This document shows, one piece after another, positions 1-64,000 of a DNA stretch of 64,000 nucleotides. Under the pieces are notes generated by a model, which searched no databases, was not told the DNA's origin, and saw only the letters and a program-made list of their open reading frames with translations. The DNA is from an uncultured bacterium (lineage in GTDB: Bacteria > Methylomirabilota > Methylomirabilia > Rokubacteriales > DASRDR01). Both the position numbers and the translations under genes were made by a program. Where the stretch lies: positions 70,931-134,930 of the forward strand of contig CAYXBJ010000092.1 of assembly GCA_964463175.1 (NCBI GenBank). Direction: 5' to 3'. Positions within the stretch are counted from its first letter, which is position 1; each line of letters starts with the position of its first letter.

Positions 1-1
1 G

Positions 2-235
2 TTCTGGCTGGCCGACAATCTCGCCCTCCAGGGACGGGAGAGCGAGGCGCGCGAGTTGTTCGAGCGGCTGCTGGCCGTGCGCAACGACGTGGGGCTCCTG
101 TCGGAGGAGTACGATCCGGCCACGCGCCGGCTCCTGGGAAACTTCCCCCAGGCATTTGCCCACATGGGCCTGGTCAACACGGCGCGGAACCTGACGGGCG
201 GCGGCGGGCCGGCCGAGCATCGCCCCGACCACTGA
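2..235 (+). CDS. 3' end of a glycoside hydrolase family 15 (glucoamylase-like) protein, partial at the window edge
   Basis: Frame-2 translation ends ...LLSEEYDPATRRLLGNFPQAFAHMGLVNTARNL, which matches the conserved C-terminal motif of GH15 enzymes; stop at 233-235. Confidence 0.5.
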   Translation, partial: FWLADNLALQGRESEARELFERLLAVRNDVGLLSEEYDPATRRLLGNFPQAFAHMGLVNTARNLTGGGGPAEHRPDH

Positions 236-376
236 GCGAGGGCGCGGAGGCGCCGAGATCGGGGACGTCGTTCACGTCGAGTCACCCGAGCCGACCGCCG
301 ACCTCGACACGGCGGCGCCCACGCCCGTTCGCCCGTCGTCGACGGCCGCCGCCCTCCGGCCGGGCGCGCGGGCGGG

Positions 377-1120
377 CTAGCGCCAGTGCCCGAGGCGGCG
401 GTTCACCCGCTCGAGCGCGAGGACGATCGCGACCGAGAGGATGGACACGAGCGCCGTCGCGGCGAACAGGTCCGGGGCGCGGAACGCGTTCGCGAGGCTC
501 ACCAGCAGGAAGCCCATGCCCCGGATCCCGCCGAACATCTCGACCACGAGCACGCCTAGCAGACAGAACACGATCCCCAGCTTCATCCCGGCGAGGACCG
601 CCGGCAGCACGGCCGGCAGGATGACCTTCCGGTAGAGCTGCGCCGGGGTCGCCCCCAGCGAGCGCGCCACCTGGAGCGGCATCCGGTCGACGTCCCGCAC
701 GCCGCCGGCCACCAAGAGGCAGATGGGAAAGAACCCCTGGAGCACGCCGTAGACGACCGCCGGTGTCGCGGCGAGCCCGAAGGCCAGGAGGATCCACGGC
801 AGCACCAGGATCTTCGGCAGCGCGTAGGCCAGGACGAGGAACGGGCTCAGCACGTCGTGGAGGTAGCGCACGCCGCCGATCAGGAGCCCGGCGCCGACGC
901 CGAGCGTCACGGCGAGCACGTAGGCGATGAGGGTCTTCCCCAGCGTCTCGCCGAGCAGGCCGACCGCCTCCGGGCCGATCGTCCGGAAGGCGCGCAGCAC
1001 CGACGACGGCGCCGGCACGAAGAGCGGATCGGCCCAGCCCACCCGCACGGCGAGCTCCCACCCGGCGAGGAGCGCGACGATCGACAGCGCCTGGAACAGT
1101 CGGCGCCGGCCCGCGCTCAC
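377..1120 (-). CDS. ABC transporter permease, NitT/TauT (nitrate/sulfonate/bicarbonate) family
   Basis: 247-aa polytopic protein with a BPD-transporter EAA-like loop (ARSLGATPAQLYRKVILP); adjacent to a second permease and an ATPase. Confidence 0.85.
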   Translation of the reverse strand: MSAGRRRLFQALSIVALLAGWELAVRVGWADPLFVPAPSSVLRAFRTIGPEAVGLLGETLGKTLIAYVLAVTLGVGAGLLIGGVRYLHDVLSPFLVLAYALPKILVLPWILLAFGLAATPAVVYGVLQGFFPICLLVAGGVRDVDRMPLQVARSLGATPAQLYRKVILPAVLPAVLAGMKLGIVFCLLGVLVVEMFGGIRGMGFLLVSLANAFRAPDLFAATALVSILSVAIVLALERVNRRLGHWR

Positions 1121-1172
1121 GGGGCGCTTCCGACGCGGCCGGCGGCGCTCGGCCGGGGCGCGGCCCGCGGTC

Positions 1173-1932
1173 TCATGCCGCGCCCTCGGTCCACCGCCGG
1201 GCCCGCGACTCGGTCCAGGCGGCGAGGGCGTCGACGACCAGGACCAGCAGGAGCGCCAGGAGCGCGAGGGCGGCGTAATCCGCGGTCCGGAAGAAGCCGT
1301 ACGTGTAGTTGATGAGGTACCCGAGGCCCCGACGCGCGCCGAGGATCTCGCCGACCAGCACCCCGACCACCGTGAGCGCGAGCCCCGCCCGGAGCCCGGC
1401 CACCAGCGTGGCGGTGATCGCGGGCAGGACGACCTTGACGAAGCACGCGCCCGGCCGGGCGCCGAGCGCCCGCGAGACCGTCAGGAGGTGCGGCTCCACG
1501 GCGCGGAGCCCCGCGAGCACCGCCAGCACCACCGGAAAGAAGCCGAGCAGCACGCCGAAGGCGATCTTCGACGCCGGACCCAGGCCGAAGAAGAGCATCA
1601 AGGACGGGTACCAGACGACGCTCGGAATCGCGTAGCACGCCGAGAGGAGCGGCTCGTAGATCTCCCCCACGTGTCGGGGCAGGCCGAGGGCGAAGCCGAG
1701 CGCGAGACCGAGGCCGACCGCGAGCGCGTACGCGACGAGCACCTCGAACACCGTGAGCCCGAAGTGCATCGGCAGGGCCGGATACGCTTCCAGGCGGAGC
1801 AGCCGCAGCAGCGCCGGCATCACGCGCGAGGGCGGCACGTAGAGGAGCGGGTCGCGATGCCGCGCCCAGAGCTCCCAGACGACGAGGAGCCCGGCGAGCA
1901 GGACGAGGCGGCCGAGCGCGATGCGCCTCACG
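1173..1932 (-). CDS. ABC transporter permease (second subunit, NitT/TauT family)
   Basis: C-terminal part of the 467-aa track ORF has the permease signature (SRALGARPGACFVKVVLP). Likely GTG start at 1932, overlapping the ATPase stop by 4 nt (GTGA). The upstream 200 aa of the track ORF are a wrong-frame artefact across the ATPase gene. Confidence 0.8.
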
Positions 1933-2728
1933 CCCCGCCGTCGAGCGCGCGGCGCGACTCGTCGCGGATCGCGTCCCAGAGCGCGCGCCGGAGGGTCGCC
2001 GCGTCCGCGGCATCGAGGTCGCGCGGCGTCGGGAGCGACACCTCGAAGCTGGCCTTGATCCGACCCGGCCGCGCCGTCATGACCACGATGCGCTGCGAGA
2101 GCAGGATCGCCTCCTGCAGGCTGTGGGTCACGAAGACGACGGTCTTTCGCGTCCGCGCCCAGATGCCGAGGAGCCACTCGCCCATCAGGAGCCGCGTCTG
2201 CTCGTCCAGCGCCCCGAATGGCTCGTCCATGAGCAGGATGGGCGCATCGAGGGCGAGCGCGCGCGCGATGGCCACGCGCTGCTTCATCCCCCCGGAAAGC
2301 TCGCGGGGATAGCGGCGCTCGAACCCGCGCAGCCCGACCGGCTCGAGGAGCGCCCGCGCCCGCTCGCGCCGCGCCGGGCCTGGCATGCCCTGGAGCTCCA
2401 GCCCGAACTCCACGTTCTCGAGCGCCGTCCGCCAGGGAAAGAGTCCCGGATCCTGGAACACCATCGCCATCTGGCGCGGATCCGGCCCGGTCACCGGGTG
2501 CCCGGCGATGCGAACCTCGCCGCTGTCGGGCGGGGTCAACCCGCCGATGATCGACAGCAGCGTCGACTTGCCGCATCCCGACGGGCCCAGCACCGTGAGG
2601 AACTCCTGCGGCGCGATGTCAAGCGAGACGGCCTCCAGCGCGGGCACCGGCTGGTCCCGCGTGAGCCACTGCTTGCCGACGGCGCGCACCTCGATGTGGG
2701 CAGCGGTCGCGGCGCTCACGGGCCGCAT
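1928..2728 (-). CDS. ABC transporter ATP-binding protein (SsuB/TauB-like)
   Basis: Walker A GPSGCGKST, ABC signature LSGGMKQRVAIARA, Walker B LLMDEPFGALD. Confidence 0.9.
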   Translation of the reverse strand: MRPVSAATAAHIEVRAVGKQWLTRDQPVPALEAVSLDIAPQEFLTVLGPSGCGKSTLLSIIGGLTPPDSGEVRIAGHPVTGPDPRQMAMVFQDPGLFPWRTALENVEFGLELQGMPGPARRERARALLEPVGLRGFERRYPRELSGGMKQRVAIARALALDAPILLMDEPFGALDEQTRLLMGEWLLGIWARTRKTVVFVTHSLQEAILLSQRIVVMTARPGRIKASFEVSLPTPRDLDAADAATLRRALWDAIRDESRRALDGGA

Positions 2729-2773
2729 CCTATCCTGCCCGGCCGGTCGGCGGCGAGAGGTGCGCGCGGGGAC

Positions 2774-5401
2774 TCAGCGTGGCGCGGGCGCGCCACCCGC
2801 GCCGCGAACCGGCGCCAGGGCGGCCAGGCGTTCCGCCAGGATCGTCCGCACGTCCGGCACCACGGTCACCTCGTCGATGTCGAGCGTGCCGCGGCCGAGG
2901 TAGTGCACCTGGAGCTCGAGATCCACCGGCTCCTGGTCCGTCGCAAACGGCAGGGCGGCCTCTTCCCACGCGCCCGGCGCCCCCGGCGTCCAGTCGCGCG
3001 CCGCGACCACGTCCGCGCCGCGCCCCGGCAGGCTCCGGAGGATCTCGAGCCGCGCGATCGGGCCCGCGCTCGGGTGCGTGGCGCGCAGGCGGTAGGTCGC
3101 GCGGTACCGGCCGCGAAGGAAGTGCTCGGGCAGCCAGACCTTCAGGACGCTCGGGGGCGTCCCGCCGGCCGCGGCGCGCAGGAACTGGCCGCCGCCGGCC
3201 GTCTCGTCCTCGACCACGACGCCGATCCGCGCCGGGCTCGCCTCCGCCTGCTGGCGAAACGTGTGGCCGTACCAGGTGAAGCGGCCCCGCCCGACGAGGG
3301 TCGCCCACTGCTGCCGCCAGCTCTCGCCGTCGGGGCGGGCGACGAGCGCGACGAGTGCGTCGAGCAGCCCGGGCGCAGCCCGCTCGAGCGCGGCCAGCGC
3401 GGCGCGGGCGCCGTCCGGCTGTCCAGCCCGGACGTGCGCCCAGGCGAGATCGAGGAGCCGCGCCGGCTCCATCCAGCGGGTGCCCCGGCAGGCGTCCAGC
3501 TCGCGAATAGCCGCCGCCCACTCTCCCAGCGCGAGGCGCTGGTCGGCCACCTCGCACGGCGTGCGGAGCAGGCGGACGGCGACACGGCCCTCGCCCGGCT
3601 CGAACCCCAGCCGATAGACGTGCGTGAACCAGGGGAACCCTCGGGGCGGGTCGACCTCCACGATGGTGGCGCGCCGGGCGCTGACGTCCCAGCCCCGGCT
3701 GTGGAATCCCCAGTGCGCGCGGAGCCGACCTTCTCCGGACAGGGCGAGCGTGACGCGGGGCATGGCGGTCCGCGACACCAGCATCCAGGTCCGCGGAAAG
3801 CCCGGCATCAGCACGATGGCTCGCCGATCGGGCACCGCGTCGGGATCCAGGAACACGACGTCCTCGTCGGAGGTCACGTCGTCGGGCGGCGGGAACGCAT
3901 ACGGCACGCTCATGGACTCGAGGTCGTAGTAGCGGATGGTCGGCGACATGAACCCGCGCGGGAGCCACTCGAATCGCCGCAGGAGCTTCCCCTCGCGCTC
4001 GAGACGCGCGAGGGCGCCGATCGCCGCCTCGCTGCGCTGGGCCGAGTACCAGACATGCAGCCGGTCGTCGCTCTGGCTGTCCGTCTGGAGCAGCGGGCCG
4101 CGCTCGCGCGGATCGTCCTGGGCGAACTCGCTGAGCCCGATGACCCGCGTCTCCGGGGGCACATCGCGCCGCCGCCACCGGAGTGCGTGCTCCCGCGTGT
4201 CGTCCGTCCAGAAGAGGAACGCGACGTTCAGCGCGTCCATCGCCCCCACCGCGAGCAGCGTCACCATCGCCGCCAGCGCCATTCGGCGGGACCAGCGGGC
4301 CAGCCGCGCCACGGCCACCGCGGCGGCAGTCGCCGCAAACGGGGCCAGGATCACGAGGTAGCGATCGTCGAGCCCATGCGGCCGGAACCAGACGTAGATC
4401 CCGACCAGGATGGCCGGTGTCGTCAGGACGAGCGCGCCCGGCCAGCCGCGCCGCGCGAGGAGCGCGGCGCCGGCGAGCGCGGCGAGTCCGAACAGCGCGC
4501 CGAACCAGTCGAGGGCCAGCCCGATCAGGACGCGGCTGCCGAGCCAGAGCCGCTCGAGCGCCCCCAGGGGCACGCCCAGGAACATCTCGGGGGACTCCCG
4601 CACCTGGGCGAGGAACCGGTGCGGCTCGAGCAGCAGCAGCGGGGTGCTGAGGGCAAAGGCGACGACCGCCAGGATCCCGGCGCCGGCGAGGAGCGCGACG
4701 GCGCGGGCCGGCGAGCGACGCCGCGCGCCGGCGACCGCCACGAGCGCGGTGGCGAGCACGACCACGCCGAAGAACTTGGCGGAGGCGGCGAGCCCCGCCA
4801 GCACGCCCGTCAGCAGGATCGGCGTGGCGCCCCCGGTCACCAGCGCGGTCGCCGCGGCGCCGAACGCCGCGACCACGAAGAAGGCCTGGGGCACGTCGCC
4901 CATCTCGTAGTGGGCGTTCACGATCGACACCGGGCTCAGCGCCAGGAGGCCGGCCGCCAGGAGCCCGACGCGCCAGCCGAACAACCGGCGCGTCGCGACG
5001 GCGAGGAGGCCCACCGTCGCCGTGCCCAGCACCGCGTTGAGGAGTCGCACGGTGACGACCAGCTGCGACCACGTGGGCGCCCCGGCCGGACCGTGCGGAT
5101 CGATGAGGCTCCCGATCCGCAGGAGCAGCGCGGCGAGGTACATGTGGAGGACCGGGTACGTGTCTTCGGGGACGAGATCGCCCCGCATGAACGGGACGAC
5201 CCGCAAGAGCTGCTTCGTGGTGTCCGAGTGGTAGATCCAGTCGGGCAGCCCGTAGGCGAGGCCCGCCACGCGCAGCAGGAACGCTCCCACGAGAATCGCG
5301 GGGAGGAGCGCGCGCGCCCAGGCGGGGCGCGCCGCGACACCGGAGTCGAAGCCCGGCACGCGCGACGCGAGCGGCACGCCCCGATTGTACTCGGCGCTCA
5401 C
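2774..5401 (-). CDS. GT-C fold membrane glycosyltransferase-like protein (GT39/PMT/ArnT-like N-terminal polytopic domain) with a ~500-aa C-terminal extracytoplasmic domain
   Basis: 875 aa. About 12 predicted TM helices in the first 400 aa, with the composition and topology typical of dolichyl-phosphate-mannose protein mannosyltransferase/ArnT-like proteins. Large soluble C-terminal region. Start codon uncertain. Confidence 0.6.
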   Translation of the reverse strand: MSAEYNRGVPLASRVPGFDSGVAARPAWARALLPAILVGAFLLRVAGLAYGLPDWIYHSDTTKQLLRVVPFMRGDLVPEDTYPVLHMYLAALLLRIGSLIDPHGPAGAPTWSQLVVTVRLLNAVLGTATVGLLAVATRRLFGWRVGLLAAGLLALSPVSIVNAHYEMGDVPQAFFVVAAFGAAATALVTGGATPILLTGVLAGLAASAKFFGVVVLATALVAVAGARRRSPARAVALLAGAGILAVVAFALSTPLLLLEPHRFLAQVRESPEMFLGVPLGALERLWLGSRVLIGLALDWFGALFGLAALAGAALLARRGWPGALVLTTPAILVGIYVWFRPHGLDDRYLVILAPFAATAAAVAVARLARWSRRMALAAMVTLLAVGAMDALNVAFLFWTDDTREHALRWRRRDVPPETRVIGLSEFAQDDPRERGPLLQTDSQSDDRLHVWYSAQRSEAAIGALARLEREGKLLRRFEWLPRGFMSPTIRYYDLESMSVPYAFPPPDDVTSDEDVVFLDPDAVPDRRAIVLMPGFPRTWMLVSRTAMPRVTLALSGEGRLRAHWGFHSRGWDVSARRATIVEVDPPRGFPWFTHVYRLGFEPGEGRVAVRLLRTPCEVADQRLALGEWAAAIRELDACRGTRWMEPARLLDLAWAHVRAGQPDGARAALAALERAAPGLLDALVALVARPDGESWRQQWATLVGRGRFTWYGHTFRQQAEASPARIGVVVEDETAGGGQFLRAAAGGTPPSVLKVWLPEHFLRGRYRATYRLRATHPSAGPIARLEILRSLPGRGADVVAARDWTPGAPGAWEEAALPFATDQEPVDLELQVHYLGRGTLDIDEVTVVPDVRTILAERLAALAPVRGAGGAPAPR

Positions 5402-5460
5402 GCGCGGGCGGAGCCGCGACGCCCGGCGGCTCGAGGGAACGATGGTACACTCCGTCCGCC

Positions 5461-6555
5461 ATGCCGCCGCGCTGGCGTCCGATCCTCGCCCAGATCGAGC
5501 CCTACGTCGTGCCGCCGCCGCTCGATGCGCTCGCGGCCGAGCTGGGCCAGCCGATCCTGCGCCTGTCCGCCAACGAGAATCCGGTGGGCCCGTCGCCCCT
5601 CGCCGTCGAGGCGATTCGCCGCGAGGCCGCGCGCATCCATCTCTACCCCGACGGGGGGGCGCCGACGCTCGCCCACGCGGTGGCCGAGACGCTCGGGATC
5701 GTGCCCGCGCAGCTCCTATTCGGCAACGGCGGCGACGAGATCATCACGCTGCTCGTCCGGGCGCTCGTGGATCCCGGTGATGACGTGGTCATCCCCGAGC
5801 CCTCGTTCGAGCCGTACTCCACCACGACGCTTCTGGCCGGCGGGCGGGTCGTCGCGAGCCCGCTGCGCGACTATCGCATCGACCTCGACGACGTCCTTCG
5901 CCGCATCGGACCCCGCACGAAGCTCGTCTGCCTCACGAGCCCGCACAATCCGACCGGCACGGTGCTCGACCGCGCCGAGTGGGAGCGGTTCTGCGCGCGC
6001 TGCCCACAGGACGTCATGGTCCTGCTCGACGAGGCGTACATCGACTTCATCGAGGCGCCAGCGCGCGCGGCGGACGGGCTCGCGACCCTCGGGACCCGGC
6101 CGGAGAGCCTGGTGCTCCTCCGGACGTTCTCCAAGATCACCGGCCTCGCCGGGCTCCGGGTCGGGTATGCCATCGCCGCCTCGGGCGTGATGGGCCAGCT
6201 CGAGCGAGTCCGCGAGCCGTTCAACGTCGGCCGGCTGGCGCAGGCCGGCGCGGCGGCCGGCGTGCGGGACGCCGCGCACCGAGAGCGGACGCGCCAGGTC
6301 GTGTGGGCCGAGCGGCGGGCGCTCGCGGCGGCGTTCGCCGCCCGCGGGCTCCGGCATCCGCCGACCGAGGCCAACTTCTTCCTGGTGCGGCTGGGACGGC
6401 CGACGGGCCCGGTGGTGCGGGCGCTCCGGGCCCGGGGCGTGCTCGTGCGGGACGGCGCCGCCGTCGGCTACCCGGAGCACCTCCGGATCACCGTCGGCAC
6501 CGCGGAGCAGAACGCGCGTCTGCTCGACGCGCTCGATCGAGCCCTGGCCGGCTGA
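5461..6555 (+). CDS. hisC: histidinol-phosphate aminotransferase
   Basis: 364 aa. Class I/II aminotransferase with SANENPVGPSP, SPHNPTG and the TFSKITGLAGLRVGY PLP-lysine motif. Confidence 0.85.
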   Translation: MPPRWRPILAQIEPYVVPPPLDALAAELGQPILRLSANENPVGPSPLAVEAIRREAARIHLYPDGGAPTLAHAVAETLGIVPAQLLFGNGGDEIITLLVRALVDPGDDVVIPEPSFEPYSTTTLLAGGRVVASPLRDYRIDLDDVLRRIGPRTKLVCLTSPHNPTGTVLDRAEWERFCARCPQDVMVLLDEAYIDFIEAPARAADGLATLGTRPESLVLLRTFSKITGLAGLRVGYAIAASGVMGQLERVREPFNVGRLAQAGAAAGVRDAAHRERTRQVVWAERRALAAAFAARGLRHPPTEANFFLVRLGRPTGPVVRALRARGVLVRDGAAVGYPEHLRITVGTAEQNARLLDALDRALAG

Positions 6556-6567
6556 CGCCGGCCGGTG

Positions 6568-7047
6568 TTACGGCGTGGTCTTCGCCGACGCGCGGCCCGC
6601 GACCGGCGTCGCCTTGGGCCGACCGGACGCCGAGGCGACCACCTTCGTCGGCTTGGCCTTCTCGGGCTTCTCGGCCTTGGCGGCCGTGGCCCGCGGCGTG
6701 GCCGCCGCCTTCTCCAGGGTCGCGATCCGCTCGGTGAGGGAGTCCTTCTCCGCCGAGATCGCCGCCAGCCGCTTCTGGATCACATCGACCTGCCGCTGCG
6801 CATCCTCGGCTCGGAGGCGCTGCGACTCTGCCTCGGCCCGGAGGCCGTTGACCTGTGCACCGAGCGCCTCGGCGCGGGTCGCGGCTTGGTTCCACTGGTA
6901 GCCGACGAAGACGAGCGCGAGCGCGAGGATCACGCTGGCGATCGCGCCCCACGCGCGGCGCCGCGGCTCCTCCTCGTACATTTCGTCCATGTCGTCGTCG
7001 GGCGTCTCGCGCGGTAGCGGCTTGAGCTCTTGCTGGATCGTAGCCAT
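6568..7047 (-). CDS. hypothetical membrane-anchored coiled-coil protein (FtsB/DivIC-like topology)
   Basis: Start at internal ATG (MATIQQEL). Acidic N-terminus, one TM helix (AWGAIASVILALALVFVGYQW), coiled-coil region, Ala/Lys/Pro-rich tail. Confidence 0.4.
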   Translation of the reverse strand: MATIQQELKPLPRETPDDDMDEMYEEEPRRRAWGAIASVILALALVFVGYQWNQAATRAEALGAQVNGLRAEAESQRLRAEDAQRQVDVIQKRLAAISAEKDSLTERIATLEKAAATPRATAAKAEKPEKAKPTKVVASASGRPKATPVAGRASAKTTP

Positions 7048-7189
7048 GCGTTCCCCCCTCGCGCGAAATTCTCCCATCCGGGCCACGACGCGCCCAAACA
7101 AATTCGCCGCGCGCGCGCCGGCCCACGTCGGAAAGTGCGTCGTCCCGGCGCGCTGCGGTATCATACGCAGCGAGGATCGGAAGCCGACG

Positions 7190-7750
7190 ATGGCGAGCGG
7201 CGATCCGGCGCGGACGGCCAGCCTGGCGCGCTTCTTCGAGCGCGTCGTGCGTCAGGCCCTCGGGGATCTGCGCCTCGGCGGCCCGGCCGAAGGCGCCTAC
7301 CTCGCCCAGCTCCTCTCGCGATTCGCGCGCACCGAGGAGCTCTACGCGATCCGGGACGCCGCCGGCCGGCCCCTCGACTCGGTCGCGGGGCTGCTCATCG
7401 AGGCCGAGCGGGCCTGGGACTTCCAGGCGCCGGATTTCGATCCGTTCCGGGAGCGTCGCATCCGCCAACACGTGGGGGATTACGCGCTGTTCATGACCGG
7501 CCTGTTCCGGGAGCACGTCGAGCGACGGGCCGGCGCCACCTACTACGTCCGCCAGGGGCAGCGGGCGTACCAGGCCGTGGCCGACTTCGAGCGCTCCGCC
7601 CTCCGGCCGGAAGCCGGCCTGTTCGCCGCCCTGGCCGCGGGCTTCGAGCGCTACGCCGCCGCCCTCGGCTACCTGAAGCGCGTCTACTTCCGCCCCGCCG
7701 AGTCGCCCCCGGCCCTCCAGCCCGTGCTCCGGCTCCTGACCCAATGGTAG
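7190..7750 (+). CDS. hypothetical protein
   Basis: Internal ATG (MASGDPART...) of track ORF 6989..7750. Non-low-complexity composition. Stop overlaps the next gene start (ATGGTAG). Confidence 0.45.
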   Translation: MASGDPARTASLARFFERVVRQALGDLRLGGPAEGAYLAQLLSRFARTEELYAIRDAAGRPLDSVAGLLIEAERAWDFQAPDFDPFRERRIRQHVGDYALFMTGLFREHVERRAGATYYVRQGQRAYQAVADFERSALRPEAGLFAALAAGFERYAAALGYLKRVYFRPAESPPALQPVLRLLTQW

Positions 7751-8955
7751 CGGCGGCCCTGGAGGCCCTGGTGGGCGGCGAGCCCACGGACGAGACCGTG
7801 GAGGCCGCCCTCGCGACGATCCCGACCGACGAGCTCGAGCCTGCGCTCCGCTGGCTCGCCAAGGAGCACGGGGCCGCGGCCCTCCCGATCCTCCGCCGCT
7901 GCCTGGCGAGCCGTCCGGAGCGCGCGGTCGCGGCCGCGCAGGCGCTCGGGACGCTCCCCCGACCCGAGGCGGCCGAGGTGCTCGAGGCCGCGGAAGCCCG
8001 CGCGACGGCCAAGGTCGTGCGCACCGCGGCCCGGCGGGCCCTCTACCGGCTCCGCCAGGCCGGCATCGACCCCCCGCCCGCCGCGCCGCCGGCGGTTGCG
8101 CCGCGCATCGGGCTCGGCGAGGCGTGGATGTCCGCGGTCGATGGCACCGGCGGCCGGGGGCTCTGGCTCACCCTCACCGGACCGTACGGCGAGCGCACCC
8201 TGCTCGCCGCGGTCCTCTCGGACGAGAGCGGGCTCCTGGATTTCTCGGCCGGCGCGATCGCCAAGAAGCGGGTCGCGGAGCGCCTCCGGGCTGTCCAGGC
8301 CGAGAGCCCGCTCCCCTGGGTGGCCGTGCCGCCCCGCTGGGCGTGGGCGACGCTCGTCGAGGCGGCGGAGCGCGCCCGTGCGGCGGGCGGCACCGTGCCC
8401 GCGGAGCTCGACCACTGGATCGCGCGGCTCGGGGCCGCGGGACCGGAGCCGGCACCGATCCATGCGCGGTTGCCGGCCGCCCTCCTCGCGGATCCGGCGC
8501 TGCTCGACGGGTCGGCGGCGCTCCTCGATCTTCCCGAGCTCACGGGCTGGTTCCTGGATCCGGCGAGCGTGGCGAGCGAGTCCGTGGAGTGGCTCCAGGC
8601 GCGCGAGAGCCGGCTGGTCGTCAGCGACCAGATCAAGGCGGAGCGGCTCGCCGCGCTCGTCGACCGGATCATCGAGACGCGCTTCGACGCGGTGACCCGC
8701 CGGCGCTGGCAGGGTCGCCTGGACGAGCAGGCCTACGTGCTGCTCGCGCTGGGGCGCCCGGCGGAGGCGGCCCGCGCCGTCGCGGTCGCGCGGGCCCTCG
8801 CCGATCCGGAGGCCCGGCTCACGCGTCTGCCCTTCCTCCGCGCCTTGGTCGAGCGGAGCCTCGAGATCGCCGGTGAAGTGGCCACGGGCCAGCTGTCCGC
8901 CGAGGTGGCGAGCCGCACGCCCCGCGCGCCCGTGGCGCCGGCCCGTACCGGTTAG
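7744..8955 (+). CDS. hypothetical protein with HEAT/PBS-lyase-like N-terminal repeats
   Basis: Start MVAAALEAL within track ORF 7030..8955. 403 aa, alpha-helical repeat-like N-terminus. Translationally coupled to flanking genes. Confidence 0.45.
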   Translation: MVAAALEALVGGEPTDETVEAALATIPTDELEPALRWLAKEHGAAALPILRRCLASRPERAVAAAQALGTLPRPEAAEVLEAAEARATAKVVRTAARRALYRLRQAGIDPPPAAPPAVAPRIGLGEAWMSAVDGTGGRGLWLTLTGPYGERTLLAAVLSDESGLLDFSAGAIAKKRVAERLRAVQAESPLPWVAVPPRWAWATLVEAAERARAAGGTVPAELDHWIARLGAAGPEPAPIHARLPAALLADPALLDGSAALLDLPELTGWFLDPASVASESVEWLQARESRLVVSDQIKAERLAALVDRIIETRFDAVTRRRWQGRLDEQAYVLLALGRPAEAARAVAVARALADPEARLTRLPFLRALVERSLEIAGEVATGQLSAEVASRTPRAPVAPARTG

Positions 8956-9944
8956 TGGGCGGACTCACCGATGTCGCCGGCCTCCTGGTCGGCCACGCCA
9001 CGGATCTCGTCGGGCTCACCGGATGCACGGCGGTGCTCTGCCCCGCGGGCGCGGTGGCCGCCGTCGAGGTGCGGGGGGGCGCGACGGGGCTCCTGGGCCT
9101 CGATCTCCTCGACCCCGGGCACGTCGCCACGCGGGTCCACGGCGCCGTCCTGGCCGGCGGCAGCGCGTTCGGGCTCGAGGCCTGCTTCGGCGTCATGGCC
9201 CATCTCGAGACGCGCGGCATCGGGCTCCCGACGACGGCCGGGCCGGTGCCATTGGTGATCGGTGCCATCCTCTACGATCTCGGCGTGGGCGCGCCCCACG
9301 TTCGGCCTGATCGTGCGATGGGCGAGCGCGCGGCCGCGGCCGCCGGGAGCGGTCCCGTCGCGGAAGGCTCGGTGGGCGCGGGGGCCGGCGCCTCGGTGGG
9401 CAAGGCATTCGGCCTCGGGCGAGCGATGAAGGGCGGGCTCGGGACCGCGAGTCGCCAGATCGGGCCCGCCACGGTCGGCGCGCTCGTGGCCGTCAACGCG
9501 TTCGGGGACGTCCGCGATCCCGTGACGGGCGGACTCCTCGCCGGCGCCCGCGACGCGCCCGACGGGCGCCAGCTGATCGACACGGCGCGCCAGCTCCGCG
9601 AGAATCGAATCATGCCGGGCTTCGGCCGGACCCACACCACGATCGGCATCGTTGCGACCGACGCGCCCCTCGACGCCGCCGAAGCGCGGCGGGTCGCGGC
9701 CCTCGGTCAGCTCGGGCTCGCGGCCGCGCTGTCGCCCCCCCATCTCAGCGTCGACGGGGACGCCCTCTTCTGCCTCGCCACCGGCTCCCTCGCGCGCGCG
9801 GAAAGCCCGACGGCCGACGCGCTGGGGCTCGCGGCGGCGGACTGCGTCGCGGAGGCGATTGCCCGCGCCATCCGGACGGCGGCCGCGCTCGGCGGGCTCC
9901 CGGCCTGGGGTGACCTGTTCGGCGCACCGGCGCGGGGCGCCTGA
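8955..9944 (+). CDS. DmpA/OAT-family aminopeptidase (peptidase S58, L-aminopeptidase/D-esterase)
   Basis: 329 aa with an N-terminal (V/M)GGLTDVAGLLVGHATD motif and the Gly/Ala-rich ArgJ/DmpA fold signature. GTG start overlaps the upstream stop (TAGTG). Confidence 0.7.
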   Translation: MGGLTDVAGLLVGHATDLVGLTGCTAVLCPAGAVAAVEVRGGATGLLGLDLLDPGHVATRVHGAVLAGGSAFGLEACFGVMAHLETRGIGLPTTAGPVPLVIGAILYDLGVGAPHVRPDRAMGERAAAAAGSGPVAEGSVGAGAGASVGKAFGLGRAMKGGLGTASRQIGPATVGALVAVNAFGDVRDPVTGGLLAGARDAPDGRQLIDTARQLRENRIMPGFGRTHTTIGIVATDAPLDAAEARRVAALGQLGLAAALSPPHLSVDGDALFCLATGSLARAESPTADALGLAAADCVAEAIARAIRTAAALGGLPAWGDLFGAPARGA

Positions 9945-9966
9945 GCGCCGAGGAGCGAGGCGGCCC

Positions 9967-10251
9967 GTGACCGGCAAGGTCATCCCCTTCCCGTCCCGCG
10001 CGCCCGAGCCCGAGGACGACAGCGGGTTCGAGGAGCTGACCCGCGTGCGCGGCCAGGCGGAGGCCCTCGTTGTCCGCGGTCTTCTCGAAGCCCACGGCAT
10101 CGAGGTGATCCTGCGCACGCACGTCGCGCCCTCCGTCCATCCGTTCTCCGTCGGCGATCAGGGGGCGGTCCAGGTCCTCGTTCGTCGGGAGGCGCTGGCG
10201 CAGAGCCGCCGGCTCCTGGCCGGCGCCACGCCCGGCCCGGCGGGCTTCTAG
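9967..10251 (+). CDS. DUF2007-like small protein (putative signal-transducing domain)
   Basis: GTG start. About 94 aa with a hydrophobic periodicity of the type L..V...EA..V..LLE..GI...L; part of track ORF 9652..10251. Confidence 0.4.
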   Translation: MTGKVIPFPSRAPEPEDDSGFEELTRVRGQAEALVVRGLLEAHGIEVILRTHVAPSVHPFSVGDQGAVQVLVRREALAQSRRLLAGATPGPAGF

Positions 10252-10281
10252 CGGGCCGCGGGCCGCCACCGAGGGGAGCGC

Positions 10282-10905
10282 GTGAATCGCGAGGGCTGCA
10301 CGCCGGCTACGCGGGACGCCACATCTCGCGGGGCCGGAACTCACCTGACTCGATTGCGCCACGGCCCCGCTCGCTTCGCGCGGACCGTCGCCGCCATCGC
10401 GTCGGCGGCATGGGCCCTCTCCGGCCCCGCGGCCCTGGCCGATGACGACGCGGACCGGAAGATCGCCGAGTCTGCGCTACACGAAGCCCGTGCCGTGCTC
10501 GACCAGGAGCTGTTGGGGCACTACGACCTCGTCCGGCTAACTGTCGAGCACGGCGAGGAGCTGCCGGAGCGGCGTGCCCTCGGCCACGACTACGGGCTCG
10601 CGAGAGTCACGCTCGCCTTCTCGGCCCGCAGAAATGCCACGAGACACCCGGGGCTGAATCCGCGCCTGTTCGAGCCGGGCAGCGCGATGTGTCAGGGGTG
10701 GCTGTACTTGCACTGCGGGGTGCCGGTCGGGCACGTGTTCGACGGCCGGATGGAGCTCGTGCTGGCTCTCGACGGGCAGGGGGCCTGGCGCGCGGTGTCG
10801 CCGCACTGGCGCTCGAGACGACAGTACCCGCTGGACGGGTACCTGCTCCTGGACGGACGCGAGCCGGACGGCTACGTGCGGTTTCCCCAGCAGCCGGCGC
10901 CCTGA
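10282..10905 (+). CDS. hypothetical secreted protein
   Basis: 207 aa. Signal-peptide-like region TVAAIASAAWALSGPAALA. No recognised domain. Confidence 0.45.
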   Translation: MNREGCTPATRDATSRGAGTHLTRLRHGPARFARTVAAIASAAWALSGPAALADDDADRKIAESALHEARAVLDQELLGHYDLVRLTVEHGEELPERRALGHDYGLARVTLAFSARRNATRHPGLNPRLFEPGSAMCQGWLYLHCGVPVGHVFDGRMELVLALDGQGAWRAVSPHWRSRRQYPLDGYLLLDGREPDGYVRFPQQPAP

Positions 10906-10945
10906 GCGGCGCGCCCGCCGGTGGCGGCCACGGCCGCCGAGCGCG

Positions 10946-11848
10946 CTAGCGGCCCGGCACGGCGTCGAGCGTCCGCACCAGCACCTCGAGCGCTGTCTCC
11001 ACTGCAGCCAGCGCCGCCGGCTCGAGGGTCTCGGGCGCGTCGCCCGTCGTGTGGTAGGTCGTGAAGGGCGGCGGCCGGCGCGCGGGCGGCACGAGGATGC
11101 CGCGCACGCCGCCGTAGATGAAGGCGCGTAACGGCTCCATCGACGCTCGCGGGATCGCGGTCAGCCCCACGCCCGGGATGCCGCGGTCGGCGAACGGCCG
11201 GTGATCGCTCCCGAAGAAGGGCACCGGCTCGGCGAGGTGATACGTCTCGTCCCGCCGATAGCCGAGGGCCTCCATCGTCGCGACCCAGGCCCGGACGAGC
11301 GGCGTGGCCTCGAGGGCCGGCGTCACGTCCCACAGGGCGAGGCTGTCGCCGATCCCGCAGAGCTCGAGGCTCACGACGCCGACGAGGGATCGCGCCAGCG
11401 CGGCGGGCTCGTTGCGCCGGACGTAGACGCGCGATCCCAGCATCGCGCGCTCCTCGCCCCCGAAGAATCCGAGCCGCACCCGGAGCCGGCCCGGCGGGCG
11501 GGCCGCGAGCCGCAGGCCGAGCGCCCGCAGAATGCCCACCGAGGCCGCGTTGTCGTTGGCGCCGGGGCTTCCCGGCACGGCGTCGTGGTGCGCGGCGAGG
11601 ACCAGCGTCCGCGGGCCGGGGCCGAGGTCCACGACGAGGTTCACGCCCGCGCCCTCGATGGTCCGGTAGGGCTGGCGCTCGACGGGAAGGCCCGCCGCGC
11701 GGAGCACCGCCTCGGTGAGCCGCCCGCGCTCGCGGTTGGAGCGGCCCGCGAAGAGCTCCGCCAGATCCCGCGGAGTCGGCATCGGCAGCGCGTAGTAGGC
11801 CGCGAGGTCGAGCCCCGGCAGTCGCGGCGGCCCCCGGCGCCGATTCAT
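10946..11848 (-). CDS. M28 family metallopeptidase (aminopeptidase)
   Basis: Internal ATG (MNRRRGPP) of the 453-aa track ORF. Conserved HHDAV, NDNASG and FFGGEE metal-ligand motifs of M28 peptidases. Confidence 0.75.
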   Translation of the reverse strand: MNRRRGPPRLPGLDLAAYYALPMPTPRDLAELFAGRSNRERGRLTEAVLRAAGLPVERQPYRTIEGAGVNLVVDLGPGPRTLVLAAHHDAVPGSPGANDNAASVGILRALGLRLAARPPGRLRVRLGFFGGEERAMLGSRVYVRRNEPAALARSLVGVVSLELCGIGDSLALWDVTPALEATPLVRAWVATMEALGYRRDETYHLAEPVPFFGSDHRPFADRGIPGVGLTAIPRASMEPLRAFIYGGVRGILVPPARRPPPFTTYHTTGDAPETLEPAALAAVETALEVLVRTLDAVPGR

Positions 11849-11928
11849 GAGCCGCGCCGCCGTGACGTTCAGCGCGCCGCCGACGACGCGGCGCAGCTCC
11901 CGCCGCCAGCGTCGCGCGCGCTCCGACG

Positions 11929-12723
11929 TCACGCCGGGGCCGCGGCGAGACTGAACGGCGGCAGGGCGAGCAGACGCGTGGCGTTCGCCGTCGTCGCCGC
12001 CGCCACGGTCTCCGCCGGCACGCCCAGGAGCTCGGCCACGCGCGCGGCCGTCACCGGCAGGTAGGCCGGCTCGTTGCGCTGGCCCCGCCAGGGCTGCGGC
12101 GGGAGGTACGGACAGTCCGTCTCGATCACGAGCCGGTCGAGCGGCAAGACCCGCACGACCTCGGCGAGGCGCCGGGCGCTCGGGTACGTCACCGGGCCGG
12201 CGATCGAGATCAGGAGCCCGAGATCGATCCCACGGCGCGCCACGGCGAGGTCGCCCGAGAAGCAGTGGAGGATCCCGCCGACGGCGTCCACGCCCTCGGC
12301 CGCACACACCTCGAGGAGATCCGCGTGCGCCTCGCGGCAGTGCAGCAGCACGGGCTTCCGGACCGCGCGCGCGAGCTGGAGCTGGGCGACGAGCGCCGCG
12401 CGCTGGGCGGGCCTCGGCGAGTGATCGCGGTAGTAGTCGAGCCCGATCTCACCGATCGCCACGACCCGCGGGGCGCGCGCCAGTGTCGCGATCCGCGCGA
12501 GGGCCGTCGCGTCGGCCGCGCTGGCGTCGTGCGGATGGATCCCCACCGCGGCGTAGATGTCGGGCTCCGCAGCGGCGAGCGCCACCGCGGCCTCCGCGGT
12601 CGGAACGTCCGTCCCGATGTTCAGGAAGCCGGCCACGCCGGCGGCCCGCGCCCGCGCGATGACCGCGGCCCGGTCGGCGTCGAACGCCGGATCGTGGAGA
12701 TGGGCGTGCGTGTCGACGAGCAC
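11929..12723 (-). CDS. tatD: TatD family metal-dependent hydrolase (DNase)
   Basis: C-terminal 265 aa of the 1180-aa artefact ORF: VDTHAHL, GEIGLDY and HCFSG motifs of TatD/YcfH. Probable GTG start at 12723. Confidence 0.85.
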   Translation of the reverse strand: MLVDTHAHLHDPAFDADRAAVIARARAAGVAGFLNIGTDVPTAEAAVALAAAEPDIYAAVGIHPHDASAADATALARIATLARAPRVVAIGEIGLDYYRDHSPRPAQRAALVAQLQLARAVRKPVLLHCREAHADLLEVCAAEGVDAVGGILHCFSGDLAVARRGIDLGLLISIAGPVTYPSARRLAEVVRVLPLDRLVIETDCPYLPPQPWRGQRNEPAYLPVTAARVAELLGVPAETVAAATTANATRLLALPPFSLAAAPA

Positions 12724-12725
12724 CG

Positions 12726-13760
12726 TCAGCCCTCCACCCGGAAGCGCAGGCGGCCGATCAGCTGGCCGGAGGCGGTCATCACGTCCACCGTCCAGCGGCC
12801 GCGAGCGTCGGGCGGGAAGTCGGTCTTCCGCGAGTAGGTGCGGAAGCCGCCGGGCCGGCCGCCGTGCACCGGCGTGGCGAGCTTGACCGTCGAGACGACA
12901 CGCCCCTCGTGCCGCCACCAGTGCTCGACAGCCTGGAGGAGCGGCGCCGGCGCCGCCACCGGCGTGAACGCCGTCAGCCCGCCCCAGGCCTGGAGCTCGT
13001 CCATCGTGACGCGGGCCACCGGCTCGACGGGCTCGAGATCGCTCACCGCGCGGGCGAGCGTCGGCCGCACCAGGCTCACCGGGGCGGGCGGCACCAGCGG
13101 GCGGGCGATCCAGGCCACGCCGACGGCGAGCACGGCGATCGTGCCGGCGCGCCCCGCCGCCGGACCCCAGCGCCCCGCGCGCTCGAAGAAGGTCGGCGTG
13201 AGTCCAAGCGCGCCGAGCGCGGCGCTCCAGAGCACCGCGACGGCCGGCGGCACGCCGACCAGCGGGAGCGCGACGTTCAGTCCGGCGAAGAGCGAGAAGC
13301 CGAAGAAGGCCAGGCCGAGCCACGGCCGCGGATGCACGATCGCCCGGTACCAGGGATCGACCGTGGTCAGGAGCGCGGCCGCGGTGAGGACCCCGAAGAA
13401 GACGACGGTGATGCCGTCGAAGGTCGTGCTCGCGAAGTAGCCGGGGAGCACGAACAACAGGAGCCCGTGGTAGAGGGTCTGGATCGTGTAGTCGCCCGCC
13501 CACACGACCAGATGGCGGCCGCCGGCGAGCAGCGCTTCGCGCGTCTGGCTGAGCACCGCGAAGAGAAGCCAGAGCACGACGACGTAGCCGATGATCCAGC
13601 CGACGTGCGGCACCCCACGCCGGAAGATGAGGAGGGTCACGAGACCCGAGGCCAGCGACGCGAGCGAGATCCCCCAGCGCCGGAGGAACGCCCGCCAGGC
13701 GCCGCCGTCCACGAGCGCGCTCGTCCGCTGCCGGAGAAACGGGTCCGCCGAGCTCGGCAC
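12726..13760 (-). CDS. hypothetical integral membrane protein
   Basis: 344 aa. About 8 TM helices in the N-terminal 230 aa plus a soluble C-terminal domain. Sits between metG and tatD. Confidence 0.55.
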   Translation of the reverse strand: MPSSADPFLRQRTSALVDGGAWRAFLRRWGISLASLASGLVTLLIFRRGVPHVGWIIGYVVVLWLLFAVLSQTREALLAGGRHLVVWAGDYTIQTLYHGLLLFVLPGYFASTTFDGITVVFFGVLTAAALLTTVDPWYRAIVHPRPWLGLAFFGFSLFAGLNVALPLVGVPPAVAVLWSAALGALGLTPTFFERAGRWGPAAGRAGTIAVLAVGVAWIARPLVPPAPVSLVRPTLARAVSDLEPVEPVARVTMDELQAWGGLTAFTPVAAPAPLLQAVEHWWRHEGRVVSTVKLATPVHGGRPGGFRTYSRKTDFPPDARGRWTVDVMTASGQLIGRLRFRVEG

Positions 13761-13778
13761 GGGCGTTCCCGCGGAGGG

Positions 13779-15725
13779 CTAGCGGACCTTCGCGCCGGAC
13801 GGAAGATCCCGGTCGAGGGCGAGGAGCGCGAGCGTCTCGCCGGCCGAGCCGGCGAGCACCATGCCGTTGGAGGTCACGCCCATGAGGGTCGCCGGCTCGA
13901 GGTTCGCCACCACGACGACCTTCCGGCCCACGAGGGTCTCGGGCCCGTAGTGCTCGGCGATCCCCGCGACCAGCGTCCGCGTCTCGTCGCCGAGCCGGAT
14001 GGTGAGCTTCAGCAGCTTCTTCGACTTGGGCACCGGCTCGGCCGCCAGCACCTCGGCGACCCGCAGATCGAGGCGCTTGAACTCGTCGATGGTGATGCGC
14101 GGGACCGCGCTGGCCGGGGGCGCCGCCGGCTCGGGCCCCGTCGCCGGGGCCGGCGCCTTGGTGTCCACGCGCGGGAACAGCCCGGACAGGCGGTCCACCG
14201 CTCCGGGCGCGAGCGCTCCGGCGACGACCGCATGCGCCAACGCCGGCTCCCGCGCATCGTGGATCGCCGCCCGGATCCGCGCCGCCGCGCCCGGGATGAA
14301 CGGCGCCAGCACGATGCCGAGAAAGCGCAGCGCCTCGGCGAGCGTCGCCAGGACCGCCGCGAGGCGCGGGTGCTGCGTCGCGTCCTTGGCGAGGGCCCAC
14401 GGGCGCGTCGCATCGACGTACTGGTTCAGCTCGCCGATGAACTGCCAGATCTCCACGAGGGCGCGCTGGAACGCGAACTCCTGCATCGCGTGCTCGACCG
14501 CCGCCCGGGTCGCCTGGGCGCGCTGGCCGATCGCGCGATCCTGGTCGGCCGGCGCCGGATGGGCTCCCGCGACCTGCGCGCCGAAGTTCACCACCATCGT
14601 CGTGGCGCGCGAGACCAGGTTGCCGAGGTCGTTCGCGAGATCCGCGTTCAGGCGCTCGACGAACGCGTCCTCCGAGAAGTTCGCGTCCTGGCCGAACGGC
14701 ATCTCCCGCAGCACGAAGTAGCGGAACGCGTCGTTGCCGTACTTCCGGGTGAGCGCGAGGGCGTCGACGACGTTGCCAACGCTCTTCGACATCTTGCCGC
14801 CCCCGACCGTCCAGTAGCCGTTCACGCGGAGCCGCGCGAAGCCGGGGAGGCCCGCGTCCCCCGACGGATCGTCCCGCAGCAGCCCGGCCGCCTTCAGCAT
14901 GCAGGGCCAGTAGATCCCGTGGGGCTTCAGGATGTCCTTGCCGATGAGGTGGTGGACGTGCGGCCAGTACCGCTGGAACCGGTCCCCGCCCGCCCCGCCG
15001 AGCGCCGATAGGTAGTTGAGGAGCGCGTCGAACCAGACGTAGGTCACGAACCGGTCGTCGAACGGGAGCGGGATGCCCCACTGGAGCCGACTCTTCGGAC
15101 GGCTGATCGACAGATCCTGGAGGGGCTCGCGCAGGAAGCCGAGCAGCTCGTTCCGGTACCGCTCCGGCTGGACGGCGTCCGGGTGCTCTTCGAGATAGCG
15201 CCGGAGCCAGTCCTGGTACGCCGACATCCGGAAGAAGTAGTTCTCCTCCTCGATGTACACGAGCGGCGTCTGGTGGTCCGGGCACTTCCCGTCGACGATC
15301 TCCTTCTCCGTGTAGAAGCGCTCGCAGCCGAAGCAGTACTGGCCGCCGTACTTGCCGAAGTAGATCTCGCCCTTGTCGAAAAGCGCCTGCAGGATCGCCT
15401 GGACCACGCGCGCGTGGCGCGGCTCCGTCGTGCGAATGAAGTCGTCGGGCCTGATCTCGAGCGCGTCCCACTCGTCGCGGAACGCCTGCGAGTTCCGGTC
15501 GGCGAGGGCCTGGGGGGCGATGCCGGCCTTCGCCGCCGCCTGGGCGATCTTGTCGCCGTGCTCGTCCGTCCCGGTCAGGAAGAAGACGTCGTCGCCCGCG
15601 AGCCGCCGGTAGCGCGCCATCGTGTCGGCCACGATCGTGGTGTAGGCATGGCCGAGGTGGGGCGGCCCGTTGATGTAGTAAATCGGCGTCGTGAGGTAGA
15701 ACACCTCAGGAGAGCGGCTTGACAT
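13779..15725 (-). CDS. metG: methionine--tRNA ligase with C-terminal tRNA-binding (EMAP/Trbp111-like) domain
   Basis: 648 aa. HIGH motif PHLGHAYTT, KMSKS motif, C-terminal OB-fold region. Confidence 0.95.
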   Translation of the reverse strand: MSSRSPEVFYLTTPIYYINGPPHLGHAYTTIVADTMARYRRLAGDDVFFLTGTDEHGDKIAQAAAKAGIAPQALADRNSQAFRDEWDALEIRPDDFIRTTEPRHARVVQAILQALFDKGEIYFGKYGGQYCFGCERFYTEKEIVDGKCPDHQTPLVYIEEENYFFRMSAYQDWLRRYLEEHPDAVQPERYRNELLGFLREPLQDLSISRPKSRLQWGIPLPFDDRFVTYVWFDALLNYLSALGGAGGDRFQRYWPHVHHLIGKDILKPHGIYWPCMLKAAGLLRDDPSGDAGLPGFARLRVNGYWTVGGGKMSKSVGNVVDALALTRKYGNDAFRYFVLREMPFGQDANFSEDAFVERLNADLANDLGNLVSRATTMVVNFGAQVAGAHPAPADQDRAIGQRAQATRAAVEHAMQEFAFQRALVEIWQFIGELNQYVDATRPWALAKDATQHPRLAAVLATLAEALRFLGIVLAPFIPGAAARIRAAIHDAREPALAHAVVAGALAPGAVDRLSGLFPRVDTKAPAPATGPEPAAPPASAVPRITIDEFKRLDLRVAEVLAAEPVPKSKKLLKLTIRLGDETRTLVAGIAEHYGPETLVGRKVVVVANLEPATLMGVTSNGMVLAGSAGETLALLALDRDLPSGAKVR

Positions 15726-16581
15726 GCGGGCGCCCCTCCCACGTGAGCTGGGAGAGCGGGACCTCCGCCTCCGTTCCGTCGGCGAAGCCGACGACCACCG
15801 ATTCCTTGAGCACCTTCACGGCGCGGACGCGCCCCTCCATGCATCCGCCGCCGCCGCAGTCCGCCTGGCAGGCGGAGCCGACGCGGGGGAGCTGCGCCCG
15901 CAGCGCCTCGTACTGCGAGAACTCGTAGAGCAGACAGCACTTGAGCCGCCCGCAGTTGCCGAGGAGCCGGCTGTCGTTGAGCGGCACGTCCTGGCTCTTG
16001 GCCATCTTCACCGAGACCGGCTCGAAGCCGCGGAGATGCGTCGAGCAGCAGAGCTGACGACCGCACGGACCGATGCCGTCCTGGACCTTGGTGACGTCGC
16101 GGGCGCCGACCTGGCGCATCTCGATGCGGGCGCGGAACTCGCGGGCCAGGTCCCGCACGAGCTCGCGGAAGTCGATCCGCGTCTCGGCGGCGAAGAGAAC
16201 GGTCACGCGCCGGCCGTCCCGGGTCATCTCGACGTCCACGACCTTCAGGGGGAGCCCGCGGCCCTGCGCGCGCAGCTGGCAGGTCCGGACGGCGGCCACC
16301 TCTCGCTCGCGGCGACGCCGGTCCTCCGCCACCTCATCCCCGGTCGCCAGCCGCAGCACCCGGGGGTACGCGCGATCGCGACGGAAGGCGGGCACGTCCC
16401 GCGCCGGCCGGCGCACCTGGCCGACCGCGTGGCCGCTTGGCACCTCGACGACGCAATGATCGCCGACGTGGAGGACGAGGTCCTCCACGAGGTAGTCATC
16501 CGCTCGAGCCCCCTCGCGGAGGCGGACGCCGACGAGCCGCGGGGGCACGGCCGACTCGAGCGCGTCCGGAAACTCGTCCAT
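15706..16581 (-). CDS. ricT: PSP1 C-terminal domain protein (YaaT/RicT-like)
   Basis: 291 aa with the Cys-rich PSP1 region (CGRQLCCSTHL...CGRLKCCLLYE). Conserved position downstream of holB. 20-nt overlap with the metG start. Confidence 0.8.
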   Translation of the reverse strand: MDEFPDALESAVPPRLVGVRLREGARADDYLVEDLVLHVGDHCVVEVPSGHAVGQVRRPARDVPAFRRDRAYPRVLRLATGDEVAEDRRRREREVAAVRTCQLRAQGRGLPLKVVDVEMTRDGRRVTVLFAAETRIDFRELVRDLAREFRARIEMRQVGARDVTKVQDGIGPCGRQLCCSTHLRGFEPVSVKMAKSQDVPLNDSRLLGNCGRLKCCLLYEFSQYEALRAQLPRVGSACQADCGGGGCMEGRVRAVKVLKESVVVGFADGTEAEVPLSQLTWEGRPHVKPLS

Positions 16582-16593
16582 CGCTCGACCGTC

Positions 16594-17607
16594 CTACGCC
16601 GCCCTGCCGAGGCCCCCGCCGAGGCCGAGGAGCGCGGTCTCGAGCGCGAGCCGGGGATTGACGTTCCCCTCGAGCGCGACCCACGCCGCCTTCACGCGGG
16701 AAAGCGCGGCCACAAGGGCGGGCGCCGGCATCCGCGCGGCCAGCGCCCGCAGCGCGGGTTCCTGGTCAGCGTGAACGAGCAGCGTCGGAGCGCCGCCCGC
16801 CGCCAGGCAGAGCGCGTCCCGGTACCACGACCAGTAGAGCTCGAGGTACGCCGCGACGGTCGCCCGGTCGGTCGGCGTCCCGTCGAGCGCGCTGCCGATC
16901 CGCGCCAGCGGCACGGCGGTCAGCGCGAGGGCGGCTTCCCGGCGGCTCCGCAGCGCGTCGAGATCCGACGCGAGAGCCAGCCCCGGCCGGCCCTCCGTCA
17001 GGCGCGCGAGCAGTCCACTCGCCTCCGGCGCGACGCCGCGGCCTTCCAGCAGCCGAGCGGCACTGGCGTCATCGAGCGGCCGGAACCGGACGCGCTGGCA
17101 CCGCGAGAGCACCGTCGGCGGGAGCGCCCGCGGATTCGCCAGGATCAGCACCAGGTGAGTCCGCCCGGGGGGCTCCTCGAGCGTCTTGAGGAGCGCTTGC
17201 GCCGTGGGCAGCGTCATGCGCTCGGTCTCGTCGAGGATGAACATCTTGCGGCTGCCCTCGAGGGGGGCCAGCGCCGCCGCCCGCTCGAGCTCGCGCACCT
17301 GCTCGATCCGGATCGCCAGCGCCCCCTTCGGATTCTCCTTCGGCGGAATCGGCACGATCACCCGGCAGTCCGGATGCTGGCCGGCCGCGACGCGCCGGCA
17401 GACCCCGCACGCGCCGCATCCGCGGGTCGGGCAGAGGAGCGCCTGGGCGAACGCGATGGCCGTGAGCCGGCGGCCGACGCCGGCGGGCCCGACGAAGGCG
17501 TACGCGTGCGCGGGCCGGTCGAGCGCGATGGCGCGCTGGAGCAGCGCGACCGCCGCCGACTGGCCGACGATGCCGGCCCAGGCCCCGGGCGCGTCCGGGC
17601 GCGTCAT
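16594..17607 (-). CDS. holB: DNA polymerase III subunit delta-prime
   Basis: Internal ATG (MTRPDAPGAW) of the 396-aa track ORF. AAA+ clamp-loader P-loop-like GPAGVGRR and a zinc module CPTRGCGACGVC. ATG overlaps the tmk stop (TGATGA). Confidence 0.8.
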   Translation of the reverse strand: MTRPDAPGAWAGIVGQSAAVALLQRAIALDRPAHAYAFVGPAGVGRRLTAIAFAQALLCPTRGCGACGVCRRVAAGQHPDCRVIVPIPPKENPKGALAIRIEQVRELERAAALAPLEGSRKMFILDETERMTLPTAQALLKTLEEPPGRTHLVLILANPRALPPTVLSRCQRVRFRPLDDASAARLLEGRGVAPEASGLLARLTEGRPGLALASDLDALRSRREAALALTAVPLARIGSALDGTPTDRATVAAYLELYWSWYRDALCLAAGGAPTLLVHADQEPALRALAARMPAPALVAALSRVKAAWVALEGNVNPRLALETALLGLGGGLGRAA

Positions 17608-18266
17608 CACGCGGCGAGCCCGAGCCGCTGGCCGACCACCCGCGCGATCTCGGCGGCGACGACCGCCGGCGCGCGGTCCGCGTCGATCAGGGTGACGCGC
17701 TCGGGCTCGCGATCGCGGATCGCCCAGTAGCCCTTCCGGACGCGCTCGTGGAACTCGAGCGCCAGCCGCTCGAACGGATCGCACGCCGCAAGCGCGCCGC
17801 GGCGGGCGCGCGCGCGGCGCAGCCCCTCGGCGACGTCGAGGTCCAGCACGAGCGTCAGATCGGGCAGGATCCCGTCGGTGGCGAGGCGGTTCAGCTGGGC
17901 GATCGTCTCGAGCGCGATGCCGCGCCCGGAGCCCTGATACGCGACCGTCGAGTCCACGTAGCGGTCACAGAGCACGACCTGACCCGCGGCGAGCGCCGGC
18001 CGGATGACCCGCTGGACGTGCTCGGCGCGGCTGGCGACGAACAGGAGCGCTTCGGTCAGGGGCGTCACCCGGTCGACCTCGCCGAGGACCCGGCGAAGAC
18101 TCGCCCCGAGCGGCGTCCCGTCGGGCTCGGCCGTCGCGACGACGGACACTCCCCGCGTCACGAGCCAGGCCCGCAGGGTTTCCACCTGGGTGGACTTGCC
18201 TGCCCCCTCGACGCCCTCCACCGTGATCAGGCGACCCCGGGGGCCGTCGAGACGCGCGGCCGCCAT
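17607..18266 (-). CDS. tmk: thymidylate kinase
   Basis: 219 aa. P-loop VEGVEGAGKST and the DRY motif (CDRYVDSTVAYQG). Confidence 0.9.
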   Translation of the reverse strand: MAAARLDGPRGRLITVEGVEGAGKSTQVETLRAWLVTRGVSVVATAEPDGTPLGASLRRVLGEVDRVTPLTEALLFVASRAEHVQRVIRPALAAGQVVLCDRYVDSTVAYQGSGRGIALETIAQLNRLATDGILPDLTLVLDLDVAEGLRRARARRGALAACDPFERLALEFHERVRKGYWAIRDREPERVTLIDADRAPAVVAAEIARVVGQRLGLAA

Positions 18267-18300
18267 GGTGTCGTCACGCTATCACACGCGGACCGGGGCG

Positions 18301-19443
18301 TCACCCGCGCGCGGGAGGTGCCCCCAGGATCGGAAACACCAGCCGCTCGAGCTGCGCCACCTGGCGCTCGGCGAACTCGCGCGCCGGGCGCGTCGCCTCG
18401 AGCGGCAGGACGACCGCCTCGTCCCACAGGGTCCGCCGCCCCCGGAGATACGGCGCGGCGTCGACGACGAAGGCCGGGGGGAGCTCGGCAGGAAGCGTCA
18501 CCCCGTTCATGAGCGCCCAGGCCGCCGTCCACGCCCGGGCGACGTTGGACAGGTCGTAGCCCCCGCCACCGAGCGCGACGACCCGCGGGGCGAGCGCGAG
18601 GATCCGCCGCACCGCCTCCGCGAACCCGTTCACCGAGAGCGCGAGATGCGTCAAGGGATCCGTCCGGTGGCTGTCGATGCCGAGCTGGGCGACGACGACG
18701 TCCGCGCCGAAGGCGCGGAGCACCGGGGGAACGACCGCGTCGAACGCGTCGAGGTACACCGCATCGTCGGTGTAGGGATTGAGCGGCAGGTTCACCGCGT
18801 AGCCGCGGCCCGCGCCTTCGCCGATCTCCTCGACCGCGCCGGTCCCCGGGAAGAGCCGGTCGCCGCGCTCGTGCGTGGAGATCGTGAGCACGTCGGCGCT
18901 CCGATAGAACGCCGCCTGCACGCCGTCCCCGTGATGGGCGTCGATGTCGACATAGGCGACGCGGAGCCCGTGGTGCCGGAGCGTCAGGATCGCGAGGACC
19001 GCATCGTTCAGGTAGCAGAACCCCGACGCCCGGTCCGGCATCGCATGGTGGAGGCCCCCGGCGAAGTTGAACGCCCGCGCCGCGTCGCCCCGCGCCACCA
19101 GCTCCGCGGCGAGGATCGAGCCCCCGCAGGCGAGCGCCGAGGCCTCGTAGACCCCGGGCCAGATCGGGTTGTCGCCGGGACCGAGCCCGTAGCGGTACGC
19201 GTGGGGCACGGGCGCGCCGGCGCCGGCGGCGCGGAGGACGTCGAGGTAGTCCTCGGCGTGGAACTCCCGGATCGCCGCGTCGGACGCCGGCGCCGGCGTG
19301 AGCACCTGGGCATCGGGCAGGCGCGTGAGCCCGTAGCCATCCATGAGGGCGAACGTGAGCCCGAGCCGCTCCATGCGGAGCGGGTGCTCTGGCCCGTAGT
19401 CGAACCGCTTGTAGGCGTCCGAGTGAATCAGGGCCGTCTTCAT
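18301..19443 (-). CDS. histone deacetylase family protein (AcuC/acetoin utilisation-type)
   Basis: 380 aa. HDAC catalytic motifs GGLHHA, DIDAHHGDG and GGGGY. Confidence 0.8.
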   Translation of the reverse strand: MKTALIHSDAYKRFDYGPEHPLRMERLGLTFALMDGYGLTRLPDAQVLTPAPASDAAIREFHAEDYLDVLRAAGAGAPVPHAYRYGLGPGDNPIWPGVYEASALACGGSILAAELVARGDAARAFNFAGGLHHAMPDRASGFCYLNDAVLAILTLRHHGLRVAYVDIDAHHGDGVQAAFYRSADVLTISTHERGDRLFPGTGAVEEIGEGAGRGYAVNLPLNPYTDDAVYLDAFDAVVPPVLRAFGADVVVAQLGIDSHRTDPLTHLALSVNGFAEAVRRILALAPRVVALGGGGYDLSNVARAWTAAWALMNGVTLPAELPPAFVVDAAPYLRGRRTLWDEAVVLPLEATRPAREFAERQVAQLERLVFPILGAPPARG

Positions 19444-19874
19444 CGCCGCATCCAGTGGCCGCTCCGACCGCCGGACTTCTCGAGGAGGCAGAGGTCCGTG
19501 AGCCGCATCCCGCGATCGATGGCCTTCACCATGTCGTAGATGGCGAGCCCCGCGCCGGCGGCCGCGGTGAGGGCCTCCATCTCGACGCCGGTCTTGTCCA
19601 CCGTGCGCACCGCCGTTTCGACGTGGACCGCCGAGCGCGCGCGGTCCAGCGTGAACGACACGTCGACCCCGGTGAGCCGGAGCGGATGACAGAGGGGGAT
19701 GAGCTCCGCCGTCCGCTTGGCGGCCATGATCCCGGCCAGCCGGGCGACGCCGAGCACGTCGCCCTTGACGATCTCGCCCCGCCGGATGGCGCGGAGCGTC
19801 GCCGGACGGAGGCGGAGCGTGACCCGGGCCCGGGCCTCGCGCACCGTGTCGGGCTTGGCCGAGACATCAACCAT
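19440..19874 (-). CDS. moaC: cyclic pyranopterin monophosphate synthase MoaC
   Basis: MVDVSAKPDTVREA...GVEMEALTAA...EKSGGRSG matches E. coli MoaC throughout. True N-terminus probably extends ~13 aa upstream (LSHVDRHGKAR aligns to MoaC residues 4-14) from a non-ATG start. The stop overlaps the HDAC start (ATGA). Confidence 0.85.
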   Translation of the reverse strand: MVDVSAKPDTVREARARVTLRLRPATLRAIRRGEIVKGDVLGVARLAGIMAAKRTAELIPLCHPLRLTGVDVSFTLDRARSAVHVETAVRTVDKTGVEMEALTAAAGAGLAIYDMVKAIDRGMRLTDLCLLEKSGGRSGHWMRR

Positions 19875-20066
19875 CCGCGCCTTGCCGTGGCGGTCGACAT
19901 GACTCAGGCCGGCCAGGCCAGGCTCGGGCGCACCGCGGCGCGCGCGATCAGGCGAGGGCGAGGATCGAGAGCGGGCCCCCGGGCGGCGGGAGGCGGACAC
20001 ACGGCGCCCCGCGCGGGCCCGCGTGCCCGCGGACGCGCGGGGCATGGGCCGAGACGGTCGCCGGCC

Positions 20067-20303
20067 TCAGGCCGACATCGAGGCGGCAGCCTGGTTCTGC
20101 TGGATCAGCGTCTCCATGCGGTCTTTGCCGATGAGCTTGAGCTTCTTCAGCTCGCTCTCCCGCCACTGCTGCTCGGCGGAGAGGAACGGGCGGGCTTGGA
20201 GCTCCGCCAGCTCCTCCTCATGCGCCTGATGCTCGGCGCGCAACTGACGGAACTCCGCGTTGAGCTCGGTCAGGCGCTGGACGACGGCGTCGCGATCGGG
20301 CAT
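20067..20303 (-). CDS. DUF465 (YdcH-like) small protein
   Basis: 78 aa from the internal ATG. LSAEQQWRESELKKLKLIGKDRMETLI matches the DUF465 signature. Confidence 0.55.
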   Translation of the reverse strand: MPDRDAVVQRLTELNAEFRQLRAEHQAHEEELAELQARPFLSAEQQWRESELKKLKLIGKDRMETLIQQNQAAASMSA

Positions 20304-20565
20304 GCCCCCTCCTTCCGGCTCTGAGCTTCCGGCCCTGAAAGCAAAACGGCCAGCGCCCACACGGGCGACTGGCCATGTCATGAAGTCCGCTCTGGCTTTC
20401 GGCTGTGACGCACTCGGCCTCCCGTCGACGCCCGGGTGTGGGCCTGCCGCGTTGAGCCCCTTGTAGCAGACCCCTCCGCGCGGTGTCAAGCGGCCCCGAC
20501 CCGGACGCGCTGCGGGCGCTGCAGGCCGGTCACCGCCGCATCGAGCTCCGCCGGCGCGTCACGGG

Positions 20566-21663
20566 TTACCGACCGTCCCCGCGCCGGACCAGGTGGACGG
20601 CGCTCGCCTTGAACGTCACTTCCACCGGCACGCCCGGGGCGAGAGCCAGCGCCGCGACGGCCGGACGCGTCACGAGCGCCGTGAGCGGCACCCCGCAATC
20701 GACGCCGATCCGCCAGAGCGCGCCGAGCGGCGTGACGCGCACGACGCGACCGGGCAGGCGATTCTGGGCGCTCGTCGGCCCGGAGGCTTGGGGCCCTCCG
20801 AGGGTGAGGTCCTCGGGCCGGAGGCCGACCAGCACGCGCTCCCCCGGCCGCGCGTCCCCGACAGCGGTCACGCGCAGCGGGCCCGCCTCGACCGTGATCA
20901 CGCCATCGGTCTGCGCCACGACCCGCCCGGGTAAGAGATTCTCGACCCCGACGAAGCGGGCCACCGCCTCGGTGGCGGGCGCGCCGAAGACGCGCTCGGG
21001 CGGCCCCAGCTCGGCGAGCCGGCCCGCGAGCAGGACCGCGACGCGATCGCCGAGGCGGAGTGCCTCGGCCCGGTCGTGGGTGACCAGGACCGTCGTGGTC
21101 CGCGTCGCGGCGAGGAGCCGGCCCAGGTCGTCGAGCAGCGCCTCCCGCGTCGGGGCGTCCAGCGCCGCGAAGGGCTCGTCGAGGAAGAGCACCTCCGGCA
21201 TGGCCGCGAAGGCCCGGGCCAGACTGGTTCGCTGGGCCTCGCCCCCCGAGAGCCGGTCCACCGGGCGGTCCGCGAGCGCGTCGATCCCGAGCCGGCCGAG
21301 CCATTCGCGCGCGCGGCGGTCAGCCTCCAGACGGGCCACTCCACGGAGCCGCGACGCGAGGCGCGCGTTGTACAGGACGGAGCCCCGGCAGAGCATCGCC
21401 TCCTGAAACACGCAGGCCATCCGCCGCCGCCAGGCAAGCCGCTCGGTCTCGGTCTGCGGCACCGCCCCCTGGAATCGCACCGTCCCCCGGCTCGGGCGGG
21501 CGAGCAGCGCCAGCACCCGAAGCAGCGTGGACTTGCCCGCGCCGTTCGGGCCGATGACCGCCAGCACCTCGCCGGGGAGCACGTCGAGCGCGGGCACGTC
21601 GAGGACGATCTGCCCGTCGTATCGCATCTCGACGCCCGCCGCCTCGACGACCGGGCCGCTCAC
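20566..21663 (-). CDS. molybdate/tungstate ABC transporter ATP-binding protein with C-terminal TOBE domain (ModC-like, copy 2)
   Basis: GTG start chosen so that Walker A (GPNGAGKST) lies ~37 aa from the N-terminus. LSGGEAQR signature. C-terminal TOBE-like region. Confidence 0.8.
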   Translation of the reverse strand: MSGPVVEAAGVEMRYDGQIVLDVPALDVLPGEVLAVIGPNGAGKSTLLRVLALLARPSRGTVRFQGAVPQTETERLAWRRRMACVFQEAMLCRGSVLYNARLASRLRGVARLEADRRAREWLGRLGIDALADRPVDRLSGGEAQRTSLARAFAAMPEVLFLDEPFAALDAPTREALLDDLGRLLAATRTTTVLVTHDRAEALRLGDRVAVLLAGRLAELGPPERVFGAPATEAVARFVGVENLLPGRVVAQTDGVITVEAGPLRVTAVGDARPGERVLVGLRPEDLTLGGPQASGPTSAQNRLPGRVVRVTPLGALWRIGVDCGVPLTALVTRPAVAALALAPGVPVEVTFKASAVHLVRRGDGR

Positions 21664-21718
21664 GGGACCCCCGTCTTCCGGCGGCCTTCGGCCACCGGCG
21701 CCGCAAGGACCGGCGCGC

Positions 21719-22840
21719 TCACACGCCCGCCAGCACCTGGAGCGCCCCGCGATGCATGGACACTTCCCACTCGTGATCCCGCGCGATGTCCAGGATCTCG
21801 TACACGAGATGCGGGACTTCGATCTCGAGGTCGTAAGCACCCTGGCTCGGCGAACCCGGCGCGGCGAGCCGGAAGAGGAGCGTCCACGACGTGCCGTGGT
21901 CGATCGACTCGACGACCGCCCCGCGCAGGAGATTCATGTGGTGGGCCGGATCGAGCCCGGCCCGGTCCTTCCGGATCAGCCGCACGTGCTCGGGGCGGAC
22001 CATGAACGTGACCGCGCTCCCCGGCGCCGCGAGGAACGGTGTGGTCGGCGAGTTGACGGCCTCGACGGTGTGCCCGCGCCAGGCGATCTCGACGCGATCC
22101 GGCGCGCTCTTGACCACGGTGCCGTGGACGACGTTGCGGAGCCCGATGAGCCGGGCCACCCGCTCGGATCCGGGACGCCCGAGCACGTCGGCCTTCGGTC
22201 CGGCCTGCACGACCCGGCCGCCCTCGTAGATGACCAAGCGGTCCCCGAGCTGGTACGCCTCGGCGAGGTCGTGCGTCACCAGGACGACCGTGCGGCGCAG
22301 CCCCACGATCAGGCTCCGCAGCTCCCCGCCGAGCTGCCGCCGCAACGGGGCGTCGAGCGCCGACAGCGGCTCGTCCAGGAGGAGGACCGCCGGATCGGGC
22401 GCGATCGCGCGGCCGAGGGCGACGCGCTGCTGCTGGCCCCCCGAGAGCTCGCGCGGGTCGCGCCCGGCCAGCGGTTCCAGCCCGAGCTGCGCGAGGATCT
22501 CGGCCGTCCGGCGCCGGCGCTCGGGGCCCGGCCGGTCGCGCAAGCCGAACGCCACGTTCTCCGCGACCGTGAGGTGCGGAAAGAGTGCGTACCCCTGGAA
22601 GACGTAGCCGAGACGGCGCGCCTGCGGCGGCAGCTCGATTCCGGCGGCGGTGTCGTCGAACACCCGCTCGTTGACCACCACGCGGGCCACGTCGGGTCGC
22701 GTCAGCCCGGCGAGACACTGGAGCGTGAGGCTCTTCCCGGCGCCGGAGGGACCGAACAGGGTCACGACCTCGTCGCCCGCGGACCACGCGACGTCGAGCG
22801 TGAAGCCGGGCAGGGCCTTCCGGAGGCTGACGTCGATCAC
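21719..22840 (-). CDS. molybdate/tungstate ABC transporter ATP-binding protein with C-terminal TOBE domain (ModC-like, copy 1)
   Basis: 373 aa. Walker A GPSGAGKS, LSGGQQQRVALGRA, Walker B LLLDEPLSALD. ~130-aa C-terminal TOBE-like domain. Confidence 0.85.
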   Translation of the reverse strand: MIDVSLRKALPGFTLDVAWSAGDEVVTLFGPSGAGKSLTLQCLAGLTRPDVARVVVNERVFDDTAAGIELPPQARRLGYVFQGYALFPHLTVAENVAFGLRDRPGPERRRRTAEILAQLGLEPLAGRDPRELSGGQQQRVALGRAIAPDPAVLLLDEPLSALDAPLRRQLGGELRSLIVGLRRTVVLVTHDLAEAYQLGDRLVIYEGGRVVQAGPKADVLGRPGSERVARLIGLRNVVHGTVVKSAPDRVEIAWRGHTVEAVNSPTTPFLAAPGSAVTFMVRPEHVRLIRKDRAGLDPAHHMNLLRGAVVESIDHGTSWTLLFRLAAPGSPSQGAYDLEIEVPHLVYEILDIARDHEWEVSMHRGALQVLAGV

Positions 22841-22847
22841 GGCCGTC

Positions 22848-23528
22848 TCAGAGCCGGCTGCCCAGCCGGCTCGCCAGCACGACCACGGCGCACGACAGCG
22901 TCGTCAGGACGAGCACCAGAACGCGCGCCTCCGCGATCTCCCCGGTCGAGACCGCGGTGTAGATGGCGAGCGGCACGGTCGCCGTGCGTCCCGGGATGTT
23001 CCCCGCCAGCATGAGCGTCGCGCCGAACTCGCCCAGCGCGCGGGCGAAGGCGAGGACCAGGCCGGCCACGATGCCGCGCCGAGCGAGCGGCAGGGTCACC
23101 TCGAGCGCCGTGCGCCATTCGGAACGGCCGAGGACGAAGGCCGCGCGCTCCAGATCCGGGTTGACGCTCTCGATGGCGGCCCGCGCCGGTCGGACGAGGA
23201 GCGGTAGCGCCATCACCGCCGCCGCAACGACCGCCGCGTACCAAGTGAACGGCAGGCTCCAGCCGGTCAGAGTGTAGAGGGGGCCGCCCAGCCAGCCCCG
23301 GCGGCCGAGGAGCACGATCAGGTAGTAGCCCGTCACCGTGGGCGGGAGCACGAGCGGCAGCATCACGAGGACATCCAGCGCCTGCCGCCCCCAGAAGCGT
23401 CGCTTGGCGAGCAGGTACGCGAGCGGGATGCCCACGAGCGCGTCCGCGAGCGTCGCCAGCAGGGATACGCGAAGCGACAGCCACAGGGCGCTGGTCGAGG
23501 CCTCCGGCATCGGGAGCGACTGTAGCAC
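22848..23528 (-). CDS. molybdate/tungstate ABC transporter permease (ModB/TupB-like)
   Basis: 226 aa. EAA loop ARALGEFGATLMLAGNIPG typical of ModB-family permeases. Confidence 0.85.
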   Translation of the reverse strand: MLQSLPMPEASTSALWLSLRVSLLATLADALVGIPLAYLLAKRRFWGRQALDVLVMLPLVLPPTVTGYYLIVLLGRRGWLGGPLYTLTGWSLPFTWYAAVVAAAVMALPLLVRPARAAIESVNPDLERAAFVLGRSEWRTALEVTLPLARRGIVAGLVLAFARALGEFGATLMLAGNIPGRTATVPLAIYTAVSTGEIAEARVLVLVLTTLSCAVVVLASRLGSRL

Positions 23529-23561
23529 GCGGGTCCGGGGACCCCCGGGCCCGCCCGGGCG

Positions 23562-24257
23562 CTAGGTGCGGCCCCGCTGCTGGATCCAGGTGAGCGCACA
23601 GTTCACCAGGAACGTGAGGGCGAGCAGGATGACTGACAGCGCGATCGCCACGTCGAAGTTCCCCTTGCTCGTCTCGAGGACCGTGGCCGTCGTCAGCACC
23701 CGGGTCTGCGCCCGGATGTTCCCGCCGACCATCAGCGAGGCGCCGACCTCCGAGATCACCGCGCCGAAGCCGGCCATCAGAGCCGCGAGCAGCGGGAGCC
23801 GCGCCTCGCGGATCAGGACCCCGAGCAGCTGGAGCCGGGAGGCGCCGAGGGCCTGCACCTGGAGCCGGAAGCGCTCCGGGATCTGCTGGACCGCCGCCAG
23901 CGTGAGCCCGGTGACGACCGGGACGGCGATGACGAACTGGGCGATCACGATCGCCGTCGGCGTGTAGAGCAGCTCCAGCGCCCCCAGCGGGCCGCTCCGC
24001 CAGAGGAGGATCGACACGAAGAGGCCCACGACGACCGGCGGCAGCCCCATCCCGGTGTTCACGAGGGCCACGACGAGGCCGCGCCCGGGAAACCGCACGA
24101 GCGCGAGAACGGTCCCGAGCGGCATGCCGGCGAAAAGGGACAGCACGGTCGCCGCCCCCGACACCTTGAGCGAGAGCCAGGTGACGCCGAGAAGCTCGGG
24201 GTCGGCGGCCGCCAGAAGGGCCCCCGCCTGGACCAGCCCCTCGCCGATCAGTCCCAC
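23562..24257 (-). CDS. molybdate/tungstate ABC transporter permease (second, ModB/TupB-like)
   Basis: 231 aa. EAA-like loop AVISEVGASLMVGGNI. Paralogous to but distinct from the adjacent permease. Confidence 0.85.
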   Translation of the reverse strand: MGLIGEGLVQAGALLAAADPELLGVTWLSLKVSGAATVLSLFAGMPLGTVLALVRFPGRGLVVALVNTGMGLPPVVVGLFVSILLWRSGPLGALELLYTPTAIVIAQFVIAVPVVTGLTLAAVQQIPERFRLQVQALGASRLQLLGVLIREARLPLLAALMAGFGAVISEVGASLMVGGNIRAQTRVLTTATVLETSKGNFDVAIALSVILLALTFLVNCALTWIQQRGRT

Positions 24258-24310
24258 GCGGGCACCGCAATCGGGGACGCTACGCTCGGCCTCCGATCAC
24301 CTGCGGCGGG

Positions 24311-25120
24311 TCACCGTGACCCGGGAAGCGGCGGCTGGAAGCCGAGCCGGCCGAGCACCGCCTGACCCTCCGCTCCGGTTACGAGGTCCACGAAAGCCCG
24401 CGCGAGCGACGTCTGGCTCGAAGCGGCCACGACCGCGATGGGGTACACGACTGGGGAATAGGTATCCTCCCCCGGCCGGAAGGCCTGCCGGACGCGCGTC
24501 CCCGCCGTCGGCACATCCGTCGCGTAGACGAACCCCGCGTCCACTTCTCCGCGCGCGACGTACTCCAGAACCTGGCGGACGTTCTCGGCGAAGACGAGCT
24601 TCGGGCCGAGCGCATCCCAGGCGCCGGTGGCCTGCAGGCTCTGCTGGGCATACTGCCCTGCCGGCACCGTCTTCGGGTTGCCGAGGGCCACGCGGGTCAC
24701 CCGCGGCGTGAGCAGGTCGGCCACCGCCGTCAGGTCCGGGCCGGCGTCCGCCGGCGTGACGACGACCAGCACGTTCCGCGCAAACGCGCGGCGGGTGTCC
24801 GGGAGGATCAGCTTCTTCTGTTCGAGCTCGTCCATCTGGCGCGTCGCCGCCGAGACGAACACGTCGATCGGCGCTCCGGCCTCGATCTGCTTCTGGAGAT
24901 CGCCCGACGCGCCGAAGTTGTACCGCATGGTCACGCCCGGCTGGCGCCCGGCGAAGGTCCGGCCGAGGCTCTCGATCGCCTCCTTCATGCTGATGGCGAC
25001 GGACAGCGTCAGCTCCTCCGCCGATGCGGGCGTGACCACGCCCACGGCAAGCGCCACGGCGACGACGAGGACCGTCCCGGAGAGACGGCCCCGGCGCCTG
25101 GATCGGCGAGCGGGCGTCAC
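24311..25120 (-). CDS. modA: molybdate ABC transporter substrate-binding protein
   Basis: Lies within the 531-aa track ORF. GTG start preceded by GGAGG. Signal peptide then a ModA-like ...FGASGDLQKQIEAGAPIDVFVSAA motif. Start overlaps the tupA stop (GTGA). Confidence 0.8.
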   Translation of the reverse strand: MTPARRSRRRGRLSGTVLVVAVALAVGVVTPASAEELTLSVAISMKEAIESLGRTFAGRQPGVTMRYNFGASGDLQKQIEAGAPIDVFVSAATRQMDELEQKKLILPDTRRAFARNVLVVVTPADAGPDLTAVADLLTPRVTRVALGNPKTVPAGQYAQQSLQATGAWDALGPKLVFAENVRQVLEYVARGEVDAGFVYATDVPTAGTRVRQAFRPGEDTYSPVVYPIAVVAASSQTSLARAFVDLVTGAEGQAVLGRLGFQPPLPGSR

Positions 25121-25965
25121 TTCCCCACCTCCTCTTCCCGCTGGCCGGCGATCGGCACGAACAGCGCCTGTCCGTACTTGTCCACCCCGAAGGTGCGGAT
25201 CGTCGCCTGCACCACCGGCGACAGCATGAAGTCGGCGAACGACTTGCCGGCGGCCGCATTCACACGCGGCCCGTTGGCCGGGTTGACCTCCATGACGGAG
25301 TAGATGTTGAGGAGCGGCCGGTCCTTCTCCACGAGGATCGGCAGGTCGATCCGCTTCTGGAAGGCGAGATACGTGCCCCGGTCGGTCAGCGTGTAGGCCC
25401 GACGGTCGTTCGCGATGCCGAGCGTCTGTCCCATCCCCTGGCCGGACTCGAGGTACCACGCCCCCTTCGGCTCGATCCCGGCCTGCTTCCAGAGTGCCTG
25501 CTCGAGGAGATGGGTCCCGGACTTGTCCCCGCGGGAGACGAAACGGGACTCCCTGGCAGCGATCATCCGGAGGGCCTCGACCGCGGTCATCCCTTTGATC
25601 TTCGCCGCGTCTTCGGCGGGGCCGATCACGACGAAGTCGTTGTACATGACGAGGCGCCGGTTCAGCATCTTGCCCTCGTCGACGTACTTCTTCTCGAGCG
25701 CCGGCGCGTGGGCCAGCGTGACGTCCGCCTCGCCGCGCGCGGCCAAAGCGAGCGCCTGGCCCGTCCCCACCGAGATCGTCTTGACGGAGTAGCCGGTGGC
25801 CTGCTCGAACATCGGAACGAGGACATCGAGAAGCCCCGAGTCCTGCGTGCTCGTCGTCGTCGAGAGGATGAGCGTCCGGGAGGTCGGGCCGGGCGTCTGG
25901 CCCCACGCGAGCCCGGCGCCGAGAAGGAGCATCAGGGTGACCAGGACGAGTCGACGTCGCGTCAT
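25117..25965 (-). CDS. tupA: tungstate ABC transporter substrate-binding protein
   Basis: 282 aa. Signal peptide. Contains the TTTS anion-binding motif (LILSTTTSTQDSGLLD) characteristic of TupA/WtpA-family proteins. Confidence 0.85.
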   Translation of the reverse strand: MTRRRLVLVTLMLLLGAGLAWGQTPGPTSRTLILSTTTSTQDSGLLDVLVPMFEQATGYSVKTISVGTGQALALAARGEADVTLAHAPALEKKYVDEGKMLNRRLVMYNDFVVIGPAEDAAKIKGMTAVEALRMIAARESRFVSRGDKSGTHLLEQALWKQAGIEPKGAWYLESGQGMGQTLGIANDRRAYTLTDRGTYLAFQKRIDLPILVEKDRPLLNIYSVMEVNPANGPRVNAAAGKSFADFMLSPVVQATIRTFGVDKYGQALFVPIAGQREEEVGK

Positions 25966-26133
25966 GCCGTGGCGTCCTCCGGTGACGGGTCTAGGGCCGG
26001 GCCGGCCACTCGGCCGCCCGGGGCCGCCGGGCAGCGCGGCCGGGCCGGGCCAGGATCGGCCAGCCCCGGACAGTATGACCGATCCCGGGCGCCGGCGCGG
26101 ACCACCGGCGGCGCGCGGCGAATGGGACTCGGG

Positions 26134-27054
26134 TCAGGCCACCTCCCCCAGCACGCGGCCGGTCTGCTTCCAGTCGTAGCCGCCTAGGCGCTCGAGTCCC
26201 TGGCGGAACCGCTCCGACCGGATCGCCTCCAAGAGCGTCTGGAGGGGGGGCTGGAAGAAGGTGTCCTTCGGGACGACGAGGTCGAGCCGCTCGCGGGCGA
26301 GGGGGACGAAGCCCAGGCTCAGAGCCAGCGCCACCCCGTGAGTCCCGACCCCAACGTCGGCCTCGCCGCGCAGCACCCGGAGGGCCACCGCCCAGTGCGT
26401 CGAGACCTCCTCTCGATAGCCCACGACCCCCGCGTGCTCGACCCCCGCGGCGGCCAGGGCTTGGTCGGTGAACGCGCGCGTCGCGGAGTCCGGCTGACGG
26501 TTCACGAAGCGGAGGCCGCGCCGGAGGTCGCCCACGCCTTCGACCTTCCGGGGATTGCCCGTCCAGACCAGGAGCCCGAGCTCGCGGACGAACAGGTTGA
26601 CCACCACGGCGGGGCGCTCAGGCAGGTGGCGCGGGATGTACGCGAGGTCCGGCCCGCCTGACGGGGAGGCGACGTGCGCGCACACCGCGACATCGGCTCG
26701 GCCCTGCGCCAGCGCCGCCAGACCCCCGAGGCTTCCGACGGTGGCGATGAAGAGCACCGGGTGGCCCGCCTGCTCGCGGAGGGCATCCGGCAGGTTCTGG
26801 AGCGCGGGGTCGTCGCTCCCGGCCAGGAAGAGACTGCCGGGCGGCAGCGTCGTGCGCCCGCGGGCCGACCGCTCCCCGCCCCGCTGGCGCGCGCTCGCCT
26901 CGAGCCACTCATCCAGGAGATGCACCGGGAAGAGCCACTTGCCCGTGACTCGGCTCGCCGGAATGCCGCCCCGCTGGGCGAGCAGATACACCGAGCGGGG
27001 GTTGAGGCGGAGATAGCGGGCGGCCTCGGCCACCGTGAGGAAGCGTGGCTCCAT
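26134..27054 (-). CDS. TunR-like transcriptional regulator: excisionase-family HTH fused to a periplasmic-binding-protein-like (COG1910 molybdate-binding) domain
   Basis: N-terminal LTVAEAARYLRLNPRSVYLLAQRGGIPASRVTGKWLF is a MerR/excisionase-type HTH. The remaining ~240 aa are PBP-like. Immediately upstream of the tup/mod operon. The track start at 27093 is TTG, so the ATG at 27054 is preferred. Confidence 0.65.
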   Translation of the reverse strand: MEPRFLTVAEAARYLRLNPRSVYLLAQRGGIPASRVTGKWLFPVHLLDEWLEASARQRGGERSARGRTTLPPGSLFLAGSDDPALQNLPDALREQAGHPVLFIATVGSLGGLAALAQGRADVAVCAHVASPSGGPDLAYIPRHLPERPAVVVNLFVRELGLLVWTGNPRKVEGVGDLRRGLRFVNRQPDSATRAFTDQALAAAGVEHAGVVGYREEVSTHWAVALRVLRGEADVGVGTHGVALALSLGFVPLARERLDLVVPKDTFFQPPLQTLLEAIRSERFRQGLERLGGYDWKQTGRVLGEVA

Positions 27055-27076
27055 TCCGGAGCGCAGCGTAGCATGT

Positions 27077-27106
27077 CGATCAAACTGGATCAAATTAGAT
27101 CAAGGT
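27077..27106. promoter_or_regulatory. three direct GATCAA(A/G) repeats at 10-bp spacing in an AT-rich island, a candidate operator/promoter upstream of the TunR-like gene
   Basis: Sequence gatcaaactg gatcaaatta gatcaaggtg, 23-52 bp upstream of the ATG at 27054. Local GC is far below the ~70% background. Confidence 0.3.
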
Positions 27107-27185
27107 GAATCCTGGATACTCCTCTCACGAAAAGATGGCCGGGGGCGGTGCAAACCGGTCGGGACCGAGGGGATCCGGGCGAAAT

Positions 27186-28793
27186 CTAGTGGGCCGGGGC
27201 GAGAACGCGGCCGGTCGGCCGCGCATGGAACTGCCCCGCCTCGAGCACGGCGCCCCCGTTGATCCAGACCCAGCGGAAGCCGGCCGGATAGCGGTGCGGC
27301 GCCTGATACGTGGCGAGGTCATCGACGGTGTCCGGGTCGAAGATCACGAGGTCCGCGGCGGCCCCCGGGCGGAGCACGCCACGATCCGTGAGACCGAGTC
27401 GCTGGGCGGACTGGCCGGTCATCTTGTGGACCGCCCCCTCCCAGCTGAGGACGCCGCGCTCCCGCACGTAGGTCCCCAGGATCTTGGCGAAGCACCCGTG
27501 CTGCCGGGGATGGGGCTTCCCGGGATGCGTGTCCTCGGGTCCCGCACAGAGGCCGAGGTTGTCGGAGCCGACCGTGACGTGGGGGAACTGGAGCCCGCGG
27601 GCGACGTTGGCGTCGAGCATCAGGAAGTTGATCATCGAGACCTGCCCCTCGGCTTCGAGGAGGAGGTCGACCAGGACGTCCTCGGGGGACGCGCGCCGGG
27701 CCGCAGCGATCTCGGCCATGGTCTGCCCCTCGGTGCTCGGCACGCGCGGGCACTCCGCGACCATGACGTCCGACCACGCCACCGGGCCATTCGGCCCGTT
27801 CCACTCCCCCTCGGCCGCCCGGCCCCCGTCGAGGATTCGCTGGCGGGCGGCGCCGTCGGCCAGCCGGGCGAGCAGGGTTGGCATTCCCCCTTCGTGCACC
27901 CAGGTGGGCAGCAGGCTCGCCAGCGTGGTGGAGCCGGCCGTGTACGGGTACATGTCGGCCGTGACGTCGATCCCCCGCGCCCGGGCCGTCTCGATCGTCC
28001 GGAGGGCTTCGCCCATCTTGGGCCAGTTGGCCTTGAGGCACGCCTTCAGGTGCGAGATCTGGACGGGCAGCCCGCCCTCGTCGCCGATCCGGATCGCCTC
28101 GGCGATGGCCGCCTCGAGGGTCGGCCCCTCCCCGCGGATGTGCGAGGTGTAGAGCCGACCGGGACGGCCCCCGACCACCCGGGCCAGCGCCACCAGCTCG
28201 GCCGTGTCCGCGTAGACACTCGGCGCGTAGATCAGCCCCGTCGACAGGCCGAACGCGCCGGCATCGAGGGCCTCGCCGAGCGTCGCGGCCAGGCGCCGTG
28301 TCTCGTCCAGCGTCGGGGGCCGGCGCTCGAAGCCCATCGCCGCGATCCGGAGCGTGCCGTGGCCGACGAAGGGCACGACGTTGCCCGTGAGCCCGGCCTG
28401 GCGGAGGCGCTCGAGCCAGGAGCCAAAGCTGGTCCAGTCCCAGTCGAGCTGGGCGGAGAGGAACGACGCCCACTCGCGGAGCAGCCCGCCGCCCGGCGGC
28501 GCGGGCGCCGGGGAGAAGCCGCACATGCCGGTCACCTCGGTGGTGACGCCCTGACGGACCTTGGCCTCGGCGGACGGGTACGCGAGCAGCGAGAAATCGG
28601 AGTGGGCGTGCATGTCGATAAAGCCGGGCGCGACGATGCAGCCGGTCGCGTCGACCACCCGCCCCGCCTCGCCCGCGAGGCCCGGCGCGACCGCCAGAAC
28701 CCGATCCCCGGCAAGCGCGACATCGGCGCGCCGGCCCGGGGCTCCGGTACCGTCGACGACGGTCCCGCCGCGGATCAGCCAGTCGAAGGCCAG
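27186..28793 (-). CDS. D-aminoacylase (N-acyl-D-amino-acid deacylase)
   Basis: Track ORF 27186..28658 matches D-aminoacylase throughout (PGFIDMHAHSD, etc.). The conserved N-terminal LAFDWLIRGGTVVDG continues in frame up to a TGA, with no ATG/GTG/TTG present. Apparent CTG start at 28793 preceded by GAGGGG. Confidence 0.75.
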   Translation of the reverse strand: MAFDWLIRGGTVVDGTGAPGRRADVALAGDRVLAVAPGLAGEAGRVVDATGCIVAPGFIDMHAHSDFSLLAYPSAEAKVRQGVTTEVTGMCGFSPAPAPPGGGLLREWASFLSAQLDWDWTSFGSWLERLRQAGLTGNVVPFVGHGTLRIAAMGFERRPPTLDETRRLAATLGEALDAGAFGLSTGLIYAPSVYADTAELVALARVVGGRPGRLYTSHIRGEGPTLEAAIAEAIRIGDEGGLPVQISHLKACLKANWPKMGEALRTIETARARGIDVTADMYPYTAGSTTLASLLPTWVHEGGMPTLLARLADGAARQRILDGGRAAEGEWNGPNGPVAWSDVMVAECPRVPSTEGQTMAEIAAARRASPEDVLVDLLLEAEGQVSMINFLMLDANVARGLQFPHVTVGSDNLGLCAGPEDTHPGKPHPRQHGCFAKILGTYVRERGVLSWEGAVHKMTGQSAQRLGLTDRGVLRPGAAADLVIFDPDTVDDLATYQAPHRYPAGFRWVWINGGAVLEAGQFHARPTGRVLAPAH

Positions 28794-28849
28794 AGGCGCC
28801 CCTCAGGTCCGCCGGGGCGGGCCAACGGCCGGCGAGCCTCCGACGTCGG

Positions 28850-29374
28850 TCAGGGCTTGGGCTCCTCGATCTTGACGGTCTTCATCTTGTCGCCGACCTT
28901 GATGCGGTCCACCACGTCCATGCCCGACGTCACCTGGCCGAAGACCGTGTAGTTGTTGTCGAGGTGCGGGGCCGGGGCGAAGCAGATGTAGAACTGGCTG
29001 CCCGCCGAGTCCGGGCTCTGCGAGCGGGCCATGGCCACCGTCCCGCGCACGTGCTTCCGCTTGTTGAACTCGGCCTTCAGCATGTAGCCGGGGCCGCCGG
29101 TGCCGTCGCCCTTCGGGTCCCCGCCCTGGGCGACGAAGCCCGGCACCACCCGGTGGAAGGTGAGCCCGTCGTAGAAGCCCTTCTTGGAAAGCGTGATGAA
29201 GCTCTCGACCGTCTTCGGCGCGTCTTCCGGGTACAGCTCGATCCGGATCTCGCCGCCCTTCTCCATCGTGATCACCGCGGTCGGATGCATCCTCGGCTGT
29301 CCCTCCACGCCACCCGGGATCACCGGGAGCGCCGTCATGAGCCCCATCACGCCGATCCATCGCCACCCGCGCAT
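28850..29374 (-). CDS. ppiB: peptidyl-prolyl cis-trans isomerase, cyclophilin type, with signal peptide
   Basis: 174 aa. Cyclophilin motifs [15 protein letters not shown] and GTVAMARS....GSQFYICF. Confidence 0.9.
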
Positions 29375-29606
29375 GCCGTGCTCCTCCTCTGGGTCGAAGC
29401 GCCGGCCATTCTACCGCAAGGAACGGGATCCGGTTCGCGCGCCACGCGGTCGAGCCGGTCTACCTCCGGAGGGTTTCGGTGGGTCCACGTCTCATCATAC
29501 GCGGGCGACGCGACGGCCGGCCGAGGACGTTCGCGCCGCCGCCCACGGGGCTCCCCGGCAGGCCCGACGCGGGGGCGGCTCGAGCCCATCTGCTACACTG
29601 GAGGGA

Positions 29607-31407
29607 CATGCAAACGCGACCCGACGTCCGTAACGTCGCTATCATCGCGCACGTCGACCACGGCAAGACGACGCTCGTGGACGCGATGCTCTGGCAAGGC
29701 GGCATCTTCCGCGCGAACGAGTCGGTCCCCGAGCGGATCATGGACTCGATCGACCTCGAGCGGGAGAAGGGCATCACCATCATGGCGAAGAACACCGCGA
29801 TCTCCTATCGCGGGGTGAAGATCAACATCGTCGACACGCCGGGCCACGCGGACTTCGGGGGCGAGGTCGAGCGCACCCTGACGCTGGTCGACGGCGTCCT
29901 CCTCCTCGTCGACGCCGCCGAGGGCCCGCTCCCGCAGACCCGCTTCGTGCTGCGGAAGGCGCTCGAGGCCGGGCTCCCCCCGGTGGTCGTGATCAACAAG
30001 ATCGACCGGGCCGACGCCCGGCCGGTCCAGGTGCTCGACGAGGTCTACGATCTGTTCATCGACCTCGACGCCGACGAGAGCCAGCTGGACTTCCCGGTGA
30101 TCTACACCGACGCCCGCCGCGGCACGGCCACCGCGCGCCTGGACGAGCCCGGGCGCTCCCTCGAGCCCCTGTTCGAGGCGCTTCTCGCCACGGTGCCGCC
30201 GCCGCGCTACGACCCGGCCATGGGACTCCAGTTGCGGGCGGCCAGCCTCGACTGGGACGACTACGTGGGCCGGCTCATCATCGGGCGCGTCACGAACGGG
30301 ACGATCCGAGCCACCGACCGCATCGCCGTCGTCCGGCGCTCCGGCGCGATCGAGCCCGCCAAGGTGACGGTGGTCTACGTCTACGAAGGGCTCCGCCGGG
30401 TCGAGGTGCCCGAGGCCGGCCCCGGGGAGCTGGTCGCGATCGCCGGCGTCGAGGCCATGGACATCGGGGAGACGCTGGCCGACCCCGAGCGCCCGGTCGC
30501 CCTCCCGCCGATCCAGATCGACGAGCCCACGGTCGCCATGCTGTTCTCCTCCAACGTGTCCCCATTCGCCGGGCGCGAGGGCAAGTACGTGACCTCCCGG
30601 CACCTGCGCGACCGCCTCTTCAAGGAGGCGCGCACCAACGTGGCCATGCGGATCGAAGAGACCGAGACCCCGGATACCTTCAGGGTGTCGGGACGGGGCG
30701 AGCTCCAGCTCGCGATCCTGATCGAGATGGTCCGGCGCGAAGCCTACGAGCTCGAGGTCGGGCAGCCCGAGGTCATCACCCGAACCGAGGACGGCCAGCG
30801 GCTCGAGCCCATGGAGCATCTGGTTGTCGATTGCCCCGAGGACTACATCGGGATCGTCACCCAGAAGGTCGGAACGCGGCGCGGGCAGATGGTCAAGATG
30901 ACCAACCACGGGACCGGGCGCGTGCGCCTCGAGTACCGGATCCCCGCGCGCGGGTTGATCGGCTACCGGTCCGAGTTCCTCACCGACACGCGCGGGAGCG
31001 GGCTTCTGAACCACATCTTCGACGGGTGGGCGCCCTGGCACGGGGAGATCCCGCGCCGGACCACCGGCGCCCTCGTGGCGGATCGTGAGGGACGGGCAAC
31101 CGGCTATGCGATCGACCACCTCCAACCCCGCGGAACCTTCTTCGTCCGGCCCGGCGATCCCGTGTACGAGGGGCAGATCGTGGGCGAGCACGTCCGCGAG
31201 AACGACCTCGACGTGAACGTGACGAAGGAGAAGAAGCTCACGAACATGCGGGCGTCCACGTCCGACGAGGGCATTCGCCTAGCCCCGCCCCGAATCATGA
31301 GCCTCGAGCAGTGTCTCGAGTGGATACGCGACGATGAGCTGCTCGAGGTGACGCCGGCCTCGCTGCGCCTGCGAAAGAAAGCGCTGGTTGCCCGGCGCCG
31401 GTTCTAG
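29607..31407 (+). CDS. typA: translational GTPase TypA/BipA
   Basis: ATG at 29607 preceded by GGAGGG. G1-G4 motifs ([18 protein letters not shown]). EF-G-like domains through to the C-terminus. Confidence 0.95.
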
Positions 31408-32551
31408 ATCGGCGCGATTCCTCGGCCGGCTCGCCGGCCTCAGCATCCTCGCTCTCCTCCCGGCGGTATCGGCCCGCGCCCAGCCGGATCCCGAGCCGCG
31501 CGCCTACCTCGAGGTCGGGACCGAGGTCCCCTTGAAGGGGAACGCGCCCATCGACGGCTATGCCTTCTTCCTCTGGAACCGCCCCAACTTCCCGGCCGAC
31601 GACCAGTATCTGCGGGTTGTCGTGGCGCCAACCTACCTCCTGTCGGAGTTCGTCCAGGACCACTGGCCGTACACGGGGCACGCCGTCAGCATCGGCCTGA
31701 ACGGCGGCGGCATCCGCTACGGGCACTGGGAATACCGGGACGGCAGCTACAAGGGCGCGGAATCGTTCTGGGGTGACGGGGCCGAGGTCCCGCTCTCCTA
31801 TTACGCCGGCACCAAGCTCTTCGGCCAGCTACCGCTCCAGGGCCAGATCCGCGTCACGCCGGCCTACCTCGTCTACCAGCGGTCCTTCGACACCGCCAAC
31901 CGCTTCGAGTTACCCGCCGACACCGGGCTCTTCACGGGGCGGATCGGACTCCGGCTGGGGGGCGTGCCGCCGGAGCTCCTGCCGAAGCTCGCGCTCGAAG
32001 TATCCGCCTGGTACGAGGCCAGCTACCGCACGGACCCCGAGTCGTTCGGCTTCCCGGAGCGCCGCGAGTCGCTCGAGTCGCTGACGCAGCGCGCCTGGGG
32101 TCGCCTGGCCGCGGTATTCAATCCGCTCGAGGGACACACCGTCGAGCTCACCGTCACCGCGGGGCTCTCCAAGGACGTGGATCTCCTGTCGAGCTTCCGG
32201 CTGGGAAGCGCGCTCCCCTTCCGGAGCGAGCTCCCGCTGATCCTGCACGGTTACTTCGTCGAGGAGGTGTTCGCCAAGCGGTTCTGGCTAGTGAATGCCT
32301 CCTACCGCCTGCCGGCCTGGCCGGGGCAGCGATCGGTCTTTCTCCGGGTCTCGGGCGACCTGGCGGGCGTCGACTACATCGCGGGGCAGGAGCTCCCGCG
32401 GAGCCGCCTGGGCGGGGCCGGCGCGGACATGTCCATCGCATTCACGCCGCGGGTGACCATGGTCATCGGATACGGTTACGGCTTCGATGCCCCCCGGAAC
32501 GGCGGGTTCGGCGGGCACATGGCCCACGCGCTGATCGAGGTGAAGTTCTAG
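31388..32551 (+). CDS. putative outer-membrane beta-barrel protein
   Basis: 387 aa. Signal peptide ([14 protein letters not shown]). Alternating amphipathic beta-strand-like segments. C-terminal aromatic residue (…EVKF). Confidence 0.45.
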
Positions 32552-32557
32552 CGGCGC

Positions 32558-34000
32558 TCAGGCGCCGGGCGGCGAGGCGGGCGCGCCCGGGGCGTTGCCG
32601 CGCCGGGGACCCCGGCGGCGCCGGCGCCGCGGGCGGCCCGGGGTCCCCTCGGCGCTCGGAGCGCTCGGCCCGGGCTTCTCGCTCGCAGCCGCCGGCGCGG
32701 CGTCGCGCCGAGGCCCGTCGCTCGGGCGCCCGGACGGGCGATGGGGCGGGCCGCCGGGACGCGGGCCGCGGCCGCCGAAGCCGGCGCGGCGGGCCTCGCG
32801 GGCCTCGGCCGAGCGGCGGCGCTCCTCGGCGGTCGGCCGGATCTCCGGCAGGAACATCGCGTCCTCCGCCCACTCCACGCGGATACGCTGCCCGATGAAG
32901 CGCTCGACCCCCTCCAACGAGAACGCGCTCGCCTCGTCCACCAGGCTGATGGCCTTCCCCGTGGCTCCAGCGCGGGCCGTCCGGCCGATCCGGTGGACGT
33001 AGTCCTCCGGATCCTGCGGGAGGTCCCAGTTGTACACGTGCGTCACGTCGGGAATGTGGAGCCCCCGGGAGGCCACGTCGGTCGCCACCAGGATGGGGAC
33101 CGTCCCGTCCTTGAAGGCCTCGAGGGTCTTCAGGCGCTTTCGCTGGTCGACGTCCCCGCTGAGCGCGCGGGCCACGTGGCCGTTCCGCTCGAGCCGCTCC
33201 ACCAGGCGGTGGACCTCGTCGCGCGTGTTGGTGAAGATGAGGATCCGTCCCCCCTGCTCGGCGGCGAGCAGTCCCAGCAGGAGCCCGAACTTCTCGTGGC
33301 GCCCCGCGTGGTAGAGCAGCTGCTCGACGCGCTCGACGGTCACCTGCTCCGGGGACACCGTGATCTGCGCCGGGTTGTTCATGAACTCGTAGGTGAGCTC
33401 GAGAACCCGGAACGAGAGCGTGGCGGAGAACAGGAAGGACTGCCGCGCCTCGGGGGGTGGCAGGCGCCGGAGGATCCAGCGAATGTCGGCGATGAAGCCC
33501 ATGTCGAACATCCGGTCGGCCTCGTCGAGGACCAGCACCTCGACCCGTGACGGCGACCAGGCGCGCTGCTTCAGGTAGTCGATCAGGCGCCCGGGCGTCC
33601 CGATCAGGAGATCGATCGGCCCCTGGAGCGAGTCCCGCTGCTTCACGTAGTCCACGCCCCCGAAGACGAGCGCCGAGCGGAGACCGGTGAACCGGCCCAG
33701 CTGCCGCGCGTCCGAGTCGATCTGCACGACGAGCTCGCGGGTGGGCGCGACGATCAGGGCGCGGGGCGACGCCTCGCGCGATCCGGTCGGCGGATGGCGT
33801 AGGAGCCGGGTGAAGGTCGCGATCAGGAAGGCGGCCGTCTTGCCGGTGCCGGTCTGCGCCTGGCCCGCCACGTCCTTGCCGCGGAGCGCGACGGGGAGGG
33901 CCGCCTCCTGGATGGGGGTGGCCGTCGTGAATCCCGCCGCGCGGATGCCCTCCTGGACCTCGGACGGGACGTCGAGCTCGGTGAATCGCATCGGCGTCAT
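32558..34000 (-). CDS. rhlE: DEAD-box ATP-dependent RNA helicase (RhlE-like) with an Arg/Gly/Pro-rich C-terminal tail
   Basis: Starts [10 protein letters not shown] inside the 743-aa track ORF. Q motif, AQTGTGKT, DEAD (VLDEAD), SAT and HRIGRTAR motifs. The ATG overlaps the tatC stop (ATGA). Confidence 0.9.
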   Translation of the reverse strand: MTPMRFTELDVPSEVQEGIRAAGFTTATPIQEAALPVALRGKDVAGQAQTGTGKTAAFLIATFTRLLRHPPTGSREASPRALIVAPTRELVVQIDSDARQLGRFTGLRSALVFGGVDYVKQRDSLQGPIDLLIGTPGRLIDYLKQRAWSPSRVEVLVLDEADRMFDMGFIADIRWILRRLPPPEARQSFLFSATLSFRVLELTYEFMNNPAQITVSPEQVTVERVEQLLYHAGRHEKFGLLLGLLAAEQGGRILIFTNTRDEVHRLVERLERNGHVARALSGDVDQRKRLKTLEAFKDGTVPILVATDVASRGLHIPDVTHVYNWDLPQDPEDYVHRIGRTARAGATGKAISLVDEASAFSLEGVERFIGQRIRVEWAEDAMFLPEIRPTAEERRRSAEAREARRAGFGGRGPRPGGPPHRPSGRPSDGPRRDAAPAAASEKPGPSAPSAEGTPGRPRRRRRRGPRRGNAPGAPASPPGA

Positions 34001-34764
34001 GCGGGCTTGGGCTTCCGGCGGCCGAAGATGCGGGCGCAGATGATGCCCGCCTCGTAGAGCAGACACAGGGGCCCGGCCATCAGAAGCTGGTTGAAGGCGT
34101 CCGGCGTCGGCGTGAGGACCGCGGCGATGATGAAGTTGATCAGGATCGCGTACTTCCGGTTCTTCGAGAGGAACTCGGGCGTCACCAGGCCGAGCCGCGC
34201 CCCCAGAGTGAGCGCGAGCGGCAGCTCGAAGACCAGGCCGAAGGCGAGCGTGAACTTCAGCACGAAGTCGACGTAGCGGTTGAGCGAGAGCGTCGGCACG
34301 AGGTTCGTGGTCTTGTAGCCCACGAGGAACTTCACGGCGAACGGGATGATGACGTTGAGGGCGAACGCGGCGCCGATGAAGAACAGCACCGTGGACAGGA
34401 CCACGAAGGGCAGGGCGAACTTCCGCTCGCTCGGGAGCAGGCCCGGGGCGATGAACGCCCAGATCTGATAGAGGAGCACGGGCAGGACCAGGAAGGCGCC
34501 CGCGATCAGGGCGACCTTCATGTTGACCCAGAACGGCTCGGTCGGCTCGAGGAAGACCAGCTTGATCGGATAGATCGGCCGGGCGAGCCAGTTGATGATC
34601 TGCTCCGAGAAGCTGAAGGTCGCGACGAAGCCGAGCCCAAGCGCGATCATGGCCGCCATGATCCGCTGCCGGAGCTCGCCCAGATGGGCGAGGAACGGCA
34701 TGCGGCCCTCGGCGACGTCCTGCGGATCGATGCCTGGCGGCAGGGCCTTCTTGAAGAACATCAC
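33997..34764 (-). CDS. tatC: twin-arginine translocase subunit TatC
   Basis: 255 aa. Six TM helices with the characteristic TatC N-terminal region ([11 protein letters not shown]). Its start overlaps the rsmI stop. Confidence 0.9.
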
Positions 34765-35551
34765 TCGGCCGCGGGCCCCGGGAGGTCAAGCTCGCGAGGG
34801 TTCACCAGCACGGTGAACTCGCCCCGGATGGCGGCGGCGGCGAGCGCCGACCGCAGGCTGCCCGCCGTGCCCCGCCGAAACTCCTCGAACCGCTTCGTCA
34901 CCTCGCGGGCGAGGACCACCTCGGCCGCCCCGAAGACGGTCTCGATGGCCTCGAGGGTCGCCAGGATCCGGTACGGGCTCTCGTAGAGCACGATCGGCCG
35001 GGCGAGCGTCTGGAGCTCGCGAAGTCGGGTGAGCCGACGACCGGCCTTCACCGGCAGGAACCCCTCGAAGACGAACCGGTCGGCGGGGATGCCCGCGGCC
35101 GACAGAGCGGCGACCACCGCGGAGGCGCCGGGGACCGGCACCACCGGCACGCCCGCGTCCTGGCACTGCCGGACCAGCCGGAAGCCGGGATCGGAGACCC
35201 CCGGGGTGCCCGCGTCCGTCACGAGCGCGATCCGGGCGCCCCCCTGGAGCCGGCGCACGAGCTCGGGCCCGCGGCGCGCCTGGTTGTGCTCGAAGTACGA
35301 CACGAGCGGCGCGTGGACGCCGTAGGCCTGGAGGAGCGTGCGGGTCCGGCGCGTGTCCTCCGCCGCCACGAGATCGACCGCCCGCAGGACCCGGAGCGCG
35401 CGCAGGGTGATGTCCTCGAGATTGCCGATGGGCGTGGCGACGACGAAGAGCGTCCCGGCCGGCAGCGGGGCGGGCGGCGCCGGCGCGACGCCCTCCTCGT
35501 CCGGCGCCGACCCCGGGCTCGCCGGATCGGCCAGGGCCGGGGCCGGCCCGC

Positions 35552-35555
<4 letters not shown>
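34761..35555 (-). CDS. rsmI: 16S rRNA (cytidine1402-2'-O)-methyltransferase RsmI
   Basis: C-terminal 250 aa of the 642-aa artefact [21 protein letters not shown]-terminal motif and the tetrapyrrole-methylase fold. No ATG/GTG/TTG lies between the clpX stop and the conserved motif. Possible CTG start overlapping the clpX stop (CTGA). Start uncertain. Confidence 0.7.
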
Positions 35556-36802
<1,247 letters not shown>

Positions 36803-36820
36803 TCGCTCCCTCCGGCCGCT

Positions 36821-37450
36821 CTAGCTTCGGCGCCCGTCGCCCGCCGCGGTGGCCGCCCGCAGGACCGGGGAGTGGGACACGATCACCTGGTCGACGATCC
36901 CGTACTCCTTGGCCTGCTCGGCGGTCATGAAGAAGTCGCGGTCCGTGTCGCGGGCGATCCGCTCCACCTGCTGGCCGGTGTGCGTCACCAGGATCCGGTT
37001 CAGCTCGTCCCGGATGCGCAGGATCTCCCGCGCCTGGATGTCGATGTCGGTCGCCTGCCCCTGCACGCCGGCCAGTGGCTGGTGGATCATGATCCGCGAG
37101 TGCGGCAACGCGAACCGCTTGCCCTTCGCTCCCGCGCAGAGGAGGAGCGCGCCCATCGACGCGGCCTGCCCCATGCAGATCGTCGAGACGGCCGGCTTCA
37201 CGTACTGCATGGTGTCGTAGATGGCCATGCCCGCCGTCACCGAGCCGCCCGGGCTGTTCACGTAGAGGTAGACGTCCTTGTCGGGATCCTCGGCCTCCAA
37301 GAACAGCATCTGGGCGATGACCAGGTTGGCCATGTCGTCTTCGATGTAGCTCGGCAGGAAGATGATCCGCTCCTTCAGCAATCGCGAGAAGATGTCGTAC
37401 GCGCGCTCTCCGCGCGGGGTCTGCTCCACCACCATCGGAATCAGTGCCAC
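36821..37450 (-). CDS. clpP: ATP-dependent Clp protease proteolytic subunit ClpP
   Basis: Catalytic Ser/His/Asp context ([11 protein letters not shown]). [10 protein letters not shown]-terminus. GTG start at 37450 preceded by AGGAGG. The track start at 37507 abuts the tig stop and is probably too far upstream. Confidence 0.9.
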
Positions 37451-37507
37451 AGCGCCTCCTACCCCGGCCCGACCTGCCGTCGGGGGGTTCAATCGATCAG
37501 GGCGCAC

Positions 37508-38809
37508 TCAGGCGCCCGCAGGGACTGGCTCGCCCTCGGCGGCCGGCTCGATCTTCGCGTGCTCGACGAGCAGCGCCACGGTCTTCGCTTCGCGCAGCGT
37601 CAGGCGGAGCCCGTCCATCTCGTTGCCCCGTTCCAGCAGGCTCCGGATGGCCTGGGGGGCGCGCCCCGACTCCTGGGCCAGCCGGGCCACCTCGGCGTCC
37701 ACGTCGGCCTCGGCGGCGCTGATCTCCTCGCGCGCGGCGATGGCCTCGAGGAGGAGCGCGCGGCGCACCGAGCGCTCCGCGTCGGGCCGGAGCTCGGCCG
37801 CGAGCTTCTGGTAGTCCCACCGGACGGCGTCCGGATCGACACCCTGGCGCCGCAGGTTCTCGCGGGCGTGCCCGATCCGGTGCGAGACCTCGCGGACCAC
37901 GAGGCTCTCCGGCACCACGAACTCGTGACGGGCAAGCGCCGCGTCCACCACCGCCTCTTCGAGCGCCTGTCGATCCTGGCGCGTGCGATCGGCGACGAGG
38001 CGCGTCCGCACCGCCTCGCGCAGCTCCGCGAGCGTGTCGTGGCTGCCGAGCCCCCGGGCCAGCTCGTCGTCGATCGGCGGCACTTCCTTCTCCTTGACCT
38101 CGACGACCCGGAGGGTGAGATCCCCCGTCCGACCGCGGAGCTCCTCGCGGGGGTGCCGCTCGGGAAACCGCACCTGGACCCGCCGCTCCGCGCCCGCCTC
38201 GAGCCCGATAACCGCCTCGTCCATCTCCGGTAGCACGCGGCCGCCCCCGACCTCGAAGGCATAGCCCTGCTCGGAGCGGGGCTCGCCCTGCTCGGGGCGG
38301 AGCTCGTAGTCGATGACCACGAAGTCGCCGACGCGGGCCGGGCGCGCGACGGTCGCGAGCGTCGCCCGCTGCTCCGCCAGCGCGGCCAGCGTCGTCTCGA
38401 CGTCGGCGTCGGTCACCGGGTGGGCGGAGTGTCGGGCGGTCACGCCCCGGTACTCCCCGAGCGCGATGGCGGGCTTGATCTCGACGACCGCGGTGAACCG
38501 GAGCGGGCGGCCTTCCTCGAGCTCGAGCTCACGGAACTCCGGATCCTCGACGGGACGGATCTGCGCCTCGGCCACCGCCCGGCGATAGACGGCCGGGACC
38601 AGCGCCTCGGCCACCGCCTGCCGGACCTCGTCTCCGAAGCGCGAGCGCACGAGGGTCATGGGCACCTTGCCCCGGCGGAATCCGGGCAGGCGGGCATCCC
38701 GTTGCACCCGGCCGCATGCGGCCGCCCAGGCCGCCTGGACTTCCTCTTCAGGGGCCTCGACGACCAACTGACGCTTACACGGATCGAGTTCTTGAATCTC
38801 GACTTTCAT
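37508..38809 (-). CDS. tig: trigger factor
   Basis: 433 aa. N-terminal ribosome-binding region (GFRRGKVP), central PPIase domain, C-terminal arm. Confidence 0.9.
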   Translation of the reverse strand: MKVEIQELDPCKRQLVVEAPEEEVQAAWAAACGRVQRDARLPGFRRGKVPMTLVRSRFGDEVRQAVAEALVPAVYRRAVAEAQIRPVEDPEFRELELEEGRPLRFTAVVEIKPAIALGEYRGVTARHSAHPVTDADVETTLAALAEQRATLATVARPARVGDFVVIDYELRPEQGEPRSEQGYAFEVGGGRVLPEMDEAVIGLEAGAERRVQVRFPERHPREELRGRTGDLTLRVVEVKEKEVPPIDDELARGLGSHDTLAELREAVRTRLVADRTRQDRQALEEAVVDAALARHEFVVPESLVVREVSHRIGHARENLRRQGVDPDAVRWDYQKLAAELRPDAERSVRRALLLEAIAAREEISAAEADVDAEVARLAQESGRAPQAIRSLLERGNEMDGLRLTLREAKTVALLVEHAKIEPAAEGEPVPAGA

Positions 38810-38839
38810 TGATTGGATCGTGCCATCCTAGGCGAGGTG

Positions 38840-38928
<89 letters not shown>

Positions 38929-39034
38929 GTCCTGTGTGTCGCGGCGGCGTCGACCTCCCTGCCCCGCGCGCGTGATCGCGTTCCGGCCTGCACGAGTATA
39001 CCGGAGGGAGACACCCCCGGCAAGAAACCGCGTT

Positions 39035-39898
39035 TCAGGCGCCGTCCCAGGACTCGCTGTCGATGCGAACCGAGAGCCGATGGCCGGCGCCGGGCGCAAC
39101 GGTGACGGCGCCGCGCCCGACGTTGCCGGACTCCACGCAGACGAAGCTGCGCCATTCGTCGTCGCCGAGATCGGGCAAGGCCCGCGCCGGCGCGGGGCCC
39201 GGATTCCACACGACGGTCGCGTCGGAGCCCGTCTTGGCGATCGTCACGCGGCGTCGCGCGCGCGGGTCCCACACGATGCAGGTCGCGCGCGTCTCGTCGT
39301 ACACACGGTCCGTCTCGCCGCGCAGGAGGACCGGGCCGGCGCCATCGCGTTTCCGCGCGAAGCCATCGGCCTCGTCGAGGAACGGGGCGCCCTCGAGTCC
39401 GGTCAGGTGGATCTGCTCCACGTCCTCCACCGCGAGATACGTGTGGAGCGCGTCCTCGAACCGGATCGACGCCGGCCCGCGGTTCTCGACCTCGAGCGTG
39501 AGCTCGAGGCTGGCGCCGACCCCGACGCGGTAGCGCAACGCCGCGCCGGGAGGCCAGTCCACGGCGGCCGCGGCGCTCAGGCCGAGCGTCAGGACCGCCA
39601 CGCCCGTCGCGTCCACCCGGGCCTCCTCGAGGCGCCACGGGAGACACCGCGCCGGGCCGTGCAGCGGCGCGGTGGGATCATCGGCCTTCTGGCCGAACCA
39701 CGGAAAGACGAGCGGCACCCCGCCCCGGATCGGCACGCCGGCGGTGAAGCGGCTCGCGCCACTCAGAAAGAGGAGCGGGGCGCTCGGCCGCGGCGCATAG
39801 GCCGTGACGTGTGCGCCCTGGAGATAGACCTCCGCCCGGGCGAGGGTCGTCTCGATCTCGAGGCGCGGAAGGCCCCCGCGCCCGGCGGTGAGCCGCAC
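39035..39898 (-). CDS. D-hexose-6-phosphate mutarotase (aldose 1-epimerase family, YeaD-like)
   Basis: 287 aa. Aldose-epimerase fold motifs (GGVPLVFPWFG, HTYL). Confidence 0.65.
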   Translation of the reverse strand: MRLTAGRGGLPRLEIETTLARAEVYLQGAHVTAYAPRPSAPLLFLSGASRFTAGVPIRGGVPLVFPWFGQKADDPTAPLHGPARCLPWRLEEARVDATGVAVLTLGLSAAAAVDWPPGAALRYRVGVGASLELTLEVENRGPASIRFEDALHTYLAVEDVEQIHLTGLEGAPFLDEADGFARKRDGAGPVLLRGETDRVYDETRATCIVWDPRARRRVTIAKTGSDATVVWNPGPAPARALPDLGDDEWRSFVCVESGNVGRGAVTVAPGAGHRLSVRIDSESWDGA

Positions 39899-39974
39899 GC
39901 CGGGCGGTAGCGGATGGTCGAGCGCCGAAGTAACCGTGCGCGCGCTTACGGGCGGGCGGTGCGCCGGGCCGGGG

Positions 39975-40727
39975 TCACTCGGCCGGGGCGTAGACGCGGA
40001 TCGACACCCGCCGGTTCTGGTCGCGGCCCTGCTTGGTCTTGTTGTCGGCCACGGGACGGATGTCTCCCAGACCGATCGACTGGATCCGGGGCATCCCGAT
40101 CCCCTTCTCGACCAAGAACCGACGGACCGACTCGGCGCGGCGCTGACTGAGCCCGATGTTGTAGGTATTGGCGCCGATGCTGTCGGTGAAGCCCTCGAGC
40201 TCCACCATCAGCTGCGGCTGCTCCTCGAGCTCCTTGACGAGCTGGAGGAGCCGCGTCTGCGCGCCGTCGTTCAGCAGCCACTTGTCGAACTCGAACTGCA
40301 CCGCCACCGTCTCCGTGAGCGTGCGCTTGTCGCGGCTCGCCCACAGCCGGGTCAAGCGCTGATCGGTCTCGCTCGCCTTGGCGAGCGCTTCCTTCGCTGT
40401 GGTGTCGGCCGCGTCCGCCTGCGTCGCCGCGGCGGTCGCCTTCGCGCCGGCGTCGTCCGCCTTGCTCGCCGCCTCGCCGGCAGCCGTCGCCGCCGCCGCC
40501 GCCTTGCCCGCCGCTGCCTCGGCCGCCGCGCGCGTCTCGCCGAGATCCCGCTGGAGCCCCTCGACCCGGCTCTTCTCGTCGCCGAGCGCAGTGTCGACGC
40601 GACCAACGTCGGCGCCGGTCTTCTCCTGACTCTTGGCGACCTCGTCCTGGACGAACTTCTTCGTGGCGCAGCCCGTCACGAGCAGGGCGCCGCCGAGGAG
40701 CCCACCGATCACCATCCGCCGCACCAT
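39975..40727 (-). CDS. OmpA-family lipoprotein (peptidoglycan-associated)
   Basis: Internal ATG. Lipobox LLVTGC. Ala-rich low-complexity linker. C-terminal OmpA domain (FEFDKWLL...NIGLSQRRAESVRRFL...GLGDIRPVADN...NRRVSIRV). Confidence 0.8.
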   Translation of the reverse strand: MVRRMVIGGLLGGALLVTGCATKKFVQDEVAKSQEKTGADVGRVDTALGDEKSRVEGLQRDLGETRAAAEAAAGKAAAAATAAGEAASKADDAGAKATAAATQADAADTTAKEALAKASETDQRLTRLWASRDKRTLTETVAVQFEFDKWLLNDGAQTRLLQLVKELEEQPQLMVELEGFTDSIGANTYNIGLSQRRAESVRRFLVEKGIGMPRIQSIGLGDIRPVADNKTKQGRDQNRRVSIRVYAPAE

Positions 40728-41048
40728 CGCCGCGCCCCCTCTTCCGTCCGGAGTCTCGCTGATCGCCCTGCGCCGGCCGCGCCAGCGCGCCCAAGTGTAC
40801 CCGAATTGCCAAGTCCTGCGCCCGGTGGCAGCCCCGCCCGGACACCGGGCCGGGAGCACGGGCAGACGCCCGGCAGGCCCCGCCACCGAAGGTTCGGCGG
40901 GCCACGGCTGGCTGCCGCCGGCCCGCACAGATCGGCCCCCGGCCTCGGGAGCGCCTGATTACACCACACCCCCAGGCCGCGGGGCCAGGGTGGCCGGTTG
41001 ACCGGCCTGGCCGGCCCGGCTAGCTTCCCGGACAGGAGCCGCGCACGG

Positions 41049-42263
41049 ATGACTCGCGACAGTCGCTCGGTCTTGGCGCGCGTCTTGGCGGGCGATGTCC
41101 GCGCCGCCGAGCGCCGCCACGTCCAGTCGATGGAGAGCACCGAGGGCCTGCCGGCGCGGCCCTTCCTCGGCGGCACGAGTCTCGACGTGGACCGCGCGCT
41201 GACCGAGATCGCGGTCTTCTCCGCGATGGTGCGCTGTCTGCCGCGGGGCCCGGGATCGCTCGTCCTCGACCTGGGCGCCGGGCCCTGCTGGGTGAGCGAC
41301 TGGCTCCAGCGGCTCCGCTACCGCACCGTGTCCCTCGATCTTGCCGAGGACATGCTGGCCATCGGCCGGCACCGCCTCGCGCCCGGGAGCTGGGTCTGCG
41401 CGGGAGACATGGCCGCGCTGCCCGTGCGGGCCCACGCCGTGGATGCAGTCCTCTGCTACGGCGCGCTCCACCACGTCCCGGAGTGGACCGGCGCGCTCGT
41501 CGAGATGCACCGGGTGCTGAAGGACGGCGGCGTACTCGTGCTCCAGGAGCCGGGCCGGGGGCACGCGGCGCAGGCGCACTCCATCGCCCAGATGGAGCAA
41601 TTCGGCGTCCTCGAGCAGGATCTACCGCCGCGACAGCTCGCGCGCGCGTGCCTCCGGGCGGGCTTCTCGCGGGTCGCCGTCCGCCCGGTCGCGCTGCTCT
41701 CCGGGGGGCGGAGCCGCATCCTGCCCCCCTACGCGCTCTGGCGCGCGGCGCCGCGCGTGTTCCTCCACAAGCGGCTCCAGCGGCTCTGGGCCACGCTCAC
41801 CGAGCGGCTTCTCAATCTGGTGAGCCCGATGCACATCGTCGTGGCCGCGAAGGGCACGCCGTGGGCCGATTCCCGGCGGCCGGAAACGCTCCTCGCGCGC
41901 TTCCGCGAGGTCGACTGTCCGACGACCCTCCGGGTCGGCATCCCCGCGGCGTTCCGGGTGCGCGTCCAGAACACGGGGCAGACGCGCTGGATCGCGGCGG
42001 CCGAGCCGTCCGGCGTGGGACAGGTGCGGCTCGGGCTGTCGCTCCTCGAGGCCGACGGCCGGCTTCGCCAGCTGGACTTCGGACGCTCCGATCTGTCCCG
42101 GGACGTCGCGCCGGGCGAGGAGATCCGGATCGAGGGCGCGGTCCCGCCGCTCCCGGAAGCCGGCCGCTACGTGGTCCGCTTCGATCTGGTGGCCGAGGGC
42201 GTCAGCTGGTTCGGGGACCGCGGAACGATTCCCCGCGCGGTGCCGGTCGTCGTCACGCCCTGA
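41049..42263 (+). CDS. class I SAM-dependent methyltransferase with a ~170-aa C-terminal extension
   Basis: Motif I VLDLGAGPCWVS. Post-I acidic residue. Motif-II-like AVDAVLCYGALHH. The track start at 40998 is TTG, and the ATG at 41049 has an upstream AGGAG. Confidence 0.7.
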   Translation: MTRDSRSVLARVLAGDVRAAERRHVQSMESTEGLPARPFLGGTSLDVDRALTEIAVFSAMVRCLPRGPGSLVLDLGAGPCWVSDWLQRLRYRTVSLDLAEDMLAIGRHRLAPGSWVCAGDMAALPVRAHAVDAVLCYGALHHVPEWTGALVEMHRVLKDGGVLVLQEPGRGHAAQAHSIAQMEQFGVLEQDLPPRQLARACLRAGFSRVAVRPVALLSGGRSRILPPYALWRAAPRVFLHKRLQRLWATLTERLLNLVSPMHIVVAAKGTPWADSRRPETLLARFREVDCPTTLRVGIPAAFRVRVQNTGQTRWIAAAEPSGVGQVRLGLSLLEADGRLRQLDFGRSDLSRDVAPGEEIRIEGAVPPLPEAGRYVVRFDLVAEGVSWFGDRGTIPRAVPVVVTP

Positions 42264-42294
42264 GCCGGGCGACGCGGCCCCGGCCGAGACCCGC

Positions 42295-42555
42295 TCAGTA
42301 GCCCTCGCGCCGCGCCGCCCGCATTTCCTCGGCAGCCCGGATCTCGTCGGCGTACATCCCTACCTGGAGCGGACACGGCGGCTCGTTCGCGTCGACGTAC
42401 TGGCAGTCGGCCTGGTTGCACTGGACGAAGTAGCCCGTCGGGCGCGTCAGGTGCTTCGGCCGGGTGAGCCGGATGAGCACGGCCTCGGACACGACGGGAC
42501 ACCAGAACTCGCGGGGACGGGTGGCGCGCACAACGCCGCGAGGATAGCACACCAC
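42295..42555 (-). CDS. small Cys-rich hypothetical protein
   Basis: 86 aa with seven Cys. No recognised family. Start uncertain. Confidence 0.25.
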   Translation of the reverse strand: MVCYPRGVVRATRPREFWCPVVSEAVLIRLTRPKHLTRPTGYFVQCNQADCQYVDANEPPCPLQVGMYADEIRAAEEMRAARREGY

Positions 42556-42580
42556 CGGCGCGCGCGGGCGGGCCCGGCGG

Positions 42581-43525
42581 CTATCCGCCGGCCACGCCCT
42601 GCGTGTTCACGTAGAGCGCGTAGAGACCGTGGCTCGCCGCCATGAAGAGCCGGTTTCGATGGCGGCCGCCGAAGCACACGTTGGCGCAGCGCTCGGGGAG
42701 ATCGACGTGCCCGATCGGCTGGCCGCTCGGCGCGAAGATCCGCACGCCGTCCAGCCCGGGCTCGCCCATGCCCCAGCCGCACCACAGATTGCCGTCGACG
42801 TCGACGCGGAACCCATCCGGCGAGCCGCCGGGCCCGGCGTCGATCAGCACCGTGCCCGGTCCGAGCTTGGTGCCGCCCGCGCGCACGTCGTAGGCCAGGA
42901 TCGTCCGGTGCGGCGTCGCGCGCGAGGCGACCACGTAGAGCGTCTTCTCGTCCGGCGAGAAGGCGAGGCCGTTCGGCCCCGGGATGTCGTCGGCCATCAC
43001 CGCCAGCTGGCCGGTCTGCCCGTCCAGGCGATAGACCGCGGGCGTGTTCTCCGACTCGTCCTTGTGCCCCTCGTAGTACCCGAGAATCCCGAACACGGGG
43101 TCCGTGAACCAGATCGCGCCGTCCCGGGCGACAACGACGTCGTTCGGCGAGTTGAGCTTCCGCCCGCGATAGGCGTCTGCGAGCACCGTGAGGCTGCCGT
43201 CGTACTCCGTCCGCGTTACGCGCCGCGCGTCATGCTCGCACGTCACGAGGCGCCCCTGGCGATCGCGCGTGTTCCCGTTCGCGTTGTTGGAGGGCTTCCG
43301 GAACACCGACACCGCTCCGGTCTCCTCGTCCCACCGGAGGATCCGGTTGTTCGGGATGTCGCTCCACAGAAGATACCGCGCGTCGCCGAACCAGATGGGG
43401 CCCTCGGACCACCGGCACCCCGTGAACAGCCGCTCGACGGAGGCCAGCGCGAGCCGGTACTGGTCGAAGGTGGAGTCCAGCACGCGCACGGCCGGGTCGG
43501 GATAACGCTCGCTCGGCTGCCACAT
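42581..43525 (-). CDS. SMP-30/gluconolactonase/LRE family protein
   Basis: Internal ATG (MWQPSERYPDP). Six-bladed propeller signatures (EGPIW, NDVVVARDGAIWFTDP, PNGLAFSPDEKTLYV, PDGFRVDVDGNLW). Confidence 0.8.
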   Translation of the reverse strand: MWQPSERYPDPAVRVLDSTFDQYRLALASVERLFTGCRWSEGPIWFGDARYLLWSDIPNNRILRWDEETGAVSVFRKPSNNANGNTRDRQGRLVTCEHDARRVTRTEYDGSLTVLADAYRGRKLNSPNDVVVARDGAIWFTDPVFGILGYYEGHKDESENTPAVYRLDGQTGQLAVMADDIPGPNGLAFSPDEKTLYVVASRATPHRTILAYDVRAGGTKLGPGTVLIDAGPGGSPDGFRVDVDGNLWCGWGMGEPGLDGVRIFAPSGQPIGHVDLPERCANVCFGGRHRNRLFMAASHGLYALYVNTQGVAGG

Positions 43526-43857
43526 GATGTCGTCTCCGTGATTACGGGCGGCCCGGCAGCAACGCCGGGGGGCAGGACTTGACCAGCAGGAGCTCATCGG
43601 CGCCCCACGCCATCGAGGCCACCATGGACGCGAGCGTGCGGGCGCAAAGCCAGTACGGCCACCATCGCCGACGCATGGTCCGTCCCTCCTTGGAGTGGGC
43701 GCCGATCAGAGGTCGTGACGATCCCCGCCATTCAATAGCGCCGACGGCCCGCGGGTCAAGGCGCGCGCGGACACCCGGGGCGAGGCTCTTTGACGGGCGC
43801 GGGCGACGCGGCCGGCCCCTCGAATCGGGGGGGCCCCCGGTGTAGGCTCGGGTCCAC

Positions 43858-44283
43858 ATGTGCATGCGCCGGATCCTCCTCCTGCTCGTGTTCGCCACCA
43901 GCGTGGGCTGTGGCGGGAATGGCGGCACGCTCGCCGAGACGGTGCCACTCCGGACGGACGTCGAATGGCAGCTCGAGAGTCTCACGCCGCCCTCGGGATC
44001 GGCCGCGTCACCGACGGATCCGAGTCTCTACACGGTGCGGTTCGGCGGGAATGGCGCGCTTACCGCCCGGGCCGACTGTAACCGCTGTGCCGGTCCCTAT
44101 CGGGTCGCGGGCGCCACGCTGACGATCGGCCCGCTCGCGTGCACCCTCGCCGCCTGCCCGCTGCCGACGCTGGGCGATCAGTTCACCGCGGCGCTCGGCG
44201 GCGCGTCGAGCTACGTCCAGATGCCCCGGGAGCTGGTTCTCACCGGCGACAGCGGGACGCTTCGCTTCCAACCGCGGCTGTAG
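43858..44283 (+). CDS. META domain (HslJ/DUF306-like) lipoprotein
   Basis: Lipobox LVFATSVGC. W.LESL...TVRFGGNG.LTARADCNRCAGPY...TLTIGPLACT pattern of META domains. Confidence 0.6.
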   Translation: MCMRRILLLLVFATSVGCGGNGGTLAETVPLRTDVEWQLESLTPPSGSAASPTDPSLYTVRFGGNGALTARADCNRCAGPYRVAGATLTIGPLACTLAACPLPTLGDQFTAALGGASSYVQMPRELVLTGDSGTLRFQPRL

Positions 44284-44307
44284 GGCCCCCGGCCGCTCGG
44301 CCGGAAG

Positions 44308-45249
44308 TCAAGCGTCGCGGAACACGTCCGTGCTGAGGTAGCGCAGCCCGGAGTCCACCACGATCGTCGCGACGGTGGCCTCGGGGCCCAACCGCGCCGC
44401 GAGCCGCAGGGCCGCCGCCACGTTCGCGCCCGTCGAGGGGCCGGCGAAGATCGCCTCCTCCCTCGCCAGGCGCCGGGCCATCGCCTTGGCGTCGTCCGTG
44501 GACACGGCCAGGATCTCGTCGACCTCCGCCGGCGTCCAGAGCGGCGGGATGAACCCGATCCCGATGCCCTCGATCTTGTGCGAGCCCGACGATCCGCCGG
44601 ACAGGACGGCCGACTCGGCGGGCTCCACCGCCACCACGCGGATACGCGGGTCATGGCGCCGGAGCGCCCGGGCCGTGCCGTGAATGGAGTGGGCGGTGCT
44701 CACCGCGTGCACGAACACGTCGACGCGCCCGCCGGTCTGCGCCCAGAGCTCCTCGCCGAGCGCGTGATAGCCCGCCTCGCCGTCCTGGTTGTTGAGCTGA
44801 TCCGCCCACCAGTGTCCCGGGCGCCGGGCGAGCTCCCCCGCCGTCGCGATCATCCGCTTGATCAGCTGCTCGGTGATCCGGCCATGATCGCTCGGCACGT
44901 CGGTTATCTCGCCGCCGTAGGCCCGCATGGTGTACCGCTTCTCGTCGGCGAACGCATCCGAGAAGACGAAGTGCGACTTGAAGCCCAGCGCGCTGCAGAC
45001 GAGGGCGATCGAGATCCCGGTCGTCCCGGCGGTGTACTCGACGACCGTGCCGCCCGGCGCCAGTCGTCCGCGCGCCGCCGCGCGCTCCACGATCGCGCGC
45101 GCCATCCGATCCTTCATGCTGCCAGTCGGATTCGCGGACTCGAGCTTTGCGACCACCCGCGCGCCGCCGCGCGGCGCCAGGCGCCGGAGCTCCACCAGCG
45201 GCGTGTTTCCGATCGCATCCAGCACGCTCTTCGGCGTCCCCACCGACAT
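44308..45249 (-). CDS. cysteine synthase family PLP-dependent enzyme (CysK/CysM/CBS-like)
   Basis: Internal ATG (MSVGTPKSV). PLP lysine motif NPTGSMKDRMA. TAGTTGI and GIGIGF motifs. Confidence 0.85.
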   Translation of the reverse strand: MSVGTPKSVLDAIGNTPLVELRRLAPRGGARVVAKLESANPTGSMKDRMARAIVERAAARGRLAPGGTVVEYTAGTTGISIALVCSALGFKSHFVFSDAFADEKRYTMRAYGGEITDVPSDHGRITEQLIKRMIATAGELARRPGHWWADQLNNQDGEAGYHALGEELWAQTGGRVDVFVHAVSTAHSIHGTARALRRHDPRIRVVAVEPAESAVLSGGSSGSHKIEGIGIGFIPPLWTPAEVDEILAVSTDDAKAMARRLAREEAIFAGPSTGANVAAALRLAARLGPEATVATIVVDSGLRYLSTDVFRDA

Positions 45250-45459
45250 CCCTCCACGTCGGCCCCGCGCGTCGGGCGCGCGCGAGCCGGCCGCGCTTTC
45301 GACCGCCGCTCGCGGCCGGGTTCCCACGTCGTGCCGGTAGTGTACGCGATGCGGGTGGACGCTGGCCGGGCGACCCGCCTTGTGACTCCGCATGGATCAG
45401 CGGGACAATCGTTGGGCCGGACGGCGGCCGCCCGCCGGAGTCCGGCGAGGGAGGTCCGC

Positions 45460-45957
45460 ATGGCCGAGCGCAAGGAACCGCCGGCGTCGACGATCGGTGG
45501 GGACGCGGGCGATGTGAGCACCGGTGAGGTGATCATCCGTCAGGGCGGGGCGCGGTCCGTCGCCGCTCGCGACGTCGTGATCCGGCAAGGCGGCGCCGTG
45601 CGCGTCGCGGCGCAGGATGTCCGGGTGACGCAGGGCGGCGTCGTCCTGGCCTCGACGGGCGCGCTCGACGTCACCGCCGGCGGGGTCGTGGCGGCGATCG
45701 CCGACACGGTCGATCTCGGGCAGAGCTGGGCGCACGTGGTCGTGGCCCGCGACTCAGCCCATCTGGATCAGGCGGCCGGCGGGCTCGTCGTCGCCAGGAC
45801 CGTCGAGGCGCGAGACAGCGCCGTCGGGTTCGTCCTCGCGCGCGAGTTCCGGGGCGAGGGCGTGCGGGTGCTCATCGGCCCGCGGGCGGCGCTGGCGCTG
45901 GGCGCGGGGCTCGGCCTCGGGCTCGCGCTGGTCGCGGCCTGGCGACGGCGGCGCTGA
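45460..45957 (+). CDS. hypothetical Gly-rich beta-helix-like repeat protein with C-terminal hydrophobic anchor
   Basis: ATG preceded by GAGGGAGG. Tandem ~18-aa degenerate repeats (V.IRQGGA.RVAA.D). C-terminal LALGAGLGLGLALVAAW. Confidence 0.45.
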   Translation: MAERKEPPASTIGGDAGDVSTGEVIIRQGGARSVAARDVVIRQGGAVRVAAQDVRVTQGGVVLASTGALDVTAGGVVAAIADTVDLGQSWAHVVVARDSAHLDQAAGGLVVARTVEARDSAVGFVLAREFRGEGVRVLIGPRAALALGAGLGLGLALVAAWRRRR

Positions 45958-46036
45958 GGGTGGCGCCACGCCGGGCGTCGCGCGCCCGTGGCCGCGGAGT
46001 CGTCGGCCACCGCACATCCGCGCCGAGGAGGCTCGC

Positions 46037-47515
46037 GTGACTGACATCGATCCCTTCGCCACCGCCACCGAGCTCCTGGCCGCGCTCCGCGCCGGCCAGG
46101 TGACGGCCCTCGAGCTGACCGAGCTCTACATTCGCCGGATCGAGCGCTACGACACGCGCCTCAACGCGGTGGTGGTCCGCGACTTCGAGCGGGCGCGCCA
46201 TCAGGCGCGGGCCGCCGATCGAGCCGCCGCGCGTGGCGAGCCCGGCGCGCTCCTCGGCCTCCCCATGACGATCAAGGAATCGTTCAACGTCACCGGCCTG
46301 CCGACGACCTGCGGCGTACCGGAGTGGCGGGACTTCGTCTCCCAGCACGACGCCCCCGCCGTCGCGCGGACGCGCGAGGCCGGCGCAGTCCTCTTGGGCA
46401 AGACGAACGTCCCGCCGATGCTGGCCGACTGGCAGTCCGCCAACCCCATCCACGGGCGGACCAACAACCCCTGGGATCTCGGGCGCACACCGGGCGGGTC
46501 GAGCGGCGGCAGCGCGGCGGCCATCGCGGCGGGACTGGGCGCCCTCGAGGTGGGGAGTGACATCGGCGGGTCCATCCGCGTGCCCGCCGCCTTCTGCGGC
46601 GTCTACGGGCATCGGCCCAGCGAGACGCTCCTGCCGAAGAGCGGGCAATTCCCCTTGCCGCCGCTGCCCAACTCGGTCGGCGTCATGGCCGTGCAGGGCC
46701 CGATCGCCCGCAGCGCCGAGGACCTCGAGCTGGCCCTCTCCGTCCTCGCGGGCCCGGACGTCGGCGAGGACGTCGCCTGGCGCGTCGCGCTCCCGCCGCC
46801 CCGCCACGACCGGCTCGCCGACTTCCGTGTGGCCGTGCTCCCCGCCATCCCGTGGCTCGTCGTGGACGACGCCATCACGCAGACGCTCCAGGAGCTCGTG
46901 GCGCGCCTGGGACGCCTGGGGGCCACCGTAAAGGAGGCCCAGCCGGACGGATTCGGCGACCATCGCGCGCATCACCAGCTCTACCGGTCCCTGCTCGCCG
47001 CGATGACGAGCGCGCGGGAGACCGCCGAGGGGCGCGAAAAGCGGATCGCCTTCTGGCGGGAGGCTCCCGACGAGTTCTCCCGCGCCCACCTGCGCGGCCT
47101 CGCCGGCGCTCCCGGCGACTTCGTCTTCTGGGGCGCGCAACGCGAAGGGTTCCGCCAGGCGTGGCGCGCCTTCTTCCGCGACTGGGACGTGCTCCTCGCG
47201 CCCGCCATCAACGTGCTCGCGTACCCGCACATCGCGCGGCCCTGGCCCGCGGAGGACCCGGACGATCTCCGGCTCACGTTCGACGTGAACGGCCGCGCCG
47301 TCCCCTACATGCACGGCCTCGTCCATCCCGCGCTGTCGACGGTGGCCGGGCAGCCGGCGACGGCCTTCCCGGTCGGGATCTCGCGCGGCGGGCTGCCGAT
47401 CGGGCTCCAGGCGATCGGCCCGTACCTGGAGGACCTCACGCCGCTCCGATTCGCCGCGCTCCTGGCCCGCGAGATCGGCGGGTTCCGCAAGCCGCCGGGG
47501 TACGACGCGAGCTGA
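46037..47515 (+). CDS. amidase (amidase-signature family)
   Basis: 492 aa. AS signature GGSSGGSAAAIAAG and catalytic Ser-cisSer-Lys context. Confidence 0.9.
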   Translation: MTDIDPFATATELLAALRAGQVTALELTELYIRRIERYDTRLNAVVVRDFERARHQARAADRAAARGEPGALLGLPMTIKESFNVTGLPTTCGVPEWRDFVSQHDAPAVARTREAGAVLLGKTNVPPMLADWQSANPIHGRTNNPWDLGRTPGGSSGGSAAAIAAGLGALEVGSDIGGSIRVPAAFCGVYGHRPSETLLPKSGQFPLPPLPNSVGVMAVQGPIARSAEDLELALSVLAGPDVGEDVAWRVALPPPRHDRLADFRVAVLPAIPWLVVDDAITQTLQELVARLGRLGATVKEAQPDGFGDHRAHHQLYRSLLAAMTSARETAEGREKRIAFWREAPDEFSRAHLRGLAGAPGDFVFWGAQREGFRQAWRAFFRDWDVLLAPAINVLAYPHIARPWPAEDPDDLRLTFDVNGRAVPYMHGLVHPALSTVAGQPATAFPVGISRGGLPIGLQAIGPYLEDLTPLRFAALLAREIGGFRKPPGYDAS

Positions 47516-47571
47516 GCACTGGCGCTCGGCACGCCGGCAACCGACCGCTCGCGCATCCCGGCCGGCGGCGC

Positions 47572-47886
47572 TCAGGACGTCCGCGGGCCGGAGGATGCCT
47601 TGAGCCAGGGTGATCGGCACACCGGGCACGCGGCACGGCCCCGACCCCGCGGCGCCCGGCCGGGTGAGTCCCCCGGCTCGAGATCGGGCCGCGCCAGCGA
47701 TCCGAGCACCCGATGACCCAGTCGGAGCAAGACGCCGCCTAGCCAGGCGCGCACCCGGCGGCGCGGCAGTCCCGCGTCCCGGAGGAGCGCCTGGCGCGCG
47801 GCGCACCCGCGCGCCTCCGCCATGAGCTCCTCGGCCTGGAGCAGCTTCGCATCGGTCCAGACATCCCCGGTGAAGTGGCGCTTCAT
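47572..47886 (-). CDS. hypothetical small protein
   Basis: Internal ATG (MKRHFTGDVWTDAKLL). Weak, composition only. Confidence 0.2.
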   Translation of the reverse strand: MKRHFTGDVWTDAKLLQAEELMAEARGCAARQALLRDAGLPRRRVRAWLGGVLLRLGHRVLGSLARPDLEPGDSPGRAPRGRGRAACPVCRSPWLKASSGPRTS

Positions 47887-48073
47887 GCCGACGCGCACCG
47901 CGCCGGGGCCGCACGCGGGGTCTGATGGACGGCGGTCCGATCCATGCTCGACTCCCCTCGCGTGCCATCGTCCGTGTCGGGCTGGCAGCGCGCAATTACG
48001 TCGGAGGTAGCGCGGCCGCCCGCGTTGACACCCGTCGGCCGGCGTGGCACGGTCGCCGCGGAGGGCGGCGGCC

Positions 48074-49339
48074 ATGGACGAGATCGCGCGCGATCGATTC
48101 GGCAATCCCCACGCGCCGGGCTTCCCGTACGCCCGGGGGACCCTCGTCACCAGCACCCAGGATGACCTCCGGAAGCTCCGCCATGCCTGGGCGCTCATCG
48201 AAGCGCGCGTCCGGAAGGACGGGGCCGAGGCCGTCTTCAATTTCTCCGGGCTCGAGCGCAGTCTGACCGCCGCGCCGAGCGAGGTCGCGTTTCTCGACGA
48301 CGAGCTCGCCCCCGCGCTCTACGCGGACCGGGTCCGGGCCCTCGCGCTCGATCACCTCGGGGGGCGGCCCGAGCGCCACGACGTCATGCTCTTCAACCGG
48401 ATGACGGCCGCGACGCTCGCCACCCACCTGGTCCTCGTCCGGCCCGGAGACACCGTCATCGGCGTCTCCCCGAGCTACACGCACCCCACCGTCGTCCGGA
48501 GCGCCGCGCTGGCCGGTGCCCGCTTCGTCGACACGGTGGGGGCGGACGCCTTCGCCGCCGCGCTCGCCGGCGAGGAGCGCGTCGGTCTCGTCGTGCTGAC
48601 CCGCCTGGCGGTGAGCTACGACGTGCTCCCCACGGAGGCCCTCGGGCGCGTGGTCGCCCTCGCGCGGGCCCGGCGCGTGCCGGTCTATGTCGACGACGCC
48701 GGCGGCGCGGGGGTGGGCCCGGCGGTGCTCGGCCAGCCGCGGATGCTGGAGCTCGGGGTCGATGTGGGCGCGACCGGCCTCGACAAGTACGGCACGGTGG
48801 GCCCGCGCCTCGGGCTCCTCGCCGGCGAGACGAGCCTGGTGGCGCAGATCCGCGCGCGGGCTTTCGAGCTCGGGCTCGAGGCGCGGCCGATGCTCTACCC
48901 CGCCGTCCTCCGCTCGCTCGAGCAGTACACGCCCGAGCGGGTCCGCGACCTGGTCGCGACGACGATGGGGGTGGCCGACGCCCTCCAGGAGCGGCTCGGG
49001 ACCCGTGTGCACCGCACGCCGGTCACCGCCCAGCTCCGGGGCGAGGACATCCTCGAGGCCGCCCGCGAGCGCGCGGGCGTGCGCGAGCGGACGCTCGTGC
49101 CCATCGAGGCGACCGCGGCCCTGGCGATGATCCTGCTCGAGGACCACGGGATTCTCACGGTCCACTTCGCCGGCATGCCGCCGGGGACGTCGGCGATGCT
49201 CTTCAAGTTCGTCCCGCCCGAGACCCTCGCCCGCTTCGGCGGAGCCGCGGTGCTCGCCCGCGCCGTCGACGGCGCGCTCGACCGGCTCGCAGCCCTGATC
49301 GGCTCGCCGGACGCGGTGCGCGCGCTGCTCTACGGCTAG
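48074..49339 (+). CDS. hypothetical protein, possibly a PLP-dependent transferase-like fold (SelA-like)
   Basis: Internal ATG (MDEIARDRF). Globular composition. GLDKYGTVGP segment resembles the PLP-Lys region of SelA-type enzymes. Weak. Confidence 0.4.
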   Translation: MDEIARDRFGNPHAPGFPYARGTLVTSTQDDLRKLRHAWALIEARVRKDGAEAVFNFSGLERSLTAAPSEVAFLDDELAPALYADRVRALALDHLGGRPERHDVMLFNRMTAATLATHLVLVRPGDTVIGVSPSYTHPTVVRSAALAGARFVDTVGADAFAAALAGEERVGLVVLTRLAVSYDVLPTEALGRVVALARARRVPVYVDDAGGAGVGPAVLGQPRMLELGVDVGATGLDKYGTVGPRLGLLAGETSLVAQIRARAFELGLEARPMLYPAVLRSLEQYTPERVRDLVATTMGVADALQERLGTRVHRTPVTAQLRGEDILEAARERAGVRERTLVPIEATAALAMILLEDHGILTVHFAGMPPGTSAMLFKFVPPETLARFGGAAVLARAVDGALDRLAALIGSPDAVRALLYG

Positions 49340-49405
49340 CGGTCCCGGCGCAGCCCGGGGCGGTCGCCGCCCGCCGGGGGACCGCGGCGATCGGCTGCCT
49401 TCCGG

Positions 49406-52042
49406 TTACGTCGGCCCGAGGCCGAAATCGGTCATCAGGACTCCGTGCCAGCGCTGCGGCTGCCCGACGGTCACGGTCGCGGCGGTGGGTCCGAGCGCCT
49501 CGGCCGCCGTCGCCGGCGGCGCGCCCTTCACGCCCACGAACGCGTGGGACTCGTGAAACCGCCCGCGGAGGTCCCCGCCCACGCCGAGGTCCCGGAGCGC
49601 GGCGATCGCCTCGGCGCTCAGCCGGCCTGAGGCCTCGTCCTTTACCGCACCCGCCACGATCGTGCCGGGCGGCAGCGCGCCGACCCAGGTCGCCAGCTCG
49701 TGGGCCGCCTCGGGCTTGAAGAACGTGTCGAAGAAGACCGTGGCGATGGGCGTCCCGTCTGGATTGAGCGCGACCAGGTTGTACCCCCGACGATTGCGCG
49801 CCATCTCGACGCCGTCGAGCTGGATGGAGGCCACGTCTCCGTACGGCTGCCCGCCGCTCCGGATCGCGAGATCCCGGGGGCTCGCCGTACCGGTCTGCCC
49901 GATGTGATAGCGCGCGTCGCTGACCGACGGGTCCGCCCGGTAGCGATAGCGATGGGTCAGGACGATCTCGTTGGGCATCACCGGCACGAACGGCGAGGAC
50001 AGGGTGGCCGTGGCCGTGGCGTCCTCGTTCACCGGGATCCGCTGGATGAGGCGCCCGTTGAGCTCGAGGTCGACCCACTGATCCAGCGTCGGATCCCGGT
50101 CGATCGGCCGCAGAGCCACTCGCAGGCGCGGGTGCTCGCGAAGGAAGCCGTACGAGACCAGGCGCCATAGCCGCGTGCCCTCCTCCGGCAGCGGCTCGAT
50201 CTGGTACAGGTCGACGTCCCCCACCACGCCACGGAACCGGAGGAGCGCCGGCGCCTCTTGGCGGAGGGCCTCCCAGGTCGGCCGTGTGTCCTTCGGCAGC
50301 TCGGCGCGGCGGACGACGAGGTACCGGAGGGGATAGATCTGGCGGAGCGCGGTCTGGGCTTCGGGCGTCGGGTACGGCGGCCCCGGCGAGGCGAGCCGCT
50401 GGCCCAGCTTCAGGGTGAAGCCCGGCACGAATCCGGCCCACGCGTTGACCACGCGGTGCCCATGGAAGACCGACCGCAGCATCGCGTCGCCGTCGCTCGG
50501 CGGGTGCATCGGCCACTCGAGGACCGCCACATCGTCGGGGTCGGTGCGGAGCACGGTGTCGACGGGACGCGGGACCACCCGCACCATCTCGAGCGACAGC
50601 GGGAAGCGCGCGTACTCCACCAGGAGGAGCGCGACGATGCCGACCGTCACCGTCCGCGCCATCCGCGGGGGGACGCGGGCGAGCAGCCACGCCACGCCGA
50701 ACCCGGCCAGGAGGGCCACCGCGAAGGCCGCCAGGAGTCCGAAGCGGCTCGTGGTCCGGATCACGTGAAGCGGGAAGACGTAGGGATAGAGCCAGGTGTA
50801 GAAGCCGTCCCCGCGCAGATGATTGTGCACGTGGACGACCGGCCCCAGAGACAGGAAGAAGGCGAAGCCGGCGACGACGAGCAGCAGGCCGACCCAGTCC
50901 CGCTCGGACAGCCGCCGATCGGCGAGACCGTCCCGCCGTCGCTGCCATCCCTCGCAGCCCTCGCGGGCCAGCGCCAGCAACAGCACGGCGGCGCCCGCGG
51001 CGGAGAAGGCGCTCGGCCCGAGGAGGAGGCGCGGCCCGGCCACGGCCGCCAGGATGACCACACCAACGCCGGCCAGCACCGCGGCGGCCAGCAGACGCGC
51101 CGGGCGGCTGCGCGGGCCGGGCCGCCGCAGCCAGCAGATGCTCAGGGCGGCGAGAATCAACGCGACCACGCCCACGAACAGCGACGTCTCGCCGGACCCG
51201 ATGTCGACCAGGTGCCCGAACCAGCTCCCCTCCGTGCGCAGGTACGTGAAGAGGTCGGCGTAGCGGGTGACGTCGACGTCCTTGGCCGCACGCTCGAAGC
51301 CGACGTCGTGATGGGTGACCAGGTAGGGCCACGCGATCGGCGCCATCGCTACCGCGAGCGCCGCGCCGCCGAGCGCGGCGGCCGCGATCGTCCGGCCGCG
51401 CCAGCCGGTCCAGCGAAGGGCCACGTACTGGAGCCCGACCACCACCAGGCCCAGCCCCAGGATGACGGTCACGTACCAGACCGAGATCGCCTGGAGCCAG
51501 AAGACCGCCAGGAACGCCGCCAGGTACCGCACCCGCTGGCTCTCCAGGAACCGGATCAGGGTGTAGATGCCGAGCGGTATCCCGAAGGTGAGCTCCATCT
51601 GGAACTCGCCCGCGTACTGCATCCGGGGGAGCGAGAGGGTGAAGATCAGCGCCGCGACCAGGCCGGCGACGTGCCGGCGCGTCAGCCAGAAGGCGACCGC
51701 GTACGTCGCCCACCCGGAGAGCGCCCACAGCAGCACCAGCGCGATCTTGTGGGCCAGGACCGGGTTGCGGGTCAGCGCGAACACCGGCCCCGCGATGAGG
51801 GCCGGCATCACGAGCGGCTCGGTGAAGGTCAGCGTGTTGCCGAGCGGATAGATGGCGTTTCCCTGGAGGAGCGCAGCCGGCTGGGCGAAGAGATTGTGGA
51901 ACACGGCCAGCATGATCCACGTCATCGTGTGGGCATCCGGATTGTCCGGCAGCTCGACGGGGCTCCGCATGAGCGGCCAGCTGTAGAGGACAACCAGGAC
52001 GACGAAGAGCAGGAAGACGCCGAGGTGCGCGCGGAGCCTCAT
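49406..52042 (-). CDS. large polytopic membrane protein (GT-C-like?) with C-terminal ILEI/FAM3 (PANDER-like) domain
   Basis: Real start MRLRAHLGVF at 52042, overlapping the epimerase stop (ATGA). The upstream 260 aa of the 1138-aa track ORF are artefact. About 14 TM helices. C-terminal GYNLVALNPDGTPIATVFFDTF...GTIVAGAVKDEASGRLSAEAIAALRDLG...HAFVGVKG aligns with the FAM3/ILEI core (GINVALVN..G..LDTKYFD...GTIV..TYDD.ATKLNDEARRLIADLG...F.GGKG). Confidence 0.6.
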   Translation of the reverse strand: MRLRAHLGVFLLFVVLVVLYSWPLMRSPVELPDNPDAHTMTWIMLAVFHNLFAQPAALLQGNAIYPLGNTLTFTEPLVMPALIAGPVFALTRNPVLAHKIALVLLWALSGWATYAVAFWLTRRHVAGLVAALIFTLSLPRMQYAGEFQMELTFGIPLGIYTLIRFLESQRVRYLAAFLAVFWLQAISVWYVTVILGLGLVVVGLQYVALRWTGWRGRTIAAAALGGAALAVAMAPIAWPYLVTHHDVGFERAAKDVDVTRYADLFTYLRTEGSWFGHLVDIGSGETSLFVGVVALILAALSICWLRRPGPRSRPARLLAAAVLAGVGVVILAAVAGPRLLLGPSAFSAAGAAVLLLALAREGCEGWQRRRDGLADRRLSERDWVGLLLVVAGFAFFLSLGPVVHVHNHLRGDGFYTWLYPYVFPLHVIRTTSRFGLLAAFAVALLAGFGVAWLLARVPPRMARTVTVGIVALLLVEYARFPLSLEMVRVVPRPVDTVLRTDPDDVAVLEWPMHPPSDGDAMLRSVFHGHRVVNAWAGFVPGFTLKLGQRLASPGPPYPTPEAQTALRQIYPLRYLVVRRAELPKDTRPTWEALRQEAPALLRFRGVVGDVDLYQIEPLPEEGTRLWRLVSYGFLREHPRLRVALRPIDRDPTLDQWVDLELNGRLIQRIPVNEDATATATLSSPFVPVMPNEIVLTHRYRYRADPSVSDARYHIGQTGTASPRDLAIRSGGQPYGDVASIQLDGVEMARNRRGYNLVALNPDGTPIATVFFDTFFKPEAAHELATWVGALPPGTIVAGAVKDEASGRLSAEAIAALRDLGVGGDLRGRFHESHAFVGVKGAPPATAAEALGPTAATVTVGQPQRWHGVLMTDFGLGPT

Positions 52043-53004
52043 CGCCCGCCGGTGGGAATCGCGCCGGAAGTCCGGCGCGCGCCGGCCCGCGAGGGGCTGG
52101 GCCCGGCCACGGGCCGCGGCACCCGGGCCAGGCCCTCGCGAAAGCCCACCGGCCGGTACCCGAGATCGGCGCGCGCCTCGGACCAGTCGGGCAGGGCGTC
52201 CTGCGTCAGTCCCGCGATCACGTGCGCGGTGAACGGCGCCCGCCGCGTGACCGCGCCCATCGCCGCGGCCGCCGCCCGGCAGAGCCAGACCGGCAGGGGA
52301 ACGAAGGGCTTGTGGATCCCCTCGTGCTCGAGCGCAAGCCGTCCCATCTGCCAGAGCGTGATCGGCTCGCCGCCGCAGAACGGATAGATCTTGCCGTAGG
52401 CCTTCGGATTCCCGGGAATGGCCAGGAACCCCCGCATCAAGTCGTCCACGTGCACCGGGTTCTTCCGCGCCCGGCCGTGTCCGACGAAGATCCCGACCGG
52501 CCACCGCTTCAGGAACTCCACGAACGTCCGGTATTCCTCGCCGCCGTTCTCGTTGTACGCGAGGGTCGGGCGCACGATCGTCCAGCGCATGGCCGTCTGC
52601 TCGCGCACGATGCGCTCCGCCTCGCGCTTGGACGCGTTGTAAGGCGTCGTCCACGGATACGTGACGGAGATGGACGAGCAGAGGATGAAGTGCGTGACCC
52701 CGGCCGCGATCGACGCGTCCACCAGGTTGCGCGTGCCGTCGGCATTCACGCGCTGGAATACATCGGCACGGTCGTTCAGCAGCACGGCCGCCAGGTGGAA
52801 CACGGTCTGAACGCCCTGGCACACGCTCGGGAGGCTCGGGGCGTCCGTCACGCTGCCGTAGACGATCTCGCAGTCGAGGCCGGCCAGGCGCGAGATGTAC
52901 GGGTCGCCCGGCAGGGTCAGCACGCGGACGCGGTGCCCGGCCCTCACCAGGCCGTGCACCAGGCGGGAGCCGATCACACCTGCGCCACCGGTTACCAGAA
53001 TCAT
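52039..53004 (-). CDS. NAD-dependent epimerase/dehydratase family protein (SDR)
   Basis: 321 aa. Rossmann motif ILVTGGAGVIGSRL and catalytic YxxxK (YNASK). Confidence 0.85.
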   Translation of the reverse strand: MILVTGGAGVIGSRLVHGLVRAGHRVRVLTLPGDPYISRLAGLDCEIVYGSVTDAPSLPSVCQGVQTVFHLAAVLLNDRADVFQRVNADGTRNLVDASIAAGVTHFILCSSISVTYPWTTPYNASKREAERIVREQTAMRWTIVRPTLAYNENGGEEYRTFVEFLKRWPVGIFVGHGRARKNPVHVDDLMRGFLAIPGNPKAYGKIYPFCGGEPITLWQMGRLALEHEGIHKPFVPLPVWLCRAAAAAMGAVTRRAPFTAHVIAGLTQDALPDWSEARADLGYRPVGFREGLARVPRPVAGPSPSRAGARRTSGAIPTGGR

Positions 53005-53032
53005 GGGCGTCGCTTCCTTCTCGGCGTCCCGC

Positions 53033-54925
53033 TCACCAGAGCTGCTGCTTCTCGAGAAACACCATGCACCACAGCTCGAGGATGACGAGGGACAGCACCT
53101 GCTTGAGGTAGAGGAACTCCCCGCTCGCCATCTGCGCCACCAGTGCGGCCACGGCGTCGGGGTCGAACCAGCCGCGGCGGCGGACGCGCGCGGGATCCAG
53201 AGTCAGGCGAATCAGCTCGCGGATCTCGGAGTGCTCGTGGAAGTACTCGAGCGGCAGGTAAAAGGGGTTCTTGCTGCGCCGCACGTTGTCCGCCGGAAGC
53301 CACTTGCGTCCGAGCTCGCGCTCGATCCACTTGTCGCGCAGCCCGCGCACCTTGTCGCGGGTCGGCAGGCGGAAGGCCTGCTCGATCAGGCGGTGATCGA
53401 GGAACGGACAGCGGAGCTCCAGGGAGAACGCCATCGTGTTCTTGTCCTGGCGCAGCAGCAGGTTGTCCTGGAGCCAGTCGTCGTACTGCAGGCGCAGGAG
53501 CCGGTCGAGGAACGGGCCGCCGCCGCGCGGGCGGTGCAGCCAGCTCCACCCCGCCTGGGCACGGAGCGCCGGCGCGTACAGGCGGGCGCGCTCCCCGGGA
53601 TCGAACAGCGCGCGCAGCGTCACGTAGCTCTGGGCCAGATCGCGGTCGTAGTAGCCGCGCAGGTAGTCCACGGTCTTGGCCTTGCCGCGCTCGCCCAGGT
53701 AGGCGGGGTAGACGAAGAACCGGTCGAGCAGGCCCACCGGCGCCGCCTGGAGCAGGGCGGCGGCGCCGCGGTTGAGCGCGCGCGGCACGAGGCGCCGGTA
53801 GCGTTCCGTCCACAGGATGACCTTGTGGAAGGAGTAGCCGGCGTAGCTCTCGTCCGCGCCCTCGCCGGAGAGGACGACCTTCACGTGGCTGGAGGTCTCC
53901 CGGGCCAGCTGCCAGTAGGCAAGGACCAGGGCGTCGCCGATGGGGCGCTCCAGGTGGTAGATCGCCCGCGGCAGCTCCGCGAAGTGCTTCGGCTCGAGGT
54001 AAATCTCGTGGTGCTCCGTACCCAGGCGCTCGGCGAGAGCGGACGCCTCGCCCGTCTCGTCGATCGGCGAGCGGAAGCCGATCGAGAAGGTCTGGAGCTT
54101 CGGGGTGAAGCGCCGGGCGGCCGCCACGACCAGGCTCGAGTCGATGCCGCCCGAGAGGTACGCGCCGACCGGGACGTCGCTGCGCAGCGCGATGCGCACG
54201 GCATCCAGGAAGATATGCTCGAAGGCCTCGAGGTTCTCGCCGTCGCTCCGCCACGGCCCGTCGCAGACGGGCACGTCCCAGTAGCGACGGACGTCGAGCG
54301 CGCCGGCCCGAAACCGCAGGCAGTGGCCGGCGGGCAGCACGTGGACGCCGGCCAGGAGCGTCTCCGGCTGCGGGACGTAGCGGAGCGCCAGGTAGCCGTC
54401 CAGCGCCGGGAGGTTGGGCCGCCGCGCGACCTCGTCCGACTCGAGGAGCGCCTTGATCTCCGAAGCGAAGACCAGCCGGCCGCTGGCGTGATGATAGTAG
54501 AGCGGCTTCTGGCCGGCGCGGTCGCGCGCGAGGAACAGCTCCTCGCGGCGACGGTCGAGGATCGCGAAGGCGAACATCCCGTTCAGCCGCTCCAGGCAAT
54601 CCGGGCCCCACGCCTGGTACGCGTGGACGATCACCTCGGTGTCGGAGCGGGTGCGCAAGCGGTGGCCGCGGCTCTCGAGCTCGTCGCGCAGCTCGACGTA
54701 GTTGTAGATCTCGCCGTTGGAGATCACGGCCAGCGACTCGTCCTCGTTGAAGATGGGCTGCCCGCCGCCCTCGAGATCGATGATGGAGAGCCGGCGCATG
54801 CCAATCGAGACCCGGCCCTCGTGGAAGTACCCCTCGCCGTCCGGGCCGCGATGGCGCAGCACGGCGCCCATGCGGCGGAGGAGATCGGGCTGCTCGAATC
54901 CGGCGAATCCGAAGATCCCGCACAT
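53033..54925 (-). CDS. asnB: asparagine synthase (glutamine-hydrolysing) family amidotransferase
   Basis: 630 aa. N-terminal nucleophile MCGIFG and PP-loop SGGIDSS. In a glycan locus it may amidate a sugar acid rather than make Asn. Confidence 0.9.
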   Translation of the reverse strand: MCGIFGFAGFEQPDLLRRMGAVLRHRGPDGEGYFHEGRVSIGMRRLSIIDLEGGGQPIFNEDESLAVISNGEIYNYVELRDELESRGHRLRTRSDTEVIVHAYQAWGPDCLERLNGMFAFAILDRRREELFLARDRAGQKPLYYHHASGRLVFASEIKALLESDEVARRPNLPALDGYLALRYVPQPETLLAGVHVLPAGHCLRFRAGALDVRRYWDVPVCDGPWRSDGENLEAFEHIFLDAVRIALRSDVPVGAYLSGGIDSSLVVAAARRFTPKLQTFSIGFRSPIDETGEASALAERLGTEHHEIYLEPKHFAELPRAIYHLERPIGDALVLAYWQLARETSSHVKVVLSGEGADESYAGYSFHKVILWTERYRRLVPRALNRGAAALLQAAPVGLLDRFFVYPAYLGERGKAKTVDYLRGYYDRDLAQSYVTLRALFDPGERARLYAPALRAQAGWSWLHRPRGGGPFLDRLLRLQYDDWLQDNLLLRQDKNTMAFSLELRCPFLDHRLIEQAFRLPTRDKVRGLRDKWIERELGRKWLPADNVRRSKNPFYLPLEYFHEHSEIRELIRLTLDPARVRRRGWFDPDAVAALVAQMASGEFLYLKQVLSLVILELWCMVFLEKQQLW

Positions 54926-55170
54926 CGCGGCGCGCCCAGTCCCCCGAGATAGGTGGCTCGGCAGCCGTGACTGCCGGTCCCCGAGGGTGCGCGCGGGCCC
55001 GTCTCGGCGTCAAGAAGTCGGGCCTAACCAGGTACGATCCAGGAAAAACCCGAATGGGGTGAAAATGGCCGCACAGTCCGTGTCGGCGATGCCCTGCCGT
55101 TCGTGCCCCGAGTCGCCGTCTGGCCCGGGCGCCGCGCCGACGTTCCTCAGAACAGGGGGGCCGCGAGCGC

Positions 55171-56289
55171 GTGCGCATCCTCTACTGGTCCCCGGTCTTC
55201 TGGCCGCAGATCGGCGGGGTCGAGGTAATTGCCGCGCAATTCATCCCGGCCATGCAAGCCCGCGGTCACGAGTTCACCGTGATCGCGGGACTCGGCAGCC
55301 TGGAAGCGCCCTCCGTGACGTGGTATCGCGGGGCGGCCGTGCACCGGCTGCCGATCTGGACGGCAATTGCGGCCCGGGACCTCGCGCAGATCGCCACCGT
55401 ACAGCGCGCCGTCGCGGCCATCAAGCGCGAGCTCTCGCCCGAGGTGATCCATCTGAACTACTACCCCCCGAGCGTCTTCTTCCACACGAGAACGGCGCGG
55501 ATCGCACCGGCTCCCCTGCTGCTGGCGCTTCGCGGCGCGCCGCCGGGCGAGGCCGCCGCCGGGGATACACTCGTGCACCGCGCGTTCGACGCGGCCGCCT
55601 GGACCACGGCCGTGTCGCGATCGGTCCTCGACGCCGCCCGCCAGGCCGCGCCGCGGATTGGCGGTCGATCCTCCGTGATCTACAATGGCCTGCCGATGCC
55701 GCCCGACACGCCGCGAGCCCTCCCGATGGATCCGCCCCGTCTCCTCTGCCTCGGGCGCCTGGTCCGGGAAAAGGGCTTCGACCTCGCGGTGGCCGCCTTC
55801 GGTCAGCTCGCGGAGCGCTTTCCGCGGCTCGCGCTGGTGATCGCCGGCGATGGGCCGGAGCGAGCCGGACTCGCCCGGCAAGTAGCCGGGCTCGGGCTCG
55901 CCCATCGTGTCACCTTCTCGGGATGGGTCGCCCCGAATGAGGTCCCCTCGCTCATCAACACGACGACGATCGTGCTCGTGCCGTCCCGCTGGGAAGGACT
56001 GCCGGGCGTCGCAATCCAGGCCGGGCAGCTCGCGCGACCCGTGGTCGGCGCGCGAATCTGGGGCCTCCCCGAGATCGTCCTCGACGGCCAGACCGGTCTT
56101 CTGACGGATCCCGACGACTACGTGGGACTGGCCGCCGCGATCGCGACCTTGCTCGATCAGCCGTCGCTGGCGGCGCGCATGGGTCAGGCCGCTCGCCGAC
56201 GGGTCGAGGGGCTCTTCGGATGGGACCGCTATCTCGATGCCTACGACGCGCTGTATCGCTCTCTCGGCCAGGAGGCACGCGCATGCTGA
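55171..56289 (+). CDS. glycosyltransferase family 4 (GT-B, group 1)
   Basis: 372 aa. N-terminal (M/V)RILYWSPVFWPQIGGVE. C-terminal EGLP.....A...G.PVV motif (WEGLPGVAIQAGQLARPVVGARIWGLPE). Confidence 0.85.
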   Translation: MRILYWSPVFWPQIGGVEVIAAQFIPAMQARGHEFTVIAGLGSLEAPSVTWYRGAAVHRLPIWTAIAARDLAQIATVQRAVAAIKRELSPEVIHLNYYPPSVFFHTRTARIAPAPLLLALRGAPPGEAAAGDTLVHRAFDAAAWTTAVSRSVLDAARQAAPRIGGRSSVIYNGLPMPPDTPRALPMDPPRLLCLGRLVREKGFDLAVAAFGQLAERFPRLALVIAGDGPERAGLARQVAGLGLAHRVTFSGWVAPNEVPSLINTTTIVLVPSRWEGLPGVAIQAGQLARPVVGARIWGLPEIVLDGQTGLLTDPDDYVGLAAAIATLLDQPSLAARMGQAARRRVEGLFGWDRYLDAYDALYRSLGQEARAC

Positions 56290-56756
56290 GCGGAGACGCC
56301 CGGTTTCGCCCCAATGTCGAGGAGGTCGCCGCGGACATCCTCGACGGCGAAGCCATCATGATCAACCTCTCGACGGGCATGTACTACAGCATGGACCCGG
56401 CCGGCACGGCGGTCTGGTCGCTCCTCGCCGCAGGACGCAGCGTCGAGGAGATCGGCACTGCGCTGACCCGACGCTTCGACGTGGCCCGCGAGCAGGCCGA
56501 CGCCGATGTCCGGCTACTCCTGGCGAAGCTCGTCGAGGAGAATCTGGTCCGACCGGCCGATCGGGAGCCCTCGGGCTCGGCCGATCCCGACACGCGGGAG
56601 CCTGCTGGTGAGCCGAAGCGCCCCTACACCGCACCCCAGCTGGAGATCTACCGGGATGTCGGCCACCTGGTCGCCCTCGACCCGCCCATGCCCGGCCTGA
56701 AGGACCTTCCCTGGCAGGAGCCCGGCGACGATCCGTTCCCGCGTCGGCCTGCCTGA
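56283..56756 (+). CDS. PqqD-family protein (RiPP recognition element-like) with Pro/acidic C-terminal extension
   Basis: ATG overlaps the GT4 stop (ATGCTGA). Residues 10-95 (VEEVAADILDGEAIMINLSTGMYYSMDPAGTAVWSLLAAGRSVEEIGTALTRRFDV...VRLLLAKLVEENLV) fit the PqqD/RRE winged-helix pattern. Followed by a ~60-aa extension. Confidence 0.75.
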   Translation: MLSGDARFRPNVEEVAADILDGEAIMINLSTGMYYSMDPAGTAVWSLLAAGRSVEEIGTALTRRFDVAREQADADVRLLLAKLVEENLVRPADREPSGSADPDTREPAGEPKRPYTAPQLEIYRDVGHLVALDPPMPGLKDLPWQEPGDDPFPRRPA

Positions 56757-56826
56757 CACGCGCCCGGGCCCCTCCGCTCGGATCGCCGCCGGCGTCCCGT
56801 CGCGCGATCACGCCGCGCTCGGCGCG

Positions 56827-57849
56827 GTGCGCGCCGCGTTCGACCAGGCGCGTCGCGCACATCCGGCGGCGCTTCACGAGACCTTCTACCGGTTCGGGGG
56901 GCAGCTGGTCCGACTGCGGGCCGTCGGACCGGCGCTGGCCGCGGCCGTCGACCGCCCGTTCGCCCACTTGGCCGCGGCCGGCGACAACCTCGTGCCGCGG
57001 CTGACGATCGACCTCTGGGACGGGGCCGCGACTGCAGTGCCTCCTCCGCCAGACGGCCCCGCGGCGGAGCGCGCCTGGAGAGTTGCGGGCGGGGCCGCCA
57101 CGACCTTCGCGCGCGGTCGGGTCTTTCGCTACCAACATGGGGCCGGGGTGACCTGGCTGGATCGGCACAGCCGGCACATGGTCGGATGGCGGGCCGCGGC
57201 GACGAGCCTTCCCATCCACGAGCGCTCCAAGCCCTTGCCGCTGCTGCTCTCGATTTGGTACCACGATCGCGACATCCACGTGGTCCACGCGGCGCTGGTC
57301 GCGCGGGACGGGCAGGGCCTCCTCATCGGAGGGCGCAGCGGCAGTGGCAAAACGACCGCCGCCCTCGCCGCGCTCCTCGGCGGCTTCGACTATCTGGGGG
57401 ACGACCAGTCGGGCCTGGAGGTCCGTCCCGACGGTTCGTTCATCGGCCACAGCCTCTTCAGCGGCGCGCGGATCACGACCGACCATCTCGAGCGCTTCCC
57501 CGGACTGCGGCCGTACGCGATCTCGGGCGATGCGCGGCCGGACAAGGCGCTCCTGTTCATCCCCGAGATCCGGCCGGACCGGTGCGCGGCGCACGCGGCC
57601 ATCCGGGCGATCGCCGTGCCGACGCTCGGAAACGGCCCCCGCACCGAGGTCCGGCACGCTCGCAAGAGCGAGGCCCTGTGCCGGCTGGCCCCGACCTCCC
57701 TGTTCACGCCGTTCGGCCCCGGGGCCGGCGGCTTCGGCGCGCTCTCGCGGCTGGTCGACGCGGTGCCGAGTTACTGGCTCGAGCTCGGCACCGACCCCAG
57801 CGACATAGCCCGGGCGATAGCCGCGATCCTCGGGGGGGCCCGGACGTGA
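56827..57849 (+). CDS. HprK-related P-loop kinase
   Basis: 340 aa. Walker A GGRSGSGKTT embedded in an HPr kinase C-terminal-domain-like context (LLIGGRSGSGKTTAALA...GDDQ). Stop overlaps the GT2 start (GTGA). Confidence 0.7.
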   Translation: MRAAFDQARRAHPAALHETFYRFGGQLVRLRAVGPALAAAVDRPFAHLAAAGDNLVPRLTIDLWDGAATAVPPPPDGPAAERAWRVAGGAATTFARGRVFRYQHGAGVTWLDRHSRHMVGWRAAATSLPIHERSKPLPLLLSIWYHDRDIHVVHAALVARDGQGLLIGGRSGSGKTTAALAALLGGFDYLGDDQSGLEVRPDGSFIGHSLFSGARITTDHLERFPGLRPYAISGDARPDKALLFIPEIRPDRCAAHAAIRAIAVPTLGNGPRTEVRHARKSEALCRLAPTSLFTPFGPGAGGFGALSRLVDAVPSYWLELGTDPSDIARAIAAILGGART

Positions 57850-58574
57850 CCCCGGCGCCCCTGGTGAGCTGCGTGATCCCGGTCTTCAACGGCGAGCGAT
57901 TCCTGCGCGACGCCATCGGGAGCGTCCTGGCCCAGACGTACCCGGCGGTGGAACTCCTGGTCGTGGACGACGGCTCGACGGACGGCACCCGCACCGCGGT
58001 CGCGTCGTTCGGAGCCCGCGTGCGCTACCTGTGGCAACTCAATGCCGGGCCGGCACCGGCGCGCAACGCTGGCATCGCTGCCGCCACCGGCGCGTTCGTC
58101 TCCTTCATCGACTCCGACGACTGCTGGGAGCCGGAAAAGCTCGCGCGCCAGATCGCGCGGTTCCAGGCCCGTCCCGAGCTCGATCTCTGCGTCACGCACA
58201 TCCAGAACTTCTGGATGCCCGAGGTCGCGGACGAGGAGCGGCGACTGGCGGGGAGCCGGCAGGCTGGGCCACTGCCGGGCTACTCGAGCGTCACTCTCGT
58301 CGCCCGCCGCGCGCTCTTCGAGGCGATCGGCGCGTTCGACGTCACCCTCAAGCACGGCGACGACACGGACTGGTTCGCGCGGGCCGAGCGGCACGGCGCG
58401 GTCTCCGAGCTGCTCCCCGACGTGCTCGTGCGCCGGCGGCTCCACGCGAACAACCGCAGCCGGCAGTGGGCGGGGCGCAGTCGCGCCGAGTACCTCGCGC
58501 TCCTGCGCACGCTCGTGGGCCAGCGCCACCCCGCGCAGAGTCCGGCCGCCGCGCCCCGCTCGGAGCCCGTGTAG
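57846..58574 (+). CDS. glycosyltransferase family 2
   Basis: 242 aa. VSCVIPVFNGERFL, DDGSTDGT and FIDSDD (DxD) motifs. Confidence 0.85.
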   Translation: MTPAPLVSCVIPVFNGERFLRDAIGSVLAQTYPAVELLVVDDGSTDGTRTAVASFGARVRYLWQLNAGPAPARNAGIAAATGAFVSFIDSDDCWEPEKLARQIARFQARPELDLCVTHIQNFWMPEVADEERRLAGSRQAGPLPGYSSVTLVARRALFEAIGAFDVTLKHGDDTDWFARAERHGAVSELLPDVLVRRRLHANNRSRQWAGRSRAEYLALLRTLVGQRHPAQSPAAAPRSEPV

Positions 58575-58599
58575 TCCCCGTCGTTCGCCGCCATTCGGG

Positions 58600-59736
58600 A
58601 TGCGCGTCCTCCTCTGGTCCGAGCTCTTCTGGCCTTATCTCGGCGGGGTCGAGATCCTGGCGAGCCGATTCGTGCGCGCGATGCAGGCCCGGGGTCACGC
58701 GCTCGCCGTCATCACGTCCCATGCCGAGCTCGACCTCCCGGACGAGGACGAGCGCGCCGGCGCCCGGGTGTGGCGATTGCCGTTTCGGGCAGCGCTCGCC
58801 GCGCGCGAGCTCGGCCGGGTCCGACTCGTCCGGCAGCGCGCGGGGGAGCTGGTGCGGACGTTCGATCCGGACGTGATTCACCTGTACGCGCTCGGGTCCA
58901 GCGCCGTGTTCGTCTCCCAGGCGCGGGGCGATCCGCCCCGCCCCCTCGTGCTGACGCTGCACGGGGAGATCCTTCGCGAGTCGGCCGGCGGGCCCGACAC
59001 GGTCGTGCAGAAGATCCTGCGCACGGCCAGCTGGACGGCGGGCGTCTCGATGGCGGTCCTGCAGCAGGCTCAACAGCAAGCGCCGGAGCTGGTCGGTCGC
59101 TCGTCCGTCGTCTACAACGCGCTCGACATGCCCGCGCCCCCGGCGGAGCCACTGCCGCGAGAGCCCCGCTTGCTCTGCCTGGGCCGCCTCGTTCCCGACA
59201 AGGGTTTCGATGTCGCGCTGGCCGCCTTCGCCGAGCTCTTGCCCCGATACCCACGCGCGCGGTTGCTCGTGGCCGGGGACGGGCCCCTGCGTGAGCCGCT
59301 GGCGCGGCGCGCGGCGGATCTGGGCGTGAGCGGCGCCGTGGACTTCCTGGGCTGGGTCGCGCCGGACGGCGTGGCCGATCTCCTGAACCGGGCCACGATC
59401 GTCATCATGCCGTCCCGCCGCGAAGGACTCCCGCTCGTGGCGATCCAGGCGGCCCAGATGGCCCGCCCCGTCGTGGGGAGTCGCGCCGGGGGGCTGGCCG
59501 AGATCGTGATCCACGACGAGACGGGCCTACTGGTGGCGCCCGGTGATGTCCACGCATTGGTCGACGCCCTCACGGCGCTACTGACTCAGCCGGAACGCGC
59601 GGACCGGCTGGGGCGGGCCGCCCGCGCGCGAGTCGGGAGCGTCTTCGGATGGGAGCGCCATCTGGAGGCGTACGAGGAGATCTATGGGCGCGCCGCGCGG
59701 CATGCCCGGAATGCTCCGACCGGAGCGGGAGGGTGA
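58600..59736 (+). CDS. glycosyltransferase family 4
   Basis: Internal ATG (MRVLLWSELFWPYLGGVE). C-terminal REGLPLVAIQAAQMARPVVGSRAGGLAE motif. Confidence 0.85.
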   Translation: MRVLLWSELFWPYLGGVEILASRFVRAMQARGHALAVITSHAELDLPDEDERAGARVWRLPFRAALAARELGRVRLVRQRAGELVRTFDPDVIHLYALGSSAVFVSQARGDPPRPLVLTLHGEILRESAGGPDTVVQKILRTASWTAGVSMAVLQQAQQQAPELVGRSSVVYNALDMPAPPAEPLPREPRLLCLGRLVPDKGFDVALAAFAELLPRYPRARLLVAGDGPLREPLARRAADLGVSGAVDFLGWVAPDGVADLLNRATIVIMPSRREGLPLVAIQAAQMARPVVGSRAGGLAEIVIHDETGLLVAPGDVHALVDALTALLTQPERADRLGRAARARVGSVFGWERHLEAYEEIYGRAARHARNAPTGAGG

Positions 59737-60866
59737 GGATCCTGTTCTGGTCCGACACGTTCTGGCCCGTCATCGGCGGCGTCGAGGTTCTCGGGAGCCG
59801 ATTGGTACAGGCGCTCCGGGCCAGAGGCCACGACCTCATAATCCTCGCCCGGCGCGATCGCGACGATCTCCCCGACGAGGACCGGTACGCCGACGTCCCA
59901 CTCTACCGGTTTCCCCTCCGCGCGGCGCTGCAGTCGCGCGATCTGGGTCTCGTGATGTCGCTGCGCCGGCGGGTCGCGGCCCTGATCCACGACTTCGACC
60001 CGCAGATTGGGCACATCTATCACTCGGGCCCCGGCGTGTACTTCTACCTGCAGGCGCCCGCGACGCGCCGTGTGCCACTGCTCATGACGCTTCACCAGAC
60101 GTATGTCCCGGAGCTTCTCGAGCCCGACTCGCTCCGCGGCCGGCTCCTTCGTCGCGCGCAGTGGGTCACCGCGTGCTCGGACTCCGTCCTGCAGTGCACG
60201 CGACGGCAGCTCCCGGAGATCAGCGCCCGGTCCTCGGTCGTGCTCAACAGTCTCAACATGCCCGGCACGCTGCCGACCGCGCTCCCCTCCGACCCGCCTC
60301 GTCTCCTGTGCGTGGGCCGTCTCCTGCCCCAGAAAGGCTTCGATCTCGCGCTTCGCGCGTGGGCGCGCCTGCACGGTCAATTCCCGGGCGCACGGCTCCT
60401 CATCGCCGGGGACGGGCCGGCACGGGCCGAGCTCCAACAGGACGCGGCCGACCTCGGCCTCCAGTCCGTGGAGTTCCTCGGCTGGGTAGCCCCCGACGCC
60501 GTCCCGGACCTCATCAACACGGCCACGCTCGTCATCATGCCGTCGCGCATCGAGCCACTCGGGCTCGTGGCCGTTCAGGCCGCCCAGATGGCCCGGCCGA
60601 TCGTGGCGACTCGAGTGGACGGTTTACCCGAAGTCGTGATCCATGGACAGACGGGCTTGCTCGTCGAGCCGGACGATGTCGACGGCCTGGCCCAGGCGAT
60701 CCGCCATCTTCTCGAGCACCCCTCGATCGCCACCGCCATGGGCCAGGCGGCGCGGCGGCACGCCGAAGAGGTCCTCGAGTGGAACGCCCACGTCGGCGCG
60801 TACGACCGTCTCTACCGGCAGCTGGCCGGCGTGGCGTGCCGGCATGCCGCGGGCGCCCCGCCGTGA
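59733..60866 (+). CDS. glycosyltransferase family 4
   Basis: GTG start overlapping the upstream stop (GTGA). VRILFWSDTFWPVIGGVE...IEPLGLVAVQAAQMARPIVATRVDGLPE. Paralogue of the two other GT4s. Confidence 0.85.
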   Translation: MRILFWSDTFWPVIGGVEVLGSRLVQALRARGHDLIILARRDRDDLPDEDRYADVPLYRFPLRAALQSRDLGLVMSLRRRVAALIHDFDPQIGHIYHSGPGVYFYLQAPATRRVPLLMTLHQTYVPELLEPDSLRGRLLRRAQWVTACSDSVLQCTRRQLPEISARSSVVLNSLNMPGTLPTALPSDPPRLLCVGRLLPQKGFDLALRAWARLHGQFPGARLLIAGDGPARAELQQDAADLGLQSVEFLGWVAPDAVPDLINTATLVIMPSRIEPLGLVAVQAAQMARPIVATRVDGLPEVVIHGQTGLLVEPDDVDGLAQAIRHLLEHPSIATAMGQAARRHAEEVLEWNAHVGAYDRLYRQLAGVACRHAAGAPP

Positions 60867-60974
60867 GGCACTTCACGGGAGCCGGCCCCGCGGCGCCGCG
60901 CCCCGCTCCGGGCGCGGATCGCGCGATGTTCGCCGGGCACCGGCCCCGGCGCGTGGCGTAGCGGCGGTCGCGCG

Positions 60975-62789
60975 ATGCCCGGCCTCCATCTCGTGGTGGA
61001 CTGGCGCGGCGGCATCGCCCGCCGGCGCCCCGAGATTCTCGCCGCGCTGGATGGTGTCCGGCACTCGGACACCTACGGGACGAGCATCCTGCTCGAGGAC
61101 GACTTCCTGCTGCTCGCGCAGTCTGGCTATGCGGAGTATCCCGTCGCGTGCCACGAGGTGAACGGCGTCCGCGTGATCGTCGAAGGGCGGCTCTACGGGC
61201 TGGCCGCGTCGGAGCGCGCGGCGCAACTCGCCGCGCTGGTCGCCGGGGTCTTCGACGACCCCGACGCCCGGTGGGAGCGCGTACGGGATTGGCTCCTGGC
61301 CGTCGACGGGGACTTCGTGGCCGTCCTGCTGCAGCCCGCGACGGGCGAGATCGCGATCGTGAACGACATGTTTGGCCGGCTCCCTCTCTATCTGCAGCGC
61401 TCCGCGGCGGGCCTGGTCGTGTCCCGTGAGTTCCGATTTCTGACGCGCCTCGCCGACCGGATCGAGTTCGATCGCCTGGCCCTGGCGCAGTCCCTCCTCC
61501 TGGGTTTCCCGCTGGGCGAGCGCACGCTGGTCGAGCGTGTTGAGCGTCTTCCGCCCGGGACGCTTGGTCGGTGCAACCCGCGTCGGCGGGAGGTGCGGCT
61601 GGAGCGCCTGCACCACCTGAGCCTCGAGGCCAAGCCCTTCGCGAGTGTGCCGCTTCCGGAGCACGCCGCGAATCTGGTCGAGCGGCTCTCCGCAGCATGC
61701 GCCGCGCGCCGGGACGCCGGCGCGGTGGTGTTGTCGCTCAGCGGCGGCTTCGACGCGAGAGCCGTCGGGGCCTGCCTCGTGCGCCATGGCATTCCCTTCC
61801 AGTGCGCCACGTTCGTCGATCATGTGGGCAACGCCGACGCCGACGCGCCGATCGCCCGGCAGATCGCGGCCCTCTTCGAGGCCCCGTGGGACCTGATCCG
61901 GCTGGGTCCCCCGCGTCCTCGCGACGTGCTGGCGCTCCTCCGGATGAAGAGCGGCATGAATCCCCTGGGGATGGCCTTCTTGCTACCGTTCCTGGCGGCC
62001 GTCCGGGACCACGCGCCGAGGCCCGCGCAGCTCGTCACCGGAGAGATGGGTACGTTCACGCTGACGGATCCGAGCCCGCCGCGCGTCCCCGCCAGCGCGA
62101 GCGACCTGGTCAGTCAGGTCATGGCGGAGAATCACCGGTTTTCGCTGGCCGAGGCCGCGGCCCTCACGCGCATCGCGCCCGGGGACCTAGCCGACATGCT
62201 CGCGCAGCACGTCCTGCGCTATCCGGAAGACGACTACGGCCAAAAGTACGCGCACTTCCGGATGTGCGAGCGCGCCTTCAACTGGCACGGGGAGGCGGAA
62301 GACCGAAATCGCTGCTACGTCTGGACGACCAGTCCCTTCTACGCGCCGCGCTTCTTCCAGGCGGCCATTGGCGGGCCGGATGCGCACAAGACTCGCTACC
62401 GACTCTACCGGGAGTTGCTCGTCCGCCTGTCCCCCACCGTCGCCGCCATTCCGCACGCGGGCCTGGGTGTGGCGGTCACGGCGCCCTCCTTCGAGACGGC
62501 GAGCCGGGTCGCCGCGCTGATCGGCGCCGATTCCCGCGCCCGCGAGGCCCTGGTCCATCGGCTCGCACCCGCCGACGTCTACGGACCGGATTCGACCGTG
62601 GTGCGGTGCCTCCGGCAGCAGGTCGCGACGTGCGAGCCGCTTGCCGACTATCTGTCGCCCTCGGTCCTCGCGCGCGTGGTGGACGCGAGCGCCCACCACA
62701 CCCGGGCGCAGCTCGACCAACTCTTCACGATCACGTCGGCCATCGAGGACCTCGCGACGGGCTCGACCGTGCTGGAGCGGCGGCTCTGA
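60975..62789 (+). CDS. asparagine synthetase-like adenylating enzyme lacking the glutaminase nucleophile (lasso-cyclase-like / AsnB C-domain homologue)
   Basis: 604 aa. Begins MPGLHL with no Cys2. Degenerate N-terminal domain. PP-loop LSLSGGFDARAVGACL. Extensive AsnB-like C-terminal domain. Confidence 0.75.
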   Translation: MPGLHLVVDWRGGIARRRPEILAALDGVRHSDTYGTSILLEDDFLLLAQSGYAEYPVACHEVNGVRVIVEGRLYGLAASERAAQLAALVAGVFDDPDARWERVRDWLLAVDGDFVAVLLQPATGEIAIVNDMFGRLPLYLQRSAAGLVVSREFRFLTRLADRIEFDRLALAQSLLLGFPLGERTLVERVERLPPGTLGRCNPRRREVRLERLHHLSLEAKPFASVPLPEHAANLVERLSAACAARRDAGAVVLSLSGGFDARAVGACLVRHGIPFQCATFVDHVGNADADAPIARQIAALFEAPWDLIRLGPPRPRDVLALLRMKSGMNPLGMAFLLPFLAAVRDHAPRPAQLVTGEMGTFTLTDPSPPRVPASASDLVSQVMAENHRFSLAEAAALTRIAPGDLADMLAQHVLRYPEDDYGQKYAHFRMCERAFNWHGEAEDRNRCYVWTTSPFYAPRFFQAAIGGPDAHKTRYRLYRELLVRLSPTVAAIPHAGLGVAVTAPSFETASRVAALIGADSRAREALVHRLAPADVYGPDSTVVRCLRQQVATCEPLADYLSPSVLARVVDASAHHTRAQLDQLFTITSAIEDLATGSTVLERRL

Positions 62790-64000
62790 GCGTGTTCCCG
62801 GAATCCGGGCCGGCGCGGATCGCGCCCGCGCCGGCGGCGTCCCCAGTCGCCCTGCCCCTGGCCGGGGTGCTCCGCCTGCTACTCCCCACCGCCACGGAGT
62901 CTGCGCTGTTGCGCGCGTTGCTGTGGCCGGCCGACCGCGGCGCCGGCGCCTGGGCGTCGTGGCGGACCGAGGTCGGCGGGCTCCGCGCGGCCTTGGAACG
63001 CAATGCGCCCGGCCTGAACGGGCTCCTGCCCCTCCTCGGGCACGCGCTTCGGGCCAGCGGCGTGACCCTGAGCGACGACGACCGGGCCTGCCTGCGAAGC
63101 GCGCAGCTGTGGGAATCCGCGCGCTATGCGGCCTACCGGGCCATCCTCCTCGACGCGCTGGCGAGGCTCGCCGTCCATCGCATTCCCACGATCCTCCTCG
63201 ACGGCGCGGCGCTCGCCCAGACGGTCTACGAGACGCCCGTGCTCCGTCATTGCCATGCCATTGCACTGTGGGTACCGGACGCTCAGCTCGCGACCGCGGC
63301 CACACTGCTGATCGAGGGCGGGCTTCGTCCGGACGGACTCCCGGGCGGCACGACGCCGGACCTCGTCGCGCTGCACCACGAGTCCGGCCTTCCGATCCGC
63401 CTGGGCTCCGGCCTGTTGCGACCCGTGTTCCCCGCGTCAGCCGGGGACGAGCTCTGGGATCGGAGCGGGGCCCTCGACCTGTCGGGGACGGGCACGCGCA
63501 TCCTGGGCGACGCCGATGCCCTGCTCCACGTCTGCGGCCGCGCGGCCACGGTCTCGCGCGAGAGCCCCCTGGTGTGGGCCGCTGACGCCTGGTTCATCCT
63601 GAGGAGGCGCGCCGCGCTGGACTGGCACGGATTCCTGGAAGGGGTGCGGCGGGCCAACCTCGCCCTCCCGCTCGCCGCCATGCTGGCGTATCTCGCGGGC
63701 GACCTGGAGGCGCCCGTTCCCGACCATGTCCTGACGGCGTTGGAGCATGCCGCGCGCCGGACGGACGGCCTTGGGCGTCAGATCGCGGTGGCGGGCGTGC
63801 ACCGCGCCGGACGAGCCGGTCTGCGCGCGCTGGCCCGGGGCACCTCTTGCGGGCGCGACCGGCTGACGCTGGCTCGCTGGGTGCTGCTCCCGTCTCCCAA
63901 GTACGCTCGATGCGTCGGCGGGGCGCGAAGCACGGGAGGGGTGCTGCGATACTACGTCGCGCGGGCGCTCCGATACGCGCGGCGTCGCTGGACAGCGTCC
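62790..64000 (+). CDS. nucleotidyltransferase-family protein (PF14907-like), 3' truncated by the window end
   Basis: Open frame from the GTG at 62790 to the window edge; absent from the track because it has no stop. LLLP...ESALLRALLW...W..W, IPTILLDGAALAQTVYETPVLRHCHAIALWV and ALHHESG pattern of the uncharacterised nucleotidyltransferase family that co-occurs with PqqD/HprK-like genes. Confidence 0.55.

Follow-up and report, generated by a model that had tools for sequence, protein, structure and literature searches.

Interleaved genes for tungstate- and molybdate-type ABC importers at a Rokubacteria locus

The six genes examined here, in a 64,000-nucleotide stretch of soil Rokubacteria DNA (the window), most probably code for two distinct type I ABC importers, both of a conventional kind, with the two gene sets now interleaved. 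Tungstate would pass from TupA to a homodimer of the permease B1, energised by a homodimer of the ATPase C2 (TupC), to form TupA-(B1)2-(C2)2. Molybdate would pass from ModA to a homodimer of ModB (B2), with the ModC-like ATPase C1, again as a homodimer, supplying the energy, to form ModA-(B2)2-(C1)2. Both the homodimeric stoichiometry and the substrate specificity are presumed. The gene identities, the junctions, the separation of the subunits into clades and the modular synteny described below were observed directly. Judged from sequence, the system is an ordinary one with an unusual gene order, and nothing in the related genomes compared points to a new hybrid pump.

Organization of the locus

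The operon region extends on the minus strand from position 25965 to position 20566. The original prediction had proposed an SBP-SBP-permease-permease-ATPase-ATPase order with tight junctions, and all six ORFs were recovered at the predicted positions, in the 5' to 3' order tupA, modA, B1 (TupB-type), B2 (ModB), C1 (ModC-like) and C2 (Table 1). The tupA/modA junction is an overlap (-4 nt, GTGA) with GGAGG upstream, and B2 and C1 are 7 nt apart. The other gaps measure 53 nt (modA to B1), 33 nt (B1 to B2; 51 nt with an alternative B2 start, an ATG lying six codons further downstream) and 55 nt (C1 to C2). The 4-nt overlap was also called by the gene caller on two independent metagenome contigs (L001 and L002). 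An assembly or binning artefact was considered as the source of this A-A-B-B-C-C order and rejected, since the identical order is present in assemblies of two independent read sets and recurs in four other species-level MAGs (L003, L005, L006 and L007). A second tup or mod copy was not found within the 64-kb window, nor was a modE-like or a mop gene. The neighbouring ORFs scanned are housekeeping genes, with no Mo/W enzyme gene among them.

Table 1. Positions of the transporter genes and flanking features in the window
Feature	Coordinates	Strand	Description
Regulator candidate	26134..27093	-	HTH_17 + PBP_like; start at 27093 (TTG) or 27054 (ATG)
Motif TCGGTCATACTG	26071..26082	-	Conserved in the spacer between regulator candidate and tupA
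tupA	25117..25965	-	Periplasmic tungstate-type binding protein; signal peptide, TTTS motif
modA	24311..25120	-	Molybdate-binding protein; GTG start overlaps tupA stop
B1	23562..24257	-	tupB-type permease; NF038017 match
B2	22848..23528	-	modB permease; TIGR02141 match
C1	21719..22840	-	modC-like ATPase; ABC_tran and divergent MalK-type C-terminal beta domain
C2	20566..21663	-	tupC; ATPase with TOBE regulatory domain
DUF465 ORF	20067-20303		Between C2 and moaC
moaC	19440-20045		Starts 520 nt past the C2 stop

Binding proteins and permeases

Motifs, Pfam, NCBIfam and TIGRFAM models and PDB matches agree with the prediction that the locus encodes both a TupA with a TTTS motif and a ModA. TupA scores 167 bits against PF12849 (PBP_like_2), and its best NCBIfam match is the TupA model NF041772, at 219 bits below the 400-bit equivalog cutoff. 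It matches PDB entries 3LR1 (E 1.3e-68) and 5MY5 (E 1e-66), and its segments TTTSTQDSGL, FVSRGDKSGTH and YTLTDRGTY align with the corresponding residues of 5MY5. TTTS, SRGD...SGT and TDRGT take the positions of TTTS, R118, T124 and D170 of Desulfovibrio alaskensis TupA, the last three being among the ligand residues of that protein (PMC5517513). ModA passes the curated equivalog threshold of TIGR01256 (200.7 bits, cutoff 62.5) and matches PDB ModA structures, best 4KD5 (1.2e-46).

B1 passes the broader model NF038017 (263.7 bits, cutoff 100). Among the specific families TupB ranks best (165 bits, followed by ModB with 95 and WtpB with 49), although the score stays below the TupB equivalog cutoff (NF041773, 320 bits). 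From these scores TupA and B1 appear to be divergent members of the TupA and TupB families rather than non-members. B2 exceeds the curated equivalog threshold of the modB model TIGR02141 (235.2 bits, cutoff 182.6). Its identity with E. coli ModB, its nearest neighbour in the tree, is 42-50%, as against 23-31% for B1, and PDB 3D31_C scores 97 bits with B2 and 30 bits with B1.

ATPases

C1 scores 228.5 bits against the ModC model TIGR02142, under the cutoff of 285, and covers model positions 2-309 of 353. Its nearest neighbour in the tree is E. coli ModC, and it is designated ModC by context because it adjoins modB in 34 of 35 loci. The AlphaFold (AF2) model of C1 (pLDDT 87) displays a beta regulatory domain of the MalK/PotA/CysA type and aligns over its full length with MalK, PotA and CysA with TM scores of 0.74-0.79; an MsmX structure is also among the fold matches. 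C2 combines ABC_tran with the TOBE domain PF03459 (53 bits) and aligns end-to-end with Methanosarcina acetivorans ModC 3D31_A (215 bits, residues 20-360 of 365). Since no TupC model is among the best 25 NCBIfam families for the ATPases, C2 was named tupC from its gene context.

The original prediction had both ATPases keep C-terminal TOBE domains. This holds for C2; in the last 140 residues of C1, TOBE_2 scores 19.2 bits (cutoff 21), and the Pfam profile search yielded no TOBE at or above cutoff, so that a recognisable TOBE domain appears in C2 only. The C2 domain, which is of the type seen in M. acetivorans ModC, probably shuts the tungstate pump when the oxyanion concentration in the cytoplasm is high, a putative trans-inhibition.

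C1 has intact Walker A, Q-loop, signature, Walker B and H-loop motifs, and the catalytic motifs of C2 are all intact as well. Many heterodimeric ABC ATPases have one degenerate site. Unlike these, C1 and C2 both retain full catalytic motifs, which was counted in favour of two importers.

The two permeases and the two ATPases were predicted to be different, and their pairwise identities bear this out: 34% for B1 and B2 (at most 38.5% across relatives) and 39% for C1 and C2 (at most 40.0%). In a tree and identity matrix of 62 B1, 35 B2, 34 C1 and 43 C2 sequences from the related loci, each of the four sets is monophyletic. The phylogenetic check proposed with the original prediction was run in this way, and the permease/ATPase pairs cluster cleanly as separate modules, the outcome that speaks against a heteromer.

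Gene order in related genomes

Gene order was compared across 80 loci of related species, mostly Rokubacteria/Methylomirabilota and Binatia. A plain tupA-B1-C2 operon with gaps of at most 65 nt occupies 21 of them; one of these tupA-B1-C2-only loci is L004, which is closely related to the window and identical to it in its flanks. In about 26 of the 80 loci a modABC cassette is nested between tupB and tupC, giving tupA-B1-[modA-B2-C1]-C2, and this nested state is the commonest in Rokubacteria. Only the four closest relatives of the window share its A-A-B-B-C-C order. With gaps of at most 65 nt, tupA lies directly before B1 (59 of 63 loci), B2 directly before C1 (34 of 35) and B1 directly before C2 (22 loci). 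C1 directly precedes C2 in 32 of the 35 modC-bearing loci, nearly all from Rokubacteria, at a median distance of 20 nt, and the two genes overlap in L006 and L007. The junction between B1 and modA is loose (median 203 nt, maximum 4.2 kb); several relatives carry an oppositely oriented modE-like regulator gene between tupB and modA. Even where this reverse-strand gene splits tupAB from modA-B2-C1-C2, the adjacency of C1 and C2 is kept, which could hint at a functional link between them.

The components are inherited in modules: B1 and C2 accompany tupA in 21 species, and B2 and C1 accompany modA as a contiguous cassette. In ten species modA and B2 are both divergent, with identities of 37% and 55% in place of 65% and 77%, and tupA, B1, C1 and C2 are unchanged. 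As modA and B2 were swapped jointly and B1, C1 and C2 left untouched, binding protein and permease were exchanged as a unit. Single loci depart from the common patterns. L060 has tupA-B1-C2 followed by modE-like-B2-C1; L039 has tupA-B1-modA-B2-C1, with C2 absent within 4.7 kb downstream; L017 has B2-C1 without modA; L005 and L003 encode three binding proteins with two permeases. Binding proteins, mop genes and regulators are all exchanged at this locus, which is a hotspot for such events.

Several contigs that have the nested order bear the labels of other phyla (Verrucomicrobiia, Limnocylindria, Deferrimicrobiaceae). These labels probably reflect mis-binning, since the contigs share Rokubacteria flanks and about 80% identity.

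The comparative gene order supports one of the alternatives contained in the original prediction, that two transporters were fused into what would be one transcription unit. In the proposed sequence of events, the ancestor had the order tupA-tupB-tupC. A modA-modB-modC cassette, in many cases accompanied by a mop or modE-like gene, would then have been inserted between tupB and tupC, and in the clade of the window tupB and modA(-mop) would have traded places to yield A-A-B-B-C-C. The mop gene would have been lost in the lineage of the window.

Flanking genes and transcription

Co-transcription of the six genes is likely because the same-strand junctions are short (-4 to 55 nt), and the single transcript would start from a promoter within the 168 nt that separate the HTH_17-PBP_like gene from tupA. 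The product of this gene (PF12728, 50 bits; PF12727, 183 bits) is weakly similar to TupA, from whose SRGDxSGT ligand motif it retains Arg and Thr. Window-like loci carry the gene upstream of tupA, as do 10 of the 21 tupABC-only loci, and its product is a candidate regulator of the operon. Literature searches on HTH_17-PBP_like regulators returned nothing relevant. The spacer motif TCGGTCATACTG is shared by the window, L001, L004 and L007, in each case upstream of tupA, and is degenerate in L006. It has one exact copy in the window, where it is not significantly enriched; it may be a -10 region or an operator. A search for inverted repeats in the spacer gave 14 GC-rich pairs, none convincing, and one imperfect palindrome flanks TCGGTCATACTG. 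A Moco riboswitch or other RNA was not matched in the operon region, either with Rfam at gathering thresholds over the whole window or at E <= 1 over 19300-27400.

Downstream of the operon moaC is present as predicted, but it is not the next gene; the DUF465 ORF, moaC and a deacetylase gene form a tight unit of their own.

It is also conceivable, though rather unlikely, that the genes are adjacent without forming one operon and that internal promoters, situated in the modA/B1 gap, in the C1/C2 gap or within coding sequence, divide them into separately regulated W and Mo units. Support for this possibility comes from the nested relatives, in which the mod cassette would have its own promoter because it is often accompanied by a regulator gene and preceded by a long spacer (the loose B1/modA junction). 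Arguing against it in the window are the overlap of modA with the tupA stop, the location of all genes on one strand with no gap above 55 nt, and the lack of a modE-like or mop gene. A scan of 19300-27300 for sigma-70 promoters and intrinsic terminators found no sites, which at 73% G+C is weak evidence against internal promoters and otherwise uninformative.

Sharing of components

The kept C1-C2 adjacency, L039, L017 and the surplus binding proteins make some sharing of components conceivable. Two permease homodimers might be energised by either ATPase, or by a C1/C2 heterodimer, an arrangement to which we assign a low probability. With the same low probability, sharing would let the TOBE domain of C2 impose oxyanion trans-inhibition on both uptake routes. 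According to this scenario tupC stays behind modC for functional rather than historical reasons, as the short C1-C2 distances, the overlaps and the adjacency that survives the separation of tupAB would suggest, and L039 retains tupAB with C1 alone. ATPases that serve several importers have a precedent in MsmX and MsmK of sugar systems. Against ATPase sharing stand the 21 species in which C2 alone serves tupAB, the division of the pairs in L060 into tupABC and modBC, the low identity of C1 and C2 and their different regulatory domains; the L039 genome, moreover, may carry tupC elsewhere.

A single heteromeric importer, in which B1/B2 and C1/C2 heterodimers take substrate from both TupA and ModA, is very improbable: the gene order recalls the similar order of heteromeric importer operons of the oppABCDF type, the junctions are tight and relatives have extra binding proteins, but 21 species have B1 and C2 with neither B2 nor C1, the order is restricted to the clade of the window and derived from the nested A-B-[A-B-C]-C, modA and B2 were replaced as a pair with B1 untouched, B2 is an orthodox ModB resembling the homodimeric E. 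coli protein, and both ATPase sites are canonical. The heterodimeric importer with two binding proteins in the original prediction thus finds no support in the comparison of loci. The side-by-side permease genes of MalFGK2, PstSCAB, CysPTWA and OppBCDF, and in opp also the side-by-side ATPase genes, resemble the present locus superficially. To our knowledge the two permease genes of these systems are always co-inherited, whereas here many related species have one permease or one ATPase without the partner that a heteromer would require.

Comparison with known Tup and Mod systems

Two interleaved importers can each be set beside a known counterpart. The TupABC tungstate importer is known from Eubacterium acidaminophilum, Campylobacter jejuni, D. 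alaskensis and Geobacter sulfurreducens. The TupA fold and the TTTS, Arg, Thr and Asp ligand residues are present here (PMC5517513), B1 is a TupB-type permease, and sister lineages have a tupA-B1-C2 operon. In contrast to TupABC, tupA, tupB and tupC are each parted from one another by mod genes in the window, the scores lie under the NCBIfam equivalog cutoffs, and C2 is closest in sequence to M. acetivorans ModC. The ModABC molybdate importer, as in E. coli, is matched by ModA and ModB above their TIGRFAM cutoffs and by the retained modB-modC adjacency. The differences are that C1 has a MalK/PotA-like beta domain in place of the canonical Mop/TOBE C-terminus, that tupB sits between modA and modB, and that a full-length ModE is absent. 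ModBC of M. acetivorans and Archaeoglobus fulgidus has a homodimeric ModB2C2 architecture and is trans-inhibited via the regulatory domain (PMC4245157). C2 aligns with the M. acetivorans protein (PDB 3D31) over its full length, regulatory domain included, and carries a Pfam TOBE domain; however, it stands in a tup context, and its oxyanion binding is putative. Literature searches revealed no precedent for interleaved or nested tup/mod operons or for Mo/W transport in Rokubacteria.

Implications

The A-A-B-B-C-C order looks heteromeric; here it would represent an operon nested in an operon, followed by a local swap. Since nesting and swapping can mimic a heteromeric order, gene order alone is no guide to subunit composition, and the relevance of the locus lies mainly in annotation and in the interpretation of gene order. 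If the ATPases were shared, this would account for the kept tupC-modC adjacency, including where tupAB is apart, and for the one species with tupAB and modC only, and the locus would offer a simple natural system in which to study the balance of W and Mo uptake. In soil Rokubacteria, which form an abundant uncultured phylum, W and Mo uptake are usually linked genetically, next to moaC.

Gene organization of the locus

The window has a G+C content of 73% and is most closely related to uncultured Rokubacteria/Methylomirabilota MAGs. The predicted row of two binding proteins, two permeases and two ATPases with tight junctions is real: six ORFs lie between positions 25965 and 20566, every one on the minus strand. 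They encode TupA, ModA, a TupB-type permease (B1), a ModB permease (B2), a ModC-like ATPase (C1) and an ATPase named TupC from its gene context (C2). tupA and modA overlap by 4 nt (GTGA), with GGAGG ahead of the overlap, and the subsequent gaps are 53 nt (modA-B1), 33 nt (B1-B2), 7 nt (B2-C1) and 55 nt (C1-C2). Because of these junctions, both importers are probably co-transcribed in this organism. Promoter and terminator scans of the locus, which are uninformative at this G+C content, returned no sites, and an Rfam scan of the operon region gave no match.

The wider surroundings are of the housekeeping type (MetRS, thymidylate kinase, BipA, a PPIase-like ORF), and no second tup or mod copy occurs within the 64-kb window. 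moaC does lie downstream, as noted originally at a distance of 600 bp, but a DUF465 ORF stands between it and C2. DUF465, moaC and a gene of the histone-deacetylase family are packed closely together, with a 21-nt gap followed by a 4-nt overlap, and as a unit are syntenic with the transporter locus in most Rokubacteria loci. A promoter-like TTGACA-N18-TACAAG precedes the start of DUF465 by ~180 nt.

Coordinates of genes and segments in the window and in related loci (L numbers)
Feature	Location	Coordinates	Strand	Length or remark
tupA	window	25117-25965	-	282 aa
modA	window	24311-25120	-	269 aa
B1 (permease)	window	23562-24257	-	231 aa
B2 (permease)	window	22848-23528	-	226 aa
C1 (ATPase)	window	21719-22840	-	373 aa
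C1 residues 237-373	window	21719-22140	-	
C2 (ATPase)	window	20566-21663	-	365 aa
DUF465 ORF	window	20067-20303	-	next gene downstream of C2, 262 nt off
moaC	window	19440-20045	-	followed by the overlapping deacetylase-family gene
DUF465-moaC-deacetylase unit	window	18301-20303	-	
HTH_17-PBP_like gene	window	26134-27093	-	168 nt upstream of tupA, same strand
Third binding protein	L005	7122-7853		
Third binding protein	L003	~7213-7955		
mop, after modA	L003	10126-10332		
mop, after modA	L005	9594-9800		
mop, after modA	L006	9560-9766		
mop, after modA	L036	10478-10684		
ModE-like gene	L060	10665-10976		
FecB/FecCD/ATPase insertion	L011	~10540-13470		
FecB/FecCD/ATPase insertion	L036	~10700-13560		
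FecB/FecCD/ATPase insertion	L053	~10200-13100		

Binding proteins, permeases and ATPases

TupA contains the motif TTTSTQDSGL and matches the TupA structures of G. sulfurreducens and D. alaskensis with E values of 1e-68 and 1e-66. The Arg, Thr and Asp identified as ligand residues in the D. alaskensis protein (PMC5517513) are kept in the alignment to it. ModA and B2 pass the curated TIGRFAM cutoffs for modA and modB. B1 passes the permease subfamily model NF038017 and scores higher as TupB (165 bits) than as ModB (95) or WtpB (49), whereas B2 scores far higher as ModB (235) than as TupB (57). In comparisons with solved structures, similarity to the Mod/Wtp permeases is clear for B2 (97 bits to 3D31_C) and marginal for B1 (30-34 bits).

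The Walker A, Q-loop, signature, Walker B and H-loop motifs are intact in both ATPases. The prediction that both retain a TOBE domain is supported for C2 but not for C1: C2 carries a Pfam TOBE domain, and its alignment to M. acetivorans ModC (215 bits) spans the whole protein, regulatory domain included. The best specific family of C1 is ModC (228.5 bits, below the cutoff of 285), and the match ends at position 309 of the 353 in the model. When the 144 C-terminal residues were searched alone, only TOBE_2 was obtained (19.2 bits, cutoff 21), and a Pfam TOBE annotation is carried by 0 of 120 relatives down to 65% identity. Family, relatives and C-terminal searches gave no sequence evidence for an oxyanion-binding TOBE in this domain. 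The AlphaFold model of C1 (34 homologues, pLDDT 87) can be superposed in its entirety on MalK, PotA, CysA and FbpC (TM 0.74-0.79); the C-terminal domain therefore has, in the model, a generic beta regulatory fold. Residues 237-373 are strongly conserved among the 34 homologues and match no Pfam family at threshold; W254, R255, R282, R287, K291, H363 and R364, among others, are invariant. It may be a ligand-binding domain that does not use the Mop/TOBE motif.

The locus would encode two type I importers of ModB2C2 architecture, TupA-(B1)2-(C2)2 for tungstate and ModA-(B2)2-(C1)2 for molybdate. In archaeal ModBC, structures document a homodimeric permease and ATPase and trans-inhibition via the regulatory domain (PMC4245157). 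By homology, C2 probably mediates trans-inhibition.

Gene orders in related loci

Through TupA, 80 species-representative loci were fetched and every ORF was assigned to the best-matching window protein. In 21 loci, mostly from Binatia and 'delta' MAGs, only tupA-B1-C2 is present; they include Rokubacteria L022 and L004, the latter a close relative with flanking genes as in the window. The order tupA-B1-modA-B2-C1-C2, in which modABC is nested between tupB and tupC, occurs in ~26 complete loci, and truncated contigs are consistent with it. The window order is found in four loci (L003, L005, L006, L007), its closest relatives with 79-96% identity per protein, and in the metagenome contigs L001 and L002. 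One locus (L060) has tupA-B1-C2, a ModE-like gene and B2-C1. In another 17, tupA is an orphan paralogue near which neither a permease nor an ATPase gene was found; 12 of these loci have at least 4 kb of sequence downstream of tupA. Around orphan paralogues 70-78% identical to the window TupA (L025, L026, L028, L029, L035, L037, L051, L063, L072, L076, L082), genes for permeases or ATPases are absent over 8 kb and unrelated genes adjoin tupA (acyl-CoA synthetase, TPR proteins, sensor kinases, FtsH); two such loci occur in one MAG (AR23).

In the nested form, modA follows tupB and is often itself followed by a gene for a 69-aa Mop molbindin (TIGR00638, 85.6 bits), which seven loci have in addition to those in the table. 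In L003, L005 and L006 the modA-mop block precedes tupB; mop is absent from the window and L007, where, to judge from the sequences, it was lost. A single swap of tupB and modA(-mop) therefore converts A-B-A-B-C-C to A-A-B-B-C-C, and the latter order is, by this comparison, derived, young and restricted to one clade.

Three loci (L011, L036, L053) carry an insertion between modA-mop and modB that encodes another ABC transporter in full, of the FecB/FecCD/ATPase (siderophore/B12) type. Six contigs (L014, L018, L020, L021, L023, L053) are recorded as Deferrimicrobiaceae, Limnocylindria, Dormiibacterota, Verrucomicrobiia or Nitrosocosmicus although their TupA is ~80% identical and their flanks are of the Rokubacteria type; mis-binning within the SMAG set is the probable cause.

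Two transporters or one hybrid

The original prediction left a choice between a heterodimeric importer served by two binding proteins and two transporters fused into one transcription unit. Gene orders, clades and the joint exchange of modA and B2 argue for the second, more conservative alternative and against the hybrid. The proposed comparison of identities and phylogeny gave 34% between B1 and B2 and 39% between C1 and C2 of the window. In a neighbor-joining tree of aligned sequences (62 B1, 35 B2, 34 C1, 43 C2, E. coli ModB and ModC), the four proteins form clean clades, with maximum identities across sets of 38.5% (B1 vs B2) and 40.0% (C1 vs C2). B2 is nearest to E. coli ModB (42-50%) and C1 to E. 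coli ModC. tupA is followed by B1 in 59 of 63 loci, B2 by C1 in 34 of 35, and B1 by C2 in 22 loci with every gap at most 65 nt; the junction between B1 and modA is loose (median 203 nt, maximum 4.2 kb). Ten species have a divergent modA (37% identity vs 65% in other nested loci) together with a divergent B2 (55% vs 77%), both still ModA and ModB by TIGRFAM; their tupA, B1, C1 and C2 show no more divergence than those of other loci. Because the two diverge jointly and the others do not, the binding protein is exchanged along with its permease. Two independent transporters would be expected to leave such a comparative pattern. Heteromers of B1/B2 or C1/C2 would not produce it, since unlike subunits should be co-inherited.

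Some features would still allow the two pumps to share ATPases or binding proteins. tupC directly follows modC in 32 of the 35 modC-bearing loci, even in the six to eight loci in which a reverse-strand ModE-like gene parts tupAB from modA-B2-C1-C2, so that tupC would there be transcribed with the mod genes and not with tupAB. In L039, tupAB and modABC are present, yet no tupC lies within 4.7 kb; L017 has modBC without modA. In L005 and L003, a gene for one more binding protein, assigned to the PRK03537 ModA class with 317 bits (above cutoff), separates the regulator gene from tupA, so that two permeases face three binding proteins. None of these peculiarities is positive evidence for a heteromeric complex of unlike permease or ATPase subunits.

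Candidate regulators

The HTH_17-PBP_like protein, a candidate one-component regulator, may sense oxyanions, possibly tungstate or molybdate. Its PBP domain (PF12727) is distantly TupA-like and retains the Arg and Thr of SRGDxSGT. The gene accompanies tupA in two phyla, occurring with tupABC in Binatia too, and lies upstream of tupA in L003-L007, L022, L024, L031, L032, L049, L050, L055, L057, L062 and L066. A literature search found no published description of such a regulator. In most nested loci it is replaced by ModE-N-terminal-like HTH genes (~104 aa; TIGR00637 54 bits, below cutoff), located between tupB and modA on the opposite strand (L008, L016, L019, L020, L053, L058) or upstream of tupA (L013, L027, L048, L073, L074, L078, others).

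Relation to known systems

By sequence, every component belongs to a known family, TupABC or ModABC, and only the gene order is peculiar. Several Mo/W transporters in one genome are common (PMC6147048). In Geobacter, rearrangements of mod and tup clusters are on record (PMC2996986). The literature search found no published report of an operon with nested or interleaved tup and mod genes. The locus cautions against reading subunit composition off gene order and affords a small insight into Mo/W uptake by the Rokubacteria, an abundant uncultured soil phylum.

Follow-up and report, generated by a model that had tools for sequence, protein, structure and literature searches.

The regulator encoded at 26134..27054 of the 64-kb stretch of DNA analysed here (the window) heads a conserved operon of tungstate and molybdate transport genes, and its upstream region carries phased direct repeats in fixed register with a predicted promoter. 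The reading we favour, at a probability of roughly 0.7, is that this protein, a tungstate/molybdate regulator of the TaoR family, acts at its own operator of phased repeats to repress itself and the transporter operon in a metal-dependent manner. To our knowledge, nothing is known of trace-metal control in Rokubacteria. The comparative data yield a clean operator and promoter model, comparatively validated, for a TaoR-type regulator in this uncultured soil phylum, and correct one start-codon call and one family label. The 50-bp operator and the one protein would make a compact system for PBP-sensor control of an excisionase-type DNA-binding domain. The result is a clear yet fairly ordinary addition to a known family, and the general picture of Mo/W homeostasis is unchanged.

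The regulator gene, its start codon and its family

26134..27054, minus strand: TaoR-family regulator gene, 306 aa (Pfam, NCBIfam, homologue alignment, AF2 model)

The protein consists of an HTH_17 winged helix (residues 5-57), a disordered linker (56-73) and a PBP_like oxyanion-sensor domain (75-306). At the N-terminus, Pfam matched HTH_17 (PF12728; residues 5-53, E 2e-13, 50.6 bits, cut-off 27) and NCBIfam the excisionase-type model TIGR01764 (39 bits, cut-off 28.8); at the C-terminus, Pfam matched PBP_like (PF12727; residues 98-278, E 5e-54, 182.8 bits). In the AF2 model (mean pLDDT 75) the C-terminal domain has a PBP fold. Foldseek searches of the PDB with the regulator returned generic LysR-type and PstS-like matches only, LysR-type regulators being the best, and a PDB sequence search with the full protein gave no match; by sequence, the HTH came closest in the PDB to RdfS (E 0.021) and BldC (E 0.37), both HTH_17 by Pfam. 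[quoted passage not shown] The oxyanion-contact residues of TupA, Ser11, Arg118 and Thr124 (PMC4139814), have S80, R186 and T192 as their equivalents in the regulator; across 25 homologues R186 and T192 never vary and S80 hardly does.

Met1, encoded by the ATG at 27054, was common to 25/25 aligned homologues, and independent public gene calls gave the identical 306-aa product. An in-frame stop lies 6-33 nt 5' of the ATG in 12 of the 20 homologous loci compared, so that no alternative start is available in those 12. On this comparative evidence the true start is ATG 27054; the TTG at 27093, at which the open reading frame had been mis-called, falls within the middle repeat, the predicted -35.

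An earlier note on this DNA had described an excisionase-type HTH fused to a PBP-like domain, had preferred the ATG at 27054 and had argued that the protein is no phage excisionase, and in all three respects it was right; its assignment of the protein to the TunR family was not sustained. TunR, which likewise exerts tungstate-responsive control of Mo/W transporter genes, reportedly pairs ModE-like TOBE sensor domains with a DNA-binding domain of XerC/XerD type and binds a 30-bp site. Pfam found no Phage_integrase or related match in the regulator, whose sole DNA-binding domain is HTH_17, and no TOBE, which within the operon occurs only in the last ATPase. HTH-17 plus PBP-like has been described as the architecture of TaoR (Rajeev et al. 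2019, cited in PMC11980592). TaoR of Desulfovibrio, the regulator of tungsten-containing aldehyde oxidoreductase, is likewise associated with tungstate/molybdate transporters. With its excisionase-type HTH, its PF12727 domain and its linkage to tungstate/molybdate transport genes, the regulator is by domain composition and gene context a tungstate/molybdate regulator of TaoR type, not of TunR type; D. vulgaris TaoR is likened to it here by architecture description. It differs from TaoR in coming from another phylum, Rokubacteria/Methylomirabilota, and in leading a combined tup and mod operon from a predicted leaderless-type promoter, and it shares 33-38% identity with the deltaproteobacterial and alphaproteobacterial homologues retrieved (36-38% with those of Desulfobacterales). 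LysR-type regulators resemble it in having an N-terminal HTH, a linker and a type-II PBP-fold sensor, but their HTH domain is HTH_1, of which there was no match in the regulator, and LysR_substrate scored 25.9 bits, below its cut-off of 28. An excisionase proper would be a small stand-alone protein with an integrase and an att site; this is a 306-aa two-domain protein in conserved housekeeping synteny whose gene heads a transporter operon.

The tup/mod operon

The regulator gene is the first of a conserved tupA-modA-tupB-modB-modC-tupC operon, which encodes two interleaved oxyanion ABC importers.

25966..26133, minus strand: regulator-tupA spacer, 168 bp, GC-rich, with no promoter, terminator or Rfam match
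25117..25965, minus strand: tupA, for a tungstate-binding protein that has a signal peptide and a TTTS motif (PBP_like_2, E 8e-49)
24311..25120, minus strand: modA-like binding protein, starting at a GTG that overlaps the stop of tupA
23562..24257, minus strand: tupB-like permease (Pfam, NCBIfam)
22848..23528, minus strand: modB permease (TIGR02141, 235 bits, over the curated cut-off)
21719..22840, minus strand: modC-like ATPase (Pfam, NCBIfam)
20566..21663, minus strand: second ATPase, WtpC/TupC-like, with C-terminal TOBE; start probably GTG 21663 or ATG 21627

The best NCBIfam match of tupA was TupA (E 7e-65, 218.9 bits, under the curated equivalog cut-off of 400), and its TTTS motif is that described for TupA (PMC4139814). 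A large majority of the syntenic Rokubacteria loci have the gene order PPIase-amidohydrolase-regulator-tupA-modA-tupB-modB-modC; the amidohydrolase, modA or other members are missing from a few. Distant homologues of the regulator (33-38% identity) in Desulfobacterales and Pseudaminobacter also adjoin tupABC. At loci L001, L145, L146 and L149 the regulator stop overlaps the start of the next gene, which argues that the regulator and the transporter genes form one operon.

The 168-bp spacer in the window is what is left of the 3' end of an additional gene for a ModA-like binding protein; L001, L006, L008 and L009 have this gene intact. A Moco riboswitch or other RNA element was considered and rejected: Rfam returned nothing relevant for the whole window at gathering thresholds or for 25800-27300 at E<=1, and the 168-nt spacer folds no better than shuffled sequences (z -0.81).

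The repeat array and the predicted promoter

Upstream of the regulator gene the minus strand reads caccTTGATCtaatTTGATCcagtTTGATCgacATGCTACGCT...ATG, with the following elements.

27108..27113, minus strand: fourth unit, degenerate (AGGATT), keeping the phase of units 1-3
27098..27103, minus strand: repeat unit 1 (distal), TTGATC, near -45 from the predicted transcription start (register filled in 15/15 promoters)
27088..27093, minus strand: repeat unit 2, TTGATC, the predicted -35 hexamer, with a 17-nt spacer to the -10 (15/15 loci)
27078..27083, minus strand: repeat unit 3, TTGATC, proximal, within the -35/-10 spacer (14/15 loci; absent from L008)
27065..27073, minus strand: predicted extended -10, TGcTACGCT (TGnTAnnnT; comparative conservation)
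27055..27064, minus strand: 10 nt from the -10 to the ATG, without Shine-Dalgarno

The three exact TTGATC hexamers (GATCAA on the plus strand) are 10 bp apart and span 27078-27103. Within the window this is the sole occurrence of TTGATC-N4-TTGATC-N4-TTGATC, with 0 mismatches, and the pattern occurred in none of 100 dinucleotide-preserving shuffles even with 2 mismatches allowed; the repeats are unique within the window and non-random. They lie in its lowest-GC 50-bp block, 27069-27118 (GC 0.38; window mean 0.73, sd 0.066), just as the earlier note had placed them in an AT-rich island, and its proposal that they are a strong operator and promoter candidate gains from the comparison that follows.

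Fifteen Rokubacteria promoters of the regulator gene were compared: that of the window, those of 12 syntenic orthologues, and those of two copies at other genomic positions. The repeats are held in fixed register with the extended -10, with units at constant offsets in 15/15, 15/15 and 14/15 promoters, in contrast to the intergenic sequence on either side, which is not conserved. The fourth-unit register holds a good unit (at least 5/6 matches) in 7/15 loci, and L001 and L002 have four perfect units. The arrays have 3-5 units with a 10-bp period and the consensus aATTTGATY, and the conserved core is TGAT(Y) (TGAT in 42/45 units), not GATC or GATCAA (GATC in 31/45; TTGATT is common). The same promoter is kept by the L007 copy, elsewhere in its genome, and by the L015 copy, beside a transposase; that of L024, a copy truncated by an integrase, matches the one of L015 at nearly every base. 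Divergent orthologues (65-67% identity) retain just one or two recognisable units and L008 has no spacer unit, so that the three-unit array is specific to this clade.

We predict that the promoter consists of TTGATC as the -35, a 17-nt spacer and TGcTACGCT as the extended -10, with transcription starting at about 27058. The basis of this model is comparative conservation, not a consensus scan: a consensus promoter and terminator scan of 25800-27400 called nothing; the -10 of the window, TACGCT, is weak and was passed over because it matches the consensus at just 3/6 positions. The window promoter and 13 of the 14 other main-clade promoters each have a single TGnTAnnnT, 8-10 nt ahead of the ATG; L012 has a 1-nt variant. 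With the -10 only 8-10 nt from the ATG, the regulator mRNA is probably leaderless or nearly so. The best match to GGAGG before the regulator ATG was 2-4/5 in all 20 homologous loci compared, whereas tupA is preceded by GGAGG or GGGAGG in most loci, the window included; in L008 and L009 the purine-rich match before tupA is weaker. As a separate observation, sites at -45 and -35 are also compatible with activation.

In about 284 kb of Rokubacteria DNA, which holds no other Mo/W enzyme genes, the repeat motif was found at the regulator's own promoter only, and even the two-unit pattern had no further occurrence; scanning the window and every Rokubacteria locus for the motif revealed no additional sites ahead of tupA, modA or any other gene. 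A scan of metagenome contigs for TGATYNNNTTTGATYNNNTTTGATY gave at least 120 matches, and nearly all of those listed lie in AT-rich or tandem-repeat DNA; four loci among them have GC >0.6 and are apparently unrelated, with no regulator homologue in the DNA downstream of L090. Locus L023, with a seemingly broken regulator and an intact operator, was set aside as evidence of regulation in trans: its tupA is frameshifted too, and an assembly error is as likely as a pseudogene.

Mode of action and alternative readings

In the mechanism we propose, the three exact units and the degenerate one, each a helical turn apart and covering about -55 to -20, would form the operator. By analogy with other HTH_17 proteins, the winged helices of several protomers would bind it head-to-tail, the recognition helix meeting the TGAT core and the wing probably touching the A/T-rich part of the unit. 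Occupation of the -35 and spacer would exclude RNA polymerase. Tungstate or molybdate bound by the PBP-like domain would favour the repressing assembly, so that in metal-replete cells the transporters and the regulator itself would be shut down by negative autoregulation. ModE likewise represses modABC when metal is replete, but senses it via TOBE domains and binds a palindromic site.

The anatomy of the repeats is explained if the regulator binds as other HTH_17 proteins do, since BldC, RdfS and Xis-type proteins bind helical-turn direct repeats head-to-tail. BldC of Streptomyces binds AATTXXXX(C) direct repeats in this way, with 2-4 protomers and strong DNA distortion (PMC5859096); the unit here, AATT-TGAT-C, fits that template and its spacing of about one turn. 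The equivalent of BldC Lys26 is kept as Arg20. The base-contacting Arg30 of BldC aligns with Leu24, so DNA read-out would differ in detail. BldC is a lone domain of 68 residues without a sensor, whereas the regulator has one, and sequence similarity between the two is weak. Recombination directionality factors such as phage 186 Apl, lambda Xis and ICE RdfS are also winged-helix monomers that bind direct repeats one helix turn apart cooperatively and can repress promoters (PMC7498355, PMC11963761); for Apl, a repressor of promoters, three operators side by side are required (PMC7498355). Unlike these, the regulator has no integrase partner, att site or mobile element; it carries a domain for ligand binding, and its predicted target is a metabolic one on the chromosome. 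It shares HTH_17 with both groups, and the repeat array fits them if the regulator is the binder; the operator geometry of a sensor family would then be tied, by analogy, to the head-to-tail binding of stand-alone HTH_17 proteins.

TaoR regulates in a tungstate-dependent manner (PMC11980592, PMC12327845), and tungstate is reported to leave its DNA binding unchanged in vitro (PMC12327845), so a simple model in which ligand increases affinity may be wrong. One tentative and rather unlikely refinement, drawn by analogy, is a ligand-gated nucleoprotein filament, in which HTH_17 domains would polymerise head-to-tail along the phased array in the manner of BldC, Xis and RdfS, and PBP domains closed on tungstate or molybdate would set the cooperativity between protomers or the length of the filament, not intrinsic DNA affinity; if true, it would explain the equal binding reported for TaoR with and without tungstate. 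We know of no oxyanion regulator for which filament-type metal sensing has been described.

The sign of regulation could be otherwise, and it is possible, though unlikely, that the regulator is an activator or has a dual role, its protomers at -55 and -45 recruiting or reshaping RNA polymerase when metal is scarce, or remodelling the spacer in MerR fashion with polymerase bound. The window -10 is weak, HTH_17 is MerR-related (with weak MerR Pfam matches), and TaoR reportedly activates aor alongside its repression of tupABC when tungsten is replete. Strong DNA distortion by BldC-type binding (PMC5859096) is also consistent with this. On the other hand, the spacer has the optimal 17 nt, whereas promoters activated by MerR proteins typically have 19-20 nt; in 14/15 loci the -35 hexamer and the spacer are themselves overlaid by units, the classic position of a repressor; and operons for importing an oxyanion that is both toxic and scarce are as a rule repressed at metal repletion, all of which argues for the repression that we prefer.

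That the regulator is the binder is something we infer, and among bacterial proteins that bind direct repeats response regulators are the best known (PMC5859096); an OmpR/PhoB-type protein, reading 10-11-bp direct repeats that replace the -35, is nevertheless quite an improbable occupant. The motif accompanies the regulator gene even outside the syntenic locus (L007, L015/L024) and is absent elsewhere in the 284 kb, no response-regulator gene adjoins it, and the repeat geometry and AATT-N4-C template suit the regulator's own HTH_17 class. It is very improbable that the repeats are promoter architecture alone, a -35 with phased T-tracts that curve DNA in UP-element-like fashion and no dedicated regulator: the middle unit is indeed the -35, DNA is bent by T-tracts that recur every 10 bp, and nowhere is the window more AT-rich, but curvature requires neither the conserved TGAT core (42/45 units) nor a unit in the spacer, and no other promoter in the 284 kb has the arrangement. 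Three GATC sites within 26 bp and the excisionase-type domain (TIGR01764) might recall a Dam-methylation-sensitive switch or the excisionase/att site of a mobile element, a reading that is hardly credible given a protein with a 230-residue sensor domain, housekeeping synteny without integrase and, largely decisive against Dam, a final C that is not conserved (GATC in 31/45 units, TTGATT common).

Beyond Rokubacteria, the loci of the Desulfobacterales homologues carry ATTnTTGG-type repeats, as against the three to four copies of aATTTGATY found here.

Start codon and predicted promoter of the regulator gene

Homologues of the regulator are 306–309 amino acids long and align from an invariant Met1, and public gene calls for an identical protein place the start at the same ATG, 27054. 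In 12 of the 20 homologous loci compared, the conserved ATG is preceded 6–33 nucleotides upstream by an in-frame stop codon, which excludes an alternative start in those 12 loci. Together these data bear out the earlier note's preference for ATG 27054; by this comparison TTG 27093 results only from calling the longest ORF.

The minus-strand sequence of the repeat region reads ...ccaggattcaccTTGATCtaatTTGATCcagtTTGATCgacATGCTACGCTgcgctccggaATGgag... and contains:

27078–27103, minus strand: three exact TTGATC-N4 units
27108–27113, minus strand: fourth, degenerate unit (AGGATT), upstream of and in phase with the other three

The three direct repeats one helical turn apart, and the AT-rich island holding them, were both confirmed. 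The triple pattern occurs only here in the window and in 0 of 100 dinucleotide-preserving shuffles, even at two mismatches. In a window of 72.8% GC, positions 27069–27118 are the most AT-rich 50 bp of the 64 kb (GC 0.38; mean 0.73, sd 0.066).

We compared 15 Rokubacteria regulator promoters (the window, 12 syntenic orthologues and two further regulator copies, L007 and L015), anchoring the upstream regions on a conserved TGnTAnnnT found once per promoter, 8–10 nucleotides before the ATG. TGAT-cored units lie at −13, −23 and −33 from this element in 14, 15 and 15 of the 15 loci, respectively; orthologue L008 has no spacer unit, and a fourth unit is present in seven loci. Conservation is limited to TGnTAnnnT and the phased units, with none farther upstream. 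Because the middle unit (TTGAtc) lies 17 nucleotides from TAnnnT, it coincides with a predicted −35 hexamer, TGn-TAnnnT being the predicted extended −10. Orthologues at 65–67% identity have only one or two recognizable units.

No Shine–Dalgarno sequence precedes the regulator ATG in any of the 20 homologous loci; most loci, by contrast, show GGAGG or GGGAGG ahead of tupA, and L008 and L009 have a poorer purine-rich match there. Given this absence and the 8–10 nucleotides between −10 and ATG, the inferred transcription start would probably yield a leaderless mRNA, or one with a leader of a few nucleotides. In the clade at 65–68% identity (L011, about 1310–1370; L146, about 2940–3000), TGCTAnnnT lies about 20 nucleotides from the ATG rather than 8–10, which would give these orthologues a short leader instead of a leaderless mRNA.

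The transporter operon

Downstream of the regulator lie the following genes:

downstream of the regulator, minus strand: tupA, with a TTTS motif and PBP_like_2; TupA is the best NCBIfam match but, at 218.9 bits, falls short of the 400 equivalog cut-off
downstream of tupA, minus strand: modA-like gene, whose GTG start overlaps the tupA stop
downstream, same strand as the regulator: tupB, modB and modC
downstream, same strand as the regulator: second ATPase gene, with a TOBE domain

ABC importers for tungstate (tup) and molybdate (mod) are interleaved in one operon (20566–25965, minus strand; tupA-modA-tupB-modB-modC-tupC/wtpC-like), with overlapping or closely spaced start and stop codons and a TOBE domain in the last ATPase only. 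By far most of the syntenic Rokubacteria loci have the order PPIase-amidohydrolase-regulator-tupA-modA-tupB-modB-modC; the amidohydrolase, modA or other members are missing from a few. tupABC also adjoins regulator relatives of 33–38% identity in Desulfobacterales and Pseudaminobacter.

The gap between regulator and tupA ranges from 43 to about 925 bp. Where the gap is long, it contains one more gene for a ModA-like periplasmic binding protein, with a start that overlaps the regulator stop. This extra gene is whole in L001 (6921–7802), L006, L008 and L009; only remnants of it are left in the window, L002, L012 and L014. Among orthologues that have diverged further, the regulator stop and the tupA start share 4 nucleotides. 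The window's 168-bp spacer (25966–26133; 80–90% GC) aligns with the 3′ end of the extra gene and is therefore a deletion remnant; no promoter, terminator, Rfam match or significant fold was found within it. The variable gap, the overlapping starts, this remnant and its lack of promoter or terminator argue that the regulator and the transporter genes almost certainly share one transcript.

Elsewhere in the window, a tRNA gene (38843–38926, minus strand; Rfam 57.7 bits) adjoins the trigger factor, ClpP and ClpX genes. The remaining genes are housekeeping (MetRS, thymidylate kinase, BipA, DEAD-box helicase), with no Mo/W enzyme genes seen among them.

Regulator family, probable ligand and proposed mode of binding

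The fusion of an excisionase-type HTH to a PBP-like domain proposed in the earlier note was recovered as HTH_17 (PF12728, residues 5–53) and PBP_like (PF12727, residues 98–278), with a further NCBIfam match to the excisionase-family DNA-binding model TIGR01764. A fusion of HTH-17 to a PBP-like domain is the published architecture of TaoR (Rajeev et al. 2019, as cited in PMC11980592). TunR, as Kazakov et al. reportedly described it in 2013, joins ModE-like sensor domains to a DNA-binding domain resembling XerC/XerD. Pfam finds neither in the regulator, so the functional idea behind the TunR label stands while the family name should be TaoR. The family is large: an exhaustive profile-free search returned 1990 cluster representatives at E<=1e-10, including full-length proteins of ~300 residues and many of ~640 residues that match by their C-terminal ~230 residues only, at the same positions as in PRK14498, a MoeA-fusion profile.

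A PDB sequence search with the full protein found no solved relative. An AlphaFold2 model (mean pLDDT 75) predicts a small winged helix (5–57), a disordered linker (56–73) and a two-lobed PBP fold; the closest solved structures to this model, full-length LysR-type regulators and PstS-like binding proteins, are an architectural analogy only.

The PBP domain and the TupA encoded in the same operon share a weak alignment (28% over 133 residues, E 0.015) that spans the segments holding TupA's proposed oxyanion contacts, Ser11 (in TTTS), Arg118 and Thr124 (PMC4139814). Their equivalents are S80, nearly invariant among 25 homologues, and R186 and T192, both invariant. These residues, the MoeA-fusion relatives and the operon context make tungstate or molybdate the likely ligand. 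PMC12327845 describes TaoR regulation as tungstate-dependent in vivo and its DNA binding in vitro as tungstate-independent.

Among PDB sequences, the best true matches of the N-terminal domain are the recombination directionality factor RdfS (E 0.021), BldC (E 0.37) and an AlpA protein. HTH_17 scores above its threshold in the aligned segments of both BldC and RdfS. Two to four BldC protomers bind head to tail on direct repeats of template AATTXXXX(C), each placing its wing in the minor groove of the A/T-rich part and its recognition helix in the major groove that follows (PMC5859096). The unit described here, AATT-TGAT-C at a 10-bp period, fits this template. BldC Lys26 corresponds to an invariant Arg20, but BldC Arg30 is replaced by Leu24, so base read-out must differ. 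Group-17 HTH proteins (RdfS, BldC, Pukovnik Xis) form filaments with one DNA turn per protomer (PMC11963761). Recombination directionality factors generally use direct repeats one helix turn apart, and Apl, which represses promoters, requires three adjacent operators (PMC7498355).

Our preferred reading, with a probability of about 0.7, is metal-dependent head-to-tail repression of the regulator and importer operon by this TaoR-family protein. Several protomers would bind the three or four phased units over the −35 and spacer, occluding RNA polymerase at sufficient tungstate or molybdate and so repressing the regulator and, via co-transcription, both importers. That this protein instead activates the operon, or exerts dual control, is unlikely, with the units placed over the predicted −35. 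We consider it improbable that a different protein that binds direct repeats, for example a response regulator, occupies units found upstream of this regulator in all 15 promoters. That the repeats are pure promoter architecture, with the middle unit as the −35 and further phased units beside it, has slighter prospects still. The unit consensus is aATTTGATY, with TGAT in 42 of 45 units and GATC in only 31, so the signal is not GATC itself. Taking the repeats for a Dam or excisionase site has next to no probability. The regulator is a new and clearly delimited addition to a known family, from an uncultured phylum and with a clade-specific operator. Linking a TaoR-type operator to the way BldC and RDFs bind DNA gives a useful lead on mechanism rather than a new kind of system.

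Occurrence of the repeats elsewhere

Outside promoters of this gene, neither the three-unit nor even a two-unit motif was found in the window or across ~284 kb of Rokubacteria DNA, which holds no other Mo/W enzyme genes. In two Desulfobacterales loci whose regulators have 36–38% identity (L017, 5860–5915; L019, 1370–1430), ATTnTTGG(T) direct repeats at ~10–11-bp multiples abut TTGACA upstream of the regulator gene, which suggests a repeat architecture general to the family with varying unit sequence.

The three-unit motif of the window accompanies the regulator copy L007, located elsewhere in its genome and followed only by a ModA-like gene, and L015, which adjoins a transposase; the promoter of L024, an integrase-truncated copy, is nearly base-for-base that of L015. 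L015 and L024 are extra copies in MAG MFD04850.bin.2.156, at a DDE transposase (L015, 5114–6343) or phage-type integrase gene (L024, 6561–7910), and indicate that mobile elements have duplicated or disrupted the regulator–operator module.

One unrelated metagenome contig of 66% GC (L090, 150–225, minus strand) carries six TTTGATT units with an exact 10-bp period, with no regulator homologue in the DNA downstream. In the syntenic locus L023 (5800–7900; MAG MFD04850.bin.1.411), operator and −10 are intact while the regulator and tupA are broken by several frameshifts and stops. Elsewhere in this MAG the regulator is present as an intact copy behind the same operator (L007). The broken genes could be pseudogenes with regulation in trans, or long-read assembly errors.

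Follow-up and report, generated by a model that had tools for sequence, protein, structure and literature searches.

A PqqD-like RRE protein with a leader-like tail, probably docked in cis, in a kinase and glycosyltransferase cassette of uncultured bacteria

The protein described here is encoded in a 64,000-nucleotide stretch of DNA (the window) and joins a PqqD-like RRE to a tail that carries a leader-type RRE-binding motif. An RRE (RiPP recognition element) is a small domain whose usual ligand is the leader peptide of a precursor made by the ribosome. In this protein the partner peptide that appeared to be missing is most likely its own tail, which is fused to the RRE in every informative locus of a family spread over many lineages of mostly uncultured bacteria. 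The RRE-tail gene lies in a conserved cassette with genes for an HprK-like kinase, GT2 and GT4 glycosyltransferases and a PF14907 nucleotidyltransferase. The features of the locus are collected in Table 1.

Table 1. Features of the RRE-tail protein and of the cassette that surrounds it (positions in the window)
Feature	Position	Strand	Evidence or remark
GT4 glycosyltransferase	55171..56289	+	PF00534 at 3.9e-35; stop overlaps RRE-tail start
RRE-tail gene, PqqD-like RRE with a tethered leader-like tail	56283..56756	+	157 aa; ORF listing, sequence
RRE / PqqD winged-helix domain, residues 1-89	56283..56549	+	Pfam match at 23-89
Hypervariable linker of constrained length, residues 90-112	56550..56618	+	Entropy, pLDDT
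Putative cap / cis-leader motif RPYTAPQLEIY, residues 113-123	56619..56651	+	[Y/W]xxPx[L/V..] RRE-binding motif
Distal module RDVGHLVALDPPMPGLKDLPWQEP, residues 124-147	56652..56723	+	Top conservation; undocked in the model
Variable acidic C-terminal end, residues 148-157, and stop codon	56724..56756	+	Entropy
HprK-like / ScmC-like P-loop kinase, 340 aa	56827..57849	+	Sub-cut-off matches to TIGR04352 (5.4e-9) and Hpr_kinase_C (0.0019)
GT2 glycosyltransferase	57873..58574	+	PF00535 at 2.2e-30; JGI gene call
Two further GT4 glycosyltransferases	58600-59736, 59733-60866	+	Pfam; JGI gene calls
AsnB-like protein, 604 aa, without N-terminal Cys nucleophile	60975..62789	+	Accessory gene
PF14907 nucleotidyltransferase	62792..64000	+	Truncated by the window end; 3.4e-24, 86 bits against a cut-off of 31.2

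The gene, the RRE domain and the tail

The open reading frame is a real gene. Its ATG overlaps the stop codon of the preceding GT4 gene (ATGCTGA), as the preliminary description had noted, the identical start was called independently by JGI in four other contigs, and M1 is nearly invariant in the alignment of homologues, 289 of which are about 146-160 aa long and were found with a query coverage above 90%. Spurious open reading frames are abundant in high-GC DNA and the tail is rich in Pro, Asp and Glu, both of which would suit an annotation artefact, i.e. a meaningless low-complexity extension arising from read-through or from a wrong stop or start. Such an artefact is nevertheless extremely improbable and is refuted by the conservation data: the same architecture recurs in 289 clusters at 90% identity and in 208 clusters at 50% identity (E ≤ 1e-30), it spans at least 12 bacterial lineages, and conservation is higher in the tail than in the RRE domain.

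The assignment of a PqqD-like domain with a Pro/Asp/Glu-rich extension is borne out by a match to PF05402 (E = 3.4e-17; 63 bits against a cut-off of 23.4) that covers residues 23-89 and 67 of the 67 profile positions, and by the composition of the tail (15 Pro, 8 Asp and 5 Glu in 68 aa). In its lasso-type extent the RRE occupies residues ~5-91 of the 157-aa protein. The AlphaFold2 model contains strands at residues 15-20, 23-28 and 33-37 followed by helices at 39-49, 54-64 and 69-85, with pLDDT above 90, which is the winged-helix fold of three strands and then three helices that goes with membership in PF05402; additional locking strands are modeled at 7-10 and 89-91. The best NCBIfam matches of the domain are lasso PqqD chaperones, below cut-off. 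The top Foldseek matches are leader-bound TbiB1 and TfuB1 (TM-score on target 0.83-0.92, probability 1.00, 23-33% identity in the alignments), and phmmer retrieved TbiB1 at 2.3e-10 together with PbaB1 (9x90) and LppB (9x8z). In the phmmer alignment, Y60, D70, F74, M78 and L83 of LppB correspond to residues 65, 75, 79, 83 and 88 of the RRE. These five pocket residues are nearly invariant in an alignment of 28 sequences, as are four of them, D75 excepted, in an alignment of 119.

The tail is tripartite, with a hypervariable linker, a conserved segment (residues 113-147) and a short variable end. It had at first been regarded as disordered-looking, which does not hold uniformly. The linker (residues 90-112) is hypervariable (entropy 2.83 bits, top-residue frequency 0.26) and its residues 98-105 have a pLDDT below 50, while its length is constrained: measured from the RRE end, the anchor residue follows at a median distance of 20 residues, with ~256 of ~300 sequences between 18 and 22. 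Residues 113-147, by contrast, are the best-conserved part of the whole protein, with an entropy of 0.96 bits against 1.38 bits for the RRE and the consensus xPYxxPxLxIYRDxGxLxALDPPxPGLxDxPW. Ten positions show no variation in the 28-sequence alignment, namely Y115, P118, L120, D125, L129, A131, D133, P134, P135 and P137. Seven of them (Y115, D125, A131, D133, P134, P135, P137) are also invariant among the 119 sequences, where the other three (P118, L120, L129) reach at least 90% conservation. Within this segment the distal module (residues 124-147) has an entropy of 0.79 bits, and anchor and D133 keep a constant spacing of +18, with zero indels across the family. The pLDDT of the distal module declines from 70 to 55 and then to below 50. 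No meaningful match to the tail was found among the sequences of the PDB, and the alignment of relatives contains no conserved Ser, Thr or Tyr acceptor in the distal module. The last ten residues (148-157) are variable (2.69 bits). In the family the C-terminal stub that follows the conserved Trp averages 9.4 aa and two relatives terminate at PWK. Its Ser content (15%) is suggestive, yet not universal: Ser or Thr follows the conserved Trp in 135 of 157 relatives and is absent in the other 22, the window protein included.

Leaders of lasso peptides, of linear polyphosphorylated peptides (LPP) and of PqqA bind their RREs through a published motif, [Y/W]xxPx[L/V/I/A/F/Y] (PMC13381572). The YxxPxL motif of the tail is essentially invariant in the RRE-tail family, with hypervariable flanks. 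A single match to YxxPxL in a Pro-rich tail of 68 aa is expected by chance with an estimated p of ~0.2 and is not significant alone; the signal comes from conservation, covariation and structure prediction. AlphaFold2 assigns a mean pLDDT of 92 to residues 111-120, next to a linker below 50, and predicts a strand at 120-123, in agreement with the crystal binding mode, in which the residues just past the conserved Leu extend the RRE sheet (PMC13381572). The anchor residue 115 covaries with residue 75 of the RRE, a covariation that largely reflects two big clades. A Tyr anchor goes with Asp or Asn at residue 75 in 276 of 280 sequences; in a soil clade the anchor is Phe in 40 of the 43 cases in which it was recognized, and all but 4 of 65 sequences have Ala, Gly, Ser or Val at residue 75. 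Relatives with tandem units carry a motif of their own for each RRE. The confident AlphaFold placement, the conserved pocket, the covariation of anchor and residue 75 and the motifs of the tandem units together indicate that the tail probably docks in cis in the RRE's own groove. The docking model was judged by pLDDT and secondary structure, and the groove contacts are predicted ones; head-to-tail docking between separate molecules would fit the same data.

The cassette, the family and the search for a separate precursor

The conserved cassette consists of the RRE-tail gene and the genes for the HprK-like kinase, GT2, GT4 and the PF14907 nucleotidyltransferase. Across 39 loci, with all of these genes on the same strand, GT2 was found in 36, GT4 in 32, the HprK-like gene in 31 (in 13 loci directly downstream of the RRE-tail gene) and PF14907 in 27, and 12 more PF14907 genes were recognized among the unassigned neighbors. 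The HprK-like protein of the window has a Walker A motif (GRSGSGKT) at residues 169-176 and LGDD at 195-198. It matches kinase models weakly, its role as a kinase is predicted, and only its P-loop region aligns with solved HprK structures (E ~0.4). The PF14907 gene is complete in two JGI contigs (L046 and L047), where it encodes 420 aa. The window protein is 39% identical to the homologue of locus L004, and in place of DxD it has AxA (HAIALWV against the consensus HDIDLLV), by which both predicted catalytic Asp residues are lost. The AsnB-like protein had been proposed along with the kinase as a partner to be examined, and was rejected as a core partner on account of the occurrence of AsnB-family genes in just 6 of the 39 loci; it is accessory, and the consistent partners are the kinase, GT2, GT4 and PF14907. 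Homologues of the 604-aa protein itself occur only in L008 and L011, i.e. in three cassettes with that of the window. It has weak matches to TIGR01536 (1.8e-9), GATase_7 (0.0055), TIGR03108 and TIGR03104, and none to the lasso cyclase models NF033535 and NF033561 or to PDB sequences.

Among 103 neighbors of the cassettes no recurrent Wzx, Wzy, priming transferase, exporter or leader peptidase was found. The recurrent neighbors include no signal-peptidase family, ABC transporter domains occur in 2 of the 103, and the window cassette has neither. Rfam detected no RNA family between 47 and 64 kb, and six cassette proteins matched none of the PADLOC defense models.

The family comprises at least 208 clusters at 50% identity in at least 12 lineages, mostly of uncultured bacteria, including Rokubacteria, Methylomirabilis, Binatia, Planctomycetota, Actinomycetota, Thermotogota and others, but not Bacillota; one soil clade alone accounts for 327 metagenomic stretches. 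Domain and motif are obligately fused throughout, and in some relatives the kinase is fused as well: P0257 and P0259 have three RRE-motif units joined to the kinase. Tandem relatives carry the distal module on one unit only, and in both the kinase fusions and the tandem proteins this module is internal, without a free C-terminus.

In all 39 genome loci, and likewise in the metagenome loci that were informative (76 of 76), the tail module is fused to the RRE, which answers in the affirmative the earlier question of whether homologues carry the same tail. The statement that no separate precursor lies nearby was also upheld. The window cassette contains no plausible small open reading frame, its genes abutting or overlapping, and its only sizeable gap (54926-55170) holds just two Arg-rich frames of 31 and 41 aa. 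A conserved short open reading frame adjacent to homologous cassettes, which would have spoken against this, was sought among 5,081 frames of 18-130 aa from 42 loci and from 46-64 kb of the window by all-against-all BLASTP clustering. No conserved family emerged; the recurrent ones were low-complexity or antisense artefacts. A tail HMM run against six-frame translations of all loci and of the whole window revealed no free-standing copy, its only extra matches being a fragment in L005 and the frameshifted L043. A profile of the tail alone returned seven short proteins from a set of 5.8 billion and did not return the full-length family, which makes the sensitivity of that search doubtful. When checked in their contigs, three of the seven (P0271, P0272 and P0275) are contig-end or frameshift fragments; P0274 and P0276 start with the end of an RRE, as P0277 probably does; and P0273, on a contig of 941 bp (L050), is the sole apparent stand-alone tail-like frame, located directly upstream of a kinase gene. 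With the exception of that contig, the search was negative in the 39 genome and 76 metagenome loci.

Proposed mechanism and alternatives

The three options offered in the preliminary description were a substrate encoded elsewhere, a tail that is itself substrate or tether, and a non-peptide partner. The second now stands in an extended form, with the tail carrying the RRE's own YxxPxL ligand and docking predicted in cis, while the first finds no conserved precursor frame beside the loci searched. As the YxxPxL motif is predicted to fold into the groove of its own RRE, the missing precursor would be the tail itself. The RRE-tail protein is thus probably a self-loaded RRE, whose tail docks in cis and whose distal segment may be presented to the enzymes of the same operon. 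The lasso-type RRE (~5-91) would be followed by a linker of ~20-25 residues, free in sequence and constrained in length, from which the leader motif P-Y115-x-x-P118-x-L120-x-I-Y would fold into the RRE's own peptide groove. Tyr115 would enter the first hydrophobic pocket and bond to Asp75, Pro118 and Leu120 would fill the second, and residues 120-123 would join the RRE sheet as an extra strand. Docking would set the register of R-D125-x-G-x-L-x-A-L-D133-P-P-x-P-G-L-x-D-x-P-W and the acidic end, a segment that may be offered to the HprK-like kinase, the PF14907 nucleotidyltransferase, GT2 and GT4. The invariant Asp133-Pro-Pro lies 18-20 residues past the anchor, which is where characterized RRE-assisted kinases act, at anchor +18 (LppK) and +19 (BsfK) (PMC13381572, PMC10368454), and is near the cut sites of lasso and LPP leaders. 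Related enzymes of the LPP, paeninodin and pseudomycoidin pathways first phosphorylate a peptide presented by an RRE and then add hexose to it. Whether as substrate or as docking arm, the presented segment is read from its conservation and position, and any chemistry on the tail is putative. Several observations speak against the proposed mechanism: the tail lacks a conserved hydroxyl acceptor, its distal module is more conserved than a typical RiPP core and is internal in the kinase fusions and tandem proteins, the HprK-like protein matches kinase models weakly, and the window PF14907 protein is without both predicted catalytic Asp residues.

The same absence of a hydroxyl acceptor, with some tails entirely free of Ser and Thr, would suit a protein that serves only as a scaffold. 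The cis-capped RRE would be a stable docking platform, the distal module a short linear docking peptide and the tail never modified, and the complex of kinase, nucleotidyltransferase and glycosyltransferases would build a glycan on a non-ribosomal acceptor such as a lipid, a sugar or another protein. Such a scaffold is a possible though clearly less probable reading, and so is the synthesis of a glycan on another acceptor. It agrees with the distal module being the most conserved part, as a binding motif would be, with the adaptor-like look of the tandem multi-RRE proteins and of the N-terminal kinase fusion, and with the lack of a recurrent exporter or leader peptidase near the cassettes; RRE:leader complexes are, moreover, contacted by partner enzymes such as LppS. 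On the other hand, no lipid-carrier priming transferase, flippase or polymerase that would define another acceptor recurs near the cassettes, all characterized systems with RRE, HprK-like and PF14907 proteins act on an RRE-bound peptide, and the fixed spacing from the anchor to Asp133 equals the position at which the characterized kinases act. More doubtful is an autoinhibitory pseudo-leader, with the tail filling the groove until a precursor encoded elsewhere, bearing its own YxxPxL, displaces it, which would free the distal module and switch the enzymes on. The groove residues are still fully competent, lasso RREs such as FusB1 accept non-cognate leaders, and the 941-bp contig does bear a tail-like frame upstream of a kinase gene. 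Yet neither the 39 genome nor the 76 metagenome loci yield a conserved candidate precursor, the effective concentration of a tethered ligand is very high and its displacement difficult, and every tandem RRE is capped by a motif of its own; the genomes are MAGs, and the precursor search covered cassette loci, distant loci being out of its reach.

A lasso-peptide pathway, in which the tail would be the precursor part of a B1-A fusion and the 604-aa AsnB-like protein the cyclase, is far less probable than any of these and is largely refuted by the lack of a B2 protein, of a cyclase match and of agreement with the rules for the core. In its favor are the RRE, which is nearest to lasso B1 proteins, the YxxPxL motif in the tail, and an operon that includes an AsnB-like protein without the glutaminase Cys. 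However, a B2 transglutaminase-like peptidase is absent from the window cassette, from the Pfam annotations of its relatives and from the 25 commonest families of the 103 neighbors, and the AsnB-like protein matches no lasso cyclase model and is confined to three cassettes. Lasso and LPP leaders are cut at anchor +15 to +17. In the tail, position -2 is Val or Leu and not Thr, +1 is Leu, anchor +17 is not Gly, Ala, Ser or Cys, and core positions 7-9 hold no acidic residue, the first one beyond D133 being at core position 10 (counted from Y115). The putative core is also invariant and not variable.

Within the favored reading of a self-loaded RRE, it is conceivable, if improbable, that a Ser-independent pathway, by which a glycan is joined to Asp, has its reaction center at Asp133-Pro134-Pro135, 18-20 residues away from the anchor docked in cis. 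The HprK-like P-loop enzyme of related systems builds phosphoanhydride chains on phospho-Ser, and the HprK-like enzyme of the cassette might convert the carboxylate of Asp133 to an acyl phosphate, or else the labile Asp-Pro bond might be cleaved; in both cases a glycan from the GT2 and GT4 enzymes would be attached to the activated Asp. If true, the outcome would be a glycan conjugate of a protein or peptide whose precursor includes its own recognition domain, and a self-contained class with RRE, leader and core in one chain in many uncultured phyla.

RiPP mining takes an RRE as a pointer to a separate precursor nearby, a rule that the RRE-tail family systematically breaks. Precursor-centered tools would misjudge or discard 'orphan RRE' clusters of this kind, in which the RRE brings its ligand with it. 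The fusion also marks a widespread, unstudied cassette for kinase action and sugar transfer in uncultured bacteria. The RRE-tail protein is small, soluble-looking and self-contained, and its docking in cis and its modification state are directly testable.

Comparison with known systems

Engineered leader-in-cis RiPP enzymes rest on an artificial covalent join of the recognition sequence to the recognizing protein, and the cis-docked tail, if true, would be the natural counterpart of this trick for making RiPP enzymes leader-independent. A natural fusion of a core to a catalytic enzyme is known from the borosins; the RRE-tail protein differs in that a stand-alone RRE is joined to a leader motif. 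Literature searches turned up no account of an RRE-leader fusion in nature. In TbiB1 (5V1U/5V1V) and TfuB1 (6JX3), which are two-chain complexes, Y, P and L dock in the knobs-into-holes manner that is predicted for the tail, whereas the ligand of the RRE-tail protein is tethered in one chain by a natural linker.

Haft's HPr-rel-A system (TIGR04352) and the SynChlorMet cassette (ScmC/ScmD) likewise combine a protein of the PqqD family with a P-loop protein related to HprK. Both were rejected on the NCBIfam equivalog cut-offs (HprK_rel_A 35.6 against 200, HprK_rel_B 24.5 against 200, ScmC 20.6 against 125, ScmD 25.2 against 100), as was PQQ (PQQ_PqqD 24.8 against 46); Pfam found no genes for PqqA, PqqB, PqqC or PqqE near the window cassette.

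In the phosphorylated or glycosylated lasso peptide systems of paeninodin, pseudomycoidin (PMC6993621) and Bsf (PMC10368454), too, the lasso-type RRE is discrete and the leader has YxxPxL. BsfB1 speeds the phosphorylation of Ser3 by BsfK, an HprK-like kinase that acts on the RRE-presented Ser (PMC10368454), and the RRE-tail cassette also has an HprK-like gene. PsmN (PF14907) is needed for the addition of hexose to the phosphate and requires its DxD, the D134A/D136A mutant being inactive (PMC6993621), whereas the window PF14907 protein has no DxD. Unlike these systems, the RRE-tail cassette is without a separate precursor, a B2 peptidase and an obligatory cyclase.

The LPP clusters of Bacillota (Popov et al. 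2026, PMC13381572) have the same core of RRE, HprK-like kinase and PF14907. This trio is present in the window operon, with a weak kinase match and a PF14907 protein without DxD, and the module known from Bacillota is thereby tied to large glycosyltransferase cassettes of soil and sediment bacteria. Both kinds of cluster lie amid glycosyltransferase or polysaccharide genes and require no lasso cyclase, and the LPP RRE is lasso-type in origin (PMC13381572), as is that of the window. The LPP leader has YxxPx[V/L], anchored by a hydrogen bond from the Tyr hydroxyl to Asp; LppB is insoluble without the leader, and LppK polyphosphorylates Ser3 (PMC13381572). The C-terminal half of the conserved LPP leader makes no contact with the RRE and is proposed to address enzymes (PMC13381572). 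The LPP motif resides on a separate precursor of 35-200 aa (PMC13381572) and the RRE-tail motif is covalently joined to its RRE. A separate precursor of the LPP type, with YxxPxVLxHQxIxFETxxS, does not occur with the RRE-tail gene; the YxxPx[L/V] part alone is common to both, and the downstream consensus sequences are unrelated (RDMGDLLALDPPxPGL in the RRE-tail family, LxHQxIxFETxxS in LPP). Anchor +18 is the phospho-acceptor Ser in LPP and an invariant Asp or Glu in the RRE-tail family. LPP clusters include an SpI/SipW-like leader peptidase and an MsbA-like exporter, which do not recur with RRE-tail cassettes, and GT2 and GT4 are core genes in the latter, unlike in LPP. The closest known systems are the LPP module and the tailoring modules of paeninodin and pseudomycoidin.

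The fused protein and its conserved tail

The RRE-tail protein (157 aa) consists of a PqqD-like RiPP recognition element (RRE) followed by its own tail. Its ATG overlaps the stop codon of the upstream GT4 gene (ATGCTGA), as the preliminary description had it. JGI's independent annotation of four other contigs has the gene begin at the same start, and homologues almost always keep Met1. The PqqD-like domain proposed earlier is borne out by a PF05402 match to residues 23-89 (E=3.4e-17, 63 bits against a cut-off of 23.4); the top NCBIfam matches, two models of lasso PqqD chaperones, do not reach their cut-offs. The protein matched TbiB1 (2.3e-10), PbaB1 (9x90), LppB (9x8z) and TfuB1 in phmmer, and Foldseek against the PDB returned TbiB1 and TfuB1, each solved with a leader peptide (TM-score on target 0.83-0.92, probability 1.00). 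The tail, put at about 60 aa rich in Pro, Asp and Glu, was counted as 68 aa (residues 90-157) with 15 Pro, 8 Asp and 5 Glu.

The RRE-tail family is widespread. A set of 5.8 billion proteins yielded 289 homologues carrying the same tail, with a length of 140-164 aa and a query coverage of at least about 87% in nearly all matches listed; the family forms 208 clusters at 50% identity (E<=1e-30). The tail, which had been called disordered-looking, is not a generic disordered extension: a hypervariable linker (residues 90-112, entropy 2.83 bits) precedes residues 113-147, which at 0.96 bits are more conserved than the RRE itself (residues 1-89, 1.38 bits). The consensus of this module is xPYxxPxLxIYRDMGDLLALDPPMPGLxDxPWKEP, and its distal part (residues 124-147, 0.79 bits) is the most conserved part of the protein. 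The C-terminal end (residues 148-157, 2.69 bits) is variable, and Ser-rich in relatives. Y115, D125, A131, D133, P134, P135 and P137 never vary across 119 sequences, in which conservation is 90% or higher for P118, L120, R124, G127, L129, L132, L139 and W144.

Obligate fusion and the surrounding cassette

The fusion is obligate. The lack of an obvious precursor gene had been remarked on, and in the window the cassette genes abut or overlap; the sole real gap holds only Arg-rich ORFs of 31 and 41 aa. For relatives, 40 genome loci, all from MAGs, were fetched together with JGI loci; the MAGs belong to Rokubacteria, Methylomirabilis, deltaproteobacteria, Binatia, Gemmatimonadota, Acidobacteriota, Nitrospirota, Planctomycetota, Thermotogota, Bipolaricaulota, Actinomycetota and others. 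A conserved short ORF beside homologous cassettes would have spoken for a separate substrate; when 5,081 small ORFs were clustered all against all, the only recurrent groups were low-complexity or antisense artefacts, and the tail HMM matched only RRE-fused copies in the loci of relatives. A metagenome scan with the soil-clade tail found 327 stretches, of which 80 were fetched, and the RRE lay in the same ORF as the tail in all 76 informative ones. Seven short proteins came from a profile search with the tail alone; contig-end or frameshift fragments make up at least five of them. The only exception is a tail-like ORF of 58 aa on a 941-bp ENA contig (locus L050; protein P0273; …VPYVPPVLEKFTDMQDLILLDPVHEVSERGWPH…), directly upstream of an HprK-like gene; none of the frames upstream of it encodes an RRE, and either a true split form or chimerism of the short contig could explain it.

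Same-strand neighbours were counted in 39 non-redundant loci, and the counts are lower bounds since many loci end at contig ends: GT2 in 36, GT4 in 32, HprK-like in 31, PF14907 in 27 and AsnB-family in six. Proteins initially labelled HprK-like, ScmC-like and "unk369" are one family, and 12 further PF14907 genes occur among neighbours without an earlier assignment. The window kinase keeps its Walker A loop (GRSGSGKT) and LGDD motif. A Pfam census of 103 unassigned same-strand neighbours gave epimerases, small radical-SAM/SPASM proteins, sulfotransferases, two ABC transporters and two M48 peptidases. Neither Wzx, Wzy nor a priming phosphoglycosyl transferase recurred in it, and leader peptidases of the signal-peptidase or transglutaminase-like type were absent from it.

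Coordinates of the cassette and of related features (window positions unless a fetched locus, L, is named)
Feature	Position	Strand	Remark
436-aa ORF	48029-49339	+	421 aa in JGI call
Multi-pass membrane protein, 878 aa	49406-52042	-	divergent operon; C-terminal ILEI/PANDER domain (PF15711, 2.2e-15)
NAD-dependent epimerase	52039-53004	-	divergent operon
Glutamine-hydrolysing AsnB	53033-54925	-	divergent operon
Sole real gap	54926-55170
GT4	55171-56289		window operon
RRE-tail	56283-56756	+	window operon
HprK-like	56827-57849		window operon
GT2	57873-58574		window operon
GT4	58600-59736		window operon
GT4	59733-60866		window operon
AsnB-like, 604 aa	60975-62789	+	window operon
PF14907	62792 to beyond 64000	+	window operon; cut by window end, full gene in L046:10237-11499
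Small radical-SAM	L006:18521-19444
Small radical-SAM	L007:7003-7932
Small radical-SAM	L010:13542-14432
Small radical-SAM	L015:973-1929
Small radical-SAM	L041:1879-2742
RRE-tail, first copy	L005:2646-3188
RRE-tail, second copy	L005:8120-8629
RRE-tail, third copy	L005:10667-11215
Tail fragment	L005:7780-8109
Tail-like ORF, 58 aa	L050:515-691

The radical-SAM protein found inside five cassettes has about 300 aa and a CNRSCWFC motif. Five neighbours gave SPASM hits, L005 and L006 carry another radical-SAM type, and three loci have sulfotransferases (PF13469); all of these are accessory tailoring enzymes of the sort usually seen in clusters that modify peptides. The AsnB-like protein begins MPGLHL, hence lacks a Cys nucleophile; no Pfam family reached threshold, and neither PDB sequences nor lasso-cyclase models matched it. 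Its only homologues, with 43-48% identity, lie in cassettes L008 and L011; four other cassettes have a true AsnB in its place. The deltaproteobacterial locus L005 has three near-identical RRE-tail genes, each followed by GT2, and the Rokubacteria contig CAVPSB010000049.1 (L010, L013) has two separate cassettes at a distance of about 17 kb, both including an RRE-tail gene. In the window, a divergent operon (49406-54925) adjoins the cassette; to our knowledge the ILEI domain is unusual in bacteria. For the 436-aa ORF, whose coding signal is strong (GC3 0.95), neither a Pfam family nor a homologue in the related loci was found.

Probable docking of the tail motif and a proposed role of the distal module

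Discrete lasso-type RREs bind the leader motif [Y/W]xxPx[L/V/I/A/F/Y] in lasso, LPP (linear polyphosphorylated peptide) and PqqA systems (PMC13381572, PMC10368454), at positions -17 to -12 of lasso leaders (PMC10368454). A lone YxxPxL match in a Pro-rich tail is insignificant by itself (estimated p about 0.2); its significance derives from near-invariance between hypervariable flanks. An AlphaFold2 model built on the 119-sequence alignment (mean pLDDT 78.9) scored above 90 in the RRE, below 50 in linker residues 98-105, 92 in block 111-120, and 55 and lower beyond residue 130. It has a strand at residues 120-123, and in the LppB:LppA and PbaB1:PbaA crystals the RRE sheet is extended by the residues right after the conserved Leu/Val (PMC13381572). 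The LppB groove residues Y60, D70, F74, M78 and L83 correspond to positions 65, 75, 79, 83 and 88 in a gap-free phmmer alignment. All five are nearly invariant in a 28-sequence alignment, and Y65, L79, L83 and L88 still are in 119 sequences.

In LppB, D70 hydrogen-bonds the hydroxyl of the leader Tyr (PMC13381572). Of 280 distinct units with a Tyr anchor (Y115 of YxxPxL), 276 have Asp (253) or Asn (23) at residue 75. A large soil clade of 65 distinct sequences has Phe at 40 of the 43 anchors recognised, and only four of the 65 carry something other than Ala, Gly, Ser or Val at residue 75; in scattered Phe-, Ile- or Leu-anchored units outside this clade, Asp at 75 is mostly absent. This covariation is exactly what a Tyr-hydroxyl to Asp bond would predict, and being largely a contrast of two clades it counts as few independent events. 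Linker length is also constrained, with a median of 20 residues from RRE end to anchor and 18-22 in about 256 of about 300 sequences. Among family proteins, tandem forms have two units of RRE plus motif (P0121, P0123, P0126, P0127, P0216) or three (P0131, P0135, P0245, and the kinase-fused P0257 and P0259); practically all their RREs have a [Y/F/W]xxPxL-type motif of their own behind them, while the last P0245 unit just ends, and the distal module (DMxDLLxLDP) is on just one unit per protein. Taken together, the model, structural matches, groove conservation, covariation, linker length and tandem proteins argue strongly for docking of the motif into its own RRE, the best-supported reading and a highly probable one. 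Head-to-tail docking in trans between RRE-tail molecules is the less probable alternative. The preliminary description had offered the tail as substrate or tether: a ligand of its own RRE it very probably is, and its being a substrate falls a little short of an even chance.

In characterised relatives the leader motif docks on the RRE, and the peptide downstream of it is thus presented to the enzymes (PMC13381572, PMC10368454). LppB without leader is insoluble, and the C-terminal half of the LPP leader does not contact the RRE and is proposed to address enzymes (PMC13381572). By analogy, the cap motif (residues 113-123) would complete and stabilise the RRE in cis; its docking would set the register of the distal module (residues 124-147) and C-terminal end, which would then be presented to the kinase, PF14907 protein, GT2 and GT4. 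P0257 (781 aa) and P0259 (789 aa) carry three RRE-motif units and a C-terminal domain whose alignment with the window HprK-like kinase runs end to end (E=2e-23 and 1e-28), a direct link between the two gene products. LppK places up to four phosphates on core Ser3 (PMC13381572), BsfB1 accelerates phosphorylation of Ser3 by BsfK (PMC10368454), and in pseudomycoidin PsmK targets the C-terminal Ser, with PsmN, called an uncharacterised NTP transferase and of the PF14907 kind, needed for one or two hexoses on the phosphate (PMC6993621). The phospho-acceptor lies at anchor +18 in LppA and +19 in BsfA, with leader cleavage between +15 and +17 (PMC13381572, PMC10368454). Invariant Asp133 (Glu in Thermotogota and Bipolaricaulota), Pro134 and Pro135 lie at anchor +18 to +20, with no indel from the anchor to these residues anywhere in the family, and this matching spacing would support a functional site there.

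The data establish the domain, the motif, its obligate fusion, the cassette and the kinase fusion. That the tail is its own RRE's ligand and bears a highly conserved presented segment is on balance the probable explanation; presentation and any chemistry we infer by analogy with the relatives, and covalent modification of the tail is somewhat doubtful. The alternative that the tail acts as a scaffold and not as a classical substrate keeps substantial weight because the module has no conserved hydroxyl residue, is more conserved than usual RiPP cores, is internal in tandem and kinase-fused proteins, is followed in some relatives by a stub free of Ser and Thr, and is accompanied in the window by a degenerate PF14907 protein. 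The latter reads HAIALWV against HDIDLLV in relatives, both predicted catalytic or metal-binding Asp residues being Ala, and ILLDGAAL against ILLKGAAL; the D134A/D136A mutant of PsmN is inactive (PMC6993621). HAIALWV is identical on independent JGI contigs and is therefore not a sequencing error. The 64-kb window yielded no further PF14907 gene, and the DxD is kept in 26 of 27 scorable PF14907 genes of related loci (one DxE; 14 others are unscorable by pattern). The stub after the conserved Trp is Ser-rich (15%) and has Ser or Thr in 135 of 157 relatives; 22 of 157 have neither, among them the window protein (none after Thr116), and two relatives terminate at "PWK". The Ser/Thr-free end and degenerate PF14907 suggest that a phospho-hexose branch may be altered or lost in the window organism. 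A little weight goes to the tail as an autoinhibitory pseudo-leader.

Comparison with known systems

No natural RRE-leader fusion was described in the literature searched, which was covered in part; engineered and enzyme-fused RREs were found. The observation holds up and is of greater interest than a disordered tail would be, and the kinase/PF14907/glycosyltransferase cassette is conserved. Scores for HPr-rel-A, SynChlorMet and PQQ systems were far under their cut-offs. The cassette falls outside lasso systems, lacking a B2 peptidase, a lasso-type core and a cyclase-model match, and outside LPP clusters, lacking a separate precursor, SpI peptidase and exporter; in its working, by analogy, it would resemble LPP and paeninodin-type tailoring modules.
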